This document shows, piece by piece, positions 1 through 64,000 of a stretch of 64,000 nt of DNA (positions are counted from its first letter, which is position 1; each line of letters starts with the position of its first letter). The stretch comes from a virus: the IMG/VR virus record IMGVR_UViG_3300045988_127881. One strand, 5' to 3'. Below the pieces are notes generated by a model, which did not search any database, was not told the origin of the DNA, and saw only the letters and a list, made by a program, of their open reading frames with translations. The translations under genes and the position numbers were made by a program.

Positions 1-585
1 CCAAAACTTTGATGTGATAATAGTCTTAGCATCTTGGTCCTTACCTTGCGAGTATACGTAATTGGCCTTTGTTCCAGATGTGCTGCTCTGCACTGTCGGG
101 GGCTTGATTTGCGCCATAGGCGTGTTCCATGCGCCCCACTTGCCGCCTTGATAGTAACGAACCGCAATAGCCAAGTTGCCAACTGTGTTTATTGACGCAA
201 TGCTCGTCTTTGCCGAGTTGAACGTAATGCTGCCTTGTATCGTCTGCATAAATACGCTGTCACCAACGTTCAGATTAGCGAACGTCACGAACAGCGGAAT
301 GCCAAAACACTTCATGCGGTGCAGACCTTGTGCAGTTTCCGCACAAAATGCGTCAAGTTCTTTGTTCAGCGCATCAATAGTCGTCACATTATCATGCGCA
401 ATGAGCCATTCTGCGGTATTGGCCAATGTCTTGCGCTCTGAGGCGTTGACAAGTCCGTTCCTTATTGTTGAATAGGGTATGTATTTATTCTCCCCGTTAT
501 CGTTTATCACGACCATCTCGCTGCCCGTCAGACTCGTGTCCTGCGGCAGCGATTTTAATACGTCTTTGAGTTTTACTGTTGCCAT
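1..585 (-). CDS. structural (tail-fibre-associated?) protein, 3' end cut by window edge
   Basis: Absent from the ORF track because no stop lies in the window. ATG at 585-583, 5 nt after the stop of the fibre gene. Frame is open to base 1 (MATVKLKDVLKSLPQDTSLTGSEMVVINDNGE...). Confidence 0.5.
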   Translation of the reverse strand, partial: MATVKLKDVLKSLPQDTSLTGSEMVVINDNGENKYIPYSTIRNGLVNASERKTLANTAEWLIAHDNVTTIDALNKELDAFCAETAQGLHRMKCFGIPLFVTFANLNVGDSVFMQTIQGSITFNSAKTSIASINTVGNLAIAVRYYQGGKWGAWNTPMAQIKPPTVQSSTSGTKANYVYSQGKDQDAKTIITSKFW

Positions 586-589
586 ATTG

Positions 590-3253
590 TTAAGGTTTTA
601 TTGTTCCATTATCAGAAGGGCCAGGTGTCAGTGGTACTTTATTCCAATTCATGTGTAATATATTCGTGTTGTACTTAACGTTCCATAAATCATTTGGATT
701 TATGCTTCCGTCAACAATAGTGCTGCTCGCAGTTCCACTATCTGAATCTGCAAGCCAATAAAATTTACCTTTGGTATCTATTGACCCCGTCAGTACTACT
801 GCACCTCCTTTACTCAGTTTGTAAAATGATTTTGCTACATTTTGCCCGTCTACCTTGATAATTGCATCAATACAGCTTAACTGTATTGTGGTAACGCTAC
901 TTTCTTGTTTCAATTTGTTTACAACGTAGAACTTGTAGCCAAGGAAAGCCAAACTCTTCGCATAGTCTTCTGCTGAATTACTATAAGGCGGAAGATGAAT
1001 GTAGATTGTTCCTTGTACGTCTTTCGGACCTTCTGAAATTAAGAGTATCGGATTGATATTGAAAAAATCAGGTTCCAAATGATTCTTTAGTTCTTGACCA
1101 TTTTTATCTTTTTGAACGGTAAAATATTTATTCCATTCGGCTTCAGTAACTTGTGTTACCCCCTTAAGATATGAACCTACAAGCAATCCGTTCACTTGTC
1201 CGTTCTCACAGAAGATGTTCCCACGAAACGAATATTTCTCGTTTTTCGGGTCAATTATCACACGGCAGATGTTCTTGGAGATGCCATACAGCCCAACAAC
1301 ATTCGTGTCCTTGCCGCCAATGTCAAAGCCCTCACCGCTCATGGCAATACCTGTAAACTTGCCCTCCGCGTCTTTCGTGCCAAATGCGGCATTCTTCGCG
1401 GCCACATAATCCGCACCAAGTTCGGTGGTCTGTCCGTCCCACTGACGCACCCATGATGGCATATTTATCTTGTCTACCGCAATACCAACAATGTCGTTAT
1501 CGCTCCTCGTCCATGCACTTGCAGCCTTGCCGACTTCAAGCTTCGGCTCTGTAACGTAAACACACGGAATAATCGGATGGATTTGCTGAGTAAACTTCTT
1601 CATGACTCGGAACAAACAAAGGCAAGTTTCAGGCAAATTGTCAGAAGTCTTGAACGTCACTGTGTGACGAGTCCACGAATATGTTGGCTGGAATTTAACA
1701 CCACCATCTTTTGGTGTGTCTTGTTCCTTTCCGTCCACAATCATTTTTTCTGTGGTATCAACCATTGTAAGGCCATTTTTGTCCCATGTCCACAGATAGG
1801 TATAGACAGGTCGCTCCACGATTGTACCAAGTAAATAAAAAGATAGCGTGTACCACGTAGATGGTGATATTTGATTTTTGACATTCTGCTGGAAAAAGTC
1901 AACATCAATTTCTTTAATCAGTGATTCTACATTCACTTTTTGCTCAGTTTCTACCTTTATCGCCCCATGTCCGTCCAACCCCTCGTCCCTTGTGCCTTCC
2001 AAAGCAAAGGTCTTGTCTGGATTTGGCACATTATCAAACGTTTCTTGCTTAAACTCGGTATAGTCAAGCAAGTTGGGACGCATATCCTGCCCGTCCGCAC
2101 CATCTTTTCCAGGCTCACCATCTTTCCCAGGCGTGCCATCTTTGGCCATATAGCTCACGCTGTAAGAGTACGTGCCATCGGGCCATTTCGTGCGCGTCCA
2201 CAGATATTTGCCCACTTCCGATGGCGGCACGCTGTTTAACCATGTCCCCGTTGGCGCATTAACTCCGCTGCTGCCTATCTGATAGGTCACATTGCTCTTA
2301 CTGTTCGCGCCCCACTTTATAACCACATCACTGCCAATCGTCACAACACCAGTTGCAGGGTTGTACGTTATAGCTCCTCGCCCAAGGTCAAAATAGCCAT
2401 CATGGTCAAAGATATAGTTGTCTTTTCCAGTCTCATCATCAAAAGACACTATCGTACCTTTTCGCATATAGAGTCCAAATGCTTCACTATTAGGTATGCG
2501 GCCCAAACTGCAAACTATCTTGCCAGAAAACGACTTGGAGTTTACGCCATTGAGCAAGTCAATGGTCGGCACACCGTTTTCGGTGGCATGGAGGTATATC
2601 GCATTCTGTCGGCTCGGTTCGGTGGTGTTGCCATACTGCACAATCTCGTCACCAGCCGCAGGCAAGTTCATCGGCACGTCATTGTTCAATACCTTCTCCG
2701 TATCGTCATTCTGATAAAATTCTCCCACAAACTCGCTTGCCATGACGGTGAACCAACCCTCCTTCATGTTTGCGCTCTCAATCTTCACCCAGTAGCCCTT
2801 TATGCCTTTGGTCACGCCATCAGAACCTACCTCCACACGCTGGCAGCGTATAAGGTCATTCTTCACAAAGCCGCCATATCCGTGAGTGGCTTCGCCTTCA
2901 AGCTTAATGAGGTAATATTGGTTTCCGTGTTCATCGGTGCGCAGACTCACTTCCTTCACCTTGCCGCACGCCTGGCTGATACCGAGCGAACCGCATATCG
3001 CACGCACTTGGTCTATTATCTGCTCATGCGCAATAAAGGCTTTTCGCACCTTTACATTGTCTATTTCCAGCGTATATTCGGGGCTTTCTTCCGAGCCGCT
3101 GTTGAATATCTTCCACCCATGACCCATGAAGTCCGAAGCAAAGTATTCTTGCATCTCGCACACCACCTTGCCGAAAGCGTTAAGCACCTTGTTTCCTGTG
3201 CTTCTTGCGCTCCCTACAAATCCGTTGAACCATGTGCTAAGTAATCTTGCCAT
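590..3253 (-). CDS. tail fibre / receptor-binding protein with collagen-like segment
   Basis: 887-aa ORF with a G-X-Y run (GTPGKDGEPGKDGADGQD) in mid-protein. It is the last large gene of the Dit-Tal-fibre series. Confidence 0.6.
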   Translation of the reverse strand: MARLLSTWFNGFVGSARSTGNKVLNAFGKVVCEMQEYFASDFMGHGWKIFNSGSEESPEYTLEIDNVKVRKAFIAHEQIIDQVRAICGSLGISQACGKVKEVSLRTDEHGNQYYLIKLEGEATHGYGGFVKNDLIRCQRVEVGSDGVTKGIKGYWVKIESANMKEGWFTVMASEFVGEFYQNDDTEKVLNNDVPMNLPAAGDEIVQYGNTTEPSRQNAIYLHATENGVPTIDLLNGVNSKSFSGKIVCSLGRIPNSEAFGLYMRKGTIVSFDDETGKDNYIFDHDGYFDLGRGAITYNPATGVVTIGSDVVIKWGANSKSNVTYQIGSSGVNAPTGTWLNSVPPSEVGKYLWTRTKWPDGTYSYSVSYMAKDGTPGKDGEPGKDGADGQDMRPNLLDYTEFKQETFDNVPNPDKTFALEGTRDEGLDGHGAIKVETEQKVNVESLIKEIDVDFFQQNVKNQISPSTWYTLSFYLLGTIVERPVYTYLWTWDKNGLTMVDTTEKMIVDGKEQDTPKDGGVKFQPTYSWTRHTVTFKTSDNLPETCLCLFRVMKKFTQQIHPIIPCVYVTEPKLEVGKAASAWTRSDNDIVGIAVDKINMPSWVRQWDGQTTELGADYVAAKNAAFGTKDAEGKFTGIAMSGEGFDIGGKDTNVVGLYGISKNICRVIIDPKNEKYSFRGNIFCENGQVNGLLVGSYLKGVTQVTEAEWNKYFTVQKDKNGQELKNHLEPDFFNINPILLISEGPKDVQGTIYIHLPPYSNSAEDYAKSLAFLGYKFYVVNKLKQESSVTTIQLSCIDAIIKVDGQNVAKSFYKLSKGGAVVLTGSIDTKGKFYWLADSDSGTASSTIVDGSINPNDLWNVKYNTNILHMNWNKVPLTPGPSDNGTIKP

Positions 3254-3258
3254 ATCTT

Positions 3259-5595
3259 TTATGTTAATTCTTCGTATTCTGTTATGCCGTCGGCAGCACC
3301 AACATTGGTCGAAAATGCGTCTATTCCTTTGTTGAATGTTATCTTTCCGCTCGCTTCATCATCGCCCACCTTTGACAGGAAGTTCAGATAGCCATATCGC
3401 GAAATTTGGTTCAACAGAATAGTGCTTGAAGTCCCTTCGCCTGTCGACGCGTCCATCATTGTTGGCAACTGCCCGACACTTCTGTTGACGCTTACAGCCT
3501 TCTTGTCATCTTGCAATGATATTTCTACCAGGGGTATCAGACTGTCTTCTGACTCTGTTATCTTCAAATTGCTTATAAATATACTCGACGCGATACCTAA
3601 ATCCGAAGCTTCGTCAATCTCCATTCTGTCGCCCTCTTTTATGTTTGTGTAGATACTTTTCGCGCCTAAACTTACATTCGCATCATGCTGCCTGGCTATC
3701 CACAAATTATCTACCACTGGTGTATACGAGAATTTTGTCTTGTCGTTCTCCTTTAGGTAGAGCAACGCGTATTTGAGCAAGCGTTGCGAAGCTGCCTTAT
3801 AGTACACGTCGGGCATCTTGATATTCAGTATCACAAACTCGTCGCCACCTGCTATCGGACTTTGAGAGTTCGGATATAGAATATTCAAATCGTTGTCCGA
3901 TTTCCTTATTATCGTCAGCTTGTACTTGTTGCCATCTCGTATGCAGTTTTTTATGTCAAATGTACGGCCAACACACTTCCCACTTTTCAAATAGATGTTT
4001 GGCGTTTCCGAACCCGTGCGGTAGTCCCAAATATTAAAGCCTAAGTCCTTTATCCACACAAAGGTTTCTGAAGCTTGCCCTGTATTATAGTCGCTGTCGC
4101 CGTTGTCCTCTATTTTTGACGCGTTGGCAACTTGGTTTAACTTGCCGTTGTCGCCATCGTCCAATACAGGATATATGCCAGCCTTGTTCAAATCTTCTAC
4201 CGTCATATCCTCTATTGACGGATAAACGTTGTAGTCGGTCACTTCGTTGTCAGTGCCATCAATGTACACACTGCCCTCTCTAAGACCAGCTATCTTCTTT
4301 TGAGGGCTTTCTATGTACACGTCATTGCTCGTCACTATAAGTTTGTAGCCCTCATAAGCCTTGTCCACATAACCGCAGTCTGTCTCTCCAACACCATTCG
4401 GAAACCCTGGGAGCATAAGCCTCGTGATTGCCATGTTATTTGGATAATTGGCCGATGTTATTTCGCCCTTGTGGTTTTTTACTATATAGTTGTAGTTCAA
4501 GGTTGAAGTACCTCCGAATGACAAGGTGACTCTCCCTCCCGACTTGTATTTTAGCATGTAGTCATAGAAACTCTTGTCTCTTACAGCATAACTATAAGTT
4601 TTCTTTCCATCGTTCTCTGATGCGAATACGGTGGCATATACCACTTTGTTTCCATCGTAGGTTATCGAAAGTATAGGGTTCGCATATCTGTCAAACTGCA
4701 TCATATCCTCATTTCGAGGAGCATGCTTAACATTACAACTATATGACAATCCGTCTTGTGCCCATTTGTCGTGTAATGTTATCTTTATTACATTATTATA
4801 CTCAAAAAATAATAGCTCAATATCCGTCGGAACTACATACTCTCGCATTATTTTCATGCACAGGTATTTGTAGTAGTTTGTTGGCACATTGGTAGTGTTA
4901 CCAAAAGCACGCAAACGGGTTATTACTTTCTGATTGGTGTCGGAAGTGCGAGTTATCGACAACAACCCACGGCCTATGCCACAACTGAACACATGGTCTA
5001 TATTATTTGACGTAGTGCCTATCGTGACTGTCCTGCCGCGGATAATGAAATTTGTCTTGAAAGTGGTGTTTACAAGCAACAGCGCGTCCCAAACGGACTG
5101 ATTGCTGATACTTATTTGTATGTCCTTGCGAGAATCTTCATAGGTCTTGTCTATCTGGATAGTCCACACATTCTCACCATAAACCCTGTCAAGGTTGGCT
5201 TGTATTCTCTCTGCAAGGTTCTTTACCCCCTCGCAGTAAAACGAAAAGGTGGGGAGCGCGGTCCAGTGTATGTTGTTGTCCTTCTTCACCACGTCAAGGA
5301 AGTCGCATCTCACAAGCTCGTCTGACACGGACATGAACTGCACGTTTTCATACGCAAAGGCATTCTTTGAACCGTTCCTCGAGCATTGCTTCTTCGACGA
5401 TGGCAACACGTTGAGATAAAAACGTTCAAGTCGGTAATCTATATAATCACCGATTTCAAAATTTATAGGCGCATGGCTCTCAAACGTGATAGTCAAGGAG
5501 CAGCTGCCCATGTATTCGCCGTTGTATTCAACTCTCTTGGTAGTCGCCTTTACCGTCTTGCCGTCAGAGCTGTATACCTTCCACTCTCTTGTCAT
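3259..5595 (-). CDS. Tal-like baseplate hub / tail-associated protein
   Basis: 778-aa ORF whose start overlaps the stop of the upstream gene by 4 nt. Size and position after the Dit-like gene fit a Tal. No catalytic motif recognised. Confidence 0.5.
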   Translation of the reverse strand: MTREWKVYSSDGKTVKATTKRVEYNGEYMGSCSLTITFESHAPINFEIGDYIDYRLERFYLNVLPSSKKQCSRNGSKNAFAYENVQFMSVSDELVRCDFLDVVKKDNNIHWTALPTFSFYCEGVKNLAERIQANLDRVYGENVWTIQIDKTYEDSRKDIQISISNQSVWDALLLVNTTFKTNFIIRGRTVTIGTTSNNIDHVFSCGIGRGLLSITRTSDTNQKVITRLRAFGNTTNVPTNYYKYLCMKIMREYVVPTDIELLFFEYNNVIKITLHDKWAQDGLSYSCNVKHAPRNEDMMQFDRYANPILSITYDGNKVVYATVFASENDGKKTYSYAVRDKSFYDYMLKYKSGGRVTLSFGGTSTLNYNYIVKNHKGEITSANYPNNMAITRLMLPGFPNGVGETDCGYVDKAYEGYKLIVTSNDVYIESPQKKIAGLREGSVYIDGTDNEVTDYNVYPSIEDMTVEDLNKAGIYPVLDDGDNGKLNQVANASKIEDNGDSDYNTGQASETFVWIKDLGFNIWDYRTGSETPNIYLKSGKCVGRTFDIKNCIRDGNKYKLTIIRKSDNDLNILYPNSQSPIAGGDEFVILNIKMPDVYYKAASQRLLKYALLYLKENDKTKFSYTPVVDNLWIARQHDANVSLGAKSIYTNIKEGDRMEIDEASDLGIASSIFISNLKITESEDSLIPLVEISLQDDKKAVSVNRSVGQLPTMMDASTGEGTSSTILLNQISRYGYLNFLSKVGDDEASGKITFNKGIDAFSTNVGAADGITEYEELT

Positions 5596-6113
5596 ATCTT
5601 GTCTGTGATTATATTGTTGCCCTTGTCGTCTGTTATCAGATTGCCGTTCTCGTCTACAATATAGGTGTAGAAGTCCTCGTACATTCTCTCATACTTGGTC
5701 AAGTGGAACTTCAACGTGTATTCTACAATATCTCCAGCCACAGGGTCTGAAAACGTGTCTATATCTGAAATGCCCATGAAATAGCAAGCACCCCAACCTT
5801 CTTCCGCATAAGAGCAATAGACTGCAAGAAAGCCGCTGCGCAGATAATTCAAAAGTTGTATCTCCGTGTTTGTCCATGAGCCTTCCGTGCCTTTGTAGCA
5901 CAATTTGACCTCAAAATCCGCGCCTCCGAAATGCAAACCGTCGGTGGGTATGTATACGTCCTCTCCTTCGGTGTCTTTCCACTCGTTTTTAGGCAGCTCT
6001 TTCGTCTCCCACGATGGCATAGTCACCTCCAAAACGCCAGAACTGAAGTTCTTGGCGAGGCTCTTCCGTATTTTCTTGGTGTTTACCACCAACAGGTCGT
6101 ATTTCGCAGTCAT
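5592..6113 (-). CDS. distal tail protein (Dit)-like
   Basis: 173-aa ORF, first gene of the distal-tail series, translationally coupled to the Tal-like gene. The call is positional. Confidence 0.4.
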   Translation of the reverse strand: MTAKYDLLVVNTKKIRKSLAKNFSSGVLEVTMPSWETKELPKNEWKDTEGEDVYIPTDGLHFGGADFEVKLCYKGTEGSWTNTEIQLLNYLRSGFLAVYCSYAEEGWGACYFMGISDIDTFSDPVAGDIVEYTLKFHLTKYERMYEDFYTYIVDENGNLITDDKGNNIITDKI

Positions 6114-6189
6114 ATCATTCTCTTTTTACGCAAAATGCCCGATTTGGTGGCACTTCTGTTTCACCAAAACGGACATCTTAACCACTTTG

Positions 6190-6197
6190 CAAATATA
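6190..6197 (-). promoter_or_regulatory. candidate Bacteroides-type -7 box (TATATTTG on minus strand)
   Basis: Plus-strand CAAATATA is TAnnTTTG on the minus strand, 77 nt upstream of the Dit-like ATG. No good -33 TTTG found. Confidence 0.3.
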
Positions 6198-6233
6198 CAA
6201 ATTACATTGAATATATGCAATCAGACGGAATAA

Positions 6234-6677
6234 TTATACATTCTCAGAAATCTCCTCGTTGACTTCTTCTTTCGTCTTTACTTCGTCAATTATTTTCTTG
6301 TTCTCTTCGTCAGTGACTTCCTCTGACTCTCTTGTTTTCATGTAGTGGTCCACAATCTTCAAGATGTCTTCTGTAACGTCTGCATCAACAATGTTTGAAG
6401 CACAATAAACCGATGTCACAAAGGCTACTGCGGCATTTAAGTCATCTTCGGTACGTCCCTCACCGAACACGCATGAGTACAACAGGGTGTGTCCCATCGT
6501 GCCAGGAGCATAGCCTATATACCACTGCTTCGACACGGCATATACGGTGATGACACCCGTCTCTTCGTCAAGCATGTACAGGAAATTGTCAATCTGCACG
6601 TTCTTAACCTCTTTCTTCTCGGCATTTGCTGCCTCATTCTTCTCGGCATTTACTGCCTCGTTCTTTTCTTCTGTCAT
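6234..6677 (-). CDS. hypothetical acidic protein with N-terminal tandem repeat
   Basis: 147-aa ORF with a NEA(V/A)NAEK repeat at the N-terminus and a Glu-rich C-terminus. Lies downstream of the helicase gene. Confidence 0.55.
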   Translation of the reverse strand: MTEEKNEAVNAEKNEAANAEKKEVKNVQIDNFLYMLDEETGVITVYAVSKQWYIGYAPGTMGHTLLYSCVFGEGRTEDDLNAAVAFVTSVYCASNIVDADVTEDILKIVDHYMKTRESEEVTDEENKKIIDEVKTKEEVNEEISENV

Positions 6678-6704
6678 TTCTTCTTTATTTTATAGTTAAA
6701 CAAA

Positions 6705-8186
6705 TCATACACCATCGCCTGCGACATCTTCAAATTCTGCGTCATCTTGCAGCTTCCATGCCTCCAGTGACAGCTCATTGGCTGTATAGGCTTCCACCTC
6801 TTCGCTGAAGCCGTACACCTTGTATTCTATCCCTGTCGCTGACCTCCTTCTGTTCTGGCCGCCAAAGCCCAGCCTTGTCATGGCCCTGCCAAAGGCAACT
6901 TGCGTCACGTCCTCAAAACTATTCTCATTGCAGAATATTTCAAGGCTCTTTCTCATTGCGGCAGAGGCAACCCATCTCGGACGCTCGCCCTCAGCTCTCG
7001 GTGATGATGAAAGATGAAGGTGCATGACCCAGGCCAAAAGTGGGTTGCTCATACCGATGGACATCAATTTCTGACGCTCGCCGTTCTCACTCCTCGGGAA
7101 CTTGTAGCCATGAAGCTTCAAATATCTGCCACCCCTCACTATCCAGTTCAGTATGCCAGGGTATTCTTCTTTCAGTTCCTCACCAAGGCTCTTGTTCTGC
7201 AAATGCTCTGGTATCGTCTCATTGAATATCAAATACAGGAAACGTCTGAAAAAGCCATAGCTCTTGTCACTCGTCACTGGCAGATTGTTGAAGTTGAATA
7301 TCTGCCATGGCACATTGGTTATTGTGAACACATTGCCCCTCAAAAATCTCGCGTGCTGCTCCTCGCCACTAATATAGCTCTTGAAAGCAGCCTCCTTGCC
7401 AAACAGTTCCCTCTCACTTACCTCACCACTGTAATTTATATATTTGCCCACAAGCTGGCACCTGGCACGCATGCCCTCATCACCATCTTTCAATATCGCA
7501 CCAATACCCATGGTACTGATATTTTCCGCACCATAAACACCACGCACTACATCGTTTATCACGCTCTTGCCATTAGAACCATTGCCATACAAGGCCAAAC
7601 AGTTCTCCACCTTAGCACCCATCTCACGCCTGTTCATGGTCGTCAAGCCCAAAAACATCTGCAACAACAACCTGCTGTTCTTCTCTGGCAACACCTGCTT
7701 CAAAAAACTCTTCCACAACGGACAATCTGCCTTTGGGTCAAAATCGTAGTCGTGCAAATAAACCACGTCCCACTGCTTGCCAAAAGGACGTATGTCACCC
7801 GTCGTCATGTCTACAACACCATTGCGGAAAGCACGTATGTTGAACCTCGGGTGCAACTCTCGCTCCATCTTTACAGCCAAACGTACCTGCTCACGCAACA
7901 TGCCCATCTTCGAGCGGACACCTGCATGGACACTCATGCGCTCTGTCAACTTCACCAAACTCCAATACAACAAGTCTGAATCCACTGGCTCGTATATCTT
8001 GCCGTTAAAACAATAATAACGACCACCAAACCACGCAAACATACTGTGAGCATACGTCTGGTATATCTCAAAACCTAACATGGCAGCACGAGCGGCGTAA
8101 TTCTCACTCGCAGAACATGCTAACTCCCACCTCGGAGCATCACTGTTCTCTACCAAGTCTATCAACAACATTTCTCTATCTATCAT
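6705..8186 (-). CDS. SF3 helicase, P4-alpha / D5 primase-helicase C-terminal family
   Basis: Walker A GNGSNGKS preceded by a D5_N-like segment (NGVVDMTTGDIRPF...DPKADCPLWKSFLKQV). No separate primase domain seen. Confidence 0.8.
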   Translation of the reverse strand: MIDREMLLIDLVENSDAPRWELACSASENYAARAAMLGFEIYQTYAHSMFAWFGGRYYCFNGKIYEPVDSDLLYWSLVKLTERMSVHAGVRSKMGMLREQVRLAVKMERELHPRFNIRAFRNGVVDMTTGDIRPFGKQWDVVYLHDYDFDPKADCPLWKSFLKQVLPEKNSRLLLQMFLGLTTMNRREMGAKVENCLALYGNGSNGKSVINDVVRGVYGAENISTMGIGAILKDGDEGMRARCQLVGKYINYSGEVSERELFGKEAAFKSYISGEEQHARFLRGNVFTITNVPWQIFNFNNLPVTSDKSYGFFRRFLYLIFNETIPEHLQNKSLGEELKEEYPGILNWIVRGGRYLKLHGYKFPRSENGERQKLMSIGMSNPLLAWVMHLHLSSSPRAEGERPRWVASAAMRKSLEIFCNENSFEDVTQVAFGRAMTRLGFGGQNRRRSATGIEYKVYGFSEEVEAYTANELSLEAWKLQDDAEFEDVAGDGV

Positions 8187-8453
8187 ACGTTAAATCCTTT
8201 AACATATCAACTTTTCTGCCAAAACAGCTGACAAATACCGATTTTTCGAGCTTTTTCTGCCTCCAAAAAACACCATTTTTCAACCATCTCGCAATTATTC
8301 AAAATGGAACACTTCTGCCAACATTGTTCGGAATTTCGGAACACTTTGACACTCAAATTATTCCCATTTCCGCACTGAATGTTTAATAGTACCCACCCCG
8401 TTAATACCTCGCACTTTCCTTGCAAGCCAAAATATAACTCATGGATAACTATG

Positions 8454-8485
8454 CAAATATACATATTTTATTCAAAACGCCCAAA
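8454..8485 (-). promoter_or_regulatory. candidate leftward promoter (TTTG-N20-TATATTTG on minus strand)
   Basis: Reverse complement of 8482-8485 is TTTG. Twenty nt further, the reverse complement of 8454-8461 is TATATTTG. About 260 nt upstream of the helicase ATG. Confidence 0.45.
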
Positions 8486-8785
8486 TATCAATGATTTAGA
8501 GTTTTTGACATATACACTAAAACATACACTAATATGCTCCTCAACTTACATTTCGTTGTTTTTTACTATGAGTGTACCTTTTTATAAAATGAACGATTTA
8601 CCCGAAAATCAAGAAAACACAAAACACAAGAAAAAATAGAAATATATAAGGTACGAAAAATTAAAAAAAATAGACGGGAGGTGACCATTCTTTCGATATT
8701 TCCGCACAAAAGGGGGTTGTACGGGGTATTTTGCTATGTTTTATCCCGTTTTGAATTGTCGTAACACCTTGGAAGTCAGATATTT

Positions 8786-8809
8786 GCTATATTATACGCA
8801 TAATATAGC
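8786..8809. promoter_or_regulatory. perfect 10-bp-arm palindrome (operator-like)
   Basis: GCTATATTAT-acgc-ATAATATAGC, immediately followed by GCGCaaaGCGC, in the divergent intergenic region. Confidence 0.4.
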
Positions 8810-8940
8810 GCAAAGCGCACTTTGTCGCTTGTGGAGGGCCGCAAATGTCAGTGACAGACAAACACAAAGCACACCAACAAACAACACGACACGCCCAAAA
8901 CACGGCTAAAATACACGTGTCTTTGTGCTTGTGCTTTCCT

Positions 8941-9000
8941 CTCTTTGTCTGTCTGTCTCTTTGTCTCTTTGTCTCTTTGTCTCTTTGTCTGTCTGTTTTT
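8941..9000. repeat. 8-bp tandem repeat (CTTTGTCT)n flanked by GTCTGTCT units
   Basis: ctctttgtctgtctgtct(ctttgtct)x4 gtctgtctgttttt. It creates the spurious low-complexity ORFs 8787..9062 and 8845..9072. Confidence 0.85.
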
Positions 9001-9106
9001 CCTTTCGTACCCGTCCCGTTTTGCCTGAATGCACGTGTTAACAACCAGTTAAATTCATACATAGAACGTTAAATGCAAGGATGTAGGGAAATTAGTTGCT
9101 TGTTTA

Positions 9107-9138
9107 TTTGGTTGTATATTTATTTAGTTGTATCTTTG
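9107..9138 (+). promoter_or_regulatory. Bacteroides-type promoter TTTG-N20-TATCTTTG
   Basis: TTTG at 9107-9110 and TAnnTTTG (TATCTTTG) at 9131-9138, at consensus spacing. Confidence 0.6.
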
Positions 9139-9143
9139 TAATA

Positions 9144-9298
9144 CAAAATAAGGGTTGAGGCGTCAACCGCTGCAAAGTATTGCAGTCTTGGGAGTAAAAA
9201 AGTGCCTTTGGTGGTTGCCGCCACCAAAGGCACGGAAAACTACCGAATCGGCAGCGTATTAGCATACGCGTGCAAAGGTAGTATTTATTTCCGAATCT
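9144..9298 (+). ncRNA. structured 5' leader or small RNA (three consecutive hairpins)
   Basis: Three hairpins: GGTTGA-ggcg-TCAACC (9153-9168), CTGCAA-agta-TTGCAG (9170-9185), and a 13-bp perfect stem GTGCCTTTGGTGG-ttgccg-CCACCAAAGGCAC (9202-9233). No ORF. Directly downstream of the promoter. Confidence 0.4.
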
Positions 9299-9331
9299 TT
9301 GATATTATTAATAACTAAATACTACAAGATC

Positions 9332-9850
9332 ATGGATAATGTAAAGACTTTAGGCGCTCTCAAGAGAGGTGCAATAACCGAGTTAAACGAATTTTTTGCA
9401 AAACCTACAGAAGTATTTAAGGCGCTCCGAGAGATAGCAAAAGATAAAGAGTCTAATTTGTACGCGATTCTTTGCGAGTTAGGCGTAAAACCCTCTAAAA
9501 TCGGTTTTAATTCGTTTGGTAGGTTTTGCGTCTCATTCGGCGGAAACGCTGAGATAGTTTGCGAAGCAATAAAACGCACGAATGGTATAACATACAAAAG
9601 CTATACTATATGTGACAGACAACCAAAAAAGTATATTGATTTACTCGTGCAATTACTCAAAGAAAAGAGAAAGCGAGAAAGCTATGCTACAAGGTGGCAA
9701 AAACACTTTGAGGCACGCGCCGCAAAGGAAGACAAAGCGAACGAAAAGCGTGTAAAAGCACTTGAAAAAATGGTGTCTGAACTCGTAAAATGCGGTTTGC
9801 CCGCTGAAATTGCAAGGGCGAACGCTGTAAACATTTTGAAAATCGCCTGA
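9332..9850 (+). CDS. hypothetical protein
   Basis: In-frame ATG at 9332 within track ORF 9299..9850 (MDNVKTLGALKRG...). Followed by a strong terminator. Confidence 0.65.
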   Translation: MDNVKTLGALKRGAITELNEFFAKPTEVFKALREIAKDKESNLYAILCELGVKPSKIGFNSFGRFCVSFGGNAEIVCEAIKRTNGITYKSYTICDRQPKKYIDLLVQLLKEKRKRESYATRWQKHFEARAAKEDKANEKRVKALEKMVSELVKCGLPAEIARANAVNILKIA

Positions 9851-9855
9851 ACTTG

Positions 9856-9887
9856 TAGACCTCCCAAAAATGGGAGGTCTATTTTTT
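9856..9887 (+). terminator. intrinsic terminator
   Basis: TAGACCTCCCA-aaaa-TGGGAGGTCTA followed by TTTTTT. Confidence 0.8.
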
Positions 9888-9890
9888 GCC

Positions 9891-10543
9891 CTTTATGGTA
9901 CACGGATTCCGTTCGATTCGGAGTAAGGGCACAACATATTTAAGCACTTACAAAGTGCTTAAAGGCGTGCAAAATGCACGCTGCACGACTACAAACCGCG
10001 ATTTGTTGGCAGTTGGCCGCGTTGGCTGATAACTTACAAAGTGCGTGCAAAGTGGGACAAATAGCCGCGTTGGCTACCTACTTATGCACAACCTTTGGCA
10101 AATTGTATGGAGGTTGTACGGCAAATTCGCTCTTTGACTTATTGGACAAAAAAATATTGGTTTGCCTGTAATGTATACAGGCGTGCACGCACTCGCTTAA
10201 ATAGTTCGGGGTGCGTGCCGAATCCTCGTAACTATTCGCGTGCTATTTTAGTGCGTTGCCGGCCGTTTTAAATAGGTTGAATCTAAATACATTAATTACG
10301 GACGCATCCGTGATTGATTCGGGTAATTTTGACGGCTTTATACCTTCCTATTTTGTACACAAAATCCGAAAGGAACAAAAGTGCACGCGCCCAGTTTGGG
10401 CCGTATGGTAAAAATAGGGCAAAACTTTTCCCTCGTGTAGGGGTTTTTGGCCGTGCCTTTATGGCAAGGAACGGACAAACAGCGGAAATACAAAGAGAAA
10501 CGAGTAATTTTTTTTTGGTGGAATGGTTAACCACCTGACGTAA
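9891..10543. repeat. ORF-poor region dense in dyads and short direct repeats
   Basis: Hairpins at 9940-9962 (10 bp), 9965-9981 (GCGTGCA/TGCACGC) and 10165-10181. Direct repeats GCCGCGTTGGCT (10016, 10064) and ACTTACAAAGTGC (9946, 10032). Many GCGTGC motifs. 16-bp palindrome ATTTTGTACACAAAAT near 10350. Confidence 0.6.
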
Positions 10544-10603
10544 CACGTACGCACGCGAAAATTCGTGTGTACGTGCAAGTATTAACCAATAAAAAATAAA
10601 AAT

Positions 10604-10843
10604 ATGTCTTTTTGGTGTTATGACAAAAAAGCAATTTCTTGTATGCGTGAAAACGCAAACAAGATAGAATTTATTTTGCTGCCTCTTGGCGGCAACTTTG
10701 ACAGCCATGTTAACAACGTTATTACTAACGTTGAGAATTTTGGCTGCACATACGACAGCACAAACGAAATTTTAGAGGACTTCGTTTGGGAAGCAAAGAG
10801 ATACGTTGAGTATGTTATTAAAACGTACTACAAAAACGTATAA
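10604..10843 (+). CDS. hypothetical small protein
   Basis: 79-aa ORF preceded by a 12-bp hairpin (10544-10575) and TTAACCAATAAAAAATAAAAAT. Confidence 0.6.
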   Translation: MSFWCYDKKAISCMRENANKIEFILLPLGGNFDSHVNNVITNVENFGCTYDSTNEILEDFVWEAKRYVEYVIKTYYKNV

Positions 10844-10882
10844 CGATGACGCAAGCAATTTGTTTTGCTTGCGTCAACTTTA

Positions 10883-10918
10883 TTATCAACCCTATAAAAC
10901 CAATAAAAATGAAAGCTA
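10883..10918 (+). repeat. 36-nt exact repeat, copy A (box + first 10 nt of ORF)
   Basis: ttatcaaccctataaaaccaataaaaatgaaagcta, identical to 11423-11458. Confidence 0.9.
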
Positions 10919-11178
10919 TTGAACTGTTGAAAAGAGTCACAAAACACGATTCGGAATGTCATGTTTGCTATATCTATGATATGGCAGATATGGATGTAGT
11001 AAGCGGAACTTTTGACAAAAAAGCTGAATATTTACTCACAGAAAAACCATTCCGTGATGCTTTTGGCATACATGTGACTTCAGATTGCGCCTTATACGGC
11101 GCAATTTACAGCGAAACGCTGTGCGCTCCCAAAGAGCCAGAGAATAAACTATGGTTTGCGTACATCATTGAGGACTAA
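10909..11178 (+). CDS. hypothetical small protein
   Basis: The ATG after the box (MKAIELLKRVTKHD...) is preferred. The track start at 10846 lies inside the hairpin 10848-10875. Confidence 0.6.
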   Translation: MKAIELLKRVTKHDSECHVCYIYDMADMDVVSGTFDKKAEYLLTEKPFRDAFGIHVTSDCALYGAIYSETLCAPKEPENKLWFAYIIED

Positions 11179-11234
11179 AAGGTATTCGGGTGTTTGACGC
11201 GCCCGAATGCTACGAAAACCAAAAAACCAATGAT

Positions 11235-11384
11235 ATGAAAGATTTAGTACTTCTTATTTCTGTAATAGCATTTGCAATCAGTTTGTTATGCTGTAATTTC
11301 CTCGCCATTGTGGCAAGTTTAATCCCGTTTTTCAGTGCCTTCATACCAGAGTTGTATGATGGCGCAAAAGAGGAAATGCCGTAA
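11235..11384 (+). CDS. small membrane protein (49 aa)
   Basis: ATG after hairpin 11182-11210 and AAAACCAAAAAACCAAT. One hydrophobic helix (LVLLISVIAFAISLLCCNFLAIVASLIPFF). Confidence 0.5.
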   Translation: MKDLVLLISVIAFAISLLCCNFLAIVASLIPFFSAFIPELYDGAKEEMP

Positions 11385-11422
11385 TTCTATCGCCTGCAAT
11401 TTGGTTTGTAGGCGATAGCTTT

Positions 11423-11458
11423 TTATCAACCCTATAAAACCAATAAAAATGAAAGCTA
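11423..11458 (+). repeat. 36-nt exact repeat, copy B
   Basis: Identical to 10883-10918. It precedes an ORF non-homologous to the one after copy A. Confidence 0.9.
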
Positions 11459-11871
11459 CATTAAAATTCAGTTTCGGCAATGTTGTAATGTCTTCACGCT
11501 TAGTTGATGGCGATTATCAATTTAATGGAGACGACTCCCGATTTAACCATCACTACCGCTTTCAGGTAAGAATCCAATTTAATGAGAATGTAAGATATTT
11601 CTCTTATTGGACCTCATTCGAGGACTGGAGAAACGGGAAAGAACAACTTGACGAGTCCGACTACATGAACGCATTAAATTGCGTATTGTCGGACTCATAC
11701 GCTGCACAGTGTTCATTTAAGGACTTTTGCAGCGAGTTCGGTTATAGTGATGATAGCATCAAAGCCTTGAAAACATACAAGGAATGTAAGCGAAATGCTG
11801 AAAGACTTAATAAACTATTCAGCGGTTTGGATTTATTGTCGGTCCAAAACGAACTCGAAGAAATGATGTAA
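11449..11871 (+). CDS. hypothetical protein
   Basis: 140-aa ORF after hairpin 11387-11418 and the box. Confidence 0.65.
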   Translation: MKATLKFSFGNVVMSSRLVDGDYQFNGDDSRFNHHYRFQVRIQFNENVRYFSYWTSFEDWRNGKEQLDESDYMNALNCVLSDSYAAQCSFKDFCSEFGYSDDSIKALKTYKECKRNAERLNKLFSGLDLLSVQNELEEMM

Positions 11872-11934
11872 AAAACCGACACACCTCTTGCAAGGTGTGT
11901 CGGTACATTGTTTAACCCACTTAAAACCAATAAG

Positions 11935-12180
11935 ATGAAGATTTTCAGTGAACAAAGTTTGCGCCATTTCGATTTTTGGGGTGGTGCTCAGGAAAATGCA
12001 AATGAATTGTCATGGGAACAATTCGACAACCTTGAATCAATTCTCGAAGATGCCTATCCCGATGGCATTGACGCAACCGACTTGAATGACATGATGTGGT
12101 TCGAGTTCGACACCATCAAAGAATGGTTAGGAATCGAGGACGAAGAAGACGAGGACGAAGAAGACGAAGAAGAAGACTAA
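11935..12180 (+). CDS. small highly acidic protein (DNA-mimic / anti-restriction candidate)
   Basis: 81 aa from the ATG after the box. Asp/Glu rich, ending in EDEEDEDEEDEEED. Confidence 0.55.
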   Translation: MKIFSEQSLRHFDFWGGAQENANELSWEQFDNLESILEDAYPDGIDATDLNDMMWFEFDTIKEWLGIEDEEDEDEEDEEED

Positions 12181-12245
12181 AAACAGGGTGCGCATTGTCG
12201 AAAGTGCGCACCCTGCAATTTATAAACCAATTAAAACCAAATATT

Positions 12246-12560
12246 ATGACATACGTAGTTAATAACAGCGAATGCGGAGACAAGAATTTCAAAGTGTACC
12301 TGTGGACAGGCGCAGGCTACAATGTAGCCATGTTTGAAGTCTTCGCATTTAACGAAGGACACGCATTGGAGTGCGTATTAGCATATTGCGAGGAAAAAGC
12401 CCTTTGTGGGCTGTATACCACAGAAGAACAAATAGACGAAGACCTTACAGACGAAGAACGGGACGAACTTTATTACTACATCGACCCCACAATGGAAGAT
12501 AAAAAGGCATTCTCTGCATACGTCCTTCTTGAAAATCTTATGATTGAAAAGGTTGCGTAA
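12246..12560 (+). CDS. hypothetical acidic protein
   Basis: ATG after hairpin 12184-12215 and the box (MTYVVNNSECGDK...). The track start at 12096 is an upstream extension overlapping the previous gene. Confidence 0.6.
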   Translation: MTYVVNNSECGDKNFKVYLWTGAGYNVAMFEVFAFNEGHALECVLAYCEEKALCGLYTTEEQIDEDLTDEERDELYYYIDPTMEDKKAFSAYVLLENLMIEKVA

Positions 12561-12642
12561 TGCAACATGCGTAGTGTTTAGTAGGCTGTGCGGCTTTATT
12601 GTCGCACAGCTAACTTTTTAACCACTAAAAACAAAACCAATT

Positions 12643-13131
12643 ATGAAAAATTTATCAGAACTCAGCACAAGCGAACTGCTCAACGTAATAGAGGATAACG
12701 AAACCCTGTCAAACAGGCTTTACGAACTCATAGAGCAATCCGCTATGGGTTGGGTAGGCGAAAAGTTAGAAGTAATTAGAAACTCTCTTAAAGATTGGAG
12801 CATAGGTTTCTATAATTACAACTTCCTCGATGTCGTTGACTACGAAAAGTTTGTGGACTCACTCGTAGAGTATAAAGGCATTTTCGGCCTGTCAGACAAG
12901 GCTGACAAACTATTGTCGCACTGTCTGAAACTGCGATGGAGCAACCTTTTCGATTACTATGCCGAAAGGCTAAAGGATTTAATCCTCGATGAGGAATTTA
13001 ACAGCGAAACGGATATAGACTACAACAATATGGAGTACTACACCGAAATCTACGCTGACCAATTCGATGATTACCTAATCAATGACGATGGCGAAATCAT
13101 ACAACAAACCATTGTCGGGCATGTCGCATAA
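12643..13131 (+). CDS. hypothetical acidic protein
   Basis: 162-aa ORF after hairpin 12582-12612 and the box. Confidence 0.65.
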   Translation: MKNLSELSTSELLNVIEDNETLSNRLYELIEQSAMGWVGEKLEVIRNSLKDWSIGFYNYNFLDVVDYEKFVDSLVEYKGIFGLSDKADKLLSHCLKLRWSNLFDYYAERLKDLILDEEFNSETDIDYNNMEYYTEIYADQFDDYLINDDGEIIQQTIVGHVA

Positions 13132-13199
13132 CAATGCTTGGGCGTATTTATACACGCCCAAGCAACACAATTTTTTAACCCACTTAAAACCAATAAATT

Positions 13200-13955
13200 A
13201 TGAGAATGTACAGCGACGCGAAAGGATTCACAATGATTGACGGAACTCTTACAGAAGTGACATTAAAAAAATTGATTGTCACCCGTCAAAGTGTCGAAGA
13301 CGAGGAATACGAAGTAACAACCATTTTCCAAGGTCCTGACGGCAAAGAGCACAGCTCTCAAATCCCTATACAGATGTATAGTAGTGTCGAGGATTACGAA
13401 AAAGGAGAACAGGCGTGCTATGAAGTTTGTAGCTCGCCTTTCTACATCCGTCCCGACGGATTCCGAGGCATTGACGAAGCATGGATTTTCGTTGACGGAG
13501 AACCTGTGACAATAGACATCAGACCTTTGGAAGTAGTTTACGACTACGAACAAAGAACTTGGACTTGTGAAGGCGTTCCTCAAACGAATATCTTCCGTAC
13601 TAAAGAAGAATGCCTGTCTTTCAACGAGTATGACGTAAAACATGCCGACGGCAGCGTTACAAAGCGTGTCGGTATCAACAAACTCGTAATGCTCGACAAC
13701 GACCAAATGGCGTTATTCGACACGCTGAAACAGACAATTCAGCAACTCAAAGACAACAATGTATTGTTGATGCCTGACTACGATGGCGACATAAGAGCAT
13801 TTAACCTCCGTAATGTCAAAGAATGGGACTGCGATTATGACGAACCCGAAGAAGGAGAAGGCTTTGAAGAAGTGTCACGCGAACACGATTCCTTCCAAGG
13901 AATCAGCATTCCAGCATATTCCTTGGATTGCCACCTCTGCATGAAGCGTAAGTAA
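13200..13955 (+). CDS. hypothetical protein, paralog of 15702..16484
   Basis: 251 aa. Shares TKEECLS(F/Y)NEY, A(F/Y)N(L/V)R and a terminal (M/I)KRK with the 15702 gene. Confidence 0.7.
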   Translation: MRMYSDAKGFTMIDGTLTEVTLKKLIVTRQSVEDEEYEVTTIFQGPDGKEHSSQIPIQMYSSVEDYEKGEQACYEVCSSPFYIRPDGFRGIDEAWIFVDGEPVTIDIRPLEVVYDYEQRTWTCEGVPQTNIFRTKEECLSFNEYDVKHADGSVTKRVGINKLVMLDNDQMALFDTLKQTIQQLKDNNVLLMPDYDGDIRAFNLRNVKEWDCDYDEPEEGEGFEEVSREHDSFQGISIPAYSLDCHLCMKRK

Positions 13956-14022
13956 CCACATTCCCCACGTCCATTGTCGGGCGTGGGGAAACGTATTATC
14001 AACCACTTAAAACCAATTTACA

Positions 14023-14382
14023 ATGAAACAGAATAAAAACAAAGTGCCTGTTTATTATGCGTATGTGGCCTCATCTCCTTTCAATGGCGAAAGATTCGAC
14101 CTCGAAACGCTGAATTATGACAGCCTTTTGCAACGCATGATTCCTCGTGACAAAGGAAACATTTGCCTTAATTTCGTTTTCAGCAAGCTGCGCAAATGCG
14201 ACAAAATAATGTCGGAAAATGAAAGGTACGCTCTCATAATAAACAATGCACCTTTCGGAGTTAGGCTCGATTTATATCGCAAAATAACGGAAAAGGAAAT
14301 AAAGGAAACTATTCAGCGAGTGGGTGTCACCCGTTTCGCCATCAAAGAAGTACAAGATATTGCAAAATCAATGGGACTTTAA
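14023..14382 (+). CDS. hypothetical protein
   Basis: 119-aa ORF after hairpin 13961-13990 and the box. Confidence 0.65.
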   Translation: MKQNKNKVPVYYAYVASSPFNGERFDLETLNYDSLLQRMIPRDKGNICLNFVFSKLRKCDKIMSENERYALIINNAPFGVRLDLYRKITEKEIKETIQRVGVTRFAIKEVQDIAKSMGL

Positions 14383-14387
14383 GCACA

Positions 14388-14419
14388 TTTGCCGTGTGGT
14401 CGTAAAACTACACGGCAAA
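14388..14419 (+). terminator. cassette hairpin (12 bp), homologous to 15639-15668
   Basis: TTTGCCGTGTGG-tcgtaaaa-CTACACGGCAAA, then CCATTTTCAACCACCTAAAACCAAT. Confidence 0.6.
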
Positions 14420-14450
14420 CCATTTTCAACCACCTAAAACCAATCCAAAA

Positions 14451-15245
14451 ATGAAAAAGTACAAATTAACTGACGAAACAACTATTGCCCTTGGTGTTAC
14501 ACTTTATAGAATTGTAGCACTAATTGACTTTGCTGACGTGAAAAAAGGCGACAAAGGAGGATTTGTAAAATCTGAAGAAAACCTTTCACAAAATGGCGAT
14601 TGTTGGGTCTATGGAGATGCTAAGGTATTTGACAGAGCCAAAGTCTTTGAAGATGCCAAGGTATATAGCAAAGCTGAGGTATATGGCGATGCCGAGGTAT
14701 ATGGCAAAGCTCGAGTCGATAACAAAGCTCGAGTCTTTGGCAATGCTTTTGTCTTTGGCAATGCTTATGTCTTTAGCTATGCTGAAGTCTGTGACTATGC
14801 TATTGTCTGTGAAGATGCTGCCGTACATGGCTATGCTGCTGTCTTTGGCGAAGCTACAATAGGCGACAGCGCTCGTGTATGGGGCAATGCTGAAGTTTAT
14901 GGCAACTCTGAAATATGTGACAATGCTCATGTAGGTGACAATGCTGAAATCTGTGGCAATACTAAAGTCTTTGGAGATGCTGGAGTCTTTGGAGATGCTG
15001 AAATCTATGGCGATGCTGAAATAAGTGGTCAAAGTGACTACATAGTATTCAAAAATTGGTGGAGCAGCGGACGTTACTTCACTTGGACACGAAGCAACAA
15101 CAAATGGAAAGTTGGTGACTTCTATGGAACTGGCGAAGAATTGATAAGGAAAGCCTATGCCGATAGCAAAATGAGCGGAAAAGAGTACGAACGCATCGTG
15201 AAATATGTTGAGAGTATACTCAATGATGATGCTATTTCTATCTGA
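14451..15245 (+). CDS. hexapeptide-repeat (beta-helix) protein, paralog of 53455..54198
   Basis: About 24 consecutive 6-residue repeats of xAxVxG type (GDAKVF DRAKVF EDAKVY...). Conserved C-terminal domain DYIVFKNWWSSGRYFTWTRSNNKW. Confidence 0.75.
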   Translation: MKKYKLTDETTIALGVTLYRIVALIDFADVKKGDKGGFVKSEENLSQNGDCWVYGDAKVFDRAKVFEDAKVYSKAEVYGDAEVYGKARVDNKARVFGNAFVFGNAYVFSYAEVCDYAIVCEDAAVHGYAAVFGEATIGDSARVWGNAEVYGNSEICDNAHVGDNAEICGNTKVFGDAGVFGDAEIYGDAEISGQSDYIVFKNWWSSGRYFTWTRSNNKWKVGDFYGTGEELIRKAYADSKMSGKEYERIVKYVESILNDDAISI

Positions 15246-15345
15246 TTTTGCTAATCTTATGAAATGAAGGAATCTTATTGCGTATCACTTTTGTCGGTGA
15301 TACGCAAACTTTGTATAACCTATTAAACCAATAAAGCAAAACAAC

Positions 15346-15567
15346 ATGAAAGCAAAAGAATTTTTGAAAGACCTGCTTCGATTGGATTTGGTCACTGGCT
15401 CAACCTATATGAAGTCATCATACGAATTGAAGATAATCAGTGGCGAGCTAAAGCCAAGGTCGCTGTATTATTTCTCATTCAAAAAAAGTGACTTGAAGGC
15501 CGAGCCTGACGTAACGCTTACTTTAGGAGGTGGAGATGTCCAGTACCTCTGGAAAATTGAGTCGTGA
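15346..15567 (+). CDS. hypothetical small protein
   Basis: 73-aa ORF after hairpin 15278-15307 and the box. Confidence 0.55.
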   Translation: MKAKEFLKDLLRLDLVTGSTYMKSSYELKIISGELKPRSLYYFSFKKSDLKAEPDVTLTLGGGDVQYLWKIES

Positions 15568-15638
15568 AACACGCGGGAACGTTTCTTGCAACGCCTGCCG
15601 CATTTGCAAGGAATGTAATTTTTCAACAACTAACCTTA

Positions 15639-15668
15639 TTGTCGTGTGGTCTTAACATCACACGACAA
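15639..15668 (+). terminator. cassette hairpin (11 bp), homologous to 14388-14419
   Basis: TTGTCGTGTGG-tcttaaca-TCACACGACAA, then ACCATTTTATTAACCACTAAAAACAAACCAAT. Differs from the 14388 copy by a compensatory C:G to T:A change. Confidence 0.6.
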
Positions 15669-15701
15669 ACCATTTTATTAACCACTAAAAACAAACCAAT
15701 T

Positions 15702-16484
15702 ATGATGACCTACAACGAAAACTCATGCGAAATTTTCTCTACTAATGAAGCTTTCTTCTTCGACGAAGAAAAAGCTCAGTTACTACAAGTTCTACTTGTA
15801 GAAACTCATTTCATACGCGATAGCAAGTCCCTGGGAACAGTCCATGCACGAACCTACGCAAAAGTCGTGGACAGCGATAAAATTATCGAAATTGAAGAAA
15901 CCGAGGTCTATGCGTCAAGGCTCGATTTTGAAAGAGGGAAACGTCTTGCATGCAGCACAAACAACCCGTTCAAATGTCTTGCTGCCTCGTATGGAAGTGA
16001 CGTGGTTTGGACATTCCAGCACGGGTGTCCTGTTTCACAAAAAGTGTCGGATATAAAAGTTGTCAAATACGACTACGATTATGACCGATTCACAAGTACC
16101 GAATTACCCGACAGAGAACACATCTACCCAACAAAAGAAGAATGCCTCTCTTACAACGAATACGAAATTGTCGACGAGGAAGGAACTCGCACAATAAAAG
16201 GTTGTAATGCACTCATTCAATTAACAAGAGAACAGGAGGAACTTGTAAAGCAGTTCGAGCAACTTTGCAAAAAAATGCAAGACGAGGGTATTTTGCTCGC
16301 AAGTAATTGCTGCGAAGCATTCAGAGCATACAACGTGCGCGATTGTCAAGATTACGAGTTCTACTTCACAAACGAAGCATCTGAAGATTTTGAGCAATGC
16401 GACCGAGATTGCGGACGATACGTAAACGCACAAAACATCTACGAGAGCGGAGACGATTTTGAACTCTACATCAAACGCAAGTAA
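15702..16484 (+). CDS. hypothetical protein, paralog of 13200..13955
   Basis: ATG after the box (MMTYNENSCEIF...). The track start at 15564 runs through the hairpin. Confidence 0.7.
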   Translation: MMTYNENSCEIFSTNEAFFFDEEKAQLLQVLLVETHFIRDSKSLGTVHARTYAKVVDSDKIIEIEETEVYASRLDFERGKRLACSTNNPFKCLAASYGSDVVWTFQHGCPVSQKVSDIKVVKYDYDYDRFTSTELPDREHIYPTKEECLSYNEYEIVDEEGTRTIKGCNALIQLTREQEELVKQFEQLCKKMQDEGILLASNCCEAFRAYNVRDCQDYEFYFTNEASEDFEQCDRDCGRYVNAQNIYESGDDFELYIKRK

Positions 16485-16545
16485 TCCAATCCTGCCAAGT
16501 CGCTAAACACTTGGCAGGTACACAAACCAACAAAAACCAATTATT

Positions 16546-16845
16546 ATGAAAGAAACTCTGTTAAAGACACTCCGTTTGAACAATCGCGACTATCTGAAAA
16601 TTCTACATAGGACAAAACAGACTATTATTGATTATGTCGCAAGCAAAGGCAATAACTACGAGTTCAAAAAATACTACGGCCACTTAATGACAAGGCATAG
16701 TAAGGAAACTTTCGTAATCCGAAGAATATCCGTAAATAGAGGAATAGCAAACGTATATAGCGACTACAATTATTGGTTCTACTTAGATGACTTCGATTTA
16801 CAAAATCTGAACAAAATAATTGAGGCGCTATCAATAGACGAGTGA
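16546..16845 (+). CDS. hypothetical protein
   Basis: 99-aa ORF after hairpin 16491-16518 and the box. Confidence 0.6.
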   Translation: MKETLLKTLRLNNRDYLKILHRTKQTIIDYVASKGNNYEFKKYYGHLMTRHSKETFVIRRISVNRGIANVYSDYNYWFYLDDFDLQNLNKIIEALSIDE

Positions 16846-16908
16846 TTAAAATGCAGCATAATTTTGTTATGTGCTGCATACCTCACAACCCAACTAAAAC
16901 CAATTAAC

Positions 16909-17223
16909 ATGAAAAGTTTATTAGAACTATCCGAAGAACATCGTCAGATGCTTAACGACATCTCCGACAAGGACATGTGCGCCATCGAAACGTTCTTGCA
17001 ACATCGCGAAAGGAACACCTACTATTTCCGTACAGCTGTCAAACTGCACGACATTGTCAACAATCTCACATTCAAGGCCATCGGGGTAGGTATCACACAC
17101 AAAGGGACTTTATCCGCTATAATTGACGAATATTATAGCATAGACCTCATGCAATTCGACTACCTGTCAATTAACCGGGTCTTAATGCAAATCGGCATGG
17201 AAACAGACAACAAGGTGAGCTGA
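16909..17223 (+). CDS. hypothetical protein
   Basis: ATG after hairpin 16851-16879 and the box (MKSLLELSEEHRQ...). Confidence 0.6.
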   Translation: MKSLLELSEEHRQMLNDISDKDMCAIETFLQHRERNTYYFRTAVKLHDIVNNLTFKAIGVGITHKGTLSAIIDEYYSIDLMQFDYLSINRVLMQIGMETDNKVS

Positions 17224-17262
17224 TACAAGGCAGCGCGAGGGGTTCGACTCTCCTCACACCTG
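17213..17262 (+). ncRNA. tRNA-like minihelix (T-arm plus imperfect acceptor stem)
   Basis: T-arm AGGGG-TTCGACT-CTCCT (17238-17254). Flanking AGGTGAG/CACACCT pair at 6 of 7 positions. Occupies the slot where other cassettes have a plain hairpin. Confidence 0.3.
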
Positions 17263-17297
17263 CAAAACCAACAAACCAACTTAAAAAAACCAACGCA

Positions 17298-17606
17298 ATG
17301 GATAAAAATATTGCCAGCAATACACTTACAGACAAGTTAAGGAATGACGCAATCTCATCTATCAATGAATATTGCAAAGAACTTGACTTCGACGGAGTTC
17401 TCCGCCTCAACAATCCTATACAAGGCTACAACGTCCACACAAATGAGCCTATTACCATTGTGGGTGTCCGTATCGGCACAGACAACGCTGCATTAAGTGT
17501 TGAAGCGAAAGGATATATCATTGATTATGCCTACGAATTACAGGACGCTGACATCAACTCGCTACTTTCCATTTCAGTAGCTATTATGGACGGACTTACT
17601 TATTAA
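17298..17606 (+). CDS. hypothetical protein
   Basis: 102-aa ORF with an A/C-rich box-like leader. Confidence 0.6.
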   Translation: MDKNIASNTLTDKLRNDAISSINEYCKELDFDGVLRLNNPIQGYNVHTNEPITIVGVRIGTDNAALSVEAKGYIIDYAYELQDADINSLLSISVAIMDGLTY

Positions 17607-17834
17607 AATCTCTCCTAATGTGGCATTTGGTTGACACATTGGGGCATCTCAAACCAACTAAAATCACGTACAACGCCAAAAATGGCATTGTCGCACACCC
17701 TCCGTATTACAAAAACAACTATATTTGCAATTAGTACAGATAAAGAACAACGCTGATAATATTTTTCATTCTATCATTAGTGGTGCGGATTTACTTCCAT
17801 GCCACTAACCATGTTTAACCAATTAAAACCAATA

Positions 17835-18581
17835 ATGAGATATTTTTTTTATTACGCGTCTGTTGCCTATATACAGGATACCTATAACAAAAGGTTCTTG
17901 GATAAATTTAGAAGTGAAGGAGATTATCGTAAGCTACTACTAATAGCTGAGACCTATGACTCATACGGTGCCATAGACTTGAAATACACCTATAAAAGTG
18001 CTACGCATAACAATGGTGACACTTTGCTGATAGAAGATGAGCATTACGCTTTGACGTATAATTCTTCAAATGGCGGCACCTATGAGTTGTTTCGCAAGGA
18101 GACAGGAATAGGACTCCGTAACTATATTGCTCAAAACGGATTACCTTCTGAGGTATCAAAGGACATTGAAGAGTTGGCAAAATCGCACTCAGAACCGACC
18201 CCAAAAATTAAGGCAAAGGAAATCGTTAGCGCCATTTTCAAGTACGGGCTGTTAAGCGCATACGAGGCGTGCGAGCTAAAAGAGGAGTACAAAACCCTAT
18301 CCGACAAAAAGAAAAAGTATAAAGGCTGGACCACTGAGGAGAAATACCTTAGTGATAACTGCATCACGCCCATAGCTTACGGCATGATTGTTTGTGGCGC
18401 ACTATGCGCCATCTGTTTCCTTGCTTGCATTGGCTCTGTATTTCTCATCTCCGCCTGTGGGTGGGGTGGTGCAGTAGTCTATGCTGCACTTCTTTTCATC
18501 GTCCTTTACATAGCCTCTATTTACTTCTACCAGAGGTTCTATTGGTACGAAATGCCTAAGTATAACATCGAAAACAGATAA
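17835..18581 (+). CDS. membrane-anchored hypothetical protein
   Basis: ATG after the box (MRYFFYYASVAY...). Two to three C-terminal hydrophobic helices. Confidence 0.6.
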   Translation: MRYFFYYASVAYIQDTYNKRFLDKFRSEGDYRKLLLIAETYDSYGAIDLKYTYKSATHNNGDTLLIEDEHYALTYNSSNGGTYELFRKETGIGLRNYIAQNGLPSEVSKDIEELAKSHSEPTPKIKAKEIVSAIFKYGLLSAYEACELKEEYKTLSDKKKKYKGWTTEEKYLSDNCITPIAYGMIVCGALCAICFLACIGSVFLISACGWGGAVVYAALLFIVLYIASIYFYQRFYWYEMPKYNIENR

Positions 18582-18592
18582 CACACACCATC

Positions 18593-18805
18593 ATGACTAT
18601 AATTGCTATTATTTGCGTCCTTATTATTGCAGCTCTCTTTTTCGGGGGTCTCTGGTATATTGCAGCACTCATCATCGGCATTCCGCTCGCCTATGGCTTG
18701 CACAAGCTTCTCATGATGTTCTTCGCTGACTATTTCAAGAAGAAACTTCAGAAATACTGCGAAAAGAAAGGACTGACTTTCGACCTTGACGAACTGCCCG
18801 ACTAA
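18593..18805 (+). CDS. small membrane protein
   Basis: 70 aa with two hydrophobic helices (IIAIICVLIIAALFFGGLWYIAALIIGIPLAYGL). Confidence 0.55.
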   Translation: MTIIAIICVLIIAALFFGGLWYIAALIIGIPLAYGLHKLLMMFFADYFKKKLQKYCEKKGLTFDLDELPD

Positions 18806-18874
18806 ACCTGTGTCGAGAAAAGCCATCACTTGTGTTGTTACAAGTGATGGTACTATTACCAATAAAACCAATTT

Positions 18875-19720
18875 ATGAAAACAACCCTTTATGAAGCATA
18901 CAGGAAAAAATACCCTAACTATGCAGATAAAACCAAAGAAAGGTTCGTAACCTCCACAGGGTGCGATTTTACTTGGGGTAACATGACCAAGTCTAACCTT
19001 TACGACTATGTCAGCTATCTAAAGACGGTCATGGCAAAGTCGTCAGCACGCACAATGTGCGCAATGCTAAAATCTGTCTTGCGCACCTACGAAGATGAGA
19101 TTACGCTACCAAAAAATTGGGAAGATTCCATCTACGTCAAAAAGGAGGCTTCTCAGCAAGTATTCCTCTCCGACGACGAAATCAAAATGGTTTCTAACTA
19201 CAACCCAACAACCGAAAAAGAGCGCATCGTGAAAACAATGTTTCTCTTGGGTTGCCTTACAGGGGCAAGACACTCCGACTTCTTGAAGTTCTCTAAAGCA
19301 AATATCACGCAGGAGGGCTTTTTAAGATACGTGTCCATCAAGACGCACATCGAGGCTATTGTCCCCATAGCACCAATGGTTAACAGGCTGATTGACGACT
19401 TGTCTGCCATCAAAGACACTTCTATGGCCGACACCACATTCAACCGAATATTACGGGATATTTGCCAAAGTGTGGGCATCGACTCCGAATGCACGCTTTA
19501 CAGGAGGGGCGAATTTTCCACGTCCAACAAATGTTGCTTTGTGTCATCACACGCTGCACGCAGGTCTTTCGCCACAAATCTCTACCTTAGAGGGGCTGAC
19601 CTTTACTCCATCTCCAAAATGATGGGACATTCCTCTGTCGACATGACAGCTGGATATATTTGTTGCGGACTACGAAACCTCTCACCCGAAGTTAAAGATT
19701 ACTTTGAACAATTTTGTTGA
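18875..19720 (+). CDS. tyrosine recombinase (short, no arm-binding domain)
   Basis: Catalytic set visible: GARHSD (R), SHAARRSF (HxxR), GHSS (H), AGYI (Y). Preceded by hairpin 18823-18850 and the box. Confidence 0.75.
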   Translation: MKTTLYEAYRKKYPNYADKTKERFVTSTGCDFTWGNMTKSNLYDYVSYLKTVMAKSSARTMCAMLKSVLRTYEDEITLPKNWEDSIYVKKEASQQVFLSDDEIKMVSNYNPTTEKERIVKTMFLLGCLTGARHSDFLKFSKANITQEGFLRYVSIKTHIEAIVPIAPMVNRLIDDLSAIKDTSMADTTFNRILRDICQSVGIDSECTLYRRGEFSTSNKCCFVSSHAARRSFATNLYLRGADLYSISKMMGHSSVDMTAGYICCGLRNLSPEVKDYFEQFC

Positions 19721-19740
19721 ACCATAAACTTATAAACAAT

Positions 19741-20016
19741 ATGTTGACATCAGACCTTAAAGCAAAAGAGGCTATCTACGAGGTCGTAGAGCCTCGCTAT
19801 TTTGAGAAAAGTGTTTCGCTCTCCGAGGAGGACGAGCAAGGTTCTATATACGATTTCTTGAAAGGAATCGGCACAGAAGAATACACTGAATGGCTCGCCG
19901 AGCACGAGAGCGACTACTATTTTCAGGTAGTCCGCGTAGACGGCTCTTTTTACGCTGTCGCCTATGAAGATTATACAACACCTGCATGGGCAGTCGAAAT
20001 AGAACCTGTAAAATAG
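19741..20016 (+). CDS. hypothetical acidic protein
   Basis: In-frame ATG at 19741 within track ORF 19714..20016, with a box-like leader AACCATAAACTTATAAACAAT. Confidence 0.55.
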   Translation: MLTSDLKAKEAIYEVVEPRYFEKSVSLSEEDEQGSIYDFLKGIGTEEYTEWLAEHESDYYFQVVRVDGSFYAVAYEDYTTPAWAVEIEPVK

Positions 20017-20022
20017 TGTAAT

Positions 20023-20403
20023 ATGGACAGACAACTAATGTTTTATTTCGGAACGAACGGGAGCAGTGATTATGTCCCCATTCCTGTTCGAGAGGGGGAC
20101 ATCTTGCCACTTTACCCTGAACACGATGCATGGGAAAATTTAGAACGCACCTTGTCCAATTTAGCAATAAAAAAATATACTTTTTTCCGTGGCTATTTTC
20201 TGGGCACAGAGTGGACACTGTATCTCAAACCATGGTCGGTAGATGATGGAAGATGCGGAAGTTTTACATCTCTATTCTGGGAGGGGGCGCACACCATTGA
20301 AGAAATTGAAGCTTTTATAAAGAAAACTCCATTTTTGCAGCGTCAGTTTAGTAAGCCTATTGATACAAATAGATTTTGGACGGTGAACCATGCTGGCACT
20401 TAA
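20023..20403 (+). CDS. hypothetical protein
   Basis: 126-aa ORF followed by a hairpin terminator. Confidence 0.6.
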   Translation: MDRQLMFYFGTNGSSDYVPIPVREGDILPLYPEHDAWENLERTLSNLAIKKYTFFRGYFLGTEWTLYLKPWSVDDGRCGSFTSLFWEGAHTIEEIEAFIKKTPFLQRQFSKPIDTNRFWTVNHAGT

Positions 20404-20405
20404 AA

Positions 20406-20432
20406 AAGCCCCACCGTCACGGGGTGGGGCTT
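20406..20432 (+). terminator. hairpin terminator (10-bp GC-rich stem)
   Basis: AAGCCCCACC-gtcacgg-GGTGGGGCTT. The T-tract is weak. Confidence 0.55.
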
Positions 20433-20462
20433 ACCACGAGATTTAACTCTCGACTCTTTATC

Positions 20463-20557
20463 TACAATAGTAGAAATTATGCTCATTAGAGCGTTTCAAT
20501 CCTCAACCCTTGATAGGGTTGACAACGCAAAGGTAAGCATAATTTCTACAAGTTGTA
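20463..20557 (+). ncRNA. rod-like structured element (candidate ncRNA)
   Basis: 14-bp perfect stem GTAGAAATTATGCT (20470-83) with AGCATAATTTCTAC (20536-49), extendable by 6 bp. Inside it: nested GCGTT/AACGC and the 7-bp hairpin TCAACCC-ttgata-GGGTTGA. No ORF. Confidence 0.45.
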
Positions 20558-20596
20558 TCAATCAAATCAATTTTATCACTAAAAAAATCAGAAATT

Positions 20597-21178
20597 ATGA
20601 CGACCAATTTATCTTTATCAAAGGTCTTTGACACACTCGTAAAACGCGAAGATGGCATATTGCTTTGCAAACACAGCGAAATCTATTGTGGTGCATTCGG
20701 CTCTCAACTCTGCGATTGGGATATTCTTATCAAAGATGACTACGGCCAGCTTTGTCACCCCAACGAACAACTCAACTATTCTGATGCCTGGTTAGAGGAC
20801 ATGTACGAAAAAGTCGAGCCAGGCGACGAGGACGACGATACGCTCTATATGAACACCGATTTTGGCGAAGATAAAATACCCGTTCGCAAACTTCACGAAA
20901 TCCCATCAGACATATTGCAGACTTTCGTCGATGTCGAACATGGCATCAATCGTGACGAAATCTGCATTACAGACGATGAGGTTTTGCATGGCAAGGTATA
21001 CCAAGCACCATGCTGCATACAGCAGTCGTACCCAAATCGTCCATACGAAGATGCCTTCCTTTTCGTAGGTGAGGACGGAGAAGAAATCTACATCAATCGC
21101 ACATGCCCATTCTTTGAAGATGAAAGCAGAGATGTGTTTGAAGAAATAACAAAAGAGGAATTTGAAACATTCTGCTAA
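20597..21178 (+). CDS. hypothetical acidic protein
   Basis: 193-aa ORF. Confidence 0.65.
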   Translation: MTTNLSLSKVFDTLVKREDGILLCKHSEIYCGAFGSQLCDWDILIKDDYGQLCHPNEQLNYSDAWLEDMYEKVEPGDEDDDTLYMNTDFGEDKIPVRKLHEIPSDILQTFVDVEHGINRDEICITDDEVLHGKVYQAPCCIQQSYPNRPYEDAFLFVGEDGEEIYINRTCPFFEDESRDVFEEITKEEFETFC

Positions 21179-21195
21179 TATTAAAACCGGCAAAC

Positions 21196-21480
21196 ATGAA
21201 CGATAATATTATCACCCAGTTAGGGTACAAAATTGAAATGAGCATTAGCGGTTATTACCGCCTAATGAAAAACAATGAGGTCATCTATGACGACTCTGCC
21301 TGTGACGACCTGAACGAAGATTATGACACCGCATCATCTTTCTTTGAAAGCTACCTTAATGAGTATGCAAAAGTATACGAATATAAAGGGCACAATGTCG
21401 TGGAAGATGAGAAATTCTACCACATCGGAAAAGAGAGCTTCAACAAGTCAGAGTGGACTCTTGACGAAGCAATAGATTAA
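21196..21480 (+). CDS. hypothetical acidic protein
   Basis: 94-aa ORF. Confidence 0.6.
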   Translation: MNDNIITQLGYKIEMSISGYYRLMKNNEVIYDDSACDDLNEDYDTASSFFESYLNEYAKVYEYKGHNVVEDEKFYHIGKESFNKSEWTLDEAID

Positions 21481-21519
21481 GTAACAAACGCTGCGCTATC
21501 GGCATGACGGGCAACTATT

Positions 21520-22026
21520 ATGGCATACTTAAATAAGGCACAGTACGATTACAGGAGAGAGTCGGCAGCAGCACGCAATATCAGTAACGAAGAAATTGCA
21601 GTGCAGAATGGCATGACAGAGAAACAGGCCGAACTTATCAGCGAACTTGCAGCACAACGCCACGAGATGCACTGCAACATAGATAGACTCGTGTGCGACG
21701 GCTCTTATGACAAGATAGGCGAAACACTCGCGTTAACAAACGAAGAGATAAAGATGTCGGGGCTGCCACCCGTATGCGGATTGGACGATTTGTCTCACTG
21801 TCTATCAGAGACAATGGCTTACATCGATATAGACGACCTTGATTTGCTGTTCGAGACTGTACAGTTCCCCGATGATGATGACGAGAGAGAGCAAAAAATC
21901 GCGGAAGAATCCGAGAGAATATATGACGAGTGGGAAAACCTGAATGGCAATATAGAGAAATATCTCGCCATGATTGATAAAAAGTACGGCACTTCTTGGT
22001 GTCCTACTGGTGCTTTGAGGGTCTAA
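21520..22026 (+). CDS. hypothetical acidic protein
   Basis: 168-aa ORF, last plus-strand gene of the island. Confidence 0.65.
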   Translation: MAYLNKAQYDYRRESAAARNISNEEIAVQNGMTEKQAELISELAAQRHEMHCNIDRLVCDGSYDKIGETLALTNEEIKMSGLPPVCGLDDLSHCLSETMAYIDIDDLDLLFETVQFPDDDDEREQKIAEESERIYDEWENLNGNIEKYLAMIDKKYGTSWCPTGALRV

Positions 22027-22041
22027 ATCATCAAAATAAGT

Positions 22042-22068
22042 AACTCGGTGGCCTGCTACCACCGAGTT
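22042..22068. terminator. convergent (bidirectional) terminator hairpin
   Basis: AACTCGGTGG-cctgcta-CCACCGAGTT, between the convergent genes 21520..22026 and 22076..22594. Confidence 0.6.
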
Positions 22069-22075
22069 CCACACT

Positions 22076-22594
22076 TCAACCATTCTGCCTGCGCTTGTGC
22101 TTTACGTAAAGTGGGCAGTCCTTACACGTCAACGGCAAGTAGGTGTGCACAGTCTTTTCCTCCTTGTCCACCTCGTCTTTTTTCATCTGAGTAAGGTCGG
22201 CATATTTCATCAATATGTCTGCACGCTTCGGGTCATTCGCTGGCATCTTGAAAGCTATACGCACAAGTTCGCTCATCACATCTTCCTTGCTCATCTGTCT
22301 GGCGGCATCTATGCTGTCAAATTCTTCCTGTATGGCATTATCCACAGCCTTGCTCGCCTCCTTGTCCGCTTTCTTCTTTGCCTTCATTATGTAGTTGGCA
22401 AAAACCTCCCTGTCTACTATTTCTTTCATTTTTTGCTTGTGCCATTCGTCACTATATGCAGCACCAGGGCCGTATATCAGCACATAGGCATCTTGCTCTT
22501 TCCAGCCCATCAAAGTCAAGTCGGCCATAGCCCTCTCGCGCGCGTCAAGCCCTATTTTGCCGTTTGCGGTCTTAAATCCTTTCGTATAATCCAT
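22076..22594 (-). CDS. terminase small subunit-like protein
   Basis: 172 aa. By-eye resemblance to Terminase_2-type TerS (MSKEDVMSELVRIAFKMP...DPKRADILMKYADLTQM). About 13 kb from TerL. Confidence 0.45.
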   Translation of the reverse strand: MDYTKGFKTANGKIGLDARERAMADLTLMGWKEQDAYVLIYGPGAAYSDEWHKQKMKEIVDREVFANYIMKAKKKADKEASKAVDNAIQEEFDSIDAARQMSKEDVMSELVRIAFKMPANDPKRADILMKYADLTQMKKDEVDKEEKTVHTYLPLTCKDCPLYVKHKRRQNG

Positions 22595-22673
22595 ATTTCA
22601 AAAAATAAAGTAGTACTTTTGTAGCGTCAATCTTCATTGACACCAAAATTTATTGGTTTTTTTTGTTAATAGT

Positions 22674-22702
22674 AGCCCAGGCTAAAAGCCTGGGCTTTTT
22701 TT
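22674..22702. terminator. hairpin at end of tape-measure gene
   Basis: AGCCCAGGC-taaaa-GCCTGGGCT, with a T7 run on the plus strand overlapping the TMP stop. On the minus strand it is followed by the box-like TTAACAAAAAAAACCAAT (reverse complement of 22651-22670). Confidence 0.55.
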
Positions 22703-25700
22703 ATGTCTTAATGCGAACAGCCTTTCCACCATTACCCAATGTCAGCACACTGTTCAAGGCCGATTGTATGTTCTTTGCAGCCTCAGCGTTCGAGCGTGTA
22801 TTAGCTTCTATCAGCTTCGCTTGTTGCACAATGGCATTAAGCTGCTTCAGCTGCTGCTCTGCAAGCACATTCATCTGCGGAAAGGCTACCTCTACCACCT
22901 GTTTAAGCATGTCTCTGCTCATGCTCACATCTGCACGAATGGCGTTGATGTACGACGCAAGCAGCGAACCCGTCTCTTCTGTTAAACCTTTGATTGACGA
23001 CGACATTGACGAAGAACTGCCAGAACTTGACAGCGCACCATCGGTACGTTCATTCACACCATCGCGCACCTTTTTTGAGTCTTCCACAAGCCTTGGCCCT
23101 ACGTTGTCTCGGAAATCCACAATAAGGTCTATCACTTTATTTATAGAGTCGGGGTCATTCAAGTCGTAAGCCGCCTCTACCGCCTTCGACAACTTCTCCA
23201 GTTCTGGCATAATAATAGCTTGCGCAATTACATTCTTCGTTATGGTGTCAAGCAAATCGTTCACGCTGTTCGCAAACACCTCTGCCGCGTCTTGTCCATT
23301 CTTGAAGGCATCAACCAAGGCAGAAGACAAACTATTGGCAAAACTCGTAAAATCAATGCCGTATATTTCTTTAAGCACATTCGATTTGAACTCGTTAATC
23401 TGTTCTGTTATTTCTTCAGCTTGCTTTTGGTAATCATCTGCTTTTGCTTTATCACCACTCTTGCCGTTCCTTTCTGTGTCGGCAGCGTCCAGAAGCTTAT
23501 TCCTTTGCTGAACCAGTAGAGCATATTGAGCACCCAAGGCAGTTATATTCTTTGCCTTGTCATATCCCTCTTTCTTTAGTTCTTCACCATCATCTTTGTA
23601 TTTTTTCTCCATGTGCGGTACGCCGTTTCCACCAAACGTAAATACCATATCATACCTTCTACTTGCCTCTACCATCTGCTTCCCGTCATTTTCACTTATG
23701 CCTTTTAGCATTTCGCTTACATCATTATAACGACCAACGTGGCTCTTTTCGTAATTTGCGGCAAGTTCCTGTGGACTTGTATAAATACCATACTTATTTA
23801 CAATCTTGCCAAAATTTTCGGCTGCACTCCCTGATGTTTCAGATTCATAGGCATACCTTTCAGCCCTTTCGTGGGTTATTGCCCCAAACAAGTTAAAAAA
23901 TGCAGATGCTGCACTTGTGAGAGAAGCAGCACCACCCAAAAAGTCACCACTCAAAAAGCTACCTGCTGCATCAGTTAAGTTTCCACCAACAGCACTTACA
24001 GTTTGGAGACCTTTTGCAAATTTATAAAAAGTAGAAGACTCACCTTTATACACACCTCCAGACATCTCCATAAGATTGTCTGCAATGCTACCTAATTTAG
24101 AAAATTCTTCCGCCACTTTTGAAAATGTATCAGAAGTATCATTTATAAGCTTCAAAAACCTCATGGCGGCGGCCAGGTGTTTCTCGGCGGCCTTCTTCTC
24201 TTTCTTCTTAGTGTCCTCGTCGTCTTTTAATTTTTTATGTTGTTCACTAAGAGAACTATCATTCCCAATCTGTTCGCCATATCTGAACTCAAAATCCTTC
24301 CTTTTCTCTGATGAATTAGCATAATCCACATTAGCTTTCTCGTACTTGGCCTTGTAGTGGTCCACAGACCATTGCGCTGCACCCTTTCTGCCTTCAAGGA
24401 AAAACTTACGGCTCTTAGTCGTATCGTTCTCCTTCTTTTCCTTCTGCTCGTCAAGCTTCTGCAAGTTGTCGTAATAGTCCTTTGCCGACATCTTGCCATC
24501 TTGAAACGCCTTGTCCAAATAGCCCCTTATCGTACTGTACACCGATTGCATGGTCTGTTCCGACATCGACAGCACAGCCTGGAAGAACGTCATGTAGTCG
24601 CTGCCCTTCTGAAATTCCTCCCATTCCAATTTGCCAAGCTCTTCAAGGGCCTGCTTGTTACGCTCGCCAACAAGACGCGCTACCACGTCGGGCGGAAGCT
24701 TCTCGCCCATTTTCTCATTTAGCTTCGCAAATCTGGTTTCAAGTTTTTTTATAAGCTTTTCCTGCGTCTTGTATTCTTTTGTCTCTGGCTTCAAAAAATC
24801 AAGCCGTTCTTTTGCATAATCAAGACTTGTCTTTGTCTCGTCATATTGCGCTTTTAATTCATTATACCCTCGTCCTTGCTCACGAATAGTTGCAACATCT
24901 TTCTGTTTCTTTTTCTCTACCGCATTTACCTTTTCGGCATAGTCTCGCGAACTCTTATACAAATCCGTAAACAGCTTGTCATTCTCACTCTTTATTTCCT
25001 TGTTGGCCTTCTGATAAGCCTCCACCAATTTCAGCACAGGACTGTATGCCTCGGCATTGTACCCATACGCTTTCTTTATCTCTTCCGTGTTCATTCTTAA
25101 CACATCGTCCCATGCTTCCACACCCGAAGGCGTATTGTGAGACATGACAAACCCCAATCTCTCATACATATCGTCCGCCATGTTCGTATGGTCATAATGG
25201 CCGTAGTCTTGACCGAACGCAAACCTTCCAGCGAGTTCTTTCGTAAACCCACCTTCTTGCAGCGTCTTGAATCTCGACCAAGCATCGCCAGCCCTGTCCA
25301 AGGCAGCCTCCAAGGTCTTCACTTGCTCGTCAAGCTTGTCCTTGTCCACTTGGAACGATATGTCAAATTTTTCTCGCTCTATTTCGTCTATCAGCTTTTT
25401 CAGTGCGTCGCTTTTAGGCTTTATGCTGCCCTTCAACTTCACAAGCATCTTCTTATAGGCTGCCACAAATTCCTCTCGGGTCTTTGCGGCATCGGGTATG
25501 AAATCTTTCTTGAACAGACCGCTATCCTTGATTTTATTCAAAGCACCCACGTCGCCATACAAGTCACGAAGCTTCTCAAACACGTCTTTCACACGCTTCA
25601 GCTGGTTGTATTCTTCTTGCTTCTTTTTCTCATATTCTCTTAGCTGCTTCTCTTCTTCTCTTTGTCGCTTTTCCCTGGCTCTTCGCGCTTTTTCCGCAGC

Positions 25701-28700
25701 CTGGTTGTCTTTCTTGTTTAATTTTGCTTCTGTCTCCGACAATGCCCAAGGATTTACTCTTCTGAGTGCTTCCTTGTTCATCTCAATGTTATTCTCTATA
25801 TTCTTTATTAGCTGGTCATTCCTTTTATTCTTCGCTGTTACAGTTTTCAGATACCGCAATCTTTCCGTGTCACGCTCTATGTTCGCCTGCCAGCCTTTTA
25901 TCATTTCGTCTGTGCTCATGGCAGGGTCTGTCGGGCGTAGTAAAAAGTATTTCGCAGAGTCACCTTTTCCAGAAGGAAAGGCCGTGTCAAAAGTCTCTTG
26001 TGCATTACTTTTTACTGCTGTCTGTGGCGTGTTCAGCATATTGAACTGTATACCAATCCTAATCATCAACTCGCTCGATGCAGCATTACACATCTGTCGC
26101 AGCTTAGCCTTGTAACCGTCAAACTGTTGCGGCAACTCGTCTATCATTCTGTTTATGGCTTCCTTTTGCGACTGACTGAAACCCTTCGACAGGTCTTTCC
26201 CCTCAAAGAGCTTCTTCGTCTTTTCTTGCATCAAGTCCATCAGTGCGTCCATCGCTGTGCTTTGCTGCTGCCATGTCGCATCACTCGAGGCCCTATACCT
26301 GCTTTCCATTTCAGCTATCATGGCCTGTGTTTCCTCCGCACCAAGCTTATGAAGGTTCGCATAATCCTGTATGTACGACACCATCTGCATGTGTCCAGCG
26401 TCAGTCAATGCGGTTATTTTCTGACCGTTATTCAATGTTTCGGTCACAACAGCACTCGAGTCGGAGTTTAACTGCGCCATTATGACAGCTGATGCCGAGG
26501 CCATGTCTGCGGCGAACACATCGTATGCTTGCTTGCTATCATGAATAGCATCTGACAGGTCTTCCATAGAACCACCTAATTCAAACTCCCTGGTAGGATG
26601 ATGAGTGGTGTTTGGATATTTCTGATTGAAATCATATATTGACTGCACAAACCCCTTTGAGTCACCAATACCTTTATAATATTCAAGTTCGCGCCTCAAT
26701 TCCGCCAAGTCTTTCTTATATTGACTCGGCCCGTTTTTCTGTTTTAATTTTGCCCAATATGAATCTTGTTCGTTAAACCATTTGTCCATGTCGTCTTGCG
26801 ACACCTTTGCCGACTCTTTCTCCACATCTCGCAGAGATTTAACGTATTCCTTAACGTTCTGATGCAACTGGTCATCTGGTCCCCAGTCGTCTGTCTCGTC
26901 GTCTATCGCGTCCGACACCGATGCGGCATTATACTTTACCTTGTTCGCAGCTTCGGCAGCTTCTTCTGCTATTTTCTTCAGATATTTCAACCTTTTCGCC
27001 ATGTCTGTTATAGAGTCCGCATGGTTCAAGGCAAAATCCACATTTATTGGCGAGTTGCGCAACTGCTCGGTATAGGCGTTCACAAGGTCTGCTATTTGCG
27101 TTTCATTCTTTGAACTTATCGCTATTTCAATCGGGTTCGCGTCAACAAAGTCTTTCAGTTCCTTGTAAGCTTGCTTGAAGCCCTCCATGCTGTCTTTCGC
27201 ATGGTCTTCACGCATGTTCTCGTCTTCCTTGTAGTTCGACCACAAACTAAATGCTGCTGTCAAGGCAAGCATCGGCCACATCGAAACAAGCATCGCTTTG
27301 ATGGCAGAGCCTGCCATAAGGGCAGTATTCCAAATGCCTGTAAGAGCCATTTTTGACTTTGTCCAAAGCATCTTCATTCCAACACCACACTTGGCAAGGC
27401 TAAACGACATCTGATTAAATTCCTTGTTCAGAGCAATCATCTTGGTTCTCCACTGCTCAGCATGAGTTATATACGTCTTTATCCAATCCTTGTCTTTGGC
27501 ACTTATTATCCGCTCACCTGTCTTGGGGTCATATTGCGGTGCGCCCATATATAACGGGGTAAGGCTGGCGGCACTCTGACCCTTCAGTATCAGTCTGCGA
27601 GCCTCTCGGCCAGCCGCTCTCCGCTCTCTGTGCGTCATGCCACTGTACCACGAGCCATCTGCTCTGTAAAAGCCCTGACTGACATTCTTCTTGTTCATCG
27701 CAACAACAAGCTCGTTATACGCCTCAGTCTGTGCTCTAACAGCCATGGTCTGCTGGTTTATCATGGCCGAAGTCGAAGCCGCACGCTGGCTCATAAATGC
27801 AGCCACACGCCCCTTGGCCGCGAGCAAACCGTATGCTGCGACCGCACCAATTATCACGTTTCCGTACAATTTCCAGTTTAATATCGCTTTCGTCAGCAAG
27901 GAAATTGCACCTTTCAACACACCCTTGTTCGATGTCTCTAATTCCGAGTAGGCTATCTCTATACTATCTTTCAGGTTCGACCACTTGCCAGCTACGCTGT
28001 CGCTAAGCTTCTCCTGCATCTTATAAAACTTGCCGCCCTCGCTCGTGTACTTGTCTATTATCTCCTTTACATCTTCAAAGCGCACTTGCTTTTCCGACAC
28101 CATGTTATACACATCGCCTGCCGATATTTGCTGGCCTCTCTCCTTGGTGTATTTGTTGGCCAATTCTTGCACAAGGGGTATACCTGCCTCCGTAAATTGG
28201 CGCAACTCAGGGCCTTTCAAGAACTTTGCAGTAAACACCTGGCCGTAGGCAAGGATTACACGGCCCATGTCCACACCGATACCTGCCGACAAGTCTGCCA
28301 GCCGCTTTGTCGTGTCGTATATGTCTTTATATTCAAATCCGAATGATGCAAGTTGCTTCGTGAAATTCGTCAGTTCACCAAAGGTAAAGGGCGATTGCAC
28401 TGCAAGGTTCTGTATCTTTGAATACATCGTATCGGCCTTCAATTTGCTGCCGAACAAAGCTCCGAGCGCAATCTTCTGCTTTTCAAACTCGCCACCTATC
28501 TGTATCAGATTGTCCAAAAACTGCTTTGCGCCATATATTGAGAATATGTTCTGCAACTGGTCACGGAGCCAGCCGCCTCTGCTGCCAACATTCTGCATCT
28601 CGCTTACAATGTTGCGCAGGTCTCTCGCATATCCGCCAGCATTCAGCTTGCTCAATTTTATGTTCGATGCCACCTTGTCTATCTGACGCATCTTGGCATT

Positions 28701-30137
28701 CAGCGCATCTACCGCACTGTTCAACTTGCTGAGTGTCGCAGGGTCGGCCTTTGTGCCATTTATCGAGTTCTGTCTTATCTCGGATTTGTACCGTCGCACT
28801 TCTGCTATCAGAGGCGTAAGCTCTTTGTAAGTAGTGCGTCTTGCCGCACTACCAATCGGGAAACTGCTGTTGACCTTGTGTCTGTAGCCAAAAGCCCTCG
28901 ACAATAGCTCAGAACTATTTTGCAATGGCATACGCAACGCAGCTCTGTTTGCTTCCATACGCGCAGCCACACGCGCCTGCTTCGCGCTTTCCGCATTCAG
29001 AGCCTTTATCTGCGTAGTGGCCGACGAAGCTGCCTTGTTTATCTGATTATAAAGCAAAGGCGCACGCGTCCCCTTGTTCTCAACCATTTTGGCATTTTCA
29101 AGGGTATGAACGTAACGGCTGAGTGCCGACTGCGCGTTCTTCAACTCTGGCGTCAACTGGCCGCCCTTTGAGGTGTACGCACTTATCTTGGCCAAAGTTT
29201 CTTTTGCCTTGGCCAGTGCGTCTGCATTCTTAAAGGCATTCTTTATGTCAGCTTCTCTGTTCGAATGTTGTATGGCTCTCTCTTTTTCCCATGCCTTATA
29301 GCGCAATGAACCTTTCTCTGGCAAATTCCTTACCGTCATCACACGGTAGGGGTTCATCAGCATTTGTCTAATGCCATCTATATATCTTTGCTGCCCGCTC
29401 ATGCTGTTTAATGCAGCCACACGTTTGTCAAGCATTGCCTGCATATTGGCACGCTTGCGTCCCTTCACGCTATTTACATAGCGTTGCATCTCCGCTATTT
29501 CTTTAGCCTCTTTGTTAAATGCAGCAAGATTTCGCCCCTTTTGCGGAGACAAAAGAATTTCTCTATTGAGATTTTTATAGCTCGACGACCACCCGCTCCT
29601 TGTCACCACCTTTTCTTTCCAGCTTCCAGAAAGATAAGTTGAACTTGCACTGCTTTTCGCACTCGGTCTTGCGGCTTGTCTTGCAGGCTGCGCAGCTGGC
29701 TCGCTGCGCTGGCTTTTCTTGCCCGTGTCTTGCGTTGTCTTAACCTTGATGGTTTCTCCTACTGCCGACTGTACAGCCTTCTTGATGCCCGACGTGTCTA
29801 CGGCCACCTTTGCCACATACGACCCCTTGTTTATGGCTGATTGTATGTCAGCGGCCAATGACGAAGCGTTGGCCTTTACTGCTGCGGTAAATTTACCCTT
29901 GCTAATAGCACTGTTTATATCGGCAACAATAGCTTTCGTGTCGGCCTTCACTGTCAACTTTAGCTCCGTTCCTTTCTTCGACGAAACAGCACTTAGTGCA
30001 GAGTTCAAGCCATTAACATCTATCTTGGGTGATATGGCTACATTCAGCTTCCGTATCTTGTCCTCAATAGATTTTATTCCTGCTGAAGTGCTATCCTTTA
30101 TCTGTACTTCATAAAAAAGATTTCCGAGATTTGCCAT
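22701..30137 (-). CDS. tail tape measure protein (2478 aa)
   Basis: Giant ORF after the chaperone genes. Long coiled-coil and low-complexity stretches with central hydrophobic segments. Its ATG overlaps the chaperone stop (TAATG). Confidence 0.9.
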   Translation of the reverse strand: MANLGNLFYEVQIKDSTSAGIKSIEDKIRKLNVAISPKIDVNGLNSALSAVSSKKGTELKLTVKADTKAIVADINSAISKGKFTAAVKANASSLAADIQSAINKGSYVAKVAVDTSGIKKAVQSAVGETIKVKTTQDTGKKSQRSEPAAQPARQAARPSAKSSASSTYLSGSWKEKVVTRSGWSSSYKNLNREILLSPQKGRNLAAFNKEAKEIAEMQRYVNSVKGRKRANMQAMLDKRVAALNSMSGQQRYIDGIRQMLMNPYRVMTVRNLPEKGSLRYKAWEKERAIQHSNREADIKNAFKNADALAKAKETLAKISAYTSKGGQLTPELKNAQSALSRYVHTLENAKMVENKGTRAPLLYNQINKAASSATTQIKALNAESAKQARVAARMEANRAALRMPLQNSSELLSRAFGYRHKVNSSFPIGSAARRTTYKELTPLIAEVRRYKSEIRQNSINGTKADPATLSKLNSAVDALNAKMRQIDKVASNIKLSKLNAGGYARDLRNIVSEMQNVGSRGGWLRDQLQNIFSIYGAKQFLDNLIQIGGEFEKQKIALGALFGSKLKADTMYSKIQNLAVQSPFTFGELTNFTKQLASFGFEYKDIYDTTKRLADLSAGIGVDMGRVILAYGQVFTAKFLKGPELRQFTEAGIPLVQELANKYTKERGQQISAGDVYNMVSEKQVRFEDVKEIIDKYTSEGGKFYKMQEKLSDSVAGKWSNLKDSIEIAYSELETSNKGVLKGAISLLTKAILNWKLYGNVIIGAVAAYGLLAAKGRVAAFMSQRAASTSAMINQQTMAVRAQTEAYNELVVAMNKKNVSQGFYRADGSWYSGMTHRERRAAGREARRLILKGQSAASLTPLYMGAPQYDPKTGERIISAKDKDWIKTYITHAEQWRTKMIALNKEFNQMSFSLAKCGVGMKMLWTKSKMALTGIWNTALMAGSAIKAMLVSMWPMLALTAAFSLWSNYKEDENMREDHAKDSMEGFKQAYKELKDFVDANPIEIAISSKNETQIADLVNAYTEQLRNSPINVDFALNHADSITDMAKRLKYLKKIAEEAAEAANKVKYNAASVSDAIDDETDDWGPDDQLHQNVKEYVKSLRDVEKESAKVSQDDMDKWFNEQDSYWAKLKQKNGPSQYKKDLAELRRELEYYKGIGDSKGFVQSIYDFNQKYPNTTHHPTREFELGGSMEDLSDAIHDSKQAYDVFAADMASASAVIMAQLNSDSSAVVTETLNNGQKITALTDAGHMQMVSYIQDYANLHKLGAEETQAMIAEMESRYRASSDATWQQQSTAMDALMDLMQEKTKKLFEGKDLSKGFSQSQKEAINRMIDELPQQFDGYKAKLRQMCNAASSELMIRIGIQFNMLNTPQTAVKSNAQETFDTAFPSGKGDSAKYFLLRPTDPAMSTDEMIKGWQANIERDTERLRYLKTVTAKNKRNDQLIKNIENNIEMNKEALRRVNPWALSETEAKLNKKDNQAAEKARRAREKRQREEEKQLREYEKKKQEEYNQLKRVKDVFEKLRDLYGDVGALNKIKDSGLFKKDFIPDAAKTREEFVAAYKKMLVKLKGSIKPKSDALKKLIDEIEREKFDISFQVDKDKLDEQVKTLEAALDRAGDAWSRFKTLQEGGFTKELAGRFAFGQDYGHYDHTNMADDMYERLGFVMSHNTPSGVEAWDDVLRMNTEEIKKAYGYNAEAYSPVLKLVEAYQKANKEIKSENDKLFTDLYKSSRDYAEKVNAVEKKKQKDVATIREQGRGYNELKAQYDETKTSLDYAKERLDFLKPETKEYKTQEKLIKKLETRFAKLNEKMGEKLPPDVVARLVGERNKQALEELGKLEWEEFQKGSDYMTFFQAVLSMSEQTMQSVYSTIRGYLDKAFQDGKMSAKDYYDNLQKLDEQKEKKENDTTKSRKFFLEGRKGAAQWSVDHYKAKYEKANVDYANSSEKRKDFEFRYGEQIGNDSSLSEQHKKLKDDEDTKKKEKKAAEKHLAAAMRFLKLINDTSDTFSKVAEEFSKLGSIADNLMEMSGGVYKGESSTFYKFAKGLQTVSAVGGNLTDAAGSFLSGDFLGGAASLTSAASAFFNLFGAITHERAERYAYESETSGSAAENFGKIVNKYGIYTSPQELAANYEKSHVGRYNDVSEMLKGISENDGKQMVEASRRYDMVFTFGGNGVPHMEKKYKDDGEELKKEGYDKAKNITALGAQYALLVQQRNKLLDAADTERNGKSGDKAKADDYQKQAEEITEQINEFKSNVLKEIYGIDFTSFANSLSSALVDAFKNGQDAAEVFANSVNDLLDTITKNVIAQAIIMPELEKLSKAVEAAYDLNDPDSINKVIDLIVDFRDNVGPRLVEDSKKVRDGVNERTDGALSSSGSSSSMSSSIKGLTEETGSLLASYINAIRADVSMSRDMLKQVVEVAFPQMNVLAEQQLKQLNAIVQQAKLIEANTRSNAEAAKNIQSALNSVLTLGNGGKAVRIKT

Positions 30138-30546
30138 TATTTATATTCGTTTAAGTCTAAATTTACCTTGTTGCCTTTCTTTCCATACTTGTTCTTCCAA
30201 CGCCTCATGGCATCGTTTACTTCGCCAGCTCGAGGCTTCTTCGCACCATCTTTCTTGTCTTTCTTGGTGTTGTATATTATTATCGGGCAGTCCGAAGTGA
30301 GCAATTCTATCTGAGCGAGTGTCATGCCATAGTAGTAGTTCCACATCGGCACGTTTATAAGCCCCCAAAAGAAACTCTTGCTCGCCACCAAGTCTGGGTG
30401 CTTCTCGCCTAAAGACCACGCTGCACCTGGTTCTGTTCGCGAAGGATACGTTCGGTCTCCTTCCTCGTCATCGCCATCATCGTGTCCTTTATCCCTATCA
30501 TCAATGTGGTAAGCAGAAAGTAATTCTCTGCACCCAGTTTTTTTTT
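30137..30546 (-). CDS. tail assembly chaperone, -1 frameshift extension (G-T type fusion C-terminal part)
   Basis: The -1 frame opens exactly at the A9 run (TAA just before it) and stays open to the stop at 30137. It contains track ORF 30137..30391. Confidence 0.6.
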
Positions 30547-30867
30547 ACACATCATCATCAAGGGCGAATACTCTTCTTCTGTGTACTGCTTCACATAGTA
30601 GAACCATCGCCACACAAGCCAATACCACAACTTGATTGACCAATAACCGTTGAGCACTATTATCGCTGCGCACTTGGCACTCACCTTCGACTCACTACTC
30701 TCGTTCAGTAGTATGTCTGTCATGATGTCTCTCACGCACCCTCTTATCCAGCGCAACTTTATTTTCTTCTTTCTTAAATACACCACATCGGCCTTGTCGT
30801 GCATCACCGCTTTTTGCAGTGACTGCATCTCTTCGTCGGGCTGCTCTAATATCTTTTTCTTAGCCAT
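30409..30867 (-). CDS. tail assembly chaperone (G-like, zero frame)
   Basis: 152-aa ORF immediately upstream of the TMP, containing the slippery run. Confidence 0.65.
   Translation of the reverse strand: MAKKKILEQPDEEMQSLQKAVMHDKADVVYLRKKKIKLRWIRGCVRDIMTDILLNESSESKVSAKCAAIIVLNGYWSIKLWYWLVWRWFYYVKQYTEEEYSPLMMMCKKKLGAENYFLLTTLMIGIKDTMMAMTRKETERILREQNQVQRGL
30538..30546 (-). promoter_or_regulatory. slippery A9 run for -1 programmed frameshift
   Basis: The minus strand reads TGT AAA AAA AAA CTG. Confidence 0.55.
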
Positions 30868-30993
30868 ATCGTCAAATAAAAAATTAGCCCAAACAGGGAG
30901 ACTTGCGCCGCCCCATTCGGGCTAAGATTTACAACTTAGTTTGTCGCGTTTTAGTGCCTTCCGTTTCTTTCTTTTCGTCAGACGTTCCTTCAA

Positions 30994-31578
30994 CTACTTT
31001 TTTTTTAACAACAGAATTTCGTAACCCTCCGAACTTGGACGAGGTGTCACAACCACCTTGAAGTAAGCAGGGTTGTCACCATCTGAAGCGTTAAAACTTG
31101 ACACAATGTGAGCATAGGGCAACACAATGATAGTCGACTTGTCCTCTGACTTGAATATGAGAGAACCAAGCACAACTTTCGGGTCGAGGTCGTATGCGTC
31201 ACCCTCATAAACAACCGTTGCATCTTCGGTCTTTTCGGAGAGTACACCTTCTCCAGATGTTATTGCATCTGAGTTTTGCTTGTTCAGAAGCAGGTCGTTA
31301 ACTGCGCCGTCAATACTTGCCACATTAAACGAAATGTCTGAGTCACCTCTCTTTGTCTTCTGCGACCAAATCTTACCGTTAATGAGCTTGATTTGGGTCA
31401 CGTCAGGTTCGCCAGTGTTGAATCCTACGCTATTCTCAATAATTGGCAACTCAAGGTCTACCGTAAGCGCGGTTTTTAGGTCTGCTGCTTTCAACTCGCC
31501 AGCCTTGAAGAAAACTTGATTTACGCTCGAGAATATCGTACCAAGATTGTCAATATTCTTTGTTACTGTTAAAGCCAT
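30994..31578 (-). CDS. major tail protein
   Basis: 195 aa from the ATG at 31578 (MALTVTKNIDNLG...). Position upstream of the chaperones. The track start at 31659 would overlap the upstream gene. Confidence 0.6.
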   Translation of the reverse strand: MALTVTKNIDNLGTIFSSVNQVFFKAGELKAADLKTALTVDLELPIIENSVGFNTGEPDVTQIKLINGKIWSQKTKRGDSDISFNVASIDGAVNDLLLNKQNSDAITSGEGVLSEKTEDATVVYEGDAYDLDPKVVLGSLIFKSEDKSTIIVLPYAHIVSSFNASDGDNPAYFKVVVTPRPSSEGYEILLLKKK

Positions 31579-31597
31579 AATATTTATTATTAAAAGT

Positions 31598-32134
31598 TTA
31601 TACTCTGATTCTTTTCCAAACAATCTTGTTAAGCATCGAGGGGGTCTTGTTGTACGCATTGGTTAACACGCTCGCATCACCACCTTCCAAAAACATGTAA
31701 TACTCCACACCAATAGTCATTACCATCGACAAGCCTTTGCTGATGGCCTTGAACGACTTCAAAAAGGTCAGGGCTGTCTTGGTCGCATATTCATTTGTCG
31801 CGTCCACCTTGCCTTTCACCGCACGCGGACGGCCCTCAAAAGGACGCTTCAAATATACACGCTTGCCTAAACGTATCTTCTTGCCTAAAGCCTTGCGACC
31901 TGCCACCATCTCGCCATTGGCATACTCTTGCAGCACACCATTGTTGTAAATGCCTATCGTAAACGAGGTTTGAGCATTACCTGTGAAACCTGTCCATTCC
32001 TTCCGCTCAATAGCATACGAAATCAATAATATGCCGCAATTATAAAGGCATCTTATCATCGACTGAAAGAGCTTGTCATGCGCACGCTTCATTCCGTCTC
32101 TGAACACTGACAGATTATCTGATTGGCAACTCAT
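31598..32134 (-). CDS. tail terminator / neck protein
   Basis: 178-aa ORF; positional call. Confidence 0.45.
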   Translation of the reverse strand: MSCQSDNLSVFRDGMKRAHDKLFQSMIRCLYNCGILLISYAIERKEWTGFTGNAQTSFTIGIYNNGVLQEYANGEMVAGRKALGKKIRLGKRVYLKRPFEGRPRAVKGKVDATNEYATKTALTFLKSFKAISKGLSMVMTIGVEYYMFLEGGDASVLTNAYNKTPSMLNKIVWKRIRV

Positions 32135-32141
32135 GCTTCTT

Positions 32142-32468
32142 CTAATTCTTCGGAAGACAGAAGTATACAGTAGTACCCAAGTTCGTAGGGTATGAGTCCG
32201 TGGCTATCGCACCGCTAATAGTGCCGACAAGGTCTTCCACGTCTATCAATACACCTGTCGATATGCCTCTTATCTGCCCTGGTATCGAAAGCGCATAGTC
32301 TGCACGCTGCACACCATCGTTCCCTGTAAAGGTTCTGATTGATGTGTTGCCGTATTTCCTGCAAGGGCCTTCGTAGATTATCTCTTGCTCGCCCTTGCTG
32401 AAATTCGACACGCCACGCATTCTGTACACCTTGCAGGTGTGAGGCCACCTCGGATTTTCTACTGCCAT
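32142..32468 (-). CDS. head-tail connector protein
   Basis: ATG at 32468 (MAVENPRWPHTCKVY...) overlaps the upstream stop by 8 nt; positional call. Confidence 0.45.
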   Translation of the reverse strand: MAVENPRWPHTCKVYRMRGVSNFSKGEQEIIYEGPCRKYGNTSIRTFTGNDGVQRADYALSIPGQIRGISTGVLIDVEDLVGTISGAIATDSYPTNLGTTVYFCLPKN

Positions 32469-32872
32469 AATCTGTCTGTTGTGTTTATCACCATGTGAGC
32501 TTGTACTACCCACACCGTAAAGCCGTTTCCATCATCTCCCTTAAACAAAAGCCTCGGACTCGTTATCGAATATCTTTCTTCTACTATCGGGAATAGGCCC
32601 AAAAGGTTGTCCAGCATCTCTTGCAACTCGTCGGTCGCCGATATGCCGCCCTCTCTGTTCCTTACAATCAGGTCAAACCTTACTTCTGTGTTCTGATAAG
32701 CCCCCTGGTTCTGTATTTCCGCAGGAAGGCTTACTACTGATATACTGTCTTTCTGCTCGCCTATACCGATAGGGCGATGCTCTGCGTAGGTGCAAGCTCC
32801 AACTTTCGCTTCGCTCAATTTTACGCACAACATCTCTAATATATCCTTTATGTAATACCTTACCTGCTTCAT
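32459..32872 (-). CDS. head-tail connector protein
   Basis: ATG at 32872 (MKQVRYYIKDILE...); positional call. Confidence 0.45.
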   Translation of the reverse strand: MKQVRYYIKDILEMLCVKLSEAKVGACTYAEHRPIGIGEQKDSISVVSLPAEIQNQGAYQNTEVRFDLIVRNREGGISATDELQEMLDNLLGLFPIVEERYSITSPRLLFKGDDGNGFTVWVVQAHMVINTTDRLWQ

Positions 32873-32886
32873 ACATTTCTTATTCT

Positions 32887-33246
32887 CTATCTGCGTGCAA
32901 TGCCCCAACTCTTGACCACCACCTTGCTTGATGTCGTGTTCTCGCCATACAACTTGTATATGTCATTGGCCATCTGGCGGAGATTACGCTTGTCAAAAGC
33001 CGAACTCTGAGTGCCGCCTTCCTTGTGCTTCCACACACCGTCTGCGTCCTCAACTGAACCTTGCACACTCGGAGTCGAAGCACACCACATGTACAGGTCT
33101 GCCCTACACAAATCCTTTGTGCGCTTGTCAAGCGTCGAAACATCTGTTTCGGGTGCTACTTCGCGGTCTATCAATATGCTCGTTATGGCATTATCCTTAA
33201 CCTCAAAGCCTACCACGCCATGTAAGTATTCTTCTATCGTCGTCAT
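32887..33246 (-). CDS. head-tail adaptor / head completion protein
   Basis: 119-aa ORF directly after the capsid gene. Confidence 0.45.
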   Translation of the reverse strand: MTTIEEYLHGVVGFEVKDNAITSILIDREVAPETDVSTLDKRTKDLCRADLYMWCASTPSVQGSVEDADGVWKHKEGGTQSSAFDKRNLRQMANDIYKLYGENTTSSKVVVKSWGIARR

Positions 33247-33248
33247 AA

Positions 33249-34424
33249 CTATGCTGTCACTGTGTAAATTTGCATATAGCGCGGCATCTGTGGCACAAGC
33301 AAAATAGATGTTTCGCTCTGCACGTACATTGTCTTGGTCGCAGAGTTGTATCTTTGGGTGAGCAATGTGCGGTTGCCGTCAAACCATGCCACGCGCTCGG
33401 CAGGGTCGTCCATTGTCAACTGCTGTACCGACTTGATTGTACCAATCTGTCCGTCGGGAACGAACGACACATTGCAGGGGGCAAAGTTCTCAATCGACAC
33501 GGGCTTCAACGACTTGCTGTCTGCGTCATACTTGTCAACGGCAGCCACACTGTCACGGGTCACAATCTTGCAGCCAATGATGCGCTCAATCTGCGACTTC
33601 AGCACGTCATCTGTCAGGTTCTTTGCAGCTACAATGGCACTCTCGTCTGTCACCATGGGGTTCAAGGCCAAACCAATGCGCTTCAAAACCTTTGAGTGTG
33701 TCAGCAAGTCGTCGAACAAGTCTTGCGACATCTCAAAGTGACCTGCTGGATAACCATTCTTGCGCATCATCTTGACCTTGTTCTTCAAATACTGCAATGG
33801 GTCTGACGCAGCACCCTCATTTGCCTGCACATGCTCGCTCTTTGTCCACCAACGCTCGGTGGTCTTCAGCTCGTCCATGTTCTCGGCTGGAATGCCAAAG
33901 TCAAAGGTCAAACCTGTCAAACCTTGGGGGTTGTTCTCTGCGTCAATGGTGAACTTGCCAGTCGAGCAAATGCGCATACGCTGGTGGGTGCGCGCATTCA
34001 CATTGGCTTGGAGCAACTGGTCTGTACTCTCAAACATCAAGTTCAGAATGGCGTCGCGCGACTCGCCTGTCAAAGCGGCTTGGCCAAATTTCTTCACAGC
34101 AAGCATGCGCTCACGCAATATCTTGCGGTTCATCGCATAACGCGCTTTCTGAGTCGGAATTTTATTTGACCCAATAACGAAACCGCCAAGACTGCGGTCA
34201 TAAGCATCACTCTCCGAGTCTACATAGGTAGGCAGCGTGGTAATGCCCAAATTAACTTCAAGCTGCTCGTAGGTGTAGTCCAACTGCACCTCGGGGTCCC
34301 ATGCAAAGCCGTCGGTCTGCTCCTTGTTGTACTTGGTCTTGAACTTGTCAACAAACTGCTGAAAAGTCACGTCGCCAAGGCCAAAGGCAAGCAACTCGTA
34401 ATAATTACCTGGTCTTGTATTCAT
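33249..34424 (-). CDS. major capsid protein
   Basis: 391-aa ORF in the lambda-like order scaffold, decoration, capsid. Confidence 0.65.
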   Translation of the reverse strand: MNTRPGNYYELLAFGLGDVTFQQFVDKFKTKYNKEQTDGFAWDPEVQLDYTYEQLEVNLGITTLPTYVDSESDAYDRSLGGFVIGSNKIPTQKARYAMNRKILRERMLAVKKFGQAALTGESRDAILNLMFESTDQLLQANVNARTHQRMRICSTGKFTIDAENNPQGLTGLTFDFGIPAENMDELKTTERWWTKSEHVQANEGAASDPLQYLKNKVKMMRKNGYPAGHFEMSQDLFDDLLTHSKVLKRIGLALNPMVTDESAIVAAKNLTDDVLKSQIERIIGCKIVTRDSVAAVDKYDADSKSLKPVSIENFAPCNVSFVPDGQIGTIKSVQQLTMDDPAERVAWFDGNRTLLTQRYNSATKTMYVQSETSILLVPQMPRYMQIYTVTA

Positions 34425-34442
34425 AAGATTATCCTGTTTTTG

Positions 34443-34856
34443 TTATTTTTCTTTGATAGCATGTATCTCGGAAAGTACGGCCCACACCTCCGAAGGAACT
34501 TCTTCGGCAAGGCGGTCTGCATAAATCTTGCCACCATATACAACGGTGGCAGTTGCATAGGTCGTACCCTTTTCTACCCAAATGTCGTTTTCAAGCAAAC
34601 CATTGATGGTCTTTGGCTCTACCGTGCCACCTGTGTTTGTGGCAGTCTTTACATCTGTCGCCTTTACAATCTTTGCCTGATGCTTCGCATGGTCAAACAC
34701 AACCATCGAACCTGCTGGAATAACGTCATTCTCATCAAAATCCGACAGGTTGGTCACGCTACCACCACCAGGCCATTTGCCTGTCACTTCGTACCATACA
34801 TTCTTGCCGCTACCAAACTCTTTCTTGGACGAGCCGAAAGTATTAAAGCTACTCAT
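34443..34856 (-). CDS. head decoration-like protein
   Basis: 137 aa from the ATG at 34856 (MSSFNTFGSSKKEF...). Lies between the scaffold and capsid genes. Confidence 0.45.
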   Translation of the reverse strand: MSSFNTFGSSKKEFGSGKNVWYEVTGKWPGGGSVTNLSDFDENDVIPAGSMVVFDHAKHQAKIVKATDVKTATNTGGTVEPKTINGLLENDIWVEKGTTYATATVVYGGKIYADRLAEEVPSEVWAVLSEIHAIKEK

Positions 34857-34878
34857 AGTGTTAAATAATATTAAGTTA

Positions 34879-35541
34879 CTACTCTGCTTTCGGGAATTTT
34901 CCCTCTGCTGCTTTTCTGTCAAAGAATGCGTCAAGGGCCTTGCTGCCAGTGTCGTTGCCATCAGTGCCATTGCCTGAATTGCCGCGCGGCGTAGCTCCGT
35001 CACCAAAGCATGACTTGTAATTCGCATCATAAGCCTTTAGGCTTTCTTCAACAGCATCTTCTACGGACTTCGCTGTGTCAAATTCTTTCTGACCAAGGGT
35101 CTGTTTCAAGATGTATTCGTTCTCTGCACCTTTTGAACGCATCTCGGACATAAGCCTTGCCTTGTAATCTTTCTGGCCTTGCTTCTTGTCTGCCTCGTCA
35201 AGCCTTGCTTTCAACGCAGCATTGTCTTCGCGGATTTGCTTCATAAGCTCCAATATTTCATTGGTGTCACCTTCACCGCCATCTTTCTTTAGCTTATTAA
35301 CAACTTTCTTCAGGTTATTACCCTCTTTCCATTTCTCAATGCCGCTTGATATTTCATGGCTTAACTGCCCCTCCATCGTTTTCAATATCGAGGCATGGGC
35401 TTCCAAAAACGCGTCATCTACTTGTGAGTCGTCACCCACTAATTTCAACGTGTTCTCTGCATAAGCACTTAGCGTTCGCTCACTAAGGCTGGTTTTTCCA
35501 ACTTTAGCAATTAGCTTTTCCAAAAGTTCTTCTTTTGTCAT
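34879..35541 (-). CDS. scaffolding protein
   Basis: 220 aa, charged and helical (LKARLDEADKKQGQKDYKARLMSEMR). First gene of the leftward late operon. Confidence 0.55.
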   Translation of the reverse strand: MTKEELLEKLIAKVGKTSLSERTLSAYAENTLKLVGDDSQVDDAFLEAHASILKTMEGQLSHEISSGIEKWKEGNNLKKVVNKLKKDGGEGDTNEILELMKQIREDNAALKARLDEADKKQGQKDYKARLMSEMRSKGAENEYILKQTLGQKEFDTAKSVEDAVEESLKAYDANYKSCFGDGATPRGNSGNGTDGNDTGSKALDAFFDRKAAEGKFPKAE

Positions 35542-35575
35542 ATCGGTCTATTTAGAACGTGTATTTTGTCTTTTG

Positions 35576-35583
35576 CAAATGTA
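35576..35583 (-). promoter_or_regulatory. candidate -7 box TACATTTG for leftward late operon
   Basis: Reverse complement of CAAATGTA, 35 nt upstream of the scaffold ATG. Confidence 0.4.
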
Positions 35584-35670
35584 TAAATATCCATCGATAT
35601 GCGCAATAATTTGCATAAATATTTGATACAACGTTTGATTTTGGCTATTTTTGCGCATATATTTATATAT

Positions 35671-37299
35671 ATGCAAGAGTTAGAAGATTTCAAAACTGTA
35701 CAAGGCAACAATATTTACTCTTATGAGTTTATTCAACAAATGAGAGCAAAGGAGGCTGACAGCACTTCAAGCAAAAACGTATTTGCACAAGCTGGCTGCC
35801 AAGAAAAATTCCTCGCAACTCACGCCGATTTAACCATTTTTGGCGGTTCTCGCGGCGGTGGAAAAAGCTTCGCCTTGTTGATTGAAACACTGAAAGATGT
35901 CTACAACCCTTACTTTAATGCGGTTATTCTGCGTGAGGAGAAGCCCGATTTGGAAAACCTTATTGACGAGTCTAACAAGATTTTCGAGCAATATGGTAAA
36001 TACAACCGCTCTAAAGATGATATGACGTGGAATTTCCATGCTGGCGGCAAACTGCACTTTGGCATCTACTCACAGGCTTTCTCCGACTTCCAGAAAAAAT
36101 ACCAAGGCAAGCAGTACGCATACATTGGGATTGACGAGATTACGCACATGCCGTACAAAAAGTTCAAATATCTCATGACGGACAACCGAAACGCACACGG
36201 CATAAGGAACAGGGTATATGGCACGTGTAACCCCGACCCCGACTCTTGGGTGAGAAAATTCATCGATTGGTGGATTGGCGACGACGGTTTCCCAATTCCC
36301 GAACGCGACGGGGTTATCAGATATTGCTTCATGGAGGGGAACACGCCTAACTCTATTATATGGGGCGACACACCCGACGAGGTCTATCTGCAATGTAAAA
36401 GGACCATTGACGGACTATGGAAACCTGCATACGCAAAATTGGGGTTTGACAAACTGACCATGTTCATCAAGTCGGTCTGCTTCATCTATGGCAAACTCGA
36501 AGAGAACATCAAATTGCTGTCGTCTGACCCTAACTATATCGCAAACCTTGCACAACAGGACGAGGAACAGCGTGGGCGTGACCTGAGTGGCAACTGGGAC
36601 ATTCGTGCTGGTGGCGATGACATCATCTCACGCACTTGCATGGAAAGGTTTTACAGCCTGCCACAAAACATCGAGGACCAGGGGCGCAAAAGGGTGTCAT
36701 GCGACGTGGCTTTTACAGGTGGCGACTCGCTCGTCATGTGGCTTTGGAACGGTTGGCATATTGAAGATGTCTTCGTGTGCAGAAACGATGCCAAAATGGC
36801 GGTGGACCTCGTCAAGGCTAAACTGAAGGAATGGGGCGTAATGGAGGAGAACATGACGTATGACTTGAACGGACTCGGGCAGGTGTTCAAGGGCTTCTTC
36901 CCGAGCGCAGTGCCTTTCAACAACATGGCCGCACCACTTCCGAGATGTAGCGAAGAGAGGACTGTGATAAAGTCGCTCTTCGGTAATCTTAAATCGGAGT
37001 GCGCATATATGTTTGCGGCAAAACTGAAAGCGGACGAACTCTCTATCAACCCCAACTTGCTTGACAGAAAATATAATGGCGACGGATTTGAGAAAATGCC
37101 ACTGAAACAAATCTTGTTGAGGGAAAGAAAGGCCATCAGACAAGATGCCGACTCTTCTGACAGAAGCTTCACACTGATAAATAAAAAGCGAATGAAAACG
37201 TATGTGGGACATTCTCCCGACTACATTGAAGCTATGTTTATGGTAATGATATTCGAACTCGTTAAACGTAAAATACGCAAAAACCTATGGATTCTATAA
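35671..37299 (+). CDS. terL: terminase large subunit
   Basis: Walker A FGGSRGGGKS and Walker B-like YIGIDEITH. ATG at 35671 (MQELEDFKTVQG...). About 540 aa. Confidence 0.85.
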   Translation: MQELEDFKTVQGNNIYSYEFIQQMRAKEADSTSSKNVFAQAGCQEKFLATHADLTIFGGSRGGGKSFALLIETLKDVYNPYFNAVILREEKPDLENLIDESNKIFEQYGKYNRSKDDMTWNFHAGGKLHFGIYSQAFSDFQKKYQGKQYAYIGIDEITHMPYKKFKYLMTDNRNAHGIRNRVYGTCNPDPDSWVRKFIDWWIGDDGFPIPERDGVIRYCFMEGNTPNSIIWGDTPDEVYLQCKRTIDGLWKPAYAKLGFDKLTMFIKSVCFIYGKLEENIKLLSSDPNYIANLAQQDEEQRGRDLSGNWDIRAGGDDIISRTCMERFYSLPQNIEDQGRKRVSCDVAFTGGDSLVMWLWNGWHIEDVFVCRNDAKMAVDLVKAKLKEWGVMEENMTYDLNGLGQVFKGFFPSAVPFNNMAAPLPRCSEERTVIKSLFGNLKSECAYMFAAKLKADELSINPNLLDRKYNGDGFEKMPLKQILLRERKAIRQDADSSDRSFTLINKKRMKTYVGHSPDYIEAMFMVMIFELVKRKIRKNLWIL

Positions 37300-46048: not shown

Positions 46049-46284
46049 ACGAACGCGTGGAGTATGTTGTTAGGCTATTCTTCCTTGGGGTATTCGGAAT
46101 TTTCCTCATAGTCTATTTTCTTTTTACGTTCAAGGGGACTTCGATGCCTCCGAAATGCAAAGACAACCTCATTGATAAACCTCGGGATAGCGAAAAGGAA
46201 AGGCCCGCAGAGAAAAGCCACAAAGACACTATTTATATCATTGTGGTGAGTGAATACGCACAGAAAAGACACGTAAACAACTGA
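46045..46284 (+). CDS. possible small membrane protein (conflicts with antisense gene)
   Basis: ATGA-coupled to the upstream gene, with one hydrophobic helix. Overlaps 46075..46542(-) by 210 nt, so only one of the two is likely real over that stretch. Confidence 0.3.
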   Translation: MNERVEYVVRLFFLGVFGIFLIVYFLFTFKGTSMPPKCKDNLIDKPRDSEKERPAEKSHKDTIYIIVVSEYAQKRHVNN

Positions 46285-46542
46285 ATACATCTCGTATGAT
46301 TTGGCAGAAAAAACCTTGTTGCACATAAAATAGTCTGTAACAAACACCATCACAAGGTATGCTATCACAATAGATGATGACAGCATCAACGACAGCATGA
46401 TTTGCGTTGGGAATATGTACGAAGCAAATTTTTCAAAAGTGAAAAATAACGCGGTGTATGCTGGTATAACACCTATGGCAAATGCAAACAAAATCTTTTT
46501 CTGCATTCTCGTAGCTGAGTTTAATAACGTATTGAAATCCAT
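46075..46542 (-). CDS. antisense-oriented multi-pass membrane protein (moron candidate)
   Basis: 155 aa from the ATG at 46542 (MDFNTLLNSATRMQKK...) with about 4 hydrophobic helices. Has its own TATATTTG box 22 nt upstream. No plus-strand ORF covers 46285-46634. Confidence 0.5.
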   Translation of the reverse strand: MDFNTLLNSATRMQKKILFAFAIGVIPAYTALFFTFEKFASYIFPTQIMLSLMLSSSIVIAYLVMVFVTDYFMCNKVFSAKSYEMYSVVYVSFLCVFTHHNDINSVFVAFLCGPFLFAIPRFINEVVFAFRRHRSPLERKKKIDYEENSEYPKEE

Positions 46543-46563
46543 TTGAATTTTAGTTTGGCACTG

Positions 46564-46571
46564 CAAATATA
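46564..46571 (-). promoter_or_regulatory. candidate -7 box TATATTTG for the antisense membrane gene
   Basis: Reverse complement of CAAATATA. Flanked by direct repeats ATTTTAGTTTGGC at 46547-59 and 46607-19. Confidence 0.4.
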
Positions 46572-46664
46572 AAAACAAATAACAGCACCTCGCCCATTCC
46601 CATAAGATTTTAGTTTGGCGACAATTTCTTTCGGGTGGGGTGCTTTCTTAATAAACCTACAATT

Positions 46665-47060
46665 ATGAACCAATGCTTTTTTATCGGCAACCTCGTTGCC
46701 AACGCCGCGCAGAAGAATGCTAACGGCAACAACTTTATCACTTTCACCATTGCAGTGAACAGAAAGTACAAGGACAAGGAAACCGTACTGTTCGTGGAGT
46801 GCATTAAAAATGGTGATAATGCAAATCTCCTCCCATACTTGCAGAAGGGCAAAAAGGTGGCCGTCTGCGGCCGCGTGTCGTGCCATGCCTACACCGACAA
46901 CCAGGGCCAGTCGCGCGCATCTCTTGATTTGTCTGTTTTCGAGCTTGAACTTGTAAGCAGTTCAAACACAACGCAATCACCGCAGCAAACGGCAGTCCAT
47001 GCACAAACGCCAAGCAATCCGTTCCCTACGAGCCAGCAAAGTGACGGACTCCCATTCTGA
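46665..47060 (+). CDS. ssb: single-stranded DNA-binding protein
   Basis: OB-fold-like N-terminus (NQCFFIGNLVANA...VAVCGRV), a Gln/Pro-rich linker and a C-terminal tip DGLPF. Confidence 0.75.
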   Translation: MNQCFFIGNLVANAAQKNANGNNFITFTIAVNRKYKDKETVLFVECIKNGDNANLLPYLQKGKKVAVCGRVSCHAYTDNQGQSRASLDLSVFELELVSSSNTTQSPQQTAVHAQTPSNPFPTSQQSDGLPF

Positions 47061-47500
47061 TGAAGTACGATGTAAGCAACCCATTGCATAGGGAACAGGC
47101 GAGGGAGCGACTTGAAGCATTGCTCGGCAAGGAGCATGGCATCATAGAATTGTCGGAGGTCAAACCGCAGCGCAGCATCAAGCAAAACAAGTACCTGCAC
47201 TTGCTGTTGGGATTTTTCGCTTCCGAATATGGTGAAACAATAGACTACGTAAAAGAGCAATACTTCAAGCTCGCTGCCAACCGTTCAATATTCGTGAGAG
47301 AACGAGATGACAAGTTGGCTGGCCGTGTTTCCTACCTGCGCTCCACACGCGACCTTGACAAGGGGGAAATGCAGATAGCAATAGAACGTTTCCGTAATTG
47401 GTCAAGCATTAACGCAGGCATTTACCTCCCATCGGCAGACGAGCACCGACTGCTTGAACTTGCAGAAATAGAAATAAGCAGAAACAAGAATTTCCTATGA
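47060..47500 (+). CDS. NinB-like recombination protein
   Basis: KPQRSIKQNKYLHLLLGFF matches the RS..QN..L motif of lambda NinB. Confidence 0.55.
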   Translation: MKYDVSNPLHREQARERLEALLGKEHGIIELSEVKPQRSIKQNKYLHLLLGFFASEYGETIDYVKEQYFKLAANRSIFVRERDDKLAGRVSYLRSTRDLDKGEMQIAIERFRNWSSINAGIYLPSADEHRLLELAEIEISRNKNFL

Positions 47501-48327
47501 ACGAGATACAAATTTTCAACAGCCCACAATTTGGCGAGATACGCACCGCAACTGACGACAACAACGAGCCTTTATTCTGTGCAGCTGATGTGTGCAAGGC
47601 TCTCGGATATGCTAATCCACGGAAAGCGATAGCAGACCATTCAGAACAAGAGGACGTAACGAAACGTGACACCCCTACACAAGGCGGCATTCAGATGATG
47701 ACTTTCGTCAACGAGAGCGGACTTTATTCCCTCATCTTCGGCAGTAAGTTGGAGAGCGCAAAACAGTTCAAACGCTGGGTTACAAGCGAAGTCCTTCCCG
47801 AAATCCGCAAAAACGGAGGATATATCAGAGGTAATGTGGACGAGACACCAGAAGAACTTATGGCACGAGCCTTGGCTGTTGCGAAGCAAACACTTGAAAG
47901 AGTGGAGCGCGAACGTCAACAACTCGCCAACACCAACGAAACCCAACGCATACAATTAGGCATTCAGGACGCAGAGATTAGAAAAGCTGCTCCAAAGGTG
48001 GAGTATTACGACAAGGTGATGCAGTCCAACTGCACCATGACAACCACTCAAATTGCTAACGGACTCGGAATGCCATGCCACAGACTGAACAAGCTGCTGC
48101 GAGATGCTGGCATTCAGTACAAGCAAAGCGGACAATGGTTGTTGCGCTCGCCATACACCGACTTCGGACTGCACGCAGTACGCACACAAACGTACACCCA
48201 TGCAGACGGCTCAATAGGCACAAGCCAGTACACCGTATGGAACGAACGAGGCAAACGCTTCATTTCGGCACTTGTTGACAACAACTGGAACGTAAAACAA
48301 GCAATCAAAGTATTAAGCGATTTTTAG
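47497..48327 (+). CDS. Bro-N / KilAC antirepressor-like protein
   Basis: IQIFNSPQFGEIRTA...PLFCAADVCKALGY...FVNESGLYSLIFGSKLESAKQFKRWVTSEVLPEIRKNG is a Bro-N domain. Confidence 0.75.
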   Translation: MNEIQIFNSPQFGEIRTATDDNNEPLFCAADVCKALGYANPRKAIADHSEQEDVTKRDTPTQGGIQMMTFVNESGLYSLIFGSKLESAKQFKRWVTSEVLPEIRKNGGYIRGNVDETPEELMARALAVAKQTLERVERERQQLANTNETQRIQLGIQDAEIRKAAPKVEYYDKVMQSNCTMTTTQIANGLGMPCHRLNKLLRDAGIQYKQSGQWLLRSPYTDFGLHAVRTQTYTHADGSIGTSQYTVWNERGKRFISALVDNNWNVKQAIKVLSDF

Positions 48328-48328
48328 T

Positions 48329-48568
48329 ATGAATTTTATTGACAAAATATTTATTCTGTTCCGAGAGCGGAGAGCGCAAAGCAAGGCCAAGCAGTCCGAA
48401 ATGCTGTGCGGCCAACTGTCAGAGCGCATTCAGGTAAAGGAGTTCCAAGGCCGTATGTACATAGCGGTCGATGGAGTGCCAATGATAGACACGGAGGACC
48501 TGCGGACTGGAGTTGTAGACGAACTTTCCGAAATACGCAACACCATCATAAAATACAAAATGCGTTGA
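48329..48568 (+). CDS. hypothetical protein
   Basis: 79-aa ORF. Confidence 0.55.
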   Translation: MNFIDKIFILFRERRAQSKAKQSEMLCGQLSERIQVKEFQGRMYIAVDGVPMIDTEDLRTGVVDELSEIRNTIIKYKMR

Positions 48569-48569
48569 T

Positions 48570-49016
48570 ATGCCATACTACATCAAGAAAGAAAGTGCGA
48601 AAAAGAAACCACGCAAGAGCGGAACACGCACACTCATCAACAAACTTGACAAGATTTTCAGCCTCTACATAAGGTTGAGGGATAGCAAGCCATTTGGCTA
48701 CAAGGCTTTCAAGTGCATATCATGCGGACAGATAAAGCCTTTCGCCAAGGCAGACTGCGGACACTACTACTCACGCTCCAAAATGTCCACGAGGTACGAC
48801 GAGGATAATTGTAATAGCGAATGCAATTTTTGCAACAGATTCAAATCAGACCATCTGGACGGTTACAGAGAGAACTTGATACGCAAGATAGGCCAAAGCA
48901 GATTCGACTTGTTGCGGTCACACTCCAACCAAGTTAAGAAGTGGTCAGAGTTCGAGTTGCAGCAACTAATCAAGTACTACTCGGCACTTGTTGACAAAAT
49001 GTTAGAAGAAAAATGA
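48570..49016 (+). CDS. NinG-like protein
   Basis: CISCGQ...DCGHYYSRS...NCNSECNFCNRFKSDHLDGYRENL pattern as in lambda NinG. Confidence 0.55.
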   Translation: MPYYIKKESAKKKPRKSGTRTLINKLDKIFSLYIRLRDSKPFGYKAFKCISCGQIKPFAKADCGHYYSRSKMSTRYDEDNCNSECNFCNRFKSDHLDGYRENLIRKIGQSRFDLLRSHSNQVKKWSEFELQQLIKYYSALVDKMLEEK

Positions 49017-49222
49017 AACTATACCAGACACCGACAGAAAAGAAACGACAAAGGGAACATTCCAAAATATTCAGATTGTACTGCAAGCTGCAAGACAGCA
49101 CAGATTTGTCGAACAATCAGATATACAGCCACATTGCGTTTAAGCTTGGCTATTCGGTCAGCGGTGTGCGCAAAGTGGTCACACGCATCAAAACCGAAAG
49201 ACAATGTGCAATGGATGGATAA
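49013..49222 (+). CDS. hypothetical protein
   Basis: 69-aa ORF, coupled to its neighbours. Confidence 0.5.
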   Translation: MKLYQTPTEKKRQREHSKIFRLYCKLQDSTDLSNNQIYSHIAFKLGYSVSGVRKVVTRIKTERQCAMDG

Positions 49223-50046
49223 AGCTACACCGCAAAATTCTTGATTGGGAATGGTTCACTTCACCAAGCACCCTGCAACTGTTCATTTACTTGTTGTTAA
49301 GGGCAAACAAGGAGGATAAAAAATGGCGAGGCATACTAATAAAAAGGGGGCAGCTCGTCACCTCGGTAGCCACCATTAGCGAAGAAACCAAATTAAGCAC
49401 GCAACAAGTGCGCACTTCGCTCAATCGCCTAAAATCAACAAACGAAATAACAAGCAAAACAACAAACAGATTTACGCTCGTAACTGTCTGTAAATACGAG
49501 AGTTACCAACTTTACGAGGAGGTAGAGCAACAAACAAAACAACAAGCACTTCAACAAACAAATAACAAACAGATAACAAACAAACAACAACAACTAAAGA
49601 ATAATAAGAATATAAGAAATAATAAGAAAGAATCTATACTCACTAACGTTCGTATAGATGAGAAAGCTACGGACGCTCCTGTCGTCGCTACAACCACAAC
49701 AGACGATATGGAACTTCGGAAAGAAAAATTTTATCAGTCTTTAGTGCCTTACGTCGCAAAGTATGGCAAGGACATGGTTCGGGCTTTCTACGACTATTGG
49801 ACGGAAAAAACGTATGGAGGACGAAAAATGCGGTTCGAGAAGCAACAAGCATTTGAAATCTCAAAACGTCTTGCCACATGGCAGAAACATGATTTAAGCT
49901 ATGCAAACAGAGATAACACAAGAATTGGTCAGTCGGGCAGCACTCGCGCAGAGCGAGATGCAGAGTTCCTTGCCCATGTCAGAGAAAAAATGTCGCGCAC
50001 TGACGAAGACGCAAGCGACATACCTTTTGCGCTACGCGACTGCTGA
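49204..50046 (+). CDS. replication organiser (winged-helix N-terminal domain)
   Basis: WIKLHRKILDWEWF...FIYLLLRAN...RGQLVTSVATISEETKLSTQQVRTSLNRLK. Gln/Asn/Lys low-complexity linker. Confidence 0.55.
   Translation: MCNGWIKLHRKILDWEWFTSPSTLQLFIYLLLRANKEDKKWRGILIKRGQLVTSVATISEETKLSTQQVRTSLNRLKSTNEITSKTTNRFTLVTVCKYESYQLYEEVEQQTKQQALQQTNNKQITNKQQQLKNNKNIRNNKKESILTNVRIDEKATDAPVVATTTTDDMELRKEKFYQSLVPYVAKYGKDMVRAFYDYWTEKTYGGRKMRFEKQQAFEISKRLATWQKHDLSYANRDNTRIGQSGSTRAERDAEFLAHVREKMSRTDEDASDIPFALRDC
49528..49630. repeat. A/C-rich degenerate repeats inside the replication gene (ori candidate)
   Basis: aacaaac and aataagaa units reiterated. The region codes for the linker of the organiser protein. Confidence 0.3.
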
Positions 50047-50569
50047 AAACGTGATAGCATCATTTTCGCCAGACAAGCAAGTGAATTTTGCACGCTATCC
50101 GCAGAAATGCCTCGTCGGGAACTGCCCCACACTGGTTGATGTCCGCTGCATCTGGGGTGGACGGTTCGCAGAGTTGTGGCTGGAGTGCCAGCTGAAAGAC
50201 CTCTCAGAGTATGCAGGGGCAAAAGAGAAACCCGACACGCTGCAAATCGAGGAAACCGCAAGGGTCATAGCAGGCGAGTTCTACTACCTCAAACTTTCAG
50301 AGTTCATGTTGTTCTTCGCCCACTTCAAGGCTGGGCGGTATGGCAAGTTCTACGGCAGCGTCGACCCCCTCGTGATAACAGAAGCCTTGCAAAAGTTCAA
50401 ACTATGGCGGTTCGATGCCCTGAACAGAGTGCATGAGGCGGCAGAACGGGAAAAGCGGAACGCGAAACCAGCAAACGACCCAGATTGCTGCACATGGGCA
50501 GAATGGCAAGAACTGCGGTGGTTGTTCAACATGGGCTACGAACGCGGAAAGGACGGGAAAATAAAATGA
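49976..50569 (+). CDS. hypothetical protein
   Basis: Track ORF 49901..50569. The start is ambiguous (ATG at 49901 or 49976); both overlap the upstream gene. Confidence 0.55.
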   Translation: MSEKKCRALTKTQATYLLRYATAENVIASFSPDKQVNFARYPQKCLVGNCPTLVDVRCIWGGRFAELWLECQLKDLSEYAGAKEKPDTLQIEETARVIAGEFYYLKLSEFMLFFAHFKAGRYGKFYGSVDPLVITEALQKFKLWRFDALNRVHEAAEREKRNAKPANDPDCCTWAEWQELRWLFNMGYERGKDGKIK

Positions 50570-50751
50570 GGAAAGTCTTGGTCTATTGGACTTGCAACCG
50601 CATTGCAAAACGCAAAATCCAAAAACGTTTCAATCTCATTGAGCACACTTCTGTCAACGGAGAAACAGAATGCACGGTGCATGACGCAGATTGGGAGCTA
50701 TTCAAGGAGACATCAAAACGCGGATTTTTCAAAATTCGACACAAAACATAG
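50566..50751 (+). CDS. hypothetical small protein
   Basis: ATGA overlap with the upstream stop (MRKVLVYWTCNRIAKRK...). Confidence 0.5.
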   Translation: MRKVLVYWTCNRIAKRKIQKRFNLIEHTSVNGETECTVHDADWELFKETSKRGFFKIRHKT

Positions 50752-50884
50752 AAGATGACATCGTTTCGTACGTCAAAACAACCTTGGAATGGTTATTTAT
50801 CTTCGTTCTGACGGCATTTCATACGTAAATCGTATAAGTTATCACACAAAGACAAAATAAAGCATTAAACGCAAAATTTAGAAG

Positions 50885-51688
50885 ATGACAAAACAACCGA
50901 TAAACCCCATCACATCACAATTCTCTAATCCCTTTTTCGGCAAAAGTCTGAAAAGACGCATTGGCTCGCCTCTCTACACAACCTACAAGAATGGCATTAA
51001 CGAGCTGGAGGAGCGCGACAGGCGATGCAGAGAAGAACCGACAAGCAAGGAGAGCCGCATATTTGGCGATGTGTTCTACTTGAACATGATGCGCAAAGAA
51101 CTTGCTAACGAGAAGCTGCGCAGTGCGCTGTGTACTATCAGCCAGAGCAAGTACTACCGACACGACATTAAGAAGGGCGTGAAAGAACTTCAGATTAAGA
51201 TAGCAAGGTGGGACAGTGATATAGCTCGCTGCATAGCTACCGACAGCTTGATTGACATGTATGACGGTCTCGCAGAATGGACGAGCGAACACTTTGAACA
51301 TCTGTGGCAACCGTTTTACTACTCGGTGATGCAGGTGCTTACACGGAATGGCGTTAAGGACGCTCCCGTGATGGCGGCTCTTGAATGTGCGCTGCCGCTG
51401 TATGAGTATGCCAACGGCCGCTTGCTGATGGACATTGCACAGACAGCAATGGACTGCCCTGCCACAAAGCTGCTTGGCGTGATGGTGGAGGAGGATATTT
51501 ACCGCATGGCCGACAGACTACGCACAAGACTGGCTGGCATTGTGACTGGCAAGGACGAGGAGATTGACCTTAATGCCGACACAAACGTCAACACAGCTGG
51601 CGTCAATCTGCTTAACGCATTGAGCAACACGGAGCAGATGAAGGGCTGGCTACAAGATTATTTTGAATATCGCGATAGTGCGAAATAA
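50885..51688 (+). CDS. hypothetical protein
   Basis: 267-aa ORF. The 12-nt TAGAAGATGACA at its start is duplicated at 50749-50760. Confidence 0.65.
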   Translation: MTKQPINPITSQFSNPFFGKSLKRRIGSPLYTTYKNGINELEERDRRCREEPTSKESRIFGDVFYLNMMRKELANEKLRSALCTISQSKYYRHDIKKGVKELQIKIARWDSDIARCIATDSLIDMYDGLAEWTSEHFEHLWQPFYYSVMQVLTRNGVKDAPVMAALECALPLYEYANGRLLMDIAQTAMDCPATKLLGVMVEEDIYRMADRLRTRLAGIVTGKDEEIDLNADTNVNTAGVNLLNALSNTEQMKGWLQDYFEYRDSAK

Positions 51689-51700
51689 ATTGACAAACAA

Positions 51701-51865
51701 ATGACGATAGAAGAAAGAGTACTGCACTACACAAGACGTAATTCCTACGGGAGATTGATATTCCCTCATTGCGTGAGAGCGCACATTGACGAGATAATGC
51801 TTTATGCGCCTTGGGCGTTGAGTGCAACAGAATTGAATAACATTAAGAGAGGTATTATGCGATGA
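51701..51865 (+). CDS. hypothetical small protein (54 aa)
   Basis: Below the track cutoff. ATG 51701 to TGA 51863-65, with an ATGA overlap to the next ORF. Confidence 0.4.
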   Translation: MTIEERVLHYTRRNSYGRLIFPHCVRAHIDEIMLYAPWALSATELNNIKRGIMR

Positions 51866-52038
51866 ATGAGCCAGTGTGTAAAAACTGCAAGTACTATGTG
51901 GGGAAGACGAACTATCTTCCAGACGGATATTATTGCAAGTATGCCTTCAAACCTTATGCTAACAAGTGGTGCAACTGCATTGATGATTGCGAATACAACG
52001 ACAGGGTAGCACGTGAATGCAATAGCACAAATACCTGA
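51862..52038 (+). CDS. small Cys-rich protein (58 aa)
   Basis: MNEPVCKNCKYY...CKY...WCNCIDDC...EC. Below the track cutoff. Confidence 0.4.
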   Translation: MNEPVCKNCKYYVGKTNYLPDGYYCKYAFKPYANKWCNCIDDCEYNDRVARECNSTNT

Positions 52039-52203
52039 CCGTTGCAAAAAATGCAATAGTCGAGGTCATAACACAATGTACGAAGCAAGAAGTATGCATT
52101 AGTTGCAATGCAACACACTGATGCACTTTTCTGAGAATTGATAAACAAACAACAATCACAGTTGCCAGAAAAAGTGGTAACAACAAAAAAAACAAATAAA
52201 GAA

Positions 52204-52500
52204 ATGGAAACAAACATTGGAAAGAAAGTCATTATCCGCGGCGACCGCAGCGGAGTAGAGTTTGGAACATTGATAGCGCAAAACGGTCAAGAGGTTACGC
52301 TTCACAACGCTCGTAGAATATGGTACTGGGACGGAGCAGCATCTATTTCACAGCTCGCCGTAGATGGCACGTCTAACCCAAGAGAATGCAAGTTTACTGT
52401 CGCGGTAGAGAGTATTACCATTCTTGACGCAATAGAGATAATTTCTTGCACTGACAAAGCGATAAAACCAATAGAAGGTGTACCAACATGGAAACGTTAG
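52204..52500 (+). CDS. hypothetical protein
   Basis: ATG at 52204 (METNIGKKVIIRGDRSG...). The track start at 52138 is a TTG. Confidence 0.6.
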   Translation: METNIGKKVIIRGDRSGVEFGTLIAQNGQEVTLHNARRIWYWDGAASISQLAVDGTSNPRECKFTVAVESITILDAIEIISCTDKAIKPIEGVPTWKR

Positions 52501-53252
52501 AAACGCGCATAAAAGAATTTTTGAGCACAACCTGTGGCGATGGTTCTGGCCTTGGCTCTGGCTGTGGCTTTTTCGATAGCAGTGGCTGTGGTTATGGCGA
52601 TGGCTCTGGTTATGGCTCTGGTTAGGGCTATGGCTCTGGCCGTGGCTTTGGCGATGGCTCTGGCTATATCTGTGGCGATGGCGATGGCTCTGGCAACGGC
52701 AAGGGCTTTGGTTCTGATGATGGCTGTGGCTATGGCTCTGGCAATGGCTTTGAGTCTCGCAGAGGCGTAAAGGAACTGAATGGAGAAAATGTCCATCTCG
52801 TAGATGGTATTCAAGCCATTATAAAATCAGTTCACGGCAACATTGCACAAGTTTTTATCCTAAACAGCGACCTTACTTTGCATCCTTGCTACATTGTCAA
52901 AGAACAAAATAAATTCGCTCATGGCGACACCTTGCACGATGCTTTCACATCTCTGCAAGAGAAACTCGAGAGAATCTATGACGAGAGCACCGAAGAGGAG
53001 CGAATAGAGGCGTTTGTTAAAAAATTTCCAAACTACGACACGCCTTATTCCAACCGCGACCTTTTCGATTATCACCACGTCCTCACTGGCTCATGTCGCA
53101 TGGGTAGAGAGAGCTTTTGCAAGGATAAGGGCATAAACCTTGATGACAGCACCACAGTCCGCGAGTTCGTATCTCTGACAAAGGATAGCTATGGCTCAGG
53201 AACTATTCGTAGGCTACCGCAGGCTTATGGAGTAAACTGGCAAAAAGAATGA
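52488..53252 (+). CDS. Gly-repeat protein interrupted by in-frame TAG (52623-52625)
   Basis: ATG at 52488, overlapping the upstream stop. The G-x-G-x repeat continues in the same frame across the TAG, and the frame stays open to 53252. The downstream part has no ATG (the track used TTG at 52878). Confidence 0.5.
52530..52760 (+). repeat. GGC-NNN coding repeat (Gly-x)n
   Basis: tggctctgg / tggctgtgg units. It generates spurious ORFs in two other frames and strands. Confidence 0.85.
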
Positions 53253-53258
53253 CAGAAT

Positions 53259-53450
53259 ATGACGGAAAAAGAAAAGATTAAAATGCTGCTTAAGATGCGC
53301 AACAAGATTGCGAGCCTTGGCATGGACTACAAGTGCAGCTGCACGTTCGTTGAGAACAGACTGACAGACCCGAATGTCGCAAAGACGTTTGATGCGCTGA
53401 GAGAGGCACTGGAGAACCAGTTACGTAAACAATTCAAATTTAATATATAG
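53259..53450 (+). CDS. hypothetical small protein
   Basis: 63-aa ORF. Confidence 0.55.
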   Translation: MTEKEKIKMLLKMRNKIASLGMDYKCSCTFVENRLTDPNVAKTFDALREALENQLRKQFKFNI

Positions 53451-53454
53451 CTAT

Positions 53455-54198
53455 ATGGAGAAATACAGATTAACTGATGAGACCATAGACTTTTGCGATG
53501 CAACGTTATATAGAATCGAAGCTCTTAGGAACTTTGGTTCAATAAAAGCTGGTGACAAAGGTGGATTTGTGCAATCATATCATAATCTATCACAAGAAGG
53601 AGATTGCTGGATCCATGGCGAAGCTAAGGTCTTTGGTAACGCTAAAGTCTATGAGAATGCACAAGTATTTGGCAGAGCAGAAGTCTGTGGCTACGCTTCT
53701 GTCAAAGGCGACGCTTTTGTCTTTGGCATAGCAAAAGTTTATGGTAGCGCTTTTGTCAAAGGCAACGCTTTTGTCTTTGGCAGAGTAGAAGTTTATGACT
53801 GGGCTAAAGTCTATGGGAAAGCACAAGTATTTGGCGATGCTAAAGTCTATGGGAAAGCACAAGTATTTGGCGATGCTAAAGTCTATGGTAACGCTTTTGT
53901 ACATGGTGACGCAGAAGTCTATGATAAAGCAGAAGTCTTTGGCGTGGCATCAGTCTATGGTAACGCTTTTGTTAAAGGCGACGCTATAATTAAAACAGGC
54001 CGAGATTATATAGTTTTCAAAAATTGGTGGAGCAGTGACCGCTATTTTACATGGACACGAAGCAACAATATGTGGAACGTTGGTTGTTTCTATGGCACTG
54101 GTAAAGAACTCATCAAGAAAGCCTATGCGGATAGTGAAGATAGCGGAAAAGAATATGAACGAGTAGTGAGATATGTGGAGAGCATTCTTGCAGACTAA
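53455..54198 (+). CDS. hexapeptide-repeat (beta-helix) protein, paralog of 14451..15245
   Basis: Same N-terminal (YRLTDET...KGDKGGFV) and C-terminal (DYIVFKNWWSSDRYFTWTRSNNMW) domains as the 14451 gene, with xAxVxG repeats. Confidence 0.75.
   Translation: MEKYRLTDETIDFCDATLYRIEALRNFGSIKAGDKGGFVQSYHNLSQEGDCWIHGEAKVFGNAKVYENAQVFGRAEVCGYASVKGDAFVFGIAKVYGSAFVKGNAFVFGRVEVYDWAKVYGKAQVFGDAKVYGKAQVFGDAKVYGNAFVHGDAEVYDKAEVFGVASVYGNAFVKGDAIIKTGRDYIVFKNWWSSDRYFTWTRSNNMWNVGCFYGTGKELIKKAYADSEDSGKEYERVVRYVESILAD
53803..53888 (+). repeat. perfect 36-bp tandem duplication (2.4 copies) within beta-helix gene
   Basis: gctaaagtctatgggaaagcacaagtatttggcgat at 53803-38 and 53839-74, then a partial third copy. 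Confidence 0.9.
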
Positions 54199-54217
54199 CG
54201 AAAATTTATAAAAAACT

Positions 54218-54532
54218 ATGACTACAACATTCTACAATTACACACCCCACTCGATAACGCTTAACAGCGGAGAGAAGTATGACAGTGTCGGAGTGGCACG
54301 AGTTCAGAACACTTTCAGCGAGGTTGATGATAACGGCATTTGCTCGGTAAGCTATGGCGACATAACTGGGCTTCCAGAGCCTAAAGACGGCTGCATATAC
54401 ATCGTGAGTGCTTTGGTGCTTGCGGCAGCTAAAGCGGCTGGTCGAACGGATTGTGTTGCGCCTGCAACGGGCCACCCTGATTGTCTGCGCAAGGACGGGT
54501 TTATAGTTTCTGTCCCGTGTTTTATCAGATAA
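54218..54532 (+). CDS. hypothetical protein
   Basis: 104-aa ORF. Confidence 0.6.
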   Translation: MTTTFYNYTPHSITLNSGEKYDSVGVARVQNTFSEVDDNGICSVSYGDITGLPEPKDGCIYIVSALVLAAAKAAGRTDCVAPATGHPDCLRKDGFIVSVPCFIR

Positions 54533-54559
54533 CATTATTAACACCAAAAACCAAACAAT

Positions 54560-54760
54560 ATGCAGGTAGAAATAAGCGCAATGATTGAGGATTACGATAT
54601 TCTCGCTTACGTATCAGAGAAAAAACAGGCTAAAGTAATTGACAACATCTTCTGTGAGTGTTCCGAAGAGAGTAGAATAGAATTTCTTCACGGTCTTGAA
54701 GATTATTATTTTGTCGATGAACTGGAAGCACGTGGATATACGATAACTAAAAACGAATAA
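54560..54760 (+). CDS. hypothetical acidic protein
   Basis: 66-aa ORF. Confidence 0.55.
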   Translation: MQVEISAMIEDYDILAYVSEKKQAKVIDNIFCECSEESRIEFLHGLEDYYFVDELEARGYTITKNE

Positions 54761-54764
54761 AACA

Positions 54765-55208
54765 ATGAACATAGCAGAAATATTAAAAGATTGCCCAAGT
54801 GGTACAAGGCTTTACAGTCCAATATATGGTGAATTAAGTTTAGTAAATGCTGTGCCTGGTCACATTTATCCTATATGTTGCCGTACAAGGAGAGGAAACG
54901 CAGTTGATTTTACAGAAGATGGTCTGTTGAACACAACAGACGCAGAACCTACGCTTTTCCCATCAAAAGACCAACGTGATTGGAGCAAGTTTGTAGTGAT
55001 TGAACAAGATACTAATACCCGACCTAAACCTCAGTTTAAGCCTTTTGAAAAAGTGCTTGTCCGTGATGGTGACCAATATGAATGGCAATGCAATTTTTTC
55101 AGTGGTATGGACAAAGAAAACTTTTATTTGTGTGTTAGTGCACGTTGGGAGCAGTGCATTCCCTACGAAGGCAACGAACATCTTTTAGGAACTACAAATA
55201 AACCCTAA
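54765..55208 (+). CDS. hypothetical protein, distantly related to 55499/56050 pair
   Basis: Shares the VRD...W..C and ...PY/PLSK core pattern with the pair. Confidence 0.6.
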   Translation: MNIAEILKDCPSGTRLYSPIYGELSLVNAVPGHIYPICCRTRRGNAVDFTEDGLLNTTDAEPTLFPSKDQRDWSKFVVIEQDTNTRPKPQFKPFEKVLVRDGDQYEWQCNFFSGMDKENFYLCVSARWEQCIPYEGNEHLLGTTNKP

Positions 55209-55238
55209 TTAAACAATGAAACTAATTGACGAAGAACG

Positions 55239-55460
55239 ATGGAATCATATCAAATGAAAATCAAACTACGGTCAAGTAGGTTATGGTCTGGAATGGATAA
55301 ATTGCCAGAACTTGACGGCGCAATCCTCGCAGTGAGCGATGACGATAGATATAGGTGTTATGAAAAAGTGGAAGCACGTGACTTTGAAGAGCTAATTAAC
55401 GAAGGCTATATTATGTGGTGCTATGTGTATGACTTGGTGCAGGCCGCTTATGATATGTAG
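55239..55460 (+). CDS. hypothetical small protein
   Basis: 73-aa ORF. Confidence 0.5.
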   Translation: MESYQMKIKLRSSRLWSGMDKLPELDGAILAVSDDDRYRCYEKVEARDFEELINEGYIMWCYVYDLVQAAYDM

Positions 55461-55498
55461 CTATTAGACACTATAACAACTTAAGAATAAGAAATAAC

Positions 55499-56053
55499 AT
55501 GACACGAACAACATTCAAGAAAATTCCGTTTGACCTTGAGTTGGCGAAGAAGATTAGCAACAAGGAAGTTAAAGGAAGGATAGTGACAGAGGACAATCTT
55601 ACTGCAAGGATAGTTTGCTTTGATATGAAGTTTGGAGTAGATAAAATTCTCGCAGTCCTTGTTGATTGTGGTGGCAATTATGAAATATGGGTAAGGTGTA
55701 ACTTAGATGGTACTTGCCGTGATGACAGAAAAGAAGATAAATTCAATCTCCACATCGAAGTCCCAACCTACTACCGCGACTACTCCAACTTTGTTCCTCA
55801 AAGATGGCAGACTTGTTTGGTGAGAGATTATTCTTTAGATATATGGAGAGTAGCAGTATGTAGCGGAAAAGATGCTTATGGTAGACCACTCTTTTACTCG
55901 GAAAGAAATACTGATGGCTGTTGCGGTTGGTATCATTATCTCCCACTTTCTAAGGTAACCGAGCGTCTGATTGGTATAAGCAAGAGCTACGAAGAACTGA
56001 TAAAAGAACTTGATGCAGAATCAACTGCAACAACTAAAAACGAGCAACAATGA
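55499..56053 (+). CDS. hypothetical protein, tandem paralog A
   Basis: The first ~125 nt are nearly identical to 56050 onward (MTRTTFKK(I/V)PFD(L/I)ELAKKI(S/T)NKEVKGRIVTEDNLTARIVCFD). Confidence 0.7.
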   Translation: MTRTTFKKIPFDLELAKKISNKEVKGRIVTEDNLTARIVCFDMKFGVDKILAVLVDCGGNYEIWVRCNLDGTCRDDRKEDKFNLHIEVPTYYRDYSNFVPQRWQTCLVRDYSLDIWRVAVCSGKDAYGRPLFYSERNTDGCCGWYHYLPLSKVTERLIGISKSYEELIKELDAESTATTKNEQQ

Positions 56054-56577
56054 CACGAACAACATTTAAGAAAGTTCCATTCGACATCGAATTGGCGAAG
56101 AAGATTACCAACAAGGAAGTTAAAGGAAGGATAGTGACAGAGGACAATCTTACTGCAAGGATAGTTTGCTTTGATTATAACTTTGGTGGGAAAAAAGACA
56201 ACATTGTAGCTATTATTGAGCATACAGGATATGAAGGCGTCTTAACGTGTTTCGCTGATGGTTTATATCATTATGATTTTTTTAATAAAAAATACGCCCT
56301 ACACATCGAAGTCCCCACCTTCTACCGCGACTACTCAAACTTTGTGCCGTGCAAGTGGCAGCCATGTCTTGTAAGAGATGTTGATGATGACCCTTGGAAT
56401 GTTATGGTCTGTGTTGGAGAGAAAACTGATGGTGATGCGCTATTTTACGGTCCAGGACGCCAAAAATACACTTGGGGAGAAGTCCTCCCCCTATCCAAAA
56501 TTACCGAACGCTTGGTGGGCACAAGAAAGAGCTACGAGCAGTTGATTAAAGAGCTTGACGGAAATGGGCAAGATTAA
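56050..56577 (+). CDS. hypothetical protein, tandem paralog B
   Basis: See 55499..56053. ATGA overlap with paralog A. Confidence 0.7.
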   Translation: MTRTTFKKVPFDIELAKKITNKEVKGRIVTEDNLTARIVCFDYNFGGKKDNIVAIIEHTGYEGVLTCFADGLYHYDFFNKKYALHIEVPTFYRDYSNFVPCKWQPCLVRDVDDDPWNVMVCVGEKTDGDALFYGPGRQKYTWGEVLPLSKITERLVGTRKSYEQLIKELDGNGQD

Positions 56578-56734
56578 AGCATGTGACGGGCAAGGCTGCA
56601 AGGAGCGCAAGGCTTGCCTGCGATTTGCTCTGTCGCATACAGAGAGTGACAGACACAACATTCACAAGGCTTGCTATTTCGCAAGTCCGAACGGGCGAGA
56701 CTGCCCGATAATGATTAAACAAAGAACAATATGA
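56564..56734 (+). CDS. small Cys-rich protein (56 aa)
   Basis: Below the track cutoff. MGKIKACDGQGCKERKACLRF...CYF...DCP. Overlaps both neighbours, as coupled genes do. Confidence 0.45.
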   Translation: MGKIKACDGQGCKERKACLRFALSHTESDRHNIHKACYFASPNGRDCPIMIKQRTI

Positions 56735-57039
56735 AAGAGGACATGACTGCACTTGTGCTAAGACACATACCAGAACGTGTTCCGCGCACCAAAGCGGAGC
56801 TTGCCGACATCTATCTGACCGAGTCGAATAAAATTGAAACAGACCGCATGAAGTCGCGTGAGAGAAAACGTGACGATGACGAGGTGGTCAAGAGCCGCTA
56901 CGACTCGGTGATTGCCGACAAGGAGGCACTACTCACCGAACTGCAAAACGAGATAGAGAAACTTAGACATGAGATGTCTGGGAAACTCTTATATGCCAGT
57001 TTGGAAGAGGAGCTCAGGAACCTGGAACTTGCCGACTGA
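56731..57039 (+). CDS. hypothetical coiled-coil protein
   Basis: 102-aa ORF. Confidence 0.55.
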   Translation: MKEDMTALVLRHIPERVPRTKAELADIYLTESNKIETDRMKSRERKRDDDEVVKSRYDSVIADKEALLTELQNEIEKLRHEMSGKLLYASLEEELRNLELAD

Positions 57040-57130
57040 CGGAAGGTGCTTGATATGTGGTTTGAGACAATGCGAAACAGAATAGAAAAAGAACAAGGAA
57101 ACAGCAAATAACAAAAAAAACGAATAAATT

Positions 57131-57442
57131 ATGACGAAACTTTTTGTAGAAGAATTGAAGGATATGTATGCAGTGTTAGACAATGCCATACAAAACTCTG
57201 ACCATACGGATTTTGAGCAGTGCTATTCGGCACTTGCTGAATTGTGCGAGCGCGCTCTGTGCGGCTTATATAAATACAAGGGAGTGGCCTCTGTGCATGA
57301 CCTAATAGAGATGTTCAAAAGAGACATGAAATATGTGCAGGGACTCATGAGCAAGGAGGAGGAGAAAGCTTACCTTGAAGATGAGGCAAAGCGAGCATAC
57401 AAGCTTTTGGATAAGGACAAAGAAGAGGAGGGTAAGGAATGA
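57131..57442 (+). CDS. hypothetical protein
   Basis: 103-aa ORF. Confidence 0.55.
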   Translation: MTKLFVEELKDMYAVLDNAIQNSDHTDFEQCYSALAELCERALCGLYKYKGVASVHDLIEMFKRDMKYVQGLMSKEEEKAYLEDEAKRAYKLLDKDKEEEGKE

Positions 57443-57642
57443 TAGCGATGATTTTTGCCGCTGTGGCGTTTATCTGTGGTATGTTCGTTGCTTACCTTGC
57501 TGGCAAGTATATTGGCAGAGAGAACGGATATTACGAGGGCCACAGCGAGGCTTACAGAGAACTTGAACACATAATTGACAATTACATTGAAAATCTAAAC
57601 AAGGAATTTGATGCAAAGAACACTTCAACAAAGGGCGCGTGA
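57439..57642 (+). CDS. small membrane protein
   Basis: 67 aa with an N-terminal hydrophobic helix (IAMIFAAVAFICGMFVAYLAG). Confidence 0.55.
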   Translation: MIAMIFAAVAFICGMFVAYLAGKYIGRENGYYEGHSEAYRELEHIIDNYIENLNKEFDAKNTSTKGA

Positions 57643-57763
57643 GGCTGCCGACCGCATTCGCTGTGACGAGTGTGGCGAGCAAAGCACTTGCACGCCACTG
57701 ATGGCAAAGGCTTGCCTTAAAGGTTTTATTCGCGGTTATGTTGCCGCAAACACAAAAAAGTAA
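57611..57763 (+). CDS. small Cys-containing protein (50 aa)
   Basis: Below the track cutoff. MQRTLQQRAREAADRIRCDECGEQSTC... Confidence 0.35.
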   Translation: MQRTLQQRAREAADRIRCDECGEQSTCTPLMAKACLKGFIRGYVAANTKK

Positions 57764-57768
57764 AAGAC

Positions 57769-57876
57769 ATGATAAAGCCTGAGATGATATTAGATTACGG
57801 CATGAGTATTGCGCTTGTAATAGCCTTTATCTACATGACCTATCGCGTGATTAAAAAAATATTCGATGAAGAATGA
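57769..57876 (+). CDS. mini membrane peptide (35 aa)
   Basis: MIKPEMILDYGMSIALVIAFIYMTYRVIKKIFDEE. ATGA overlap with the next ORF. Confidence 0.35.
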   Translation: MIKPEMILDYGMSIALVIAFIYMTYRVIKKIFDEE

Positions 57877-57968
57877 AACTACTGATAGTAATAGCACTAA
57901 TGTTGTTCGTGTATTGGCTGTGGAAGGACATCAACCGTCATGACGGGCCACCGATTGCGAGCAGCTAA
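57873..57968 (+). CDS. mini membrane peptide (31 aa)
   Basis: MKLLIVIALMLFVYWLWKDINRHDGPPIASS. Confidence 0.35.
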   Translation: MKLLIVIALMLFVYWLWKDINRHDGPPIASS

Positions 57969-58054
57969 TCAACGACATACCCCACTTACCAACCTCATAT
58001 TTTTTCACTTCATAAATATAAATGGTTTTGTTTAGTTGGATTTGTTTTTAATTG

Positions 58055-58100
58055 CCCGAGGTCGGGTAACACTCGGTCCGTGTCCGAGGTGGGGTACTTA
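58055..58100 (+). promoter_or_regulatory. mutually exclusive hairpins (switch-like)
   Basis: CCGAG (58056-60), CTCGG (58072-76) and CCGAG (58084-88). The middle segment can pair with either flank. Confidence 0.3.
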
Positions 58101-58103
58101 TAA

Positions 58104-58205
58104 GCCCTCTCTGCAACGCCACAATTTAATAACTTAAACTTAACGGATTTACTTTTAATGGTGCAGTGGTGTCGGCAGCGCGTGGTTCGTGGCCACGGAG
58201 GGCGC
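58104..58205 (+). ncRNA. tRNA-like element 4 (weaker)
   Basis: 6-bp stem GCCCTC (58104-09) with GAGGGC (58198-203), abutting the T-arm-like CGTGG-TTCGTGG-CCACG (58181-97). The loop deviates from TTCRANN. Confidence 0.3.
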
Positions 58206-58212
58206 AATTTTA

Positions 58213-58389
58213 ATGAGAAATAATATGACTACAAAACAAGTTATTCACGCCCTGCATCTGCACCAGAAATGGCGCAGAGGGGCAATAAGCGAGATGCCAT
58301 TAACGGCAAAGGAATATGGACAAGCCTTGGACGAGGCAATAAGACTGCTTAGACAATATGACAAACAGCAAGACGGGGCAGTGCGGTGA
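58213..58389 (+). CDS. hypothetical small protein
   Basis: ATG at 58213 within track ORF 58189..58389, whose own start is a GTG. Confidence 0.5.
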   Translation: MRNNMTTKQVIHALHLHQKWRRGAISEMPLTAKEYGQALDEAIRLLRQYDKQQDGAVR

Positions 58390-58510
58390 GTGCCTGAGGT
58401 TCGCCAAGGGCAGATGCCCGAAATTCTTTTCCAACTCTGTGCGGACAGCGTGTAATGGCTTCACACAGAGCAAATCAGTAACTAAAAATACACACTTCGA
58501 TAAAGTATAA
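58358..58510 (+). CDS. small Cys-rich protein (50 aa)
   Basis: MTNSKTGQCGECLRFAKGRCPKFF...ACNGF. Below the track cutoff. Overlaps the upstream gene by 32 nt. Confidence 0.35.
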   Translation: MTNSKTGQCGECLRFAKGRCPKFFSNSVRTACNGFTQSKSVTKNTHFDKV

Positions 58511-58515
58511 ACATT

Positions 58516-58875
58516 ATGACATTCGACGAATACCAAGAACTTGCAATGACTTTCTGCACAAAGGAGAGTAACAATTTACCATACATGATACTCGGCCTTA
58601 ACGAGGAAGTAGGAGAACTGACAGGAAAGCTTGCAAAAGCAGTGCGCAAGGGACTGCTAAAGCCTGACCTTACCTTTGACGAGGACAACGTGAGTGAAGA
58701 ACTTTTTGAGCTAATGGACAACCTTACGAAGGAAAGTGGCGATGTGCTATGGATGCTCGCTGGGTTACACTCCGTTCTTAACAAACGACTCGAAACTACT
58801 GCGCATCTGAATATCCACAAACTTACAAGCCGCAAAAACAGAGGTGTCATCGTCGGGGAGGGCGATAACAGATGA
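58516..58875 (+). CDS. MazG-like nucleotide pyrophosphohydrolase
   Basis: LNEEVGELTGKLAKAVRKG...EELFELMDNLTKESGDVLWMLAGL is the EExxE...D MazG pattern. Confidence 0.7.
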   Translation: MTFDEYQELAMTFCTKESNNLPYMILGLNEEVGELTGKLAKAVRKGLLKPDLTFDEDNVSEELFELMDNLTKESGDVLWMLAGLHSVLNKRLETTAHLNIHKLTSRKNRGVIVGEGDNR

Positions 58876-58887
58876 GCAAAGATTGGA

Positions 58888-59490
58888 ATGGAGGATTTAA
58901 TTCCATTTTTCAAATGTCTCGGCGCAAGCTCGCACACTGAAAAGGAACGCGAGCCTAACGACTACTATGCCACAAGCCCTGAAGCAATAGACCTGCTGTT
59001 TGATAGCAACAATTTCGTTAGGCCAAGATTTGTTTGGGAGTGCGCATGCGGTGAGGGACATCTTGCAAAACGACTTGCCGATTTTGGCTGCAACGTCTAT
59101 TCGTCAGACCTCGTTGATAGGGGATTCGGCACAGGTGGCGTTGACTTCCTTAAACAGGTTGAAATGCCATTCCGTAACGTTGGAAGATGTATTATCACTA
59201 ATCCGCCGTACAAATACGCTATGGAGTTTGTGCTTCATGCGCTTGACTTGCTTAAAGACGGGGAACGAGCTGTGTTCTTCCTAAAGACAAGTGCGCTTGA
59301 AGGTAAGAAAAGATACGAAAGATTATTCAAGCCATTTCCTCCTAAAATGATTTACCAATTCAAAGGGAGAGTCATCTGCGCAAAAAATGGCGATTTTGAA
59401 AGCATGAAGAAGGTCGGCAGTGCGGTTAGCTATGCCTGGTTTGAATGGGTCAAAGGTTATAATGGTGTCACTAATATATGCTGGATATAA
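58888..59490 (+). CDS. N6-adenine DNA methyltransferase (orphan)
   Basis: SAM motif WECACGEGHL and catalytic NPPY (IITNPPYKY). 200 aa. No cognate nuclease seen. Confidence 0.7.
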   Translation: MEDLIPFFKCLGASSHTEKEREPNDYYATSPEAIDLLFDSNNFVRPRFVWECACGEGHLAKRLADFGCNVYSSDLVDRGFGTGGVDFLKQVEMPFRNVGRCIITNPPYKYAMEFVLHALDLLKDGERAVFFLKTSALEGKKRYERLFKPFPPKMIYQFKGRVICAKNGDFESMKKVGSAVSYAWFEWVKGYNGVTNICWI

Positions 59491-59753
59491 TAAAAAACAT
59501 AGTTCAAATGAAAAAGGAAAAACACGAAATTAGCAACAATGAGCTTTTACACAAATGTGTAGACAACTTCGATGCGGAACACGTCAACTTCATCTTGGAA
59601 GCAGCACTGTTAAACGTATCAAGCTTGAAACAAGGAATGGACGACAGCCAACTCCTCATTGTCGTAAATTCTGTATCAGAATTGGCAATAGAACTTGCAA
59701 ATGCAGAAAACAGAATTACGACTATAAAAAGATTGCTTAATTCAACGAAGTAA
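59478..59753 (+). CDS. hypothetical protein
   Basis: 91-aa ORF between the MTase and the PAPS-reductase-like gene. Confidence 0.5.
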   Translation: MLDIIKNIVQMKKEKHEISNNELLHKCVDNFDAEHVNFILEAALLNVSSLKQGMDDSQLLIVVNSVSELAIELANAENRITTIKRLLNSTK

Positions 59754-59756
59754 TAA

Positions 59757-60752
59757 TTGCGTATGAAAAATTCCGAATTAGAATTTAAGCTAAAGGAAGT
59801 TCTACCTAAATTCAGTGCGCAATTCCAACAAAAAATGCTGCACAGCATCGAATTGCTACGTAAGGCTGAACGGCTTGCCAAGTCCTATGACAAAGAAAAT
59901 GGATACTTCCTCGCTTTTAGCGGAGGAAAGGACAGCCAATGTCTTTACCACATTGCGAAGTTGGCTGGCGTGCAATTTCAAGCGCACATGAACCTTACAA
60001 GCGTCGACCCTCCCGAAGTAATCCGTTTTGTTCGGGAACAATACCCTGACGTGGAACTTGCCAAACCACACGACAGTATTTTTAATGTGGCTATAAGGCG
60101 TAAAATCTTGCCTACCATGCGTGTGAGGTGGTGCTGCGAGGAATACAAGGAAATGGCTGGGGCTGGAAAGGTTACACTTATCGGCATAAGAAAAGCTGAG
60201 TCGGTACGAAGAGCTAAACGCAATGAAGTCGAAATCAACAACCACTCTTTTAGTGGCACACTTGACGAACTTGAAGATTACCGAAAACAAAAAACCGCGA
60301 AGGCCAAGCAACGAAAAGCACAAAAGAATGGCGGGGGCGTGACCATAGTCAATGCCGACGGCGAGCGTGTCCTTGGTTGTATCAGAGGCAAGGAGTCGCT
60401 GCTTATTTCGCCTATCATTGAATGGACTGACAAGGAGGTTTGGCTATTCCTTAACACGCTCGGCATAGCCCATTGCGAACTTTACGACCAAGGCTTTAAC
60501 CGTATAGGCTGCATTATCTGCCCTATGAGTTCTCCAAAGCAACGAGCAAAAGAAATGATGCGTTGGCCTCATGTAAAGCGCAACTGGATTAAAGCCATCA
60601 AAGCTATCCGTGCTGGGGGGGGGTATTTCAAAAAGAATATATCTGGTGGAACATCAAACGCGACCTCATTCCGTGCGACAATCGCAGAGGATTGCTCAGG
60701 AAACAAACCGCACAAGAAATCAACCCAAAGAAGCCACACATGGGTTTTCTGA
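59757..60752 (+). CDS. PAPS-reductase / PP-loop family protein (IbrA/DndC-like), zero-frame reading
   Basis: PP-loop FSGGKDSQCLYH and a later IGCIICPMSS. The C-terminal 43 aa follow the G9 tract and look frame-dependent. Confidence 0.65.
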   Translation: MRMKNSELEFKLKEVLPKFSAQFQQKMLHSIELLRKAERLAKSYDKENGYFLAFSGGKDSQCLYHIAKLAGVQFQAHMNLTSVDPPEVIRFVREQYPDVELAKPHDSIFNVAIRRKILPTMRVRWCCEEYKEMAGAGKVTLIGIRKAESVRRAKRNEVEINNHSFSGTLDELEDYRKQKTAKAKQRKAQKNGGGVTIVNADGERVLGCIRGKESLLISPIIEWTDKEVWLFLNTLGIAHCELYDQGFNRIGCIICPMSSPKQRAKEMMRWPHVKRNWIKAIKAIRAGGGYFKKNISGGTSNATSFRATIAEDCSGNKPHKKSTQRSHTWVF

Positions 60753-60894
60753 TAGCTCCTCGCCTGACAGCTTGACAGAGGAGCAACAAAACGAAATAGC
60801 TGAAAACATCTTTGATTGGTGGGTCTCTGGCAAATCATACAAACAATGGTATGCAGATAAATTTATACACCTCCATATAAATTTTAATGACTGA
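60610..60894 (+). other. +1-frame continuation ORF after G9 tract (possible true C-terminus)
   Basis: The frame reached by loss of one G runs 90 codons (…TEEQQNEIAENIFDWWVSGKSYKQWYADKF…) and ends 17 nt before the terminator at 60911. Confidence 0.4.
60615..60623 (+). repeat. G9 homopolymer inside the PAPS-reductase-like gene
   Basis: gct ggg ggg ggg tat. All three frames are open downstream of it. Confidence 0.95.
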
Positions 60895-60910
60895 ATACAC
60901 ACATTATAGC

Positions 60911-60941
60911 AAAAAGCGTGACAGAACGTCACGCTTTTTTT
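60911..60941. terminator. bidirectional intrinsic terminator
   Basis: AAAAA-GCGTGAC-agaac-GTCACGC-TTTTTTT, between convergent genes. Confidence 0.8.
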
Positions 60942-60943
60942 GT

Positions 60944-61300
60944 TTATTCAAAACTCTCCATATACCGCCATATCTTGTTGCAGGGCGCATCTTCGTCCTC
61001 GAAGAAAAACGCATGACCCGTCTCTATAATCAAGTCTGGCGTCAACGTCTTGCACAAGTCGGCATAAGCAGCGTTAAACGCTACATACTTGTCGTAATCC
61101 GTCACACAAGGCTTAAACTGCAACCCTTTCGTGGCTTCAAGCACCTGCTCCAGGCTCCAGTGCGGCCCATGATGCTCCGCGCCGTCTTTAGTAGTGTAGT
61201 ATATGCGGCTGACAGCCTTCTCTGCACTTTCCTTATCGAAGTGCTTGCACTTGCCACCACCCTTGCAAAATACCATATATAATCTTCCCATAATCATCAT
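60944..61300 (-). CDS. hypothetical protein
   Basis: 118-aa ORF. Confidence 0.6.
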   Translation of the reverse strand: MMIMGRLYMVFCKGGGKCKHFDKESAEKAVSRIYYTTKDGAEHHGPHWSLEQVLEATKGLQFKPCVTDYDKYVAFNAAYADLCKTLTPDLIIETGHAFFFEDEDAPCNKIWRYMESFE

Positions 61301-61779
61301 TTCTTAAATTCGTTGATAAAATCACGAAGTACAGCACCAAGACTCTTCACCTCGTTTTCTATCCCCTCAATCCGCTTGTCTTGCGCCCGTTTCTCGGCAA
61401 AGGCTGGATTAAGTTCCTCCAACAACTGGTTACAATTTGTAACCGTTTGCTTGTGACGCTCAACCTGTGACAAAGCGTCCTCGCTTGCAGCCTTTAGTGC
61501 TTCCACCTCTCTTAGTATTCCTTCCTTGTCGGTTGACAGCACAAGATGCCCTGCATACGTTATTGTTGCAGTTTCGGGGATTGTGTAGGTCTTGGTCGCA
61601 CCATCTGCCTCAATGGTTATGTCTACCACAAGGCCCGTAGGCTGCGCGCCGAAAGCCTTGGCTTGGTTATTGTCGTAGCGCGGAACTGCAACACTCACGG
61701 CCTTGCCTTGATAATATCTTGCGCCCTCCTTGTCAAGAAAGTAAATCGGGTAGCCTATTTTTACGTCTTTGAATAGCAT
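61297..61779 (-). CDS. hypothetical protein
   Basis: ATG at 61779 (MLFKDVKIGYPIYF...), 160 aa. Confidence 0.6.
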   Translation of the reverse strand: MLFKDVKIGYPIYFLDKEGARYYQGKAVSVAVPRYDNNQAKAFGAQPTGLVVDITIEADGATKTYTIPETATITYAGHLVLSTDKEGILREVEALKAASEDALSQVERHKQTVTNCNQLLEELNPAFAEKRAQDKRIEGIENEVKSLGAVLRDFINEFKK

Positions 61780-61942
61780 GATTTCAATCGTTAGTAGCAC
61801 GTGGGGCAATTACTTCCCCACGTGCTTGTTATTACTTCTCTTTCGACCTCTTCCGCGACCTCACGAAAAAGCTATTGTCCACCTTTTCGTTGGCGTCAGC
61901 AATATGGTCATCAGTGGCTATTTCCGTTTTGGAAACACCTCC

Positions 61943-62779
61943 TCATGTCGTTGCAGTTGTAGTCTTGCTAAGGGCTGCAATCAGTGCGGCAGTCTGGTTC
62001 TGCTGCGACAGCTCCAATCTCGCGTCTTGATACTTGCGGTCTATGTCGGCATACCAATGGTTGTTCAAGGCATCAATTATGCGCTGCGTGTTGTCCTGTC
62101 CTGCACGAATAACATCGCACTTGTCTTGTGACATCTGATAGCCAACAGAGCTAAATCCGCGCTCCACAGACGAGTTCACAAAATTGAGGCTCTGCTGCAA
62201 GGAATTGGTCTGTCCTTGTATTGCGAGCTGGCTCTCGTAGCCCATCTTTGTGATGCTATTCTGCGTGTTGCAGCAACAATTCTGAATTGCCTGAATAACT
62301 GCCGCATCACCTCTTTCCGCTGCGTTGATTACGCGCTCGGCCGAGAAACCAACCTTGCCACCAACTTGGTCAATAGCGGAACGAACAGCGCACACGCCTT
62401 GCTGCAACTGGTTGAAGTCGCAATTAAGGTTCGCGCCCAGTGTGGTCAAGGCATCGTTATTGCCCTTGATTGCCTGCATCAGCAGGTCGGAGTTGTGGTT
62501 GTCAGCCATCTGCGAGCGCAGCGACTGAATTTGGCCCTGTATCTCGGCATCTTGCAGACCATTGCGGTTGTTGCCAAACCCGAAGCCATTGCCACCGAAC
62601 ATGGCAAGGAAAATAAGATACAAGAACGGATTGTTAAGCCACTGGTTTGCACCTCCAAGGCCACCATTCATCATGGCTGCCAAGGCCATAGGGTCATTGC
62701 CCTTGTTGTTCGCCATTGCCGCATAAGCAAGCGCATCATTACCTCTGTCGCAACAGATTACTTTCTCTACATTGTCCAT
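61943..62779 (-). CDS. hypothetical membrane-associated Gln/Asn-rich protein
   Basis: ATG at 62779 (MDNVEKVICCDRGND...). One hydrophobic segment (FLYLIFLAMFGG), then a long polar region. Confidence 0.6.
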   Translation of the reverse strand: MDNVEKVICCDRGNDALAYAAMANNKGNDPMALAAMMNGGLGGANQWLNNPFLYLIFLAMFGGNGFGFGNNRNGLQDAEIQGQIQSLRSQMADNHNSDLLMQAIKGNNDALTTLGANLNCDFNQLQQGVCAVRSAIDQVGGKVGFSAERVINAAERGDAAVIQAIQNCCCNTQNSITKMGYESQLAIQGQTNSLQQSLNFVNSSVERGFSSVGYQMSQDKCDVIRAGQDNTQRIIDALNNHWYADIDRKYQDARLELSQQNQTAALIAALSKTTTATT

Positions 62780-62838
62780 AATTATGAATGTATTAAGTCG
62801 GTCGGGGAATATCCCCCGATACCGCAAAGATGGTGACA

Positions 62839-62901
62839 AGTTGCTTGTGAGTTGCTTGTGAGTTTTGTTAGTTGTTTGTGAGTTGCTTGTGAATTGTTTG
62901 T
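62839..62901. repeat. 11-bp tandem repeat (AGTTGCTTGTG)n, about 5.6 copies
   Basis: agttgcttgtg x2, agttttgtt, agttgtttgtg, agttgcttgtg, aattgtttg. Helical-turn phasing. Lies in the 5' region of the 62779 gene. Confidence 0.85.
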
Positions 62902-62920
62902 CCTATCCACCAATAAAGCA

Positions 62921-62947
62921 AAAGGCCACCCCATTCGGGTGGCCTTT
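62921..62947 (-). terminator. intrinsic terminator
   Basis: AAAGGCCACCC-cattc-GGGTGGCCTTT. A T-run follows on the minus strand. Confidence 0.7.
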
Positions 62948-62959
62948 GTTCATTCATAA

Positions 62960-64000: not shown

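What the first reader, a model, noticed from the sequence alone, without database searches (positions are those of the whole stretch)
10544..18877. About 17 consecutive small genes punctuated by hairpin + conserved A/C box cassettes
Every intergenic gap between 10.5 and 18.9 kb has the same three-part layout.

(i) A perfect or near-perfect 9-13 bp GC-rich stem-loop. Each has a different sequence and most lack a T-tract. Coordinates: 10544-75, 10848-75, 11182-210, 11387-418, 11874-903, 12184-215, 12582-612, 13136-63, 13961-90, 14388-419, 15278-307, 15639-68, 16491-518, 16851-79, 17613-44, 18823-50.

(ii) A conserved purine-poor box 3-15 nt later, consensus AACC(A/C)nnTAAAACCAAT.

(iii) The ATG 2-12 nt after the box.

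The box is neither the Bacteroides TAnnTTTG promoter nor a Shine-Dalgarno sequence. It is essentially missing from the 42-60 kb operon, where leaders are merely A-rich (one weak match before 54560). It recurs on the minus strand after the tape-measure terminator (reverse complement of 22651-22670), ahead of the TerS-like gene.

This resembles the promoter-stem-loop (PeSL) cassettes of T4-like hyperplastic regions. I do not know of such a box in Bacteroidales phages. The cargo is small acidic or membrane proteins, which is the usual profile of anti-defence or host-takeover genes.
Basis: partly seen in the sequence, partly recalled or inferred. Interest (0 to 1): 0.72.

Follow-up and report, generated by a model that had tools for sequence, protein, structure and literature searches.

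The report
Hairpin-plus-leader cassettes punctuating phage accessory genes
In a temperate phage of gut Prevotella-like bacteria, about 17 small accessory genes are each separated by an RNA hairpin followed by one conserved G-free leader that looks like an idealised Bacteroidia ribosome-loading site, and these repeated spacers are where related phages have swapped, lost or gained genes.

Summary
In 10.5-18.9 kb, 15 gaps hold a 10-13 bp hairpin (z -3.3 to -7.3). It is followed 3-15 nt later by TTATTAACCACTTAAAACCAAT, then 1-7 nt (once 13), then ATG. The box is in 10 of 17 leaders, against 0.00 in composition-matched shuffles, and is absent from 333 kb of host-like DNA.

It is not a host promoter: TAnnTTTG marks other promoters here but occurs in only 4 of 101 distinct leaders, inside the hairpin. 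It does not match the host rrn boxA or 16S rRNA, and the adjacent Xer-like recombinase is not an integron integrase.

Anchored on ATG, the box puts A at -14 to -11 (0.64-0.89) and at -3 (0.76), with almost no G. That is the published register of Shine-Dalgarno-less Bacteroidia initiation regions. The hairpins show G.U over A.C (41:7) and compensatory changes, so they act in the sense RNA.

In about 20 related phages and prophages the layout is conserved while gene content differs. Breakpoints fall in the spacers.

Best reading: an intercistronic RNA hairpin plus an optimised translation leader that also serves as a recombination linker. This is a promoter-less analogue of T4 PeSLs. The transcript and translation roles are inferred, not shown.

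The parts
9332..9850 (+). Conserved 172-aa basic protein (pI 9.6), called 'c1' here. It has its own TAtcTTTG promoter (9131) and a canonical terminator (9855-9882), and lies directly upstream of the array in all relatives. Candidate regulator; a link to the box is not shown.
   Evidence: No Pfam hit. AF2 pLDDT 67 and no fold match.
10324..10331 (+). Candidate host-type promoter -7 box TAATTTTG upstream of the whole array. No ORF is called between it and the first hairpin.
   Evidence: conserved in close relatives; gene calls.
10544..10603 (+). Cassette 1. Hairpin 10544-10575, weak box AACCAATAAAAAATAAA 10584-10600, ATG 10604. It lies in the 5' UTR of the array, not after a gene.
   Evidence: z -3.9.
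10604..10843 (+). Gene, 79 aa, pI 5.0, no family.
10847..10908 (+). Cassette 2. Hairpin 10847-10876, box 10888-10904 (0 mismatches), ATG 10909.
   Evidence: z -6.4.
10909..11178 (+). Gene, 89 aa, pI 4.9.
11181..11234 (+). Cassette 3. Hairpin 11181-11211, box variant AAAACCAAAAAACCAAT 11215-11231, ATG 11235.
   Evidence: z -4.7.
11235..11384 (+). Gene, 49 aa, hydrophobic (membrane-like).
11387..11448 (+). Cassette 4. Hairpin 11387-11418 (loop TTTGGT), box 11428-11444 (0 mismatches), ATG 11449.
   Evidence: z -5.4.
11449..11871 (+). Gene, 140 aa, phrog_4273 (unknown function).
11875..11934 (+). Cassette 5. Hairpin 11875-11904, box 11915-11931, ATG 11935.
   Evidence: z -5.2.
11935..12180 (+). 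Gene, 81 aa, pI 4.1.
12184..12245 (+). Cassette 6. Hairpin 12184-12215, box 12225-12241, ATG 12246.
   Evidence: z -7.3.
12246..12560 (+). Gene, 104 aa, pI 4.1.
12584..12642 (+). Cassette 7. Hairpin 12584-12611, long box variant AACCACTAAAAACAAAACCAAT 12620-12641, ATG 12643.
   Evidence: z -3.4. Compensatory change in relative L121.
12643..13131 (+). Gene, 162 aa, phrog_14286 (unknown function).
13135..13199 (+). Cassette 8. Hairpin 13135-13164, box 13178-13194, ATG 13200.
   Evidence: z -6.0. Three compensatory pairs in L128.
13200..13955 (+). Gene, 251 aa, paralogue of 15702-16484.
13961..14022 (+). Cassette 9. Hairpin 13961-13990 (loop ATTGTC), box 14001-14017 (0 mismatches), ATG 14023.
   Evidence: z -4.2.
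14023..14382 (+). Gene, 119 aa, pI 9.5.
14388..14450 (+). Cassette 10. Hairpin 14388-14419, box 14428-14444 (0 mismatches), ATG 14451.
   Evidence: z -5.3.
14451..15245 (+). Gene, 264 aa, hexapeptide-repeat beta-solenoid (PF00132, phrog_7964). Its paralogue at 53455-54198 has no cassette in front.
15278..15345 (+). Cassette 11. Hairpin 15278-15307 (loop TTTGTC), box variant 15316-15332, a 13-nt A-rich spacer, ATG 15346.
   Evidence: z -3.3.
15346..15567 (+). Gene, 73 aa.
15639..15701 (+). Cassette 12. Hairpin 15639-15668, box variant AACCACTAAAAACAAACCAAT 15680-15700, ATG 15702.
   Evidence: z -4.6.
15702..16484 (+). Gene, 260 aa, paralogue of 13200-13955.
16491..16545 (+). Cassette 13. Hairpin 16491-16518, box 16525-16541, ATG 16546.
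   Evidence: z -6.0.
16546..16845 (+). Gene, 99 aa. Absent from relatives L122 and L124, with the deletion junction inside the box/ATG region.
16851..16908 (+). Cassette 14. Hairpin 16851-16879, box 16888-16904, ATG 16909.
   Evidence: z -3.3.
16909..17223 (+). Gene, 104 aa.
17224..17297 (+). Cassette 15 (atypical). A tRNA-3'-half-like structure (T-arm GAGGGG/TTCGACT/CTCCTC plus acceptor strand, about 17230-17263), then three AACCAAC repeats, ATG 17298.
   Evidence: z -2.2. Relatives carry T-arm hairpins or an intact tRNA-Val at the same kind of site.
17298..17606 (+). Gene, 102 aa, pI 4.3.
17613..17834 (+). Composite gap.
- Hairpin 17613-17644, degenerate box 17652-17668 and a short ORF (a decayed cassette).
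- Canonical promoter TATATTTG 17720-17727.
- Imperfect hairpin about 17777-17808, perfect box 17817-17833, ATG 17835.

Here the hairpin and box lie in a 5' UTR downstream of a host-type promoter.
17835..18581 (+). Gene, 248 aa with a C-terminal hydrophobic segment. Replaced by a 123-aa gene in L122-L124.
18593..18805 (+). Gene, 70 aa, hydrophobic. Preceded by an 11-nt gap with no hairpin and no box.
18823..18874 (+). Cassette 17. Hairpin 18823-18850, box variant TTACCAATAAAACCAAT 18856-18872, ATG 18875.
   Evidence: z -4.2.
18875..19720 (+). 281-aa Xer-like tyrosine recombinase, the last gene preceded by a cassette. Conserved at the end of the array in relatives.
22652..22696 (-). Minus-strand copy. 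Tape-measure terminator hairpin 22674-22696, then box-like TAACAAAAAAAACCAAT 22668-22652. Conserved in relatives. It is 14 nt before a 21-codon ORF and 58 nt before the 172-aa ORF.

Best explanation
The array is one or two polycistronic transcription units of a temperate siphovirus of Prevotellamassilia/Prevotella-like Bacteroidales. Candidate promoters lie at 10324 and 17720. Each intercistronic spacer is a two-part RNA-level expression cassette.

**1. The hairpin.** It is a stable sense-strand stem of about 12 bp with a hexaloop. It starts 2-6 nt after the upstream stop codon in most gaps (by inspection of the coordinates). It most likely does three things:
- it isolates the leader from upstream sequence;
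- it acts as a partial attenuator;
- it protects an RNA end.

It is not an efficient terminator.

**2. The leader.** It is G-free and predicted to be unpaired. Its conserved core places an A-run at -14 to -11 and an A at -3. It therefore acts as an idealised Shine-Dalgarno-independent Bacteroidia translation-initiation region, so every accessory gene gets an autonomous, strong start.

**3. The side effect.** The same roughly 25-nt leader is repeated 16 times. The spacers therefore also serve as homology linkers. Recombination there, plausibly by the phage's own Erf/exonuclease/SSB system, deletes, inserts and replaces whole gene cassettes without damaging their expression.

**Shown here:** the anatomy, the enrichment, the register relative to ATG, the strand-specific structural constraint, the absence of host-type promoters, and the cassette polymorphism with breakpoints in the spacers.

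**Inferred:** the translational role, the fate of the hairpin in the transcript, and the recombination enzyme.
For: **Register**
- In 91 distinct leaders, A is 0.64, 0.89, 0.80 and 0.76 at -14 to -11, and 0.76 at -3. G is at most 0.14 from -28 to -1 and at most 0.10 from -24 to -1.
- In Flavobacterium johnsoniae, A is over-represented at -14 to -11. A at -3, -6, -12 and -13 are positive determinants of translation, and low structure helps (PMC6847099).
- The A peak is in the same place, but weaker, in 68 non-array genes of this phage (0.53-0.59 at -14 to -12).
- Host-like genes have G-poor, A/C-rich leaders.

**Structure**
- The leader is unpaired in the MFE fold and the centroid of 14 of 16 gaps.
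- Internal non-Watson-Crick pairs are G.T 41 against A.C 7.
- Compensatory changes are seen.

**Not a promoter**
- TAnnTTTG marks 12 or so sensible intergenic sites in the window.
- It occurs in only 4 of 101 distinct cassette leaders, each time inside the hairpin.
- Two hairpin-plus-box units (10544 and 17777) lie in 5' UTRs directly downstream of host-type promoters with no upstream ORF. The unit is therefore transcribed, and the hairpin cannot be an efficient terminator there.
- In L130 and L142 some cassettes hold a canonical TAccTTTG promoter between the hairpin and the A-rich leader, which places the leader inside the mRNA.

**The cassette belongs to the context, not the gene.** The hexapeptide gene's paralogue at 53455 has no cassette.

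**Recombination**
- Related genomes keep the layout while differing in cassette content and order.
- Eighteen of 35 homology breakpoints fall in the 20% of sequence that is spacer (p = 4.5e-5). It is 18 of 24 once HSP ends inside the repetitive hexapeptide gene are set aside.
- Hybrid boxes are seen at junctions.
- The phage encodes Erf, a RecE-like exonuclease and SSB.
Against: - No transcript or translation data exist.
- The box is far more sequence-specific than a translation-initiation region needs to be: the AACC and CC positions are conserved, and none of 207 host-like genes has it. A specific binding factor therefore cannot be excluded.
- The 5' half (T-run + AACC) is not explained by the initiation-region register.
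- Hairpin loops share a TTG motif (9 of 16, against 3.9 in shuffles; CAA 0). This hints at loop recognition that the model does not need.
- Host start codons were called crudely, which blurs the host profile.
- Breakpoints lie on either side of the hairpin, and short-homology recombination cannot be told apart from site-specific exchange within the box.
- The promoter at 10324 is only a motif match.
Confidence: 0.55

Rival explanations
1. True PeSL analogue. The box would be a promoter for a non-canonical holoenzyme (a phage-modified RNA polymerase or an unrecognised sigma factor). Each gene would be its own transcription unit, starting at or just before the ATG as a leaderless or near-leaderless mRNA and ending at the next hairpin.
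For: - The layout of hairpin, then conserved 22-nt element, then gene mirrors T4 PeSLs.
- The box is phage-specific and absent from host DNA.
- Box-to-ATG spacing of 3-6 nt would put a start site near the ATG.
- Six of 16 hairpins have a nearby T-run.
Against: - There is no TAnnTTTG element.
- No sigma factor or RNA polymerase was found among the roughly 70 proteins scanned.
- Spacing of 1-7 nt, and 13 nt in three leaders, is too loose for precise leaderless starts.
- The same A-run register is present in non-array genes inside tight operons.
- Where relatives do carry a promoter in a cassette, it is the canonical one and lies upstream of the leader.
- Most hairpins lack an adjacent U-tract.
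Confidence: 0.12
2. Operator for a phage-encoded regulator. One version is a 'stoperator'-like DNA site that blocks elongation in lysogens. The other is an RNA operator, using the box and/or the TTG hairpin loop, for a translational repressor or an antiterminator. The conserved basic protein at 9332-9850 would be the candidate binder.
For: - The motif is asymmetric, about 17-22 nt long, in a single orientation and present in nearly every spacer.
- It consists of two AACCA half-sites 10 nt apart.
- It is more conserved than an initiation region needs to be and is absent from the host.
- The loops share TTG on the sense strand only.
- A conserved basic protein with its own promoter and terminator sits just upstream of the array in all relatives.
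Against: - There is no box at the immunity switch 42.3-42.6 kb or near the array promoter. A repressor-type stoperator system would be expected to have one there.
- The function of the 172-aa protein is unknown: no Pfam hit, AF2 pLDDT 67, best Foldseek E-value 0.34.
- Loop-to-box complementarity is no better than in shuffles.
- The tight register to the ATG is what a translation signal predicts, although it would also suit a translational repressor.
Confidence: 0.15
3. Integron-like system. The Xer-like tyrosine recombinase at 18875-19720 would catalyse site-specific insertion and excision of gene + hairpin cassettes at the box.
For: - The array consists of promoter-less small ORFs in one orientation.
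- Each is followed by a hairpin whose sequence varies while its shape stays constant.
- A tyrosine recombinase is conserved at the end of the array.
- Cassette content and order differ between relatives.
Against: - The recombinase scores 34 bits against the integron-integrase model, whose cut-off is 265.
- The hairpins are perfect short stems without R/L core sites. This was read by eye; no attC model was run.
- The conserved box is a direct repeat outside the hairpin, not an inverted core site.
- Breakpoints are spread over both edges of the spacer and into the first codons.
- The recombinase is itself preceded by a cassette, in the same orientation. It is not divergent with an attI and a Pc promoter.
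Confidence: 0.05
4. Nus-type processive antitermination. Each spacer would be a boxB-like hairpin plus a boxA-like linear element, as in rrn leaders and lambda nut sites.
For: - The order hairpin then T-rich/AAC linear box recalls rrn boxB-boxA.
- TTTAAC(C/A)A resembles E. coli boxA CUUUAACAA (from memory).
Against: - Host-clade rrn leaders were fetched, including Prevotellamassilia timonensis. They carry CGATCTTTGA(A/G)A after the promoter (repeated in the spacer of L312), which differs from the G-free phage box.
- The TTTAAC core is not constant; TATCAAC and TTTCAAC also occur.
- One nut site per operon would suffice.
Confidence: 0.03

Closest known systems
PeSL (promoter-early stem-loop) cassettes of T4-like phages (Arbiol et al. 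2010, PMC2839356; Comeau et al. 2014, PMC4122927)
   Same: - Both are short composite intergenic cassettes: a stem-loop plus a conserved expression signal plus the start of the next gene.
- Both are concentrated in a hyperplastic region of small ORFans.
- In both, closely related phages differ by indels and replacements bounded by the cassettes, and chimeric cassettes are found at junctions.
   Different: - The conserved signal here is not a host-type promoter (TAnnTTTG is absent). It sits in the register of a translation-initiation region.
- There is no Shine-Dalgarno sequence.
- The stem-loop always lies 5' of the signal, whereas PeSLs have five positional subclasses.
- The host phylum is Bacteroidota, and the phage is a temperate siphovirus rather than a lytic T4-like myovirus.
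- Promoter and terminator activity and mini-circles were shown for PeSLs. Nothing has been shown experimentally here.
Shine-Dalgarno-independent translation-initiation region of Bacteroidia (Baez et al. 2019, PMC6847099)
   Same: Both have an A-run at -14 to -11, an A at -3, little G, little secondary structure and no upstream AUG.
   Different: Host initiation regions are a loose compositional signal. Here a near-identical 17-22-nt sequence, with fixed AACC and CC positions, is repeated 16 times and is absent from host genes.
Linker or boundary sequences of the modular theory of phage evolution (lambdoid phages; from memory, not checked in a paper here)
   Same: Both are short conserved intergenic sequences at module borders where homologous exchange occurs.
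   Different: Here the linker recurs at single-gene resolution, with a fixed hairpin partner and a probable expression function.
Integron gene-cassette arrays (attC sites with an IntI integrase)
   Same: Both are one-orientation arrays of mostly promoter-less small ORFs. Each ORF is followed by a hairpin of variable sequence, and a tyrosine recombinase lies next to the array.
   Different: The recombinase is not IntI, the hairpins lack attC core sites by eye, and the conserved element lies outside the hairpin. Breakpoints are not at one fixed position.
Stoperators of cluster A mycobacteriophages (L5 gp71; from memory)
   Same: Both are asymmetric 13-17-bp motifs present in many short intergenic regions, in one orientation relative to transcription.
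   Different: No copy lies at the immunity switch, no binder is known, and the position is locked to the start codon.
Intercistronic processing hairpins of the T7 early operon (RNase III sites; from memory)
   Same: Both are polycistronic phage transcripts with a stem-loop in each intercistronic gap that could define stable mRNA ends.
   Different: Stems of 10-13 bp are shorter than canonical RNase III substrates. No processing data exist.

Membership tests
PeSL cassettes (T4-like phages) | Contains a promoter matching the host primary-sigma consensus | tested here: not met
   The host-type -7 box TAnnTTTG is found at about 12 sensible intergenic sites in the window. It occurs in only 4 of 101 distinct cassette leaders, each time inside the hairpin.
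PeSL cassettes (T4-like phages) | Stable intergenic stem-loop as part of the cassette | tested here: met
   Fifteen hairpins of 10-13 bp, z -3.3 to -7.3. Compensatory changes.
PeSL cassettes (T4-like phages) | Concentrated in hyperplastic ORFan regions and lying at indel or replacement borders between close relatives | tested here: met
   (18 of 35 breakpoints in the 20% of sequence that is spacer, p = 4.5e-5).
PeSL cassettes (T4-like phages) | Stem-loop terminates transcription; cassette drives transcription; mini-circles form | not testable with these tools
   This needs reporter assays, Term-seq, or PCR across circular junctions.
Bacteroidia SD-less translation-initiation region | A enrichment at -14 to -11 and at -3/-6, G depletion, no SD | tested here: met
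   compared with PMC6847099. The same register is seen in non-array phage genes.
Bacteroidia SD-less translation-initiation region | Unstructured around the start codon | tested here: met
   The leader is unpaired in the MFE fold and the centroid in 14 of 16 gaps.
Bacteroidia SD-less translation-initiation region | Raises translation of the downstream ORF | not testable with these tools
   This needs ribosome profiling or reporter fusions.
Integron (IntI + attC cassettes) | Integrase belongs to the IntI family | tested here: not met
   TIGR02249 scores 34 bits against a cut-off of 265. PRK15417 scores 15 bits against 435.
Integron (IntI + attC cassettes) | attC sites: imperfect hairpins with conserved R''/L''-L'/R' cores and extrahelical bases | tested here: inconclusive
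   By eye the stems are perfect or G.U-only, with no shared core at the stem base. No attC covariance model was available. Rfam gave nothing.
rrn/lambda boxB-boxA antitermination site | Linear element matches the host boxA | tested here: not met
   The host-clade rrn leaders carry CGATCTTTGA(A/G)A. The phage box is G-free.
Intrinsic (Rho-independent) terminator | GC-rich hairpin immediately followed by a U-tract | tested here: inconclusive
   Six of 16 pass a lax test (at least 5 T in 8 nt starting 0-2 nt after the stem). In the others the T-run is 3-8 nt away or absent. Two units lie in 5' UTRs, where efficient termination would silence the array.
Stoperator system (mycobacteriophage L5 type) | The same motif serves as operator at the immunity promoter and is bound by the phage repressor | tested here: not met
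   There is no box of 10 bits or more in the intergenic switch 42321-42620. The switch carries GCATATAGC-type palindromes instead. Binding was not testable.

The most novel reading that the evidence does not exclude
The box, and perhaps the shared UUG hairpin loop, would be the recognition site of a dedicated phage factor. Candidates are the conserved basic protein at 9332-9850, or the Xer-like recombinase acting on DNA. In that case the array would be either a coordinately switched accessory-gene regulon, controlled by a translational operator or antiterminator repeated before every gene, or a phage-borne integron-like cassette-capture platform in Bacteroidales.
Probability: 0.15. Interest if true: 0.75.

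Novelty: new variant of a known kind. Interest (0 to 1): 0.5.

Why it matters
- The array shows, at single-gene resolution, how a temperate gut phage keeps a pool of accessory genes exchangeable. It is widespread: its integrase is indexed in 189 blocks of the assembly collection. A repeated expression spacer guarantees that any gene dropped between two spacers is translated.
- It extends the PeSL 'mobile regulatory cassette' idea from lytic T4-like coliphages to Bacteroidales phages. The shared signal here is a translation leader rather than a promoter.
- The box may be a natural, compact, strong Shine-Dalgarno-independent initiation region, with an insulating hairpin. That would be directly useful for multi-gene expression in Bacteroides and Prevotella, where ribosome-binding-site design is still empirical.
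- The cassettes offer a simple sequence handle for finding the hypervariable accessory loci of this phage group in metagenomes.

Tried and rejected
1. **Known phage.** Megablast of 10-30 kb against INPHARED found nothing.
2. **Scan of IMG/VR for the bare box.** Anchoring on proteins worked instead.
3. **Host sigma-A promoter in the cassettes.** Rejected.
4. **E. coli-type sigma-70 scan.** Uninformative: 44 hits against 33 expected.
5. **Integron integrase.** Rejected.
6. **boxA/Nus site.** Rejected after fetching host-clade rrn leaders.
7. **Base-pairing of the box with 16S rRNA.** The longest complement is 7 nt, at position ~1080, and none of 9 nt or more exists even with G.U allowed.
8. **Loop-to-box kissing or pseudoknot.** Mean complementarity is 4.00 nt, against 3.88 +/- 0.10 for shuffled loops and 4.12 for reversed loops.
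9. **Rfam.** No family at gathering threshold, and only chance-level hits at E up to 1.
10. **Function of the 172-aa upstream protein.**
    - It has no Pfam hit.
    - It has 186 homologues, and the 120 best listed are at least 73% identical.
    - The AF2 model is poor (pLDDT 67).
    - There is no significant PDB fold match; the best are weak winged-helix-like hits at E = 0.34.
11. **Cargo function.** No Pfam or NCBIfam family except the hexapeptide repeat. Homologues of two cargo proteins are scattered over phages of unrelated hosts. Bacteroides phage BF766P1, which shares the hexapeptide gene, has tightly packed genes (gene table only; its DNA was not scanned for cassettes).
12. **'The hairpin always travels with the upstream gene'.** Not upheld. 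Of 14 hairpin families, 4 have more than one upstream family and 4 have more than one downstream family.

Full report
**Context**

The window is most of a lambdoid-style temperate siphovirus. It carries these genes:
- a tape-measure protein at 22701-30137(-), a major capsid protein, the large terminase subunit and a portal protein;
- an integrase at 40324-41538(-) and a CI-like S24 repressor at 41592-42320(-);
- a rightward operon with Erf, a RecE-like exonuclease, SSB, Ant, NinG, a DnaD-like loader and a methyltransferase;
- a D5-like primase at 6705-8186(-).

No close relative exists among deposited phages. The same integrase is indexed in 189 blocks of the assembly collection. Three of the contigs read (L149-L151) show it integrated beside a tRNA and host genes for GH95, peptidase M20 and TrkA.

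The host TrkA is 91-93% identical to that of Prevotellamassilia, 'Prevotella' and Alloprevotella MAGs. A homologue of one phage protein is annotated in Prevotellamassilia timonensis.

**Check of the observation**

- Fifteen gaps fold into one isolated 10-13 bp stem-loop, with z -3.3 to -7.3 against dinucleotide shuffles.
- In 14 of 16 gaps the sequence from the hairpin to the AUG is unpaired in both the MFE fold and the centroid.

The box is strongly enriched.
- There are 29 matches against 5.1 expected in whole-window shuffles.
- This also holds against the A/C-rich background. Ten of 17 leaders have it at up to 1 mismatch, against 0.00 in letter shuffles of the same leaders.
- A position weight matrix built from the window gives 13 hits of 17 bits or more inside 8.3 kb. 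It gives none in 333 kb of host-like chromosome.

Aligning 64 distinct leaders from the window and its relatives extends the motif to TTATTAACCACTTAAAACCAAT. The AAAACCAA core is nearly invariant and there is no G at all. Hairpin end to box start is 3-15 nt. Box end to ATG is 1-7 nt, plus three at 13 nt.

Corrections:
- The box is G-free and A-rich, not purine-poor.
- One 11-nt gap (18582-18592) has no cassette.
- One gap (17224-17297) has a tRNA-3'-half mimic instead of a plain hairpin.
- The long gap 17607-17834 holds a decayed cassette, a canonical promoter and a second hairpin + box.

**Is the box a promoter?**

Bacteroidales promoters are recognisable by the -7 element TAnnTTTG. In this window it marks about a dozen sensible intergenic sites. 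These include the divergent immunity switch, the structural operon, the terminase operon, the primase and the gene at 9332.

Within the array it occurs only upstream of the first cassette (10324) and in the long gap (17720). Across the relatives, 4 of 101 distinct cassette leaders contain the pattern. Each time it lies inside the hairpin, 50-64 nt from the ATG. No sigma factor or RNA polymerase was found among the roughly 70 proteins scanned.

Two hairpin + box units (10544 and about 17777) sit in 5' UTRs right after host-type promoters, with no ORF upstream. The unit is therefore part of the transcript there, and the hairpin cannot be an efficient terminator.

In the more distant relatives L130 and L142, a few cassettes do carry a canonical TAccTTTG promoter. 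It lies between the hairpin and the A-rich leader, which puts the leader in the mRNA. The defining promoter component of a PeSL is therefore not met.

**What the box looks like when anchored on the start codon**

In 91 distinct leaders, A frequency is 0.64, 0.89, 0.80 and 0.76 at -14 to -11, and 0.76 at -3. G is at most 0.10 from -24 to -1.

Ribosome profiling in Flavobacterium johnsoniae showed several things (PMC6847099):
- Bacteroidia lack Shine-Dalgarno sequences.
- They have an A-rich motif at -14 to -11.
- A at -3, -6, -12 and -13 and low secondary structure raise translation.
- AUG is avoided near start codons.

The 3' half of the box, with its 3-6-nt spacer, reproduces that register. 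The 68 non-array genes of this phage peak at the same place but more weakly (A 0.53-0.59 at -14 to -12). Several have recognisably related leaders, for example TAACACCAAAAACCAAACAAT-ATG at 54560 and TAACAAAAAAAACGAATAAATT-ATG at 57131. Host-like genes have G-poor, A/C-rich leaders but never the box itself.

I therefore read the box as an idealised, phage-specific version of the Bacteroidia initiation region. This is an inference from position and composition. It does not explain the conserved AACC and the T-run of the 5' half.

**The hairpins act in the sense-strand RNA**
- Among 82 distinct hairpins, internal non-Watson-Crick pairs flanked by Watson-Crick pairs are G.T 41 times and A.C 7 times. 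A double-stranded DNA palindrome should show no such asymmetry.
- Orthologous hairpins keep pairing through compensatory changes. One example is three double changes in the hairpin after the 162-aa gene in L128, which 4 of 500 shuffles reach.
- Stems cluster at 11-13 bp and loops at 6 nt.
- Only 6 of 16 pass a lax hairpin + T-run test.
- The loops share a sense-strand TTG: 9 of 16 against 3.9 in shuffles, with CAA at 0. I cannot explain this. Pairing between loop and box is no better than chance.

**Relatives and recombination**

I anchored searches on three genes flanking the array: the recombinase, the primase and the 172-aa upstream gene. This gave about 20 related phage or prophage loci, with 71-100% primase identity. 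All keep the layout. Hairpin end to ATG is mostly 23-38 nt and box to ATG 3-6 nt. In the most distant relatives the motif decays to TTATTAACC..AAAAC..CAAT.

Gene content differs between relatives:
- L121 lacks four or five cassettes.
- L122 and L124 lack the 99-aa gene.
- L124 and L141 have an extra 118-aa gene, and L121 an extra 62-aa gene.
- The 248-aa gene is replaced by a 123-aa gene in L122-L124.
- Gene order differs in L128 and L133.

The same gene can carry different box variants, and hybrid boxes are seen at junctions.

Of 35 distinct homology breakpoints, 18 lie in the 20% of the array that is spacer (p = 4.5e-5). Eleven of the others are HSP ends inside the internally repetitive hexapeptide gene. 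Breakpoints occur on both sides of the hairpin.

The phage encodes an Erf/exonuclease/SSB recombination module. That module could use such short homologies, but this step is inferred.

**Rivals tested**
- *Integron-like system.* The recombinase at the end of the array is a generic Xer-like enzyme: 34 bits against the 265-bit integron-integrase cut-off. By eye the hairpins lack attC cores.
- *boxA/Nus site.* Host-clade rrn leaders carry CGATCTTTGA(A/G)A, unlike the G-free box.
- *Pairing with rRNA.* No complement of 9 nt or more exists in 16S rRNA.
- *Stoperator.* There is no box at the immunity switch.
- *Known RNA family.* None found.
- *Dedicated binding factor.* This remains possible. The box is more specific than an initiation region needs to be, and the loops share a motif. 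A conserved basic 172-aa protein of unknown fold also precedes the array in every relative.

**Verdict**

The feature is real, non-random and conserved. It works like a PeSL in evolution, as an exchangeable single-gene cassette bounded by a repeated expression spacer. It is not a PeSL in mechanism, because the repeated signal is most likely a translation leader on a polycistronic RNA, paired with an RNA hairpin.

It is a new variant of a known kind. Its interest is moderate: it gives a clean natural example of Shine-Dalgarno-independent intercistronic design and of linker-mediated gene shuffling in an abundant gut phage. Nothing is known about what the cargo does.

Noticed in passing
window 42564-42634 (+): ARAGORN calls a tRNA-like gene with a four-base anticodon 'cagg' (tRNA-???). 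It lies between the early-right promoter (TATCTTTG at 42437) and the first ORF (ATG 42663). It is followed by a TTAACTAAAACC leader that resembles the box.
   Followed up: partly
window about 17230-17263; L130 (flipped) gaps before 13847 and 14234; L142 8457-8545: A tRNA 3'-half mimic (T-arm + acceptor strand) replaces the usual hairpin in one array gap. L130 has two T-arm hairpins (GGAGGTTCGATTCCTCC) in successive gaps, and L142 has an intact tRNA-Val in its array region. These are probably decayed phage tRNA genes sitting in cassette positions.
   Followed up: partly
window 8918-9017: Five copies of an approximately 8-nt CTCTTTGT iteron-like repeat lie in a non-coding stretch next to the D5-like primase. 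This may be a replication origin.
   Followed up: no
window 9939-10085: The non-coding region between the terminator of the 172-aa gene and the candidate array promoter holds three different direct repeats, each in two copies: ACTTACAAAGTGC, GCGTGCAAARTG and GCCGCGTTGGCT. It also holds an 11-bp palindrome. The arrangement looks operator-like.
   Followed up: no
array hairpin loops, e.g. window 10859-10864, 11400-11405, 13973-13978, 15290-15295: The stems all differ, but the loops share a sense-strand TTG / WTTGNY motif. It is in 9 of 16 loops, against 3.9 in letter shuffles, and CAA never occurs. This is unexplained. Complementarity to the box is not above chance.
   Followed up: yes
window 14451-15245 and 53455-54198: The hexapeptide-repeat beta-solenoid gene in the array has a paralogue (about 67% nt identity) in the rightward operon. 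The paralogue has an ordinary leader and no hairpin or box. Homologues occur in Streptococcus, Bacillus, Liberibacter and other phages.
   Followed up: partly
window 13200-13955 and 15702-16484: Two paralogous acidic proteins of 251 and 260 aa lie within the same array. Recombination between them may explain the large deletion in L121.
   Followed up: partly
window 17613-17734: This is a decayed cassette: a hairpin, a degenerate box (AACCAACTAAAATCACG) and a short ORF. The canonical promoter at 17720 follows it.
   Followed up: partly
L130 (flipped) about 15190-15267; L142 array region about 7735: Some cassettes in distant relatives hold a canonical TAccTTTG promoter between the hairpin and the A-rich leader. 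These are true terminator-promoter-leader cassettes, closer to PeSLs.
   Followed up: partly
L149, L150, L151 (lysogen contigs), 11216-11730 of L149: The prophage junction shows the integrase next to a tRNA gene on the opposite strand, followed by host genes (GH95, peptidase M20, TrkA, Na+/H+ exchanger). This fixes the element as an integrating phage of a Prevotellamassilia/Prevotella-like host.
   Followed up: partly
window 9332-9850 and homologues P0001-P0120: The 172-aa protein upstream of the array varies from 73 to 97% identity in relatives. In at least one relative sampled (L235-L239) the neighbouring primase has the same 493-aa length; its identity there was not measured. This may mean fast evolution of a specificity or immunity determinant.
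   Followed up: no
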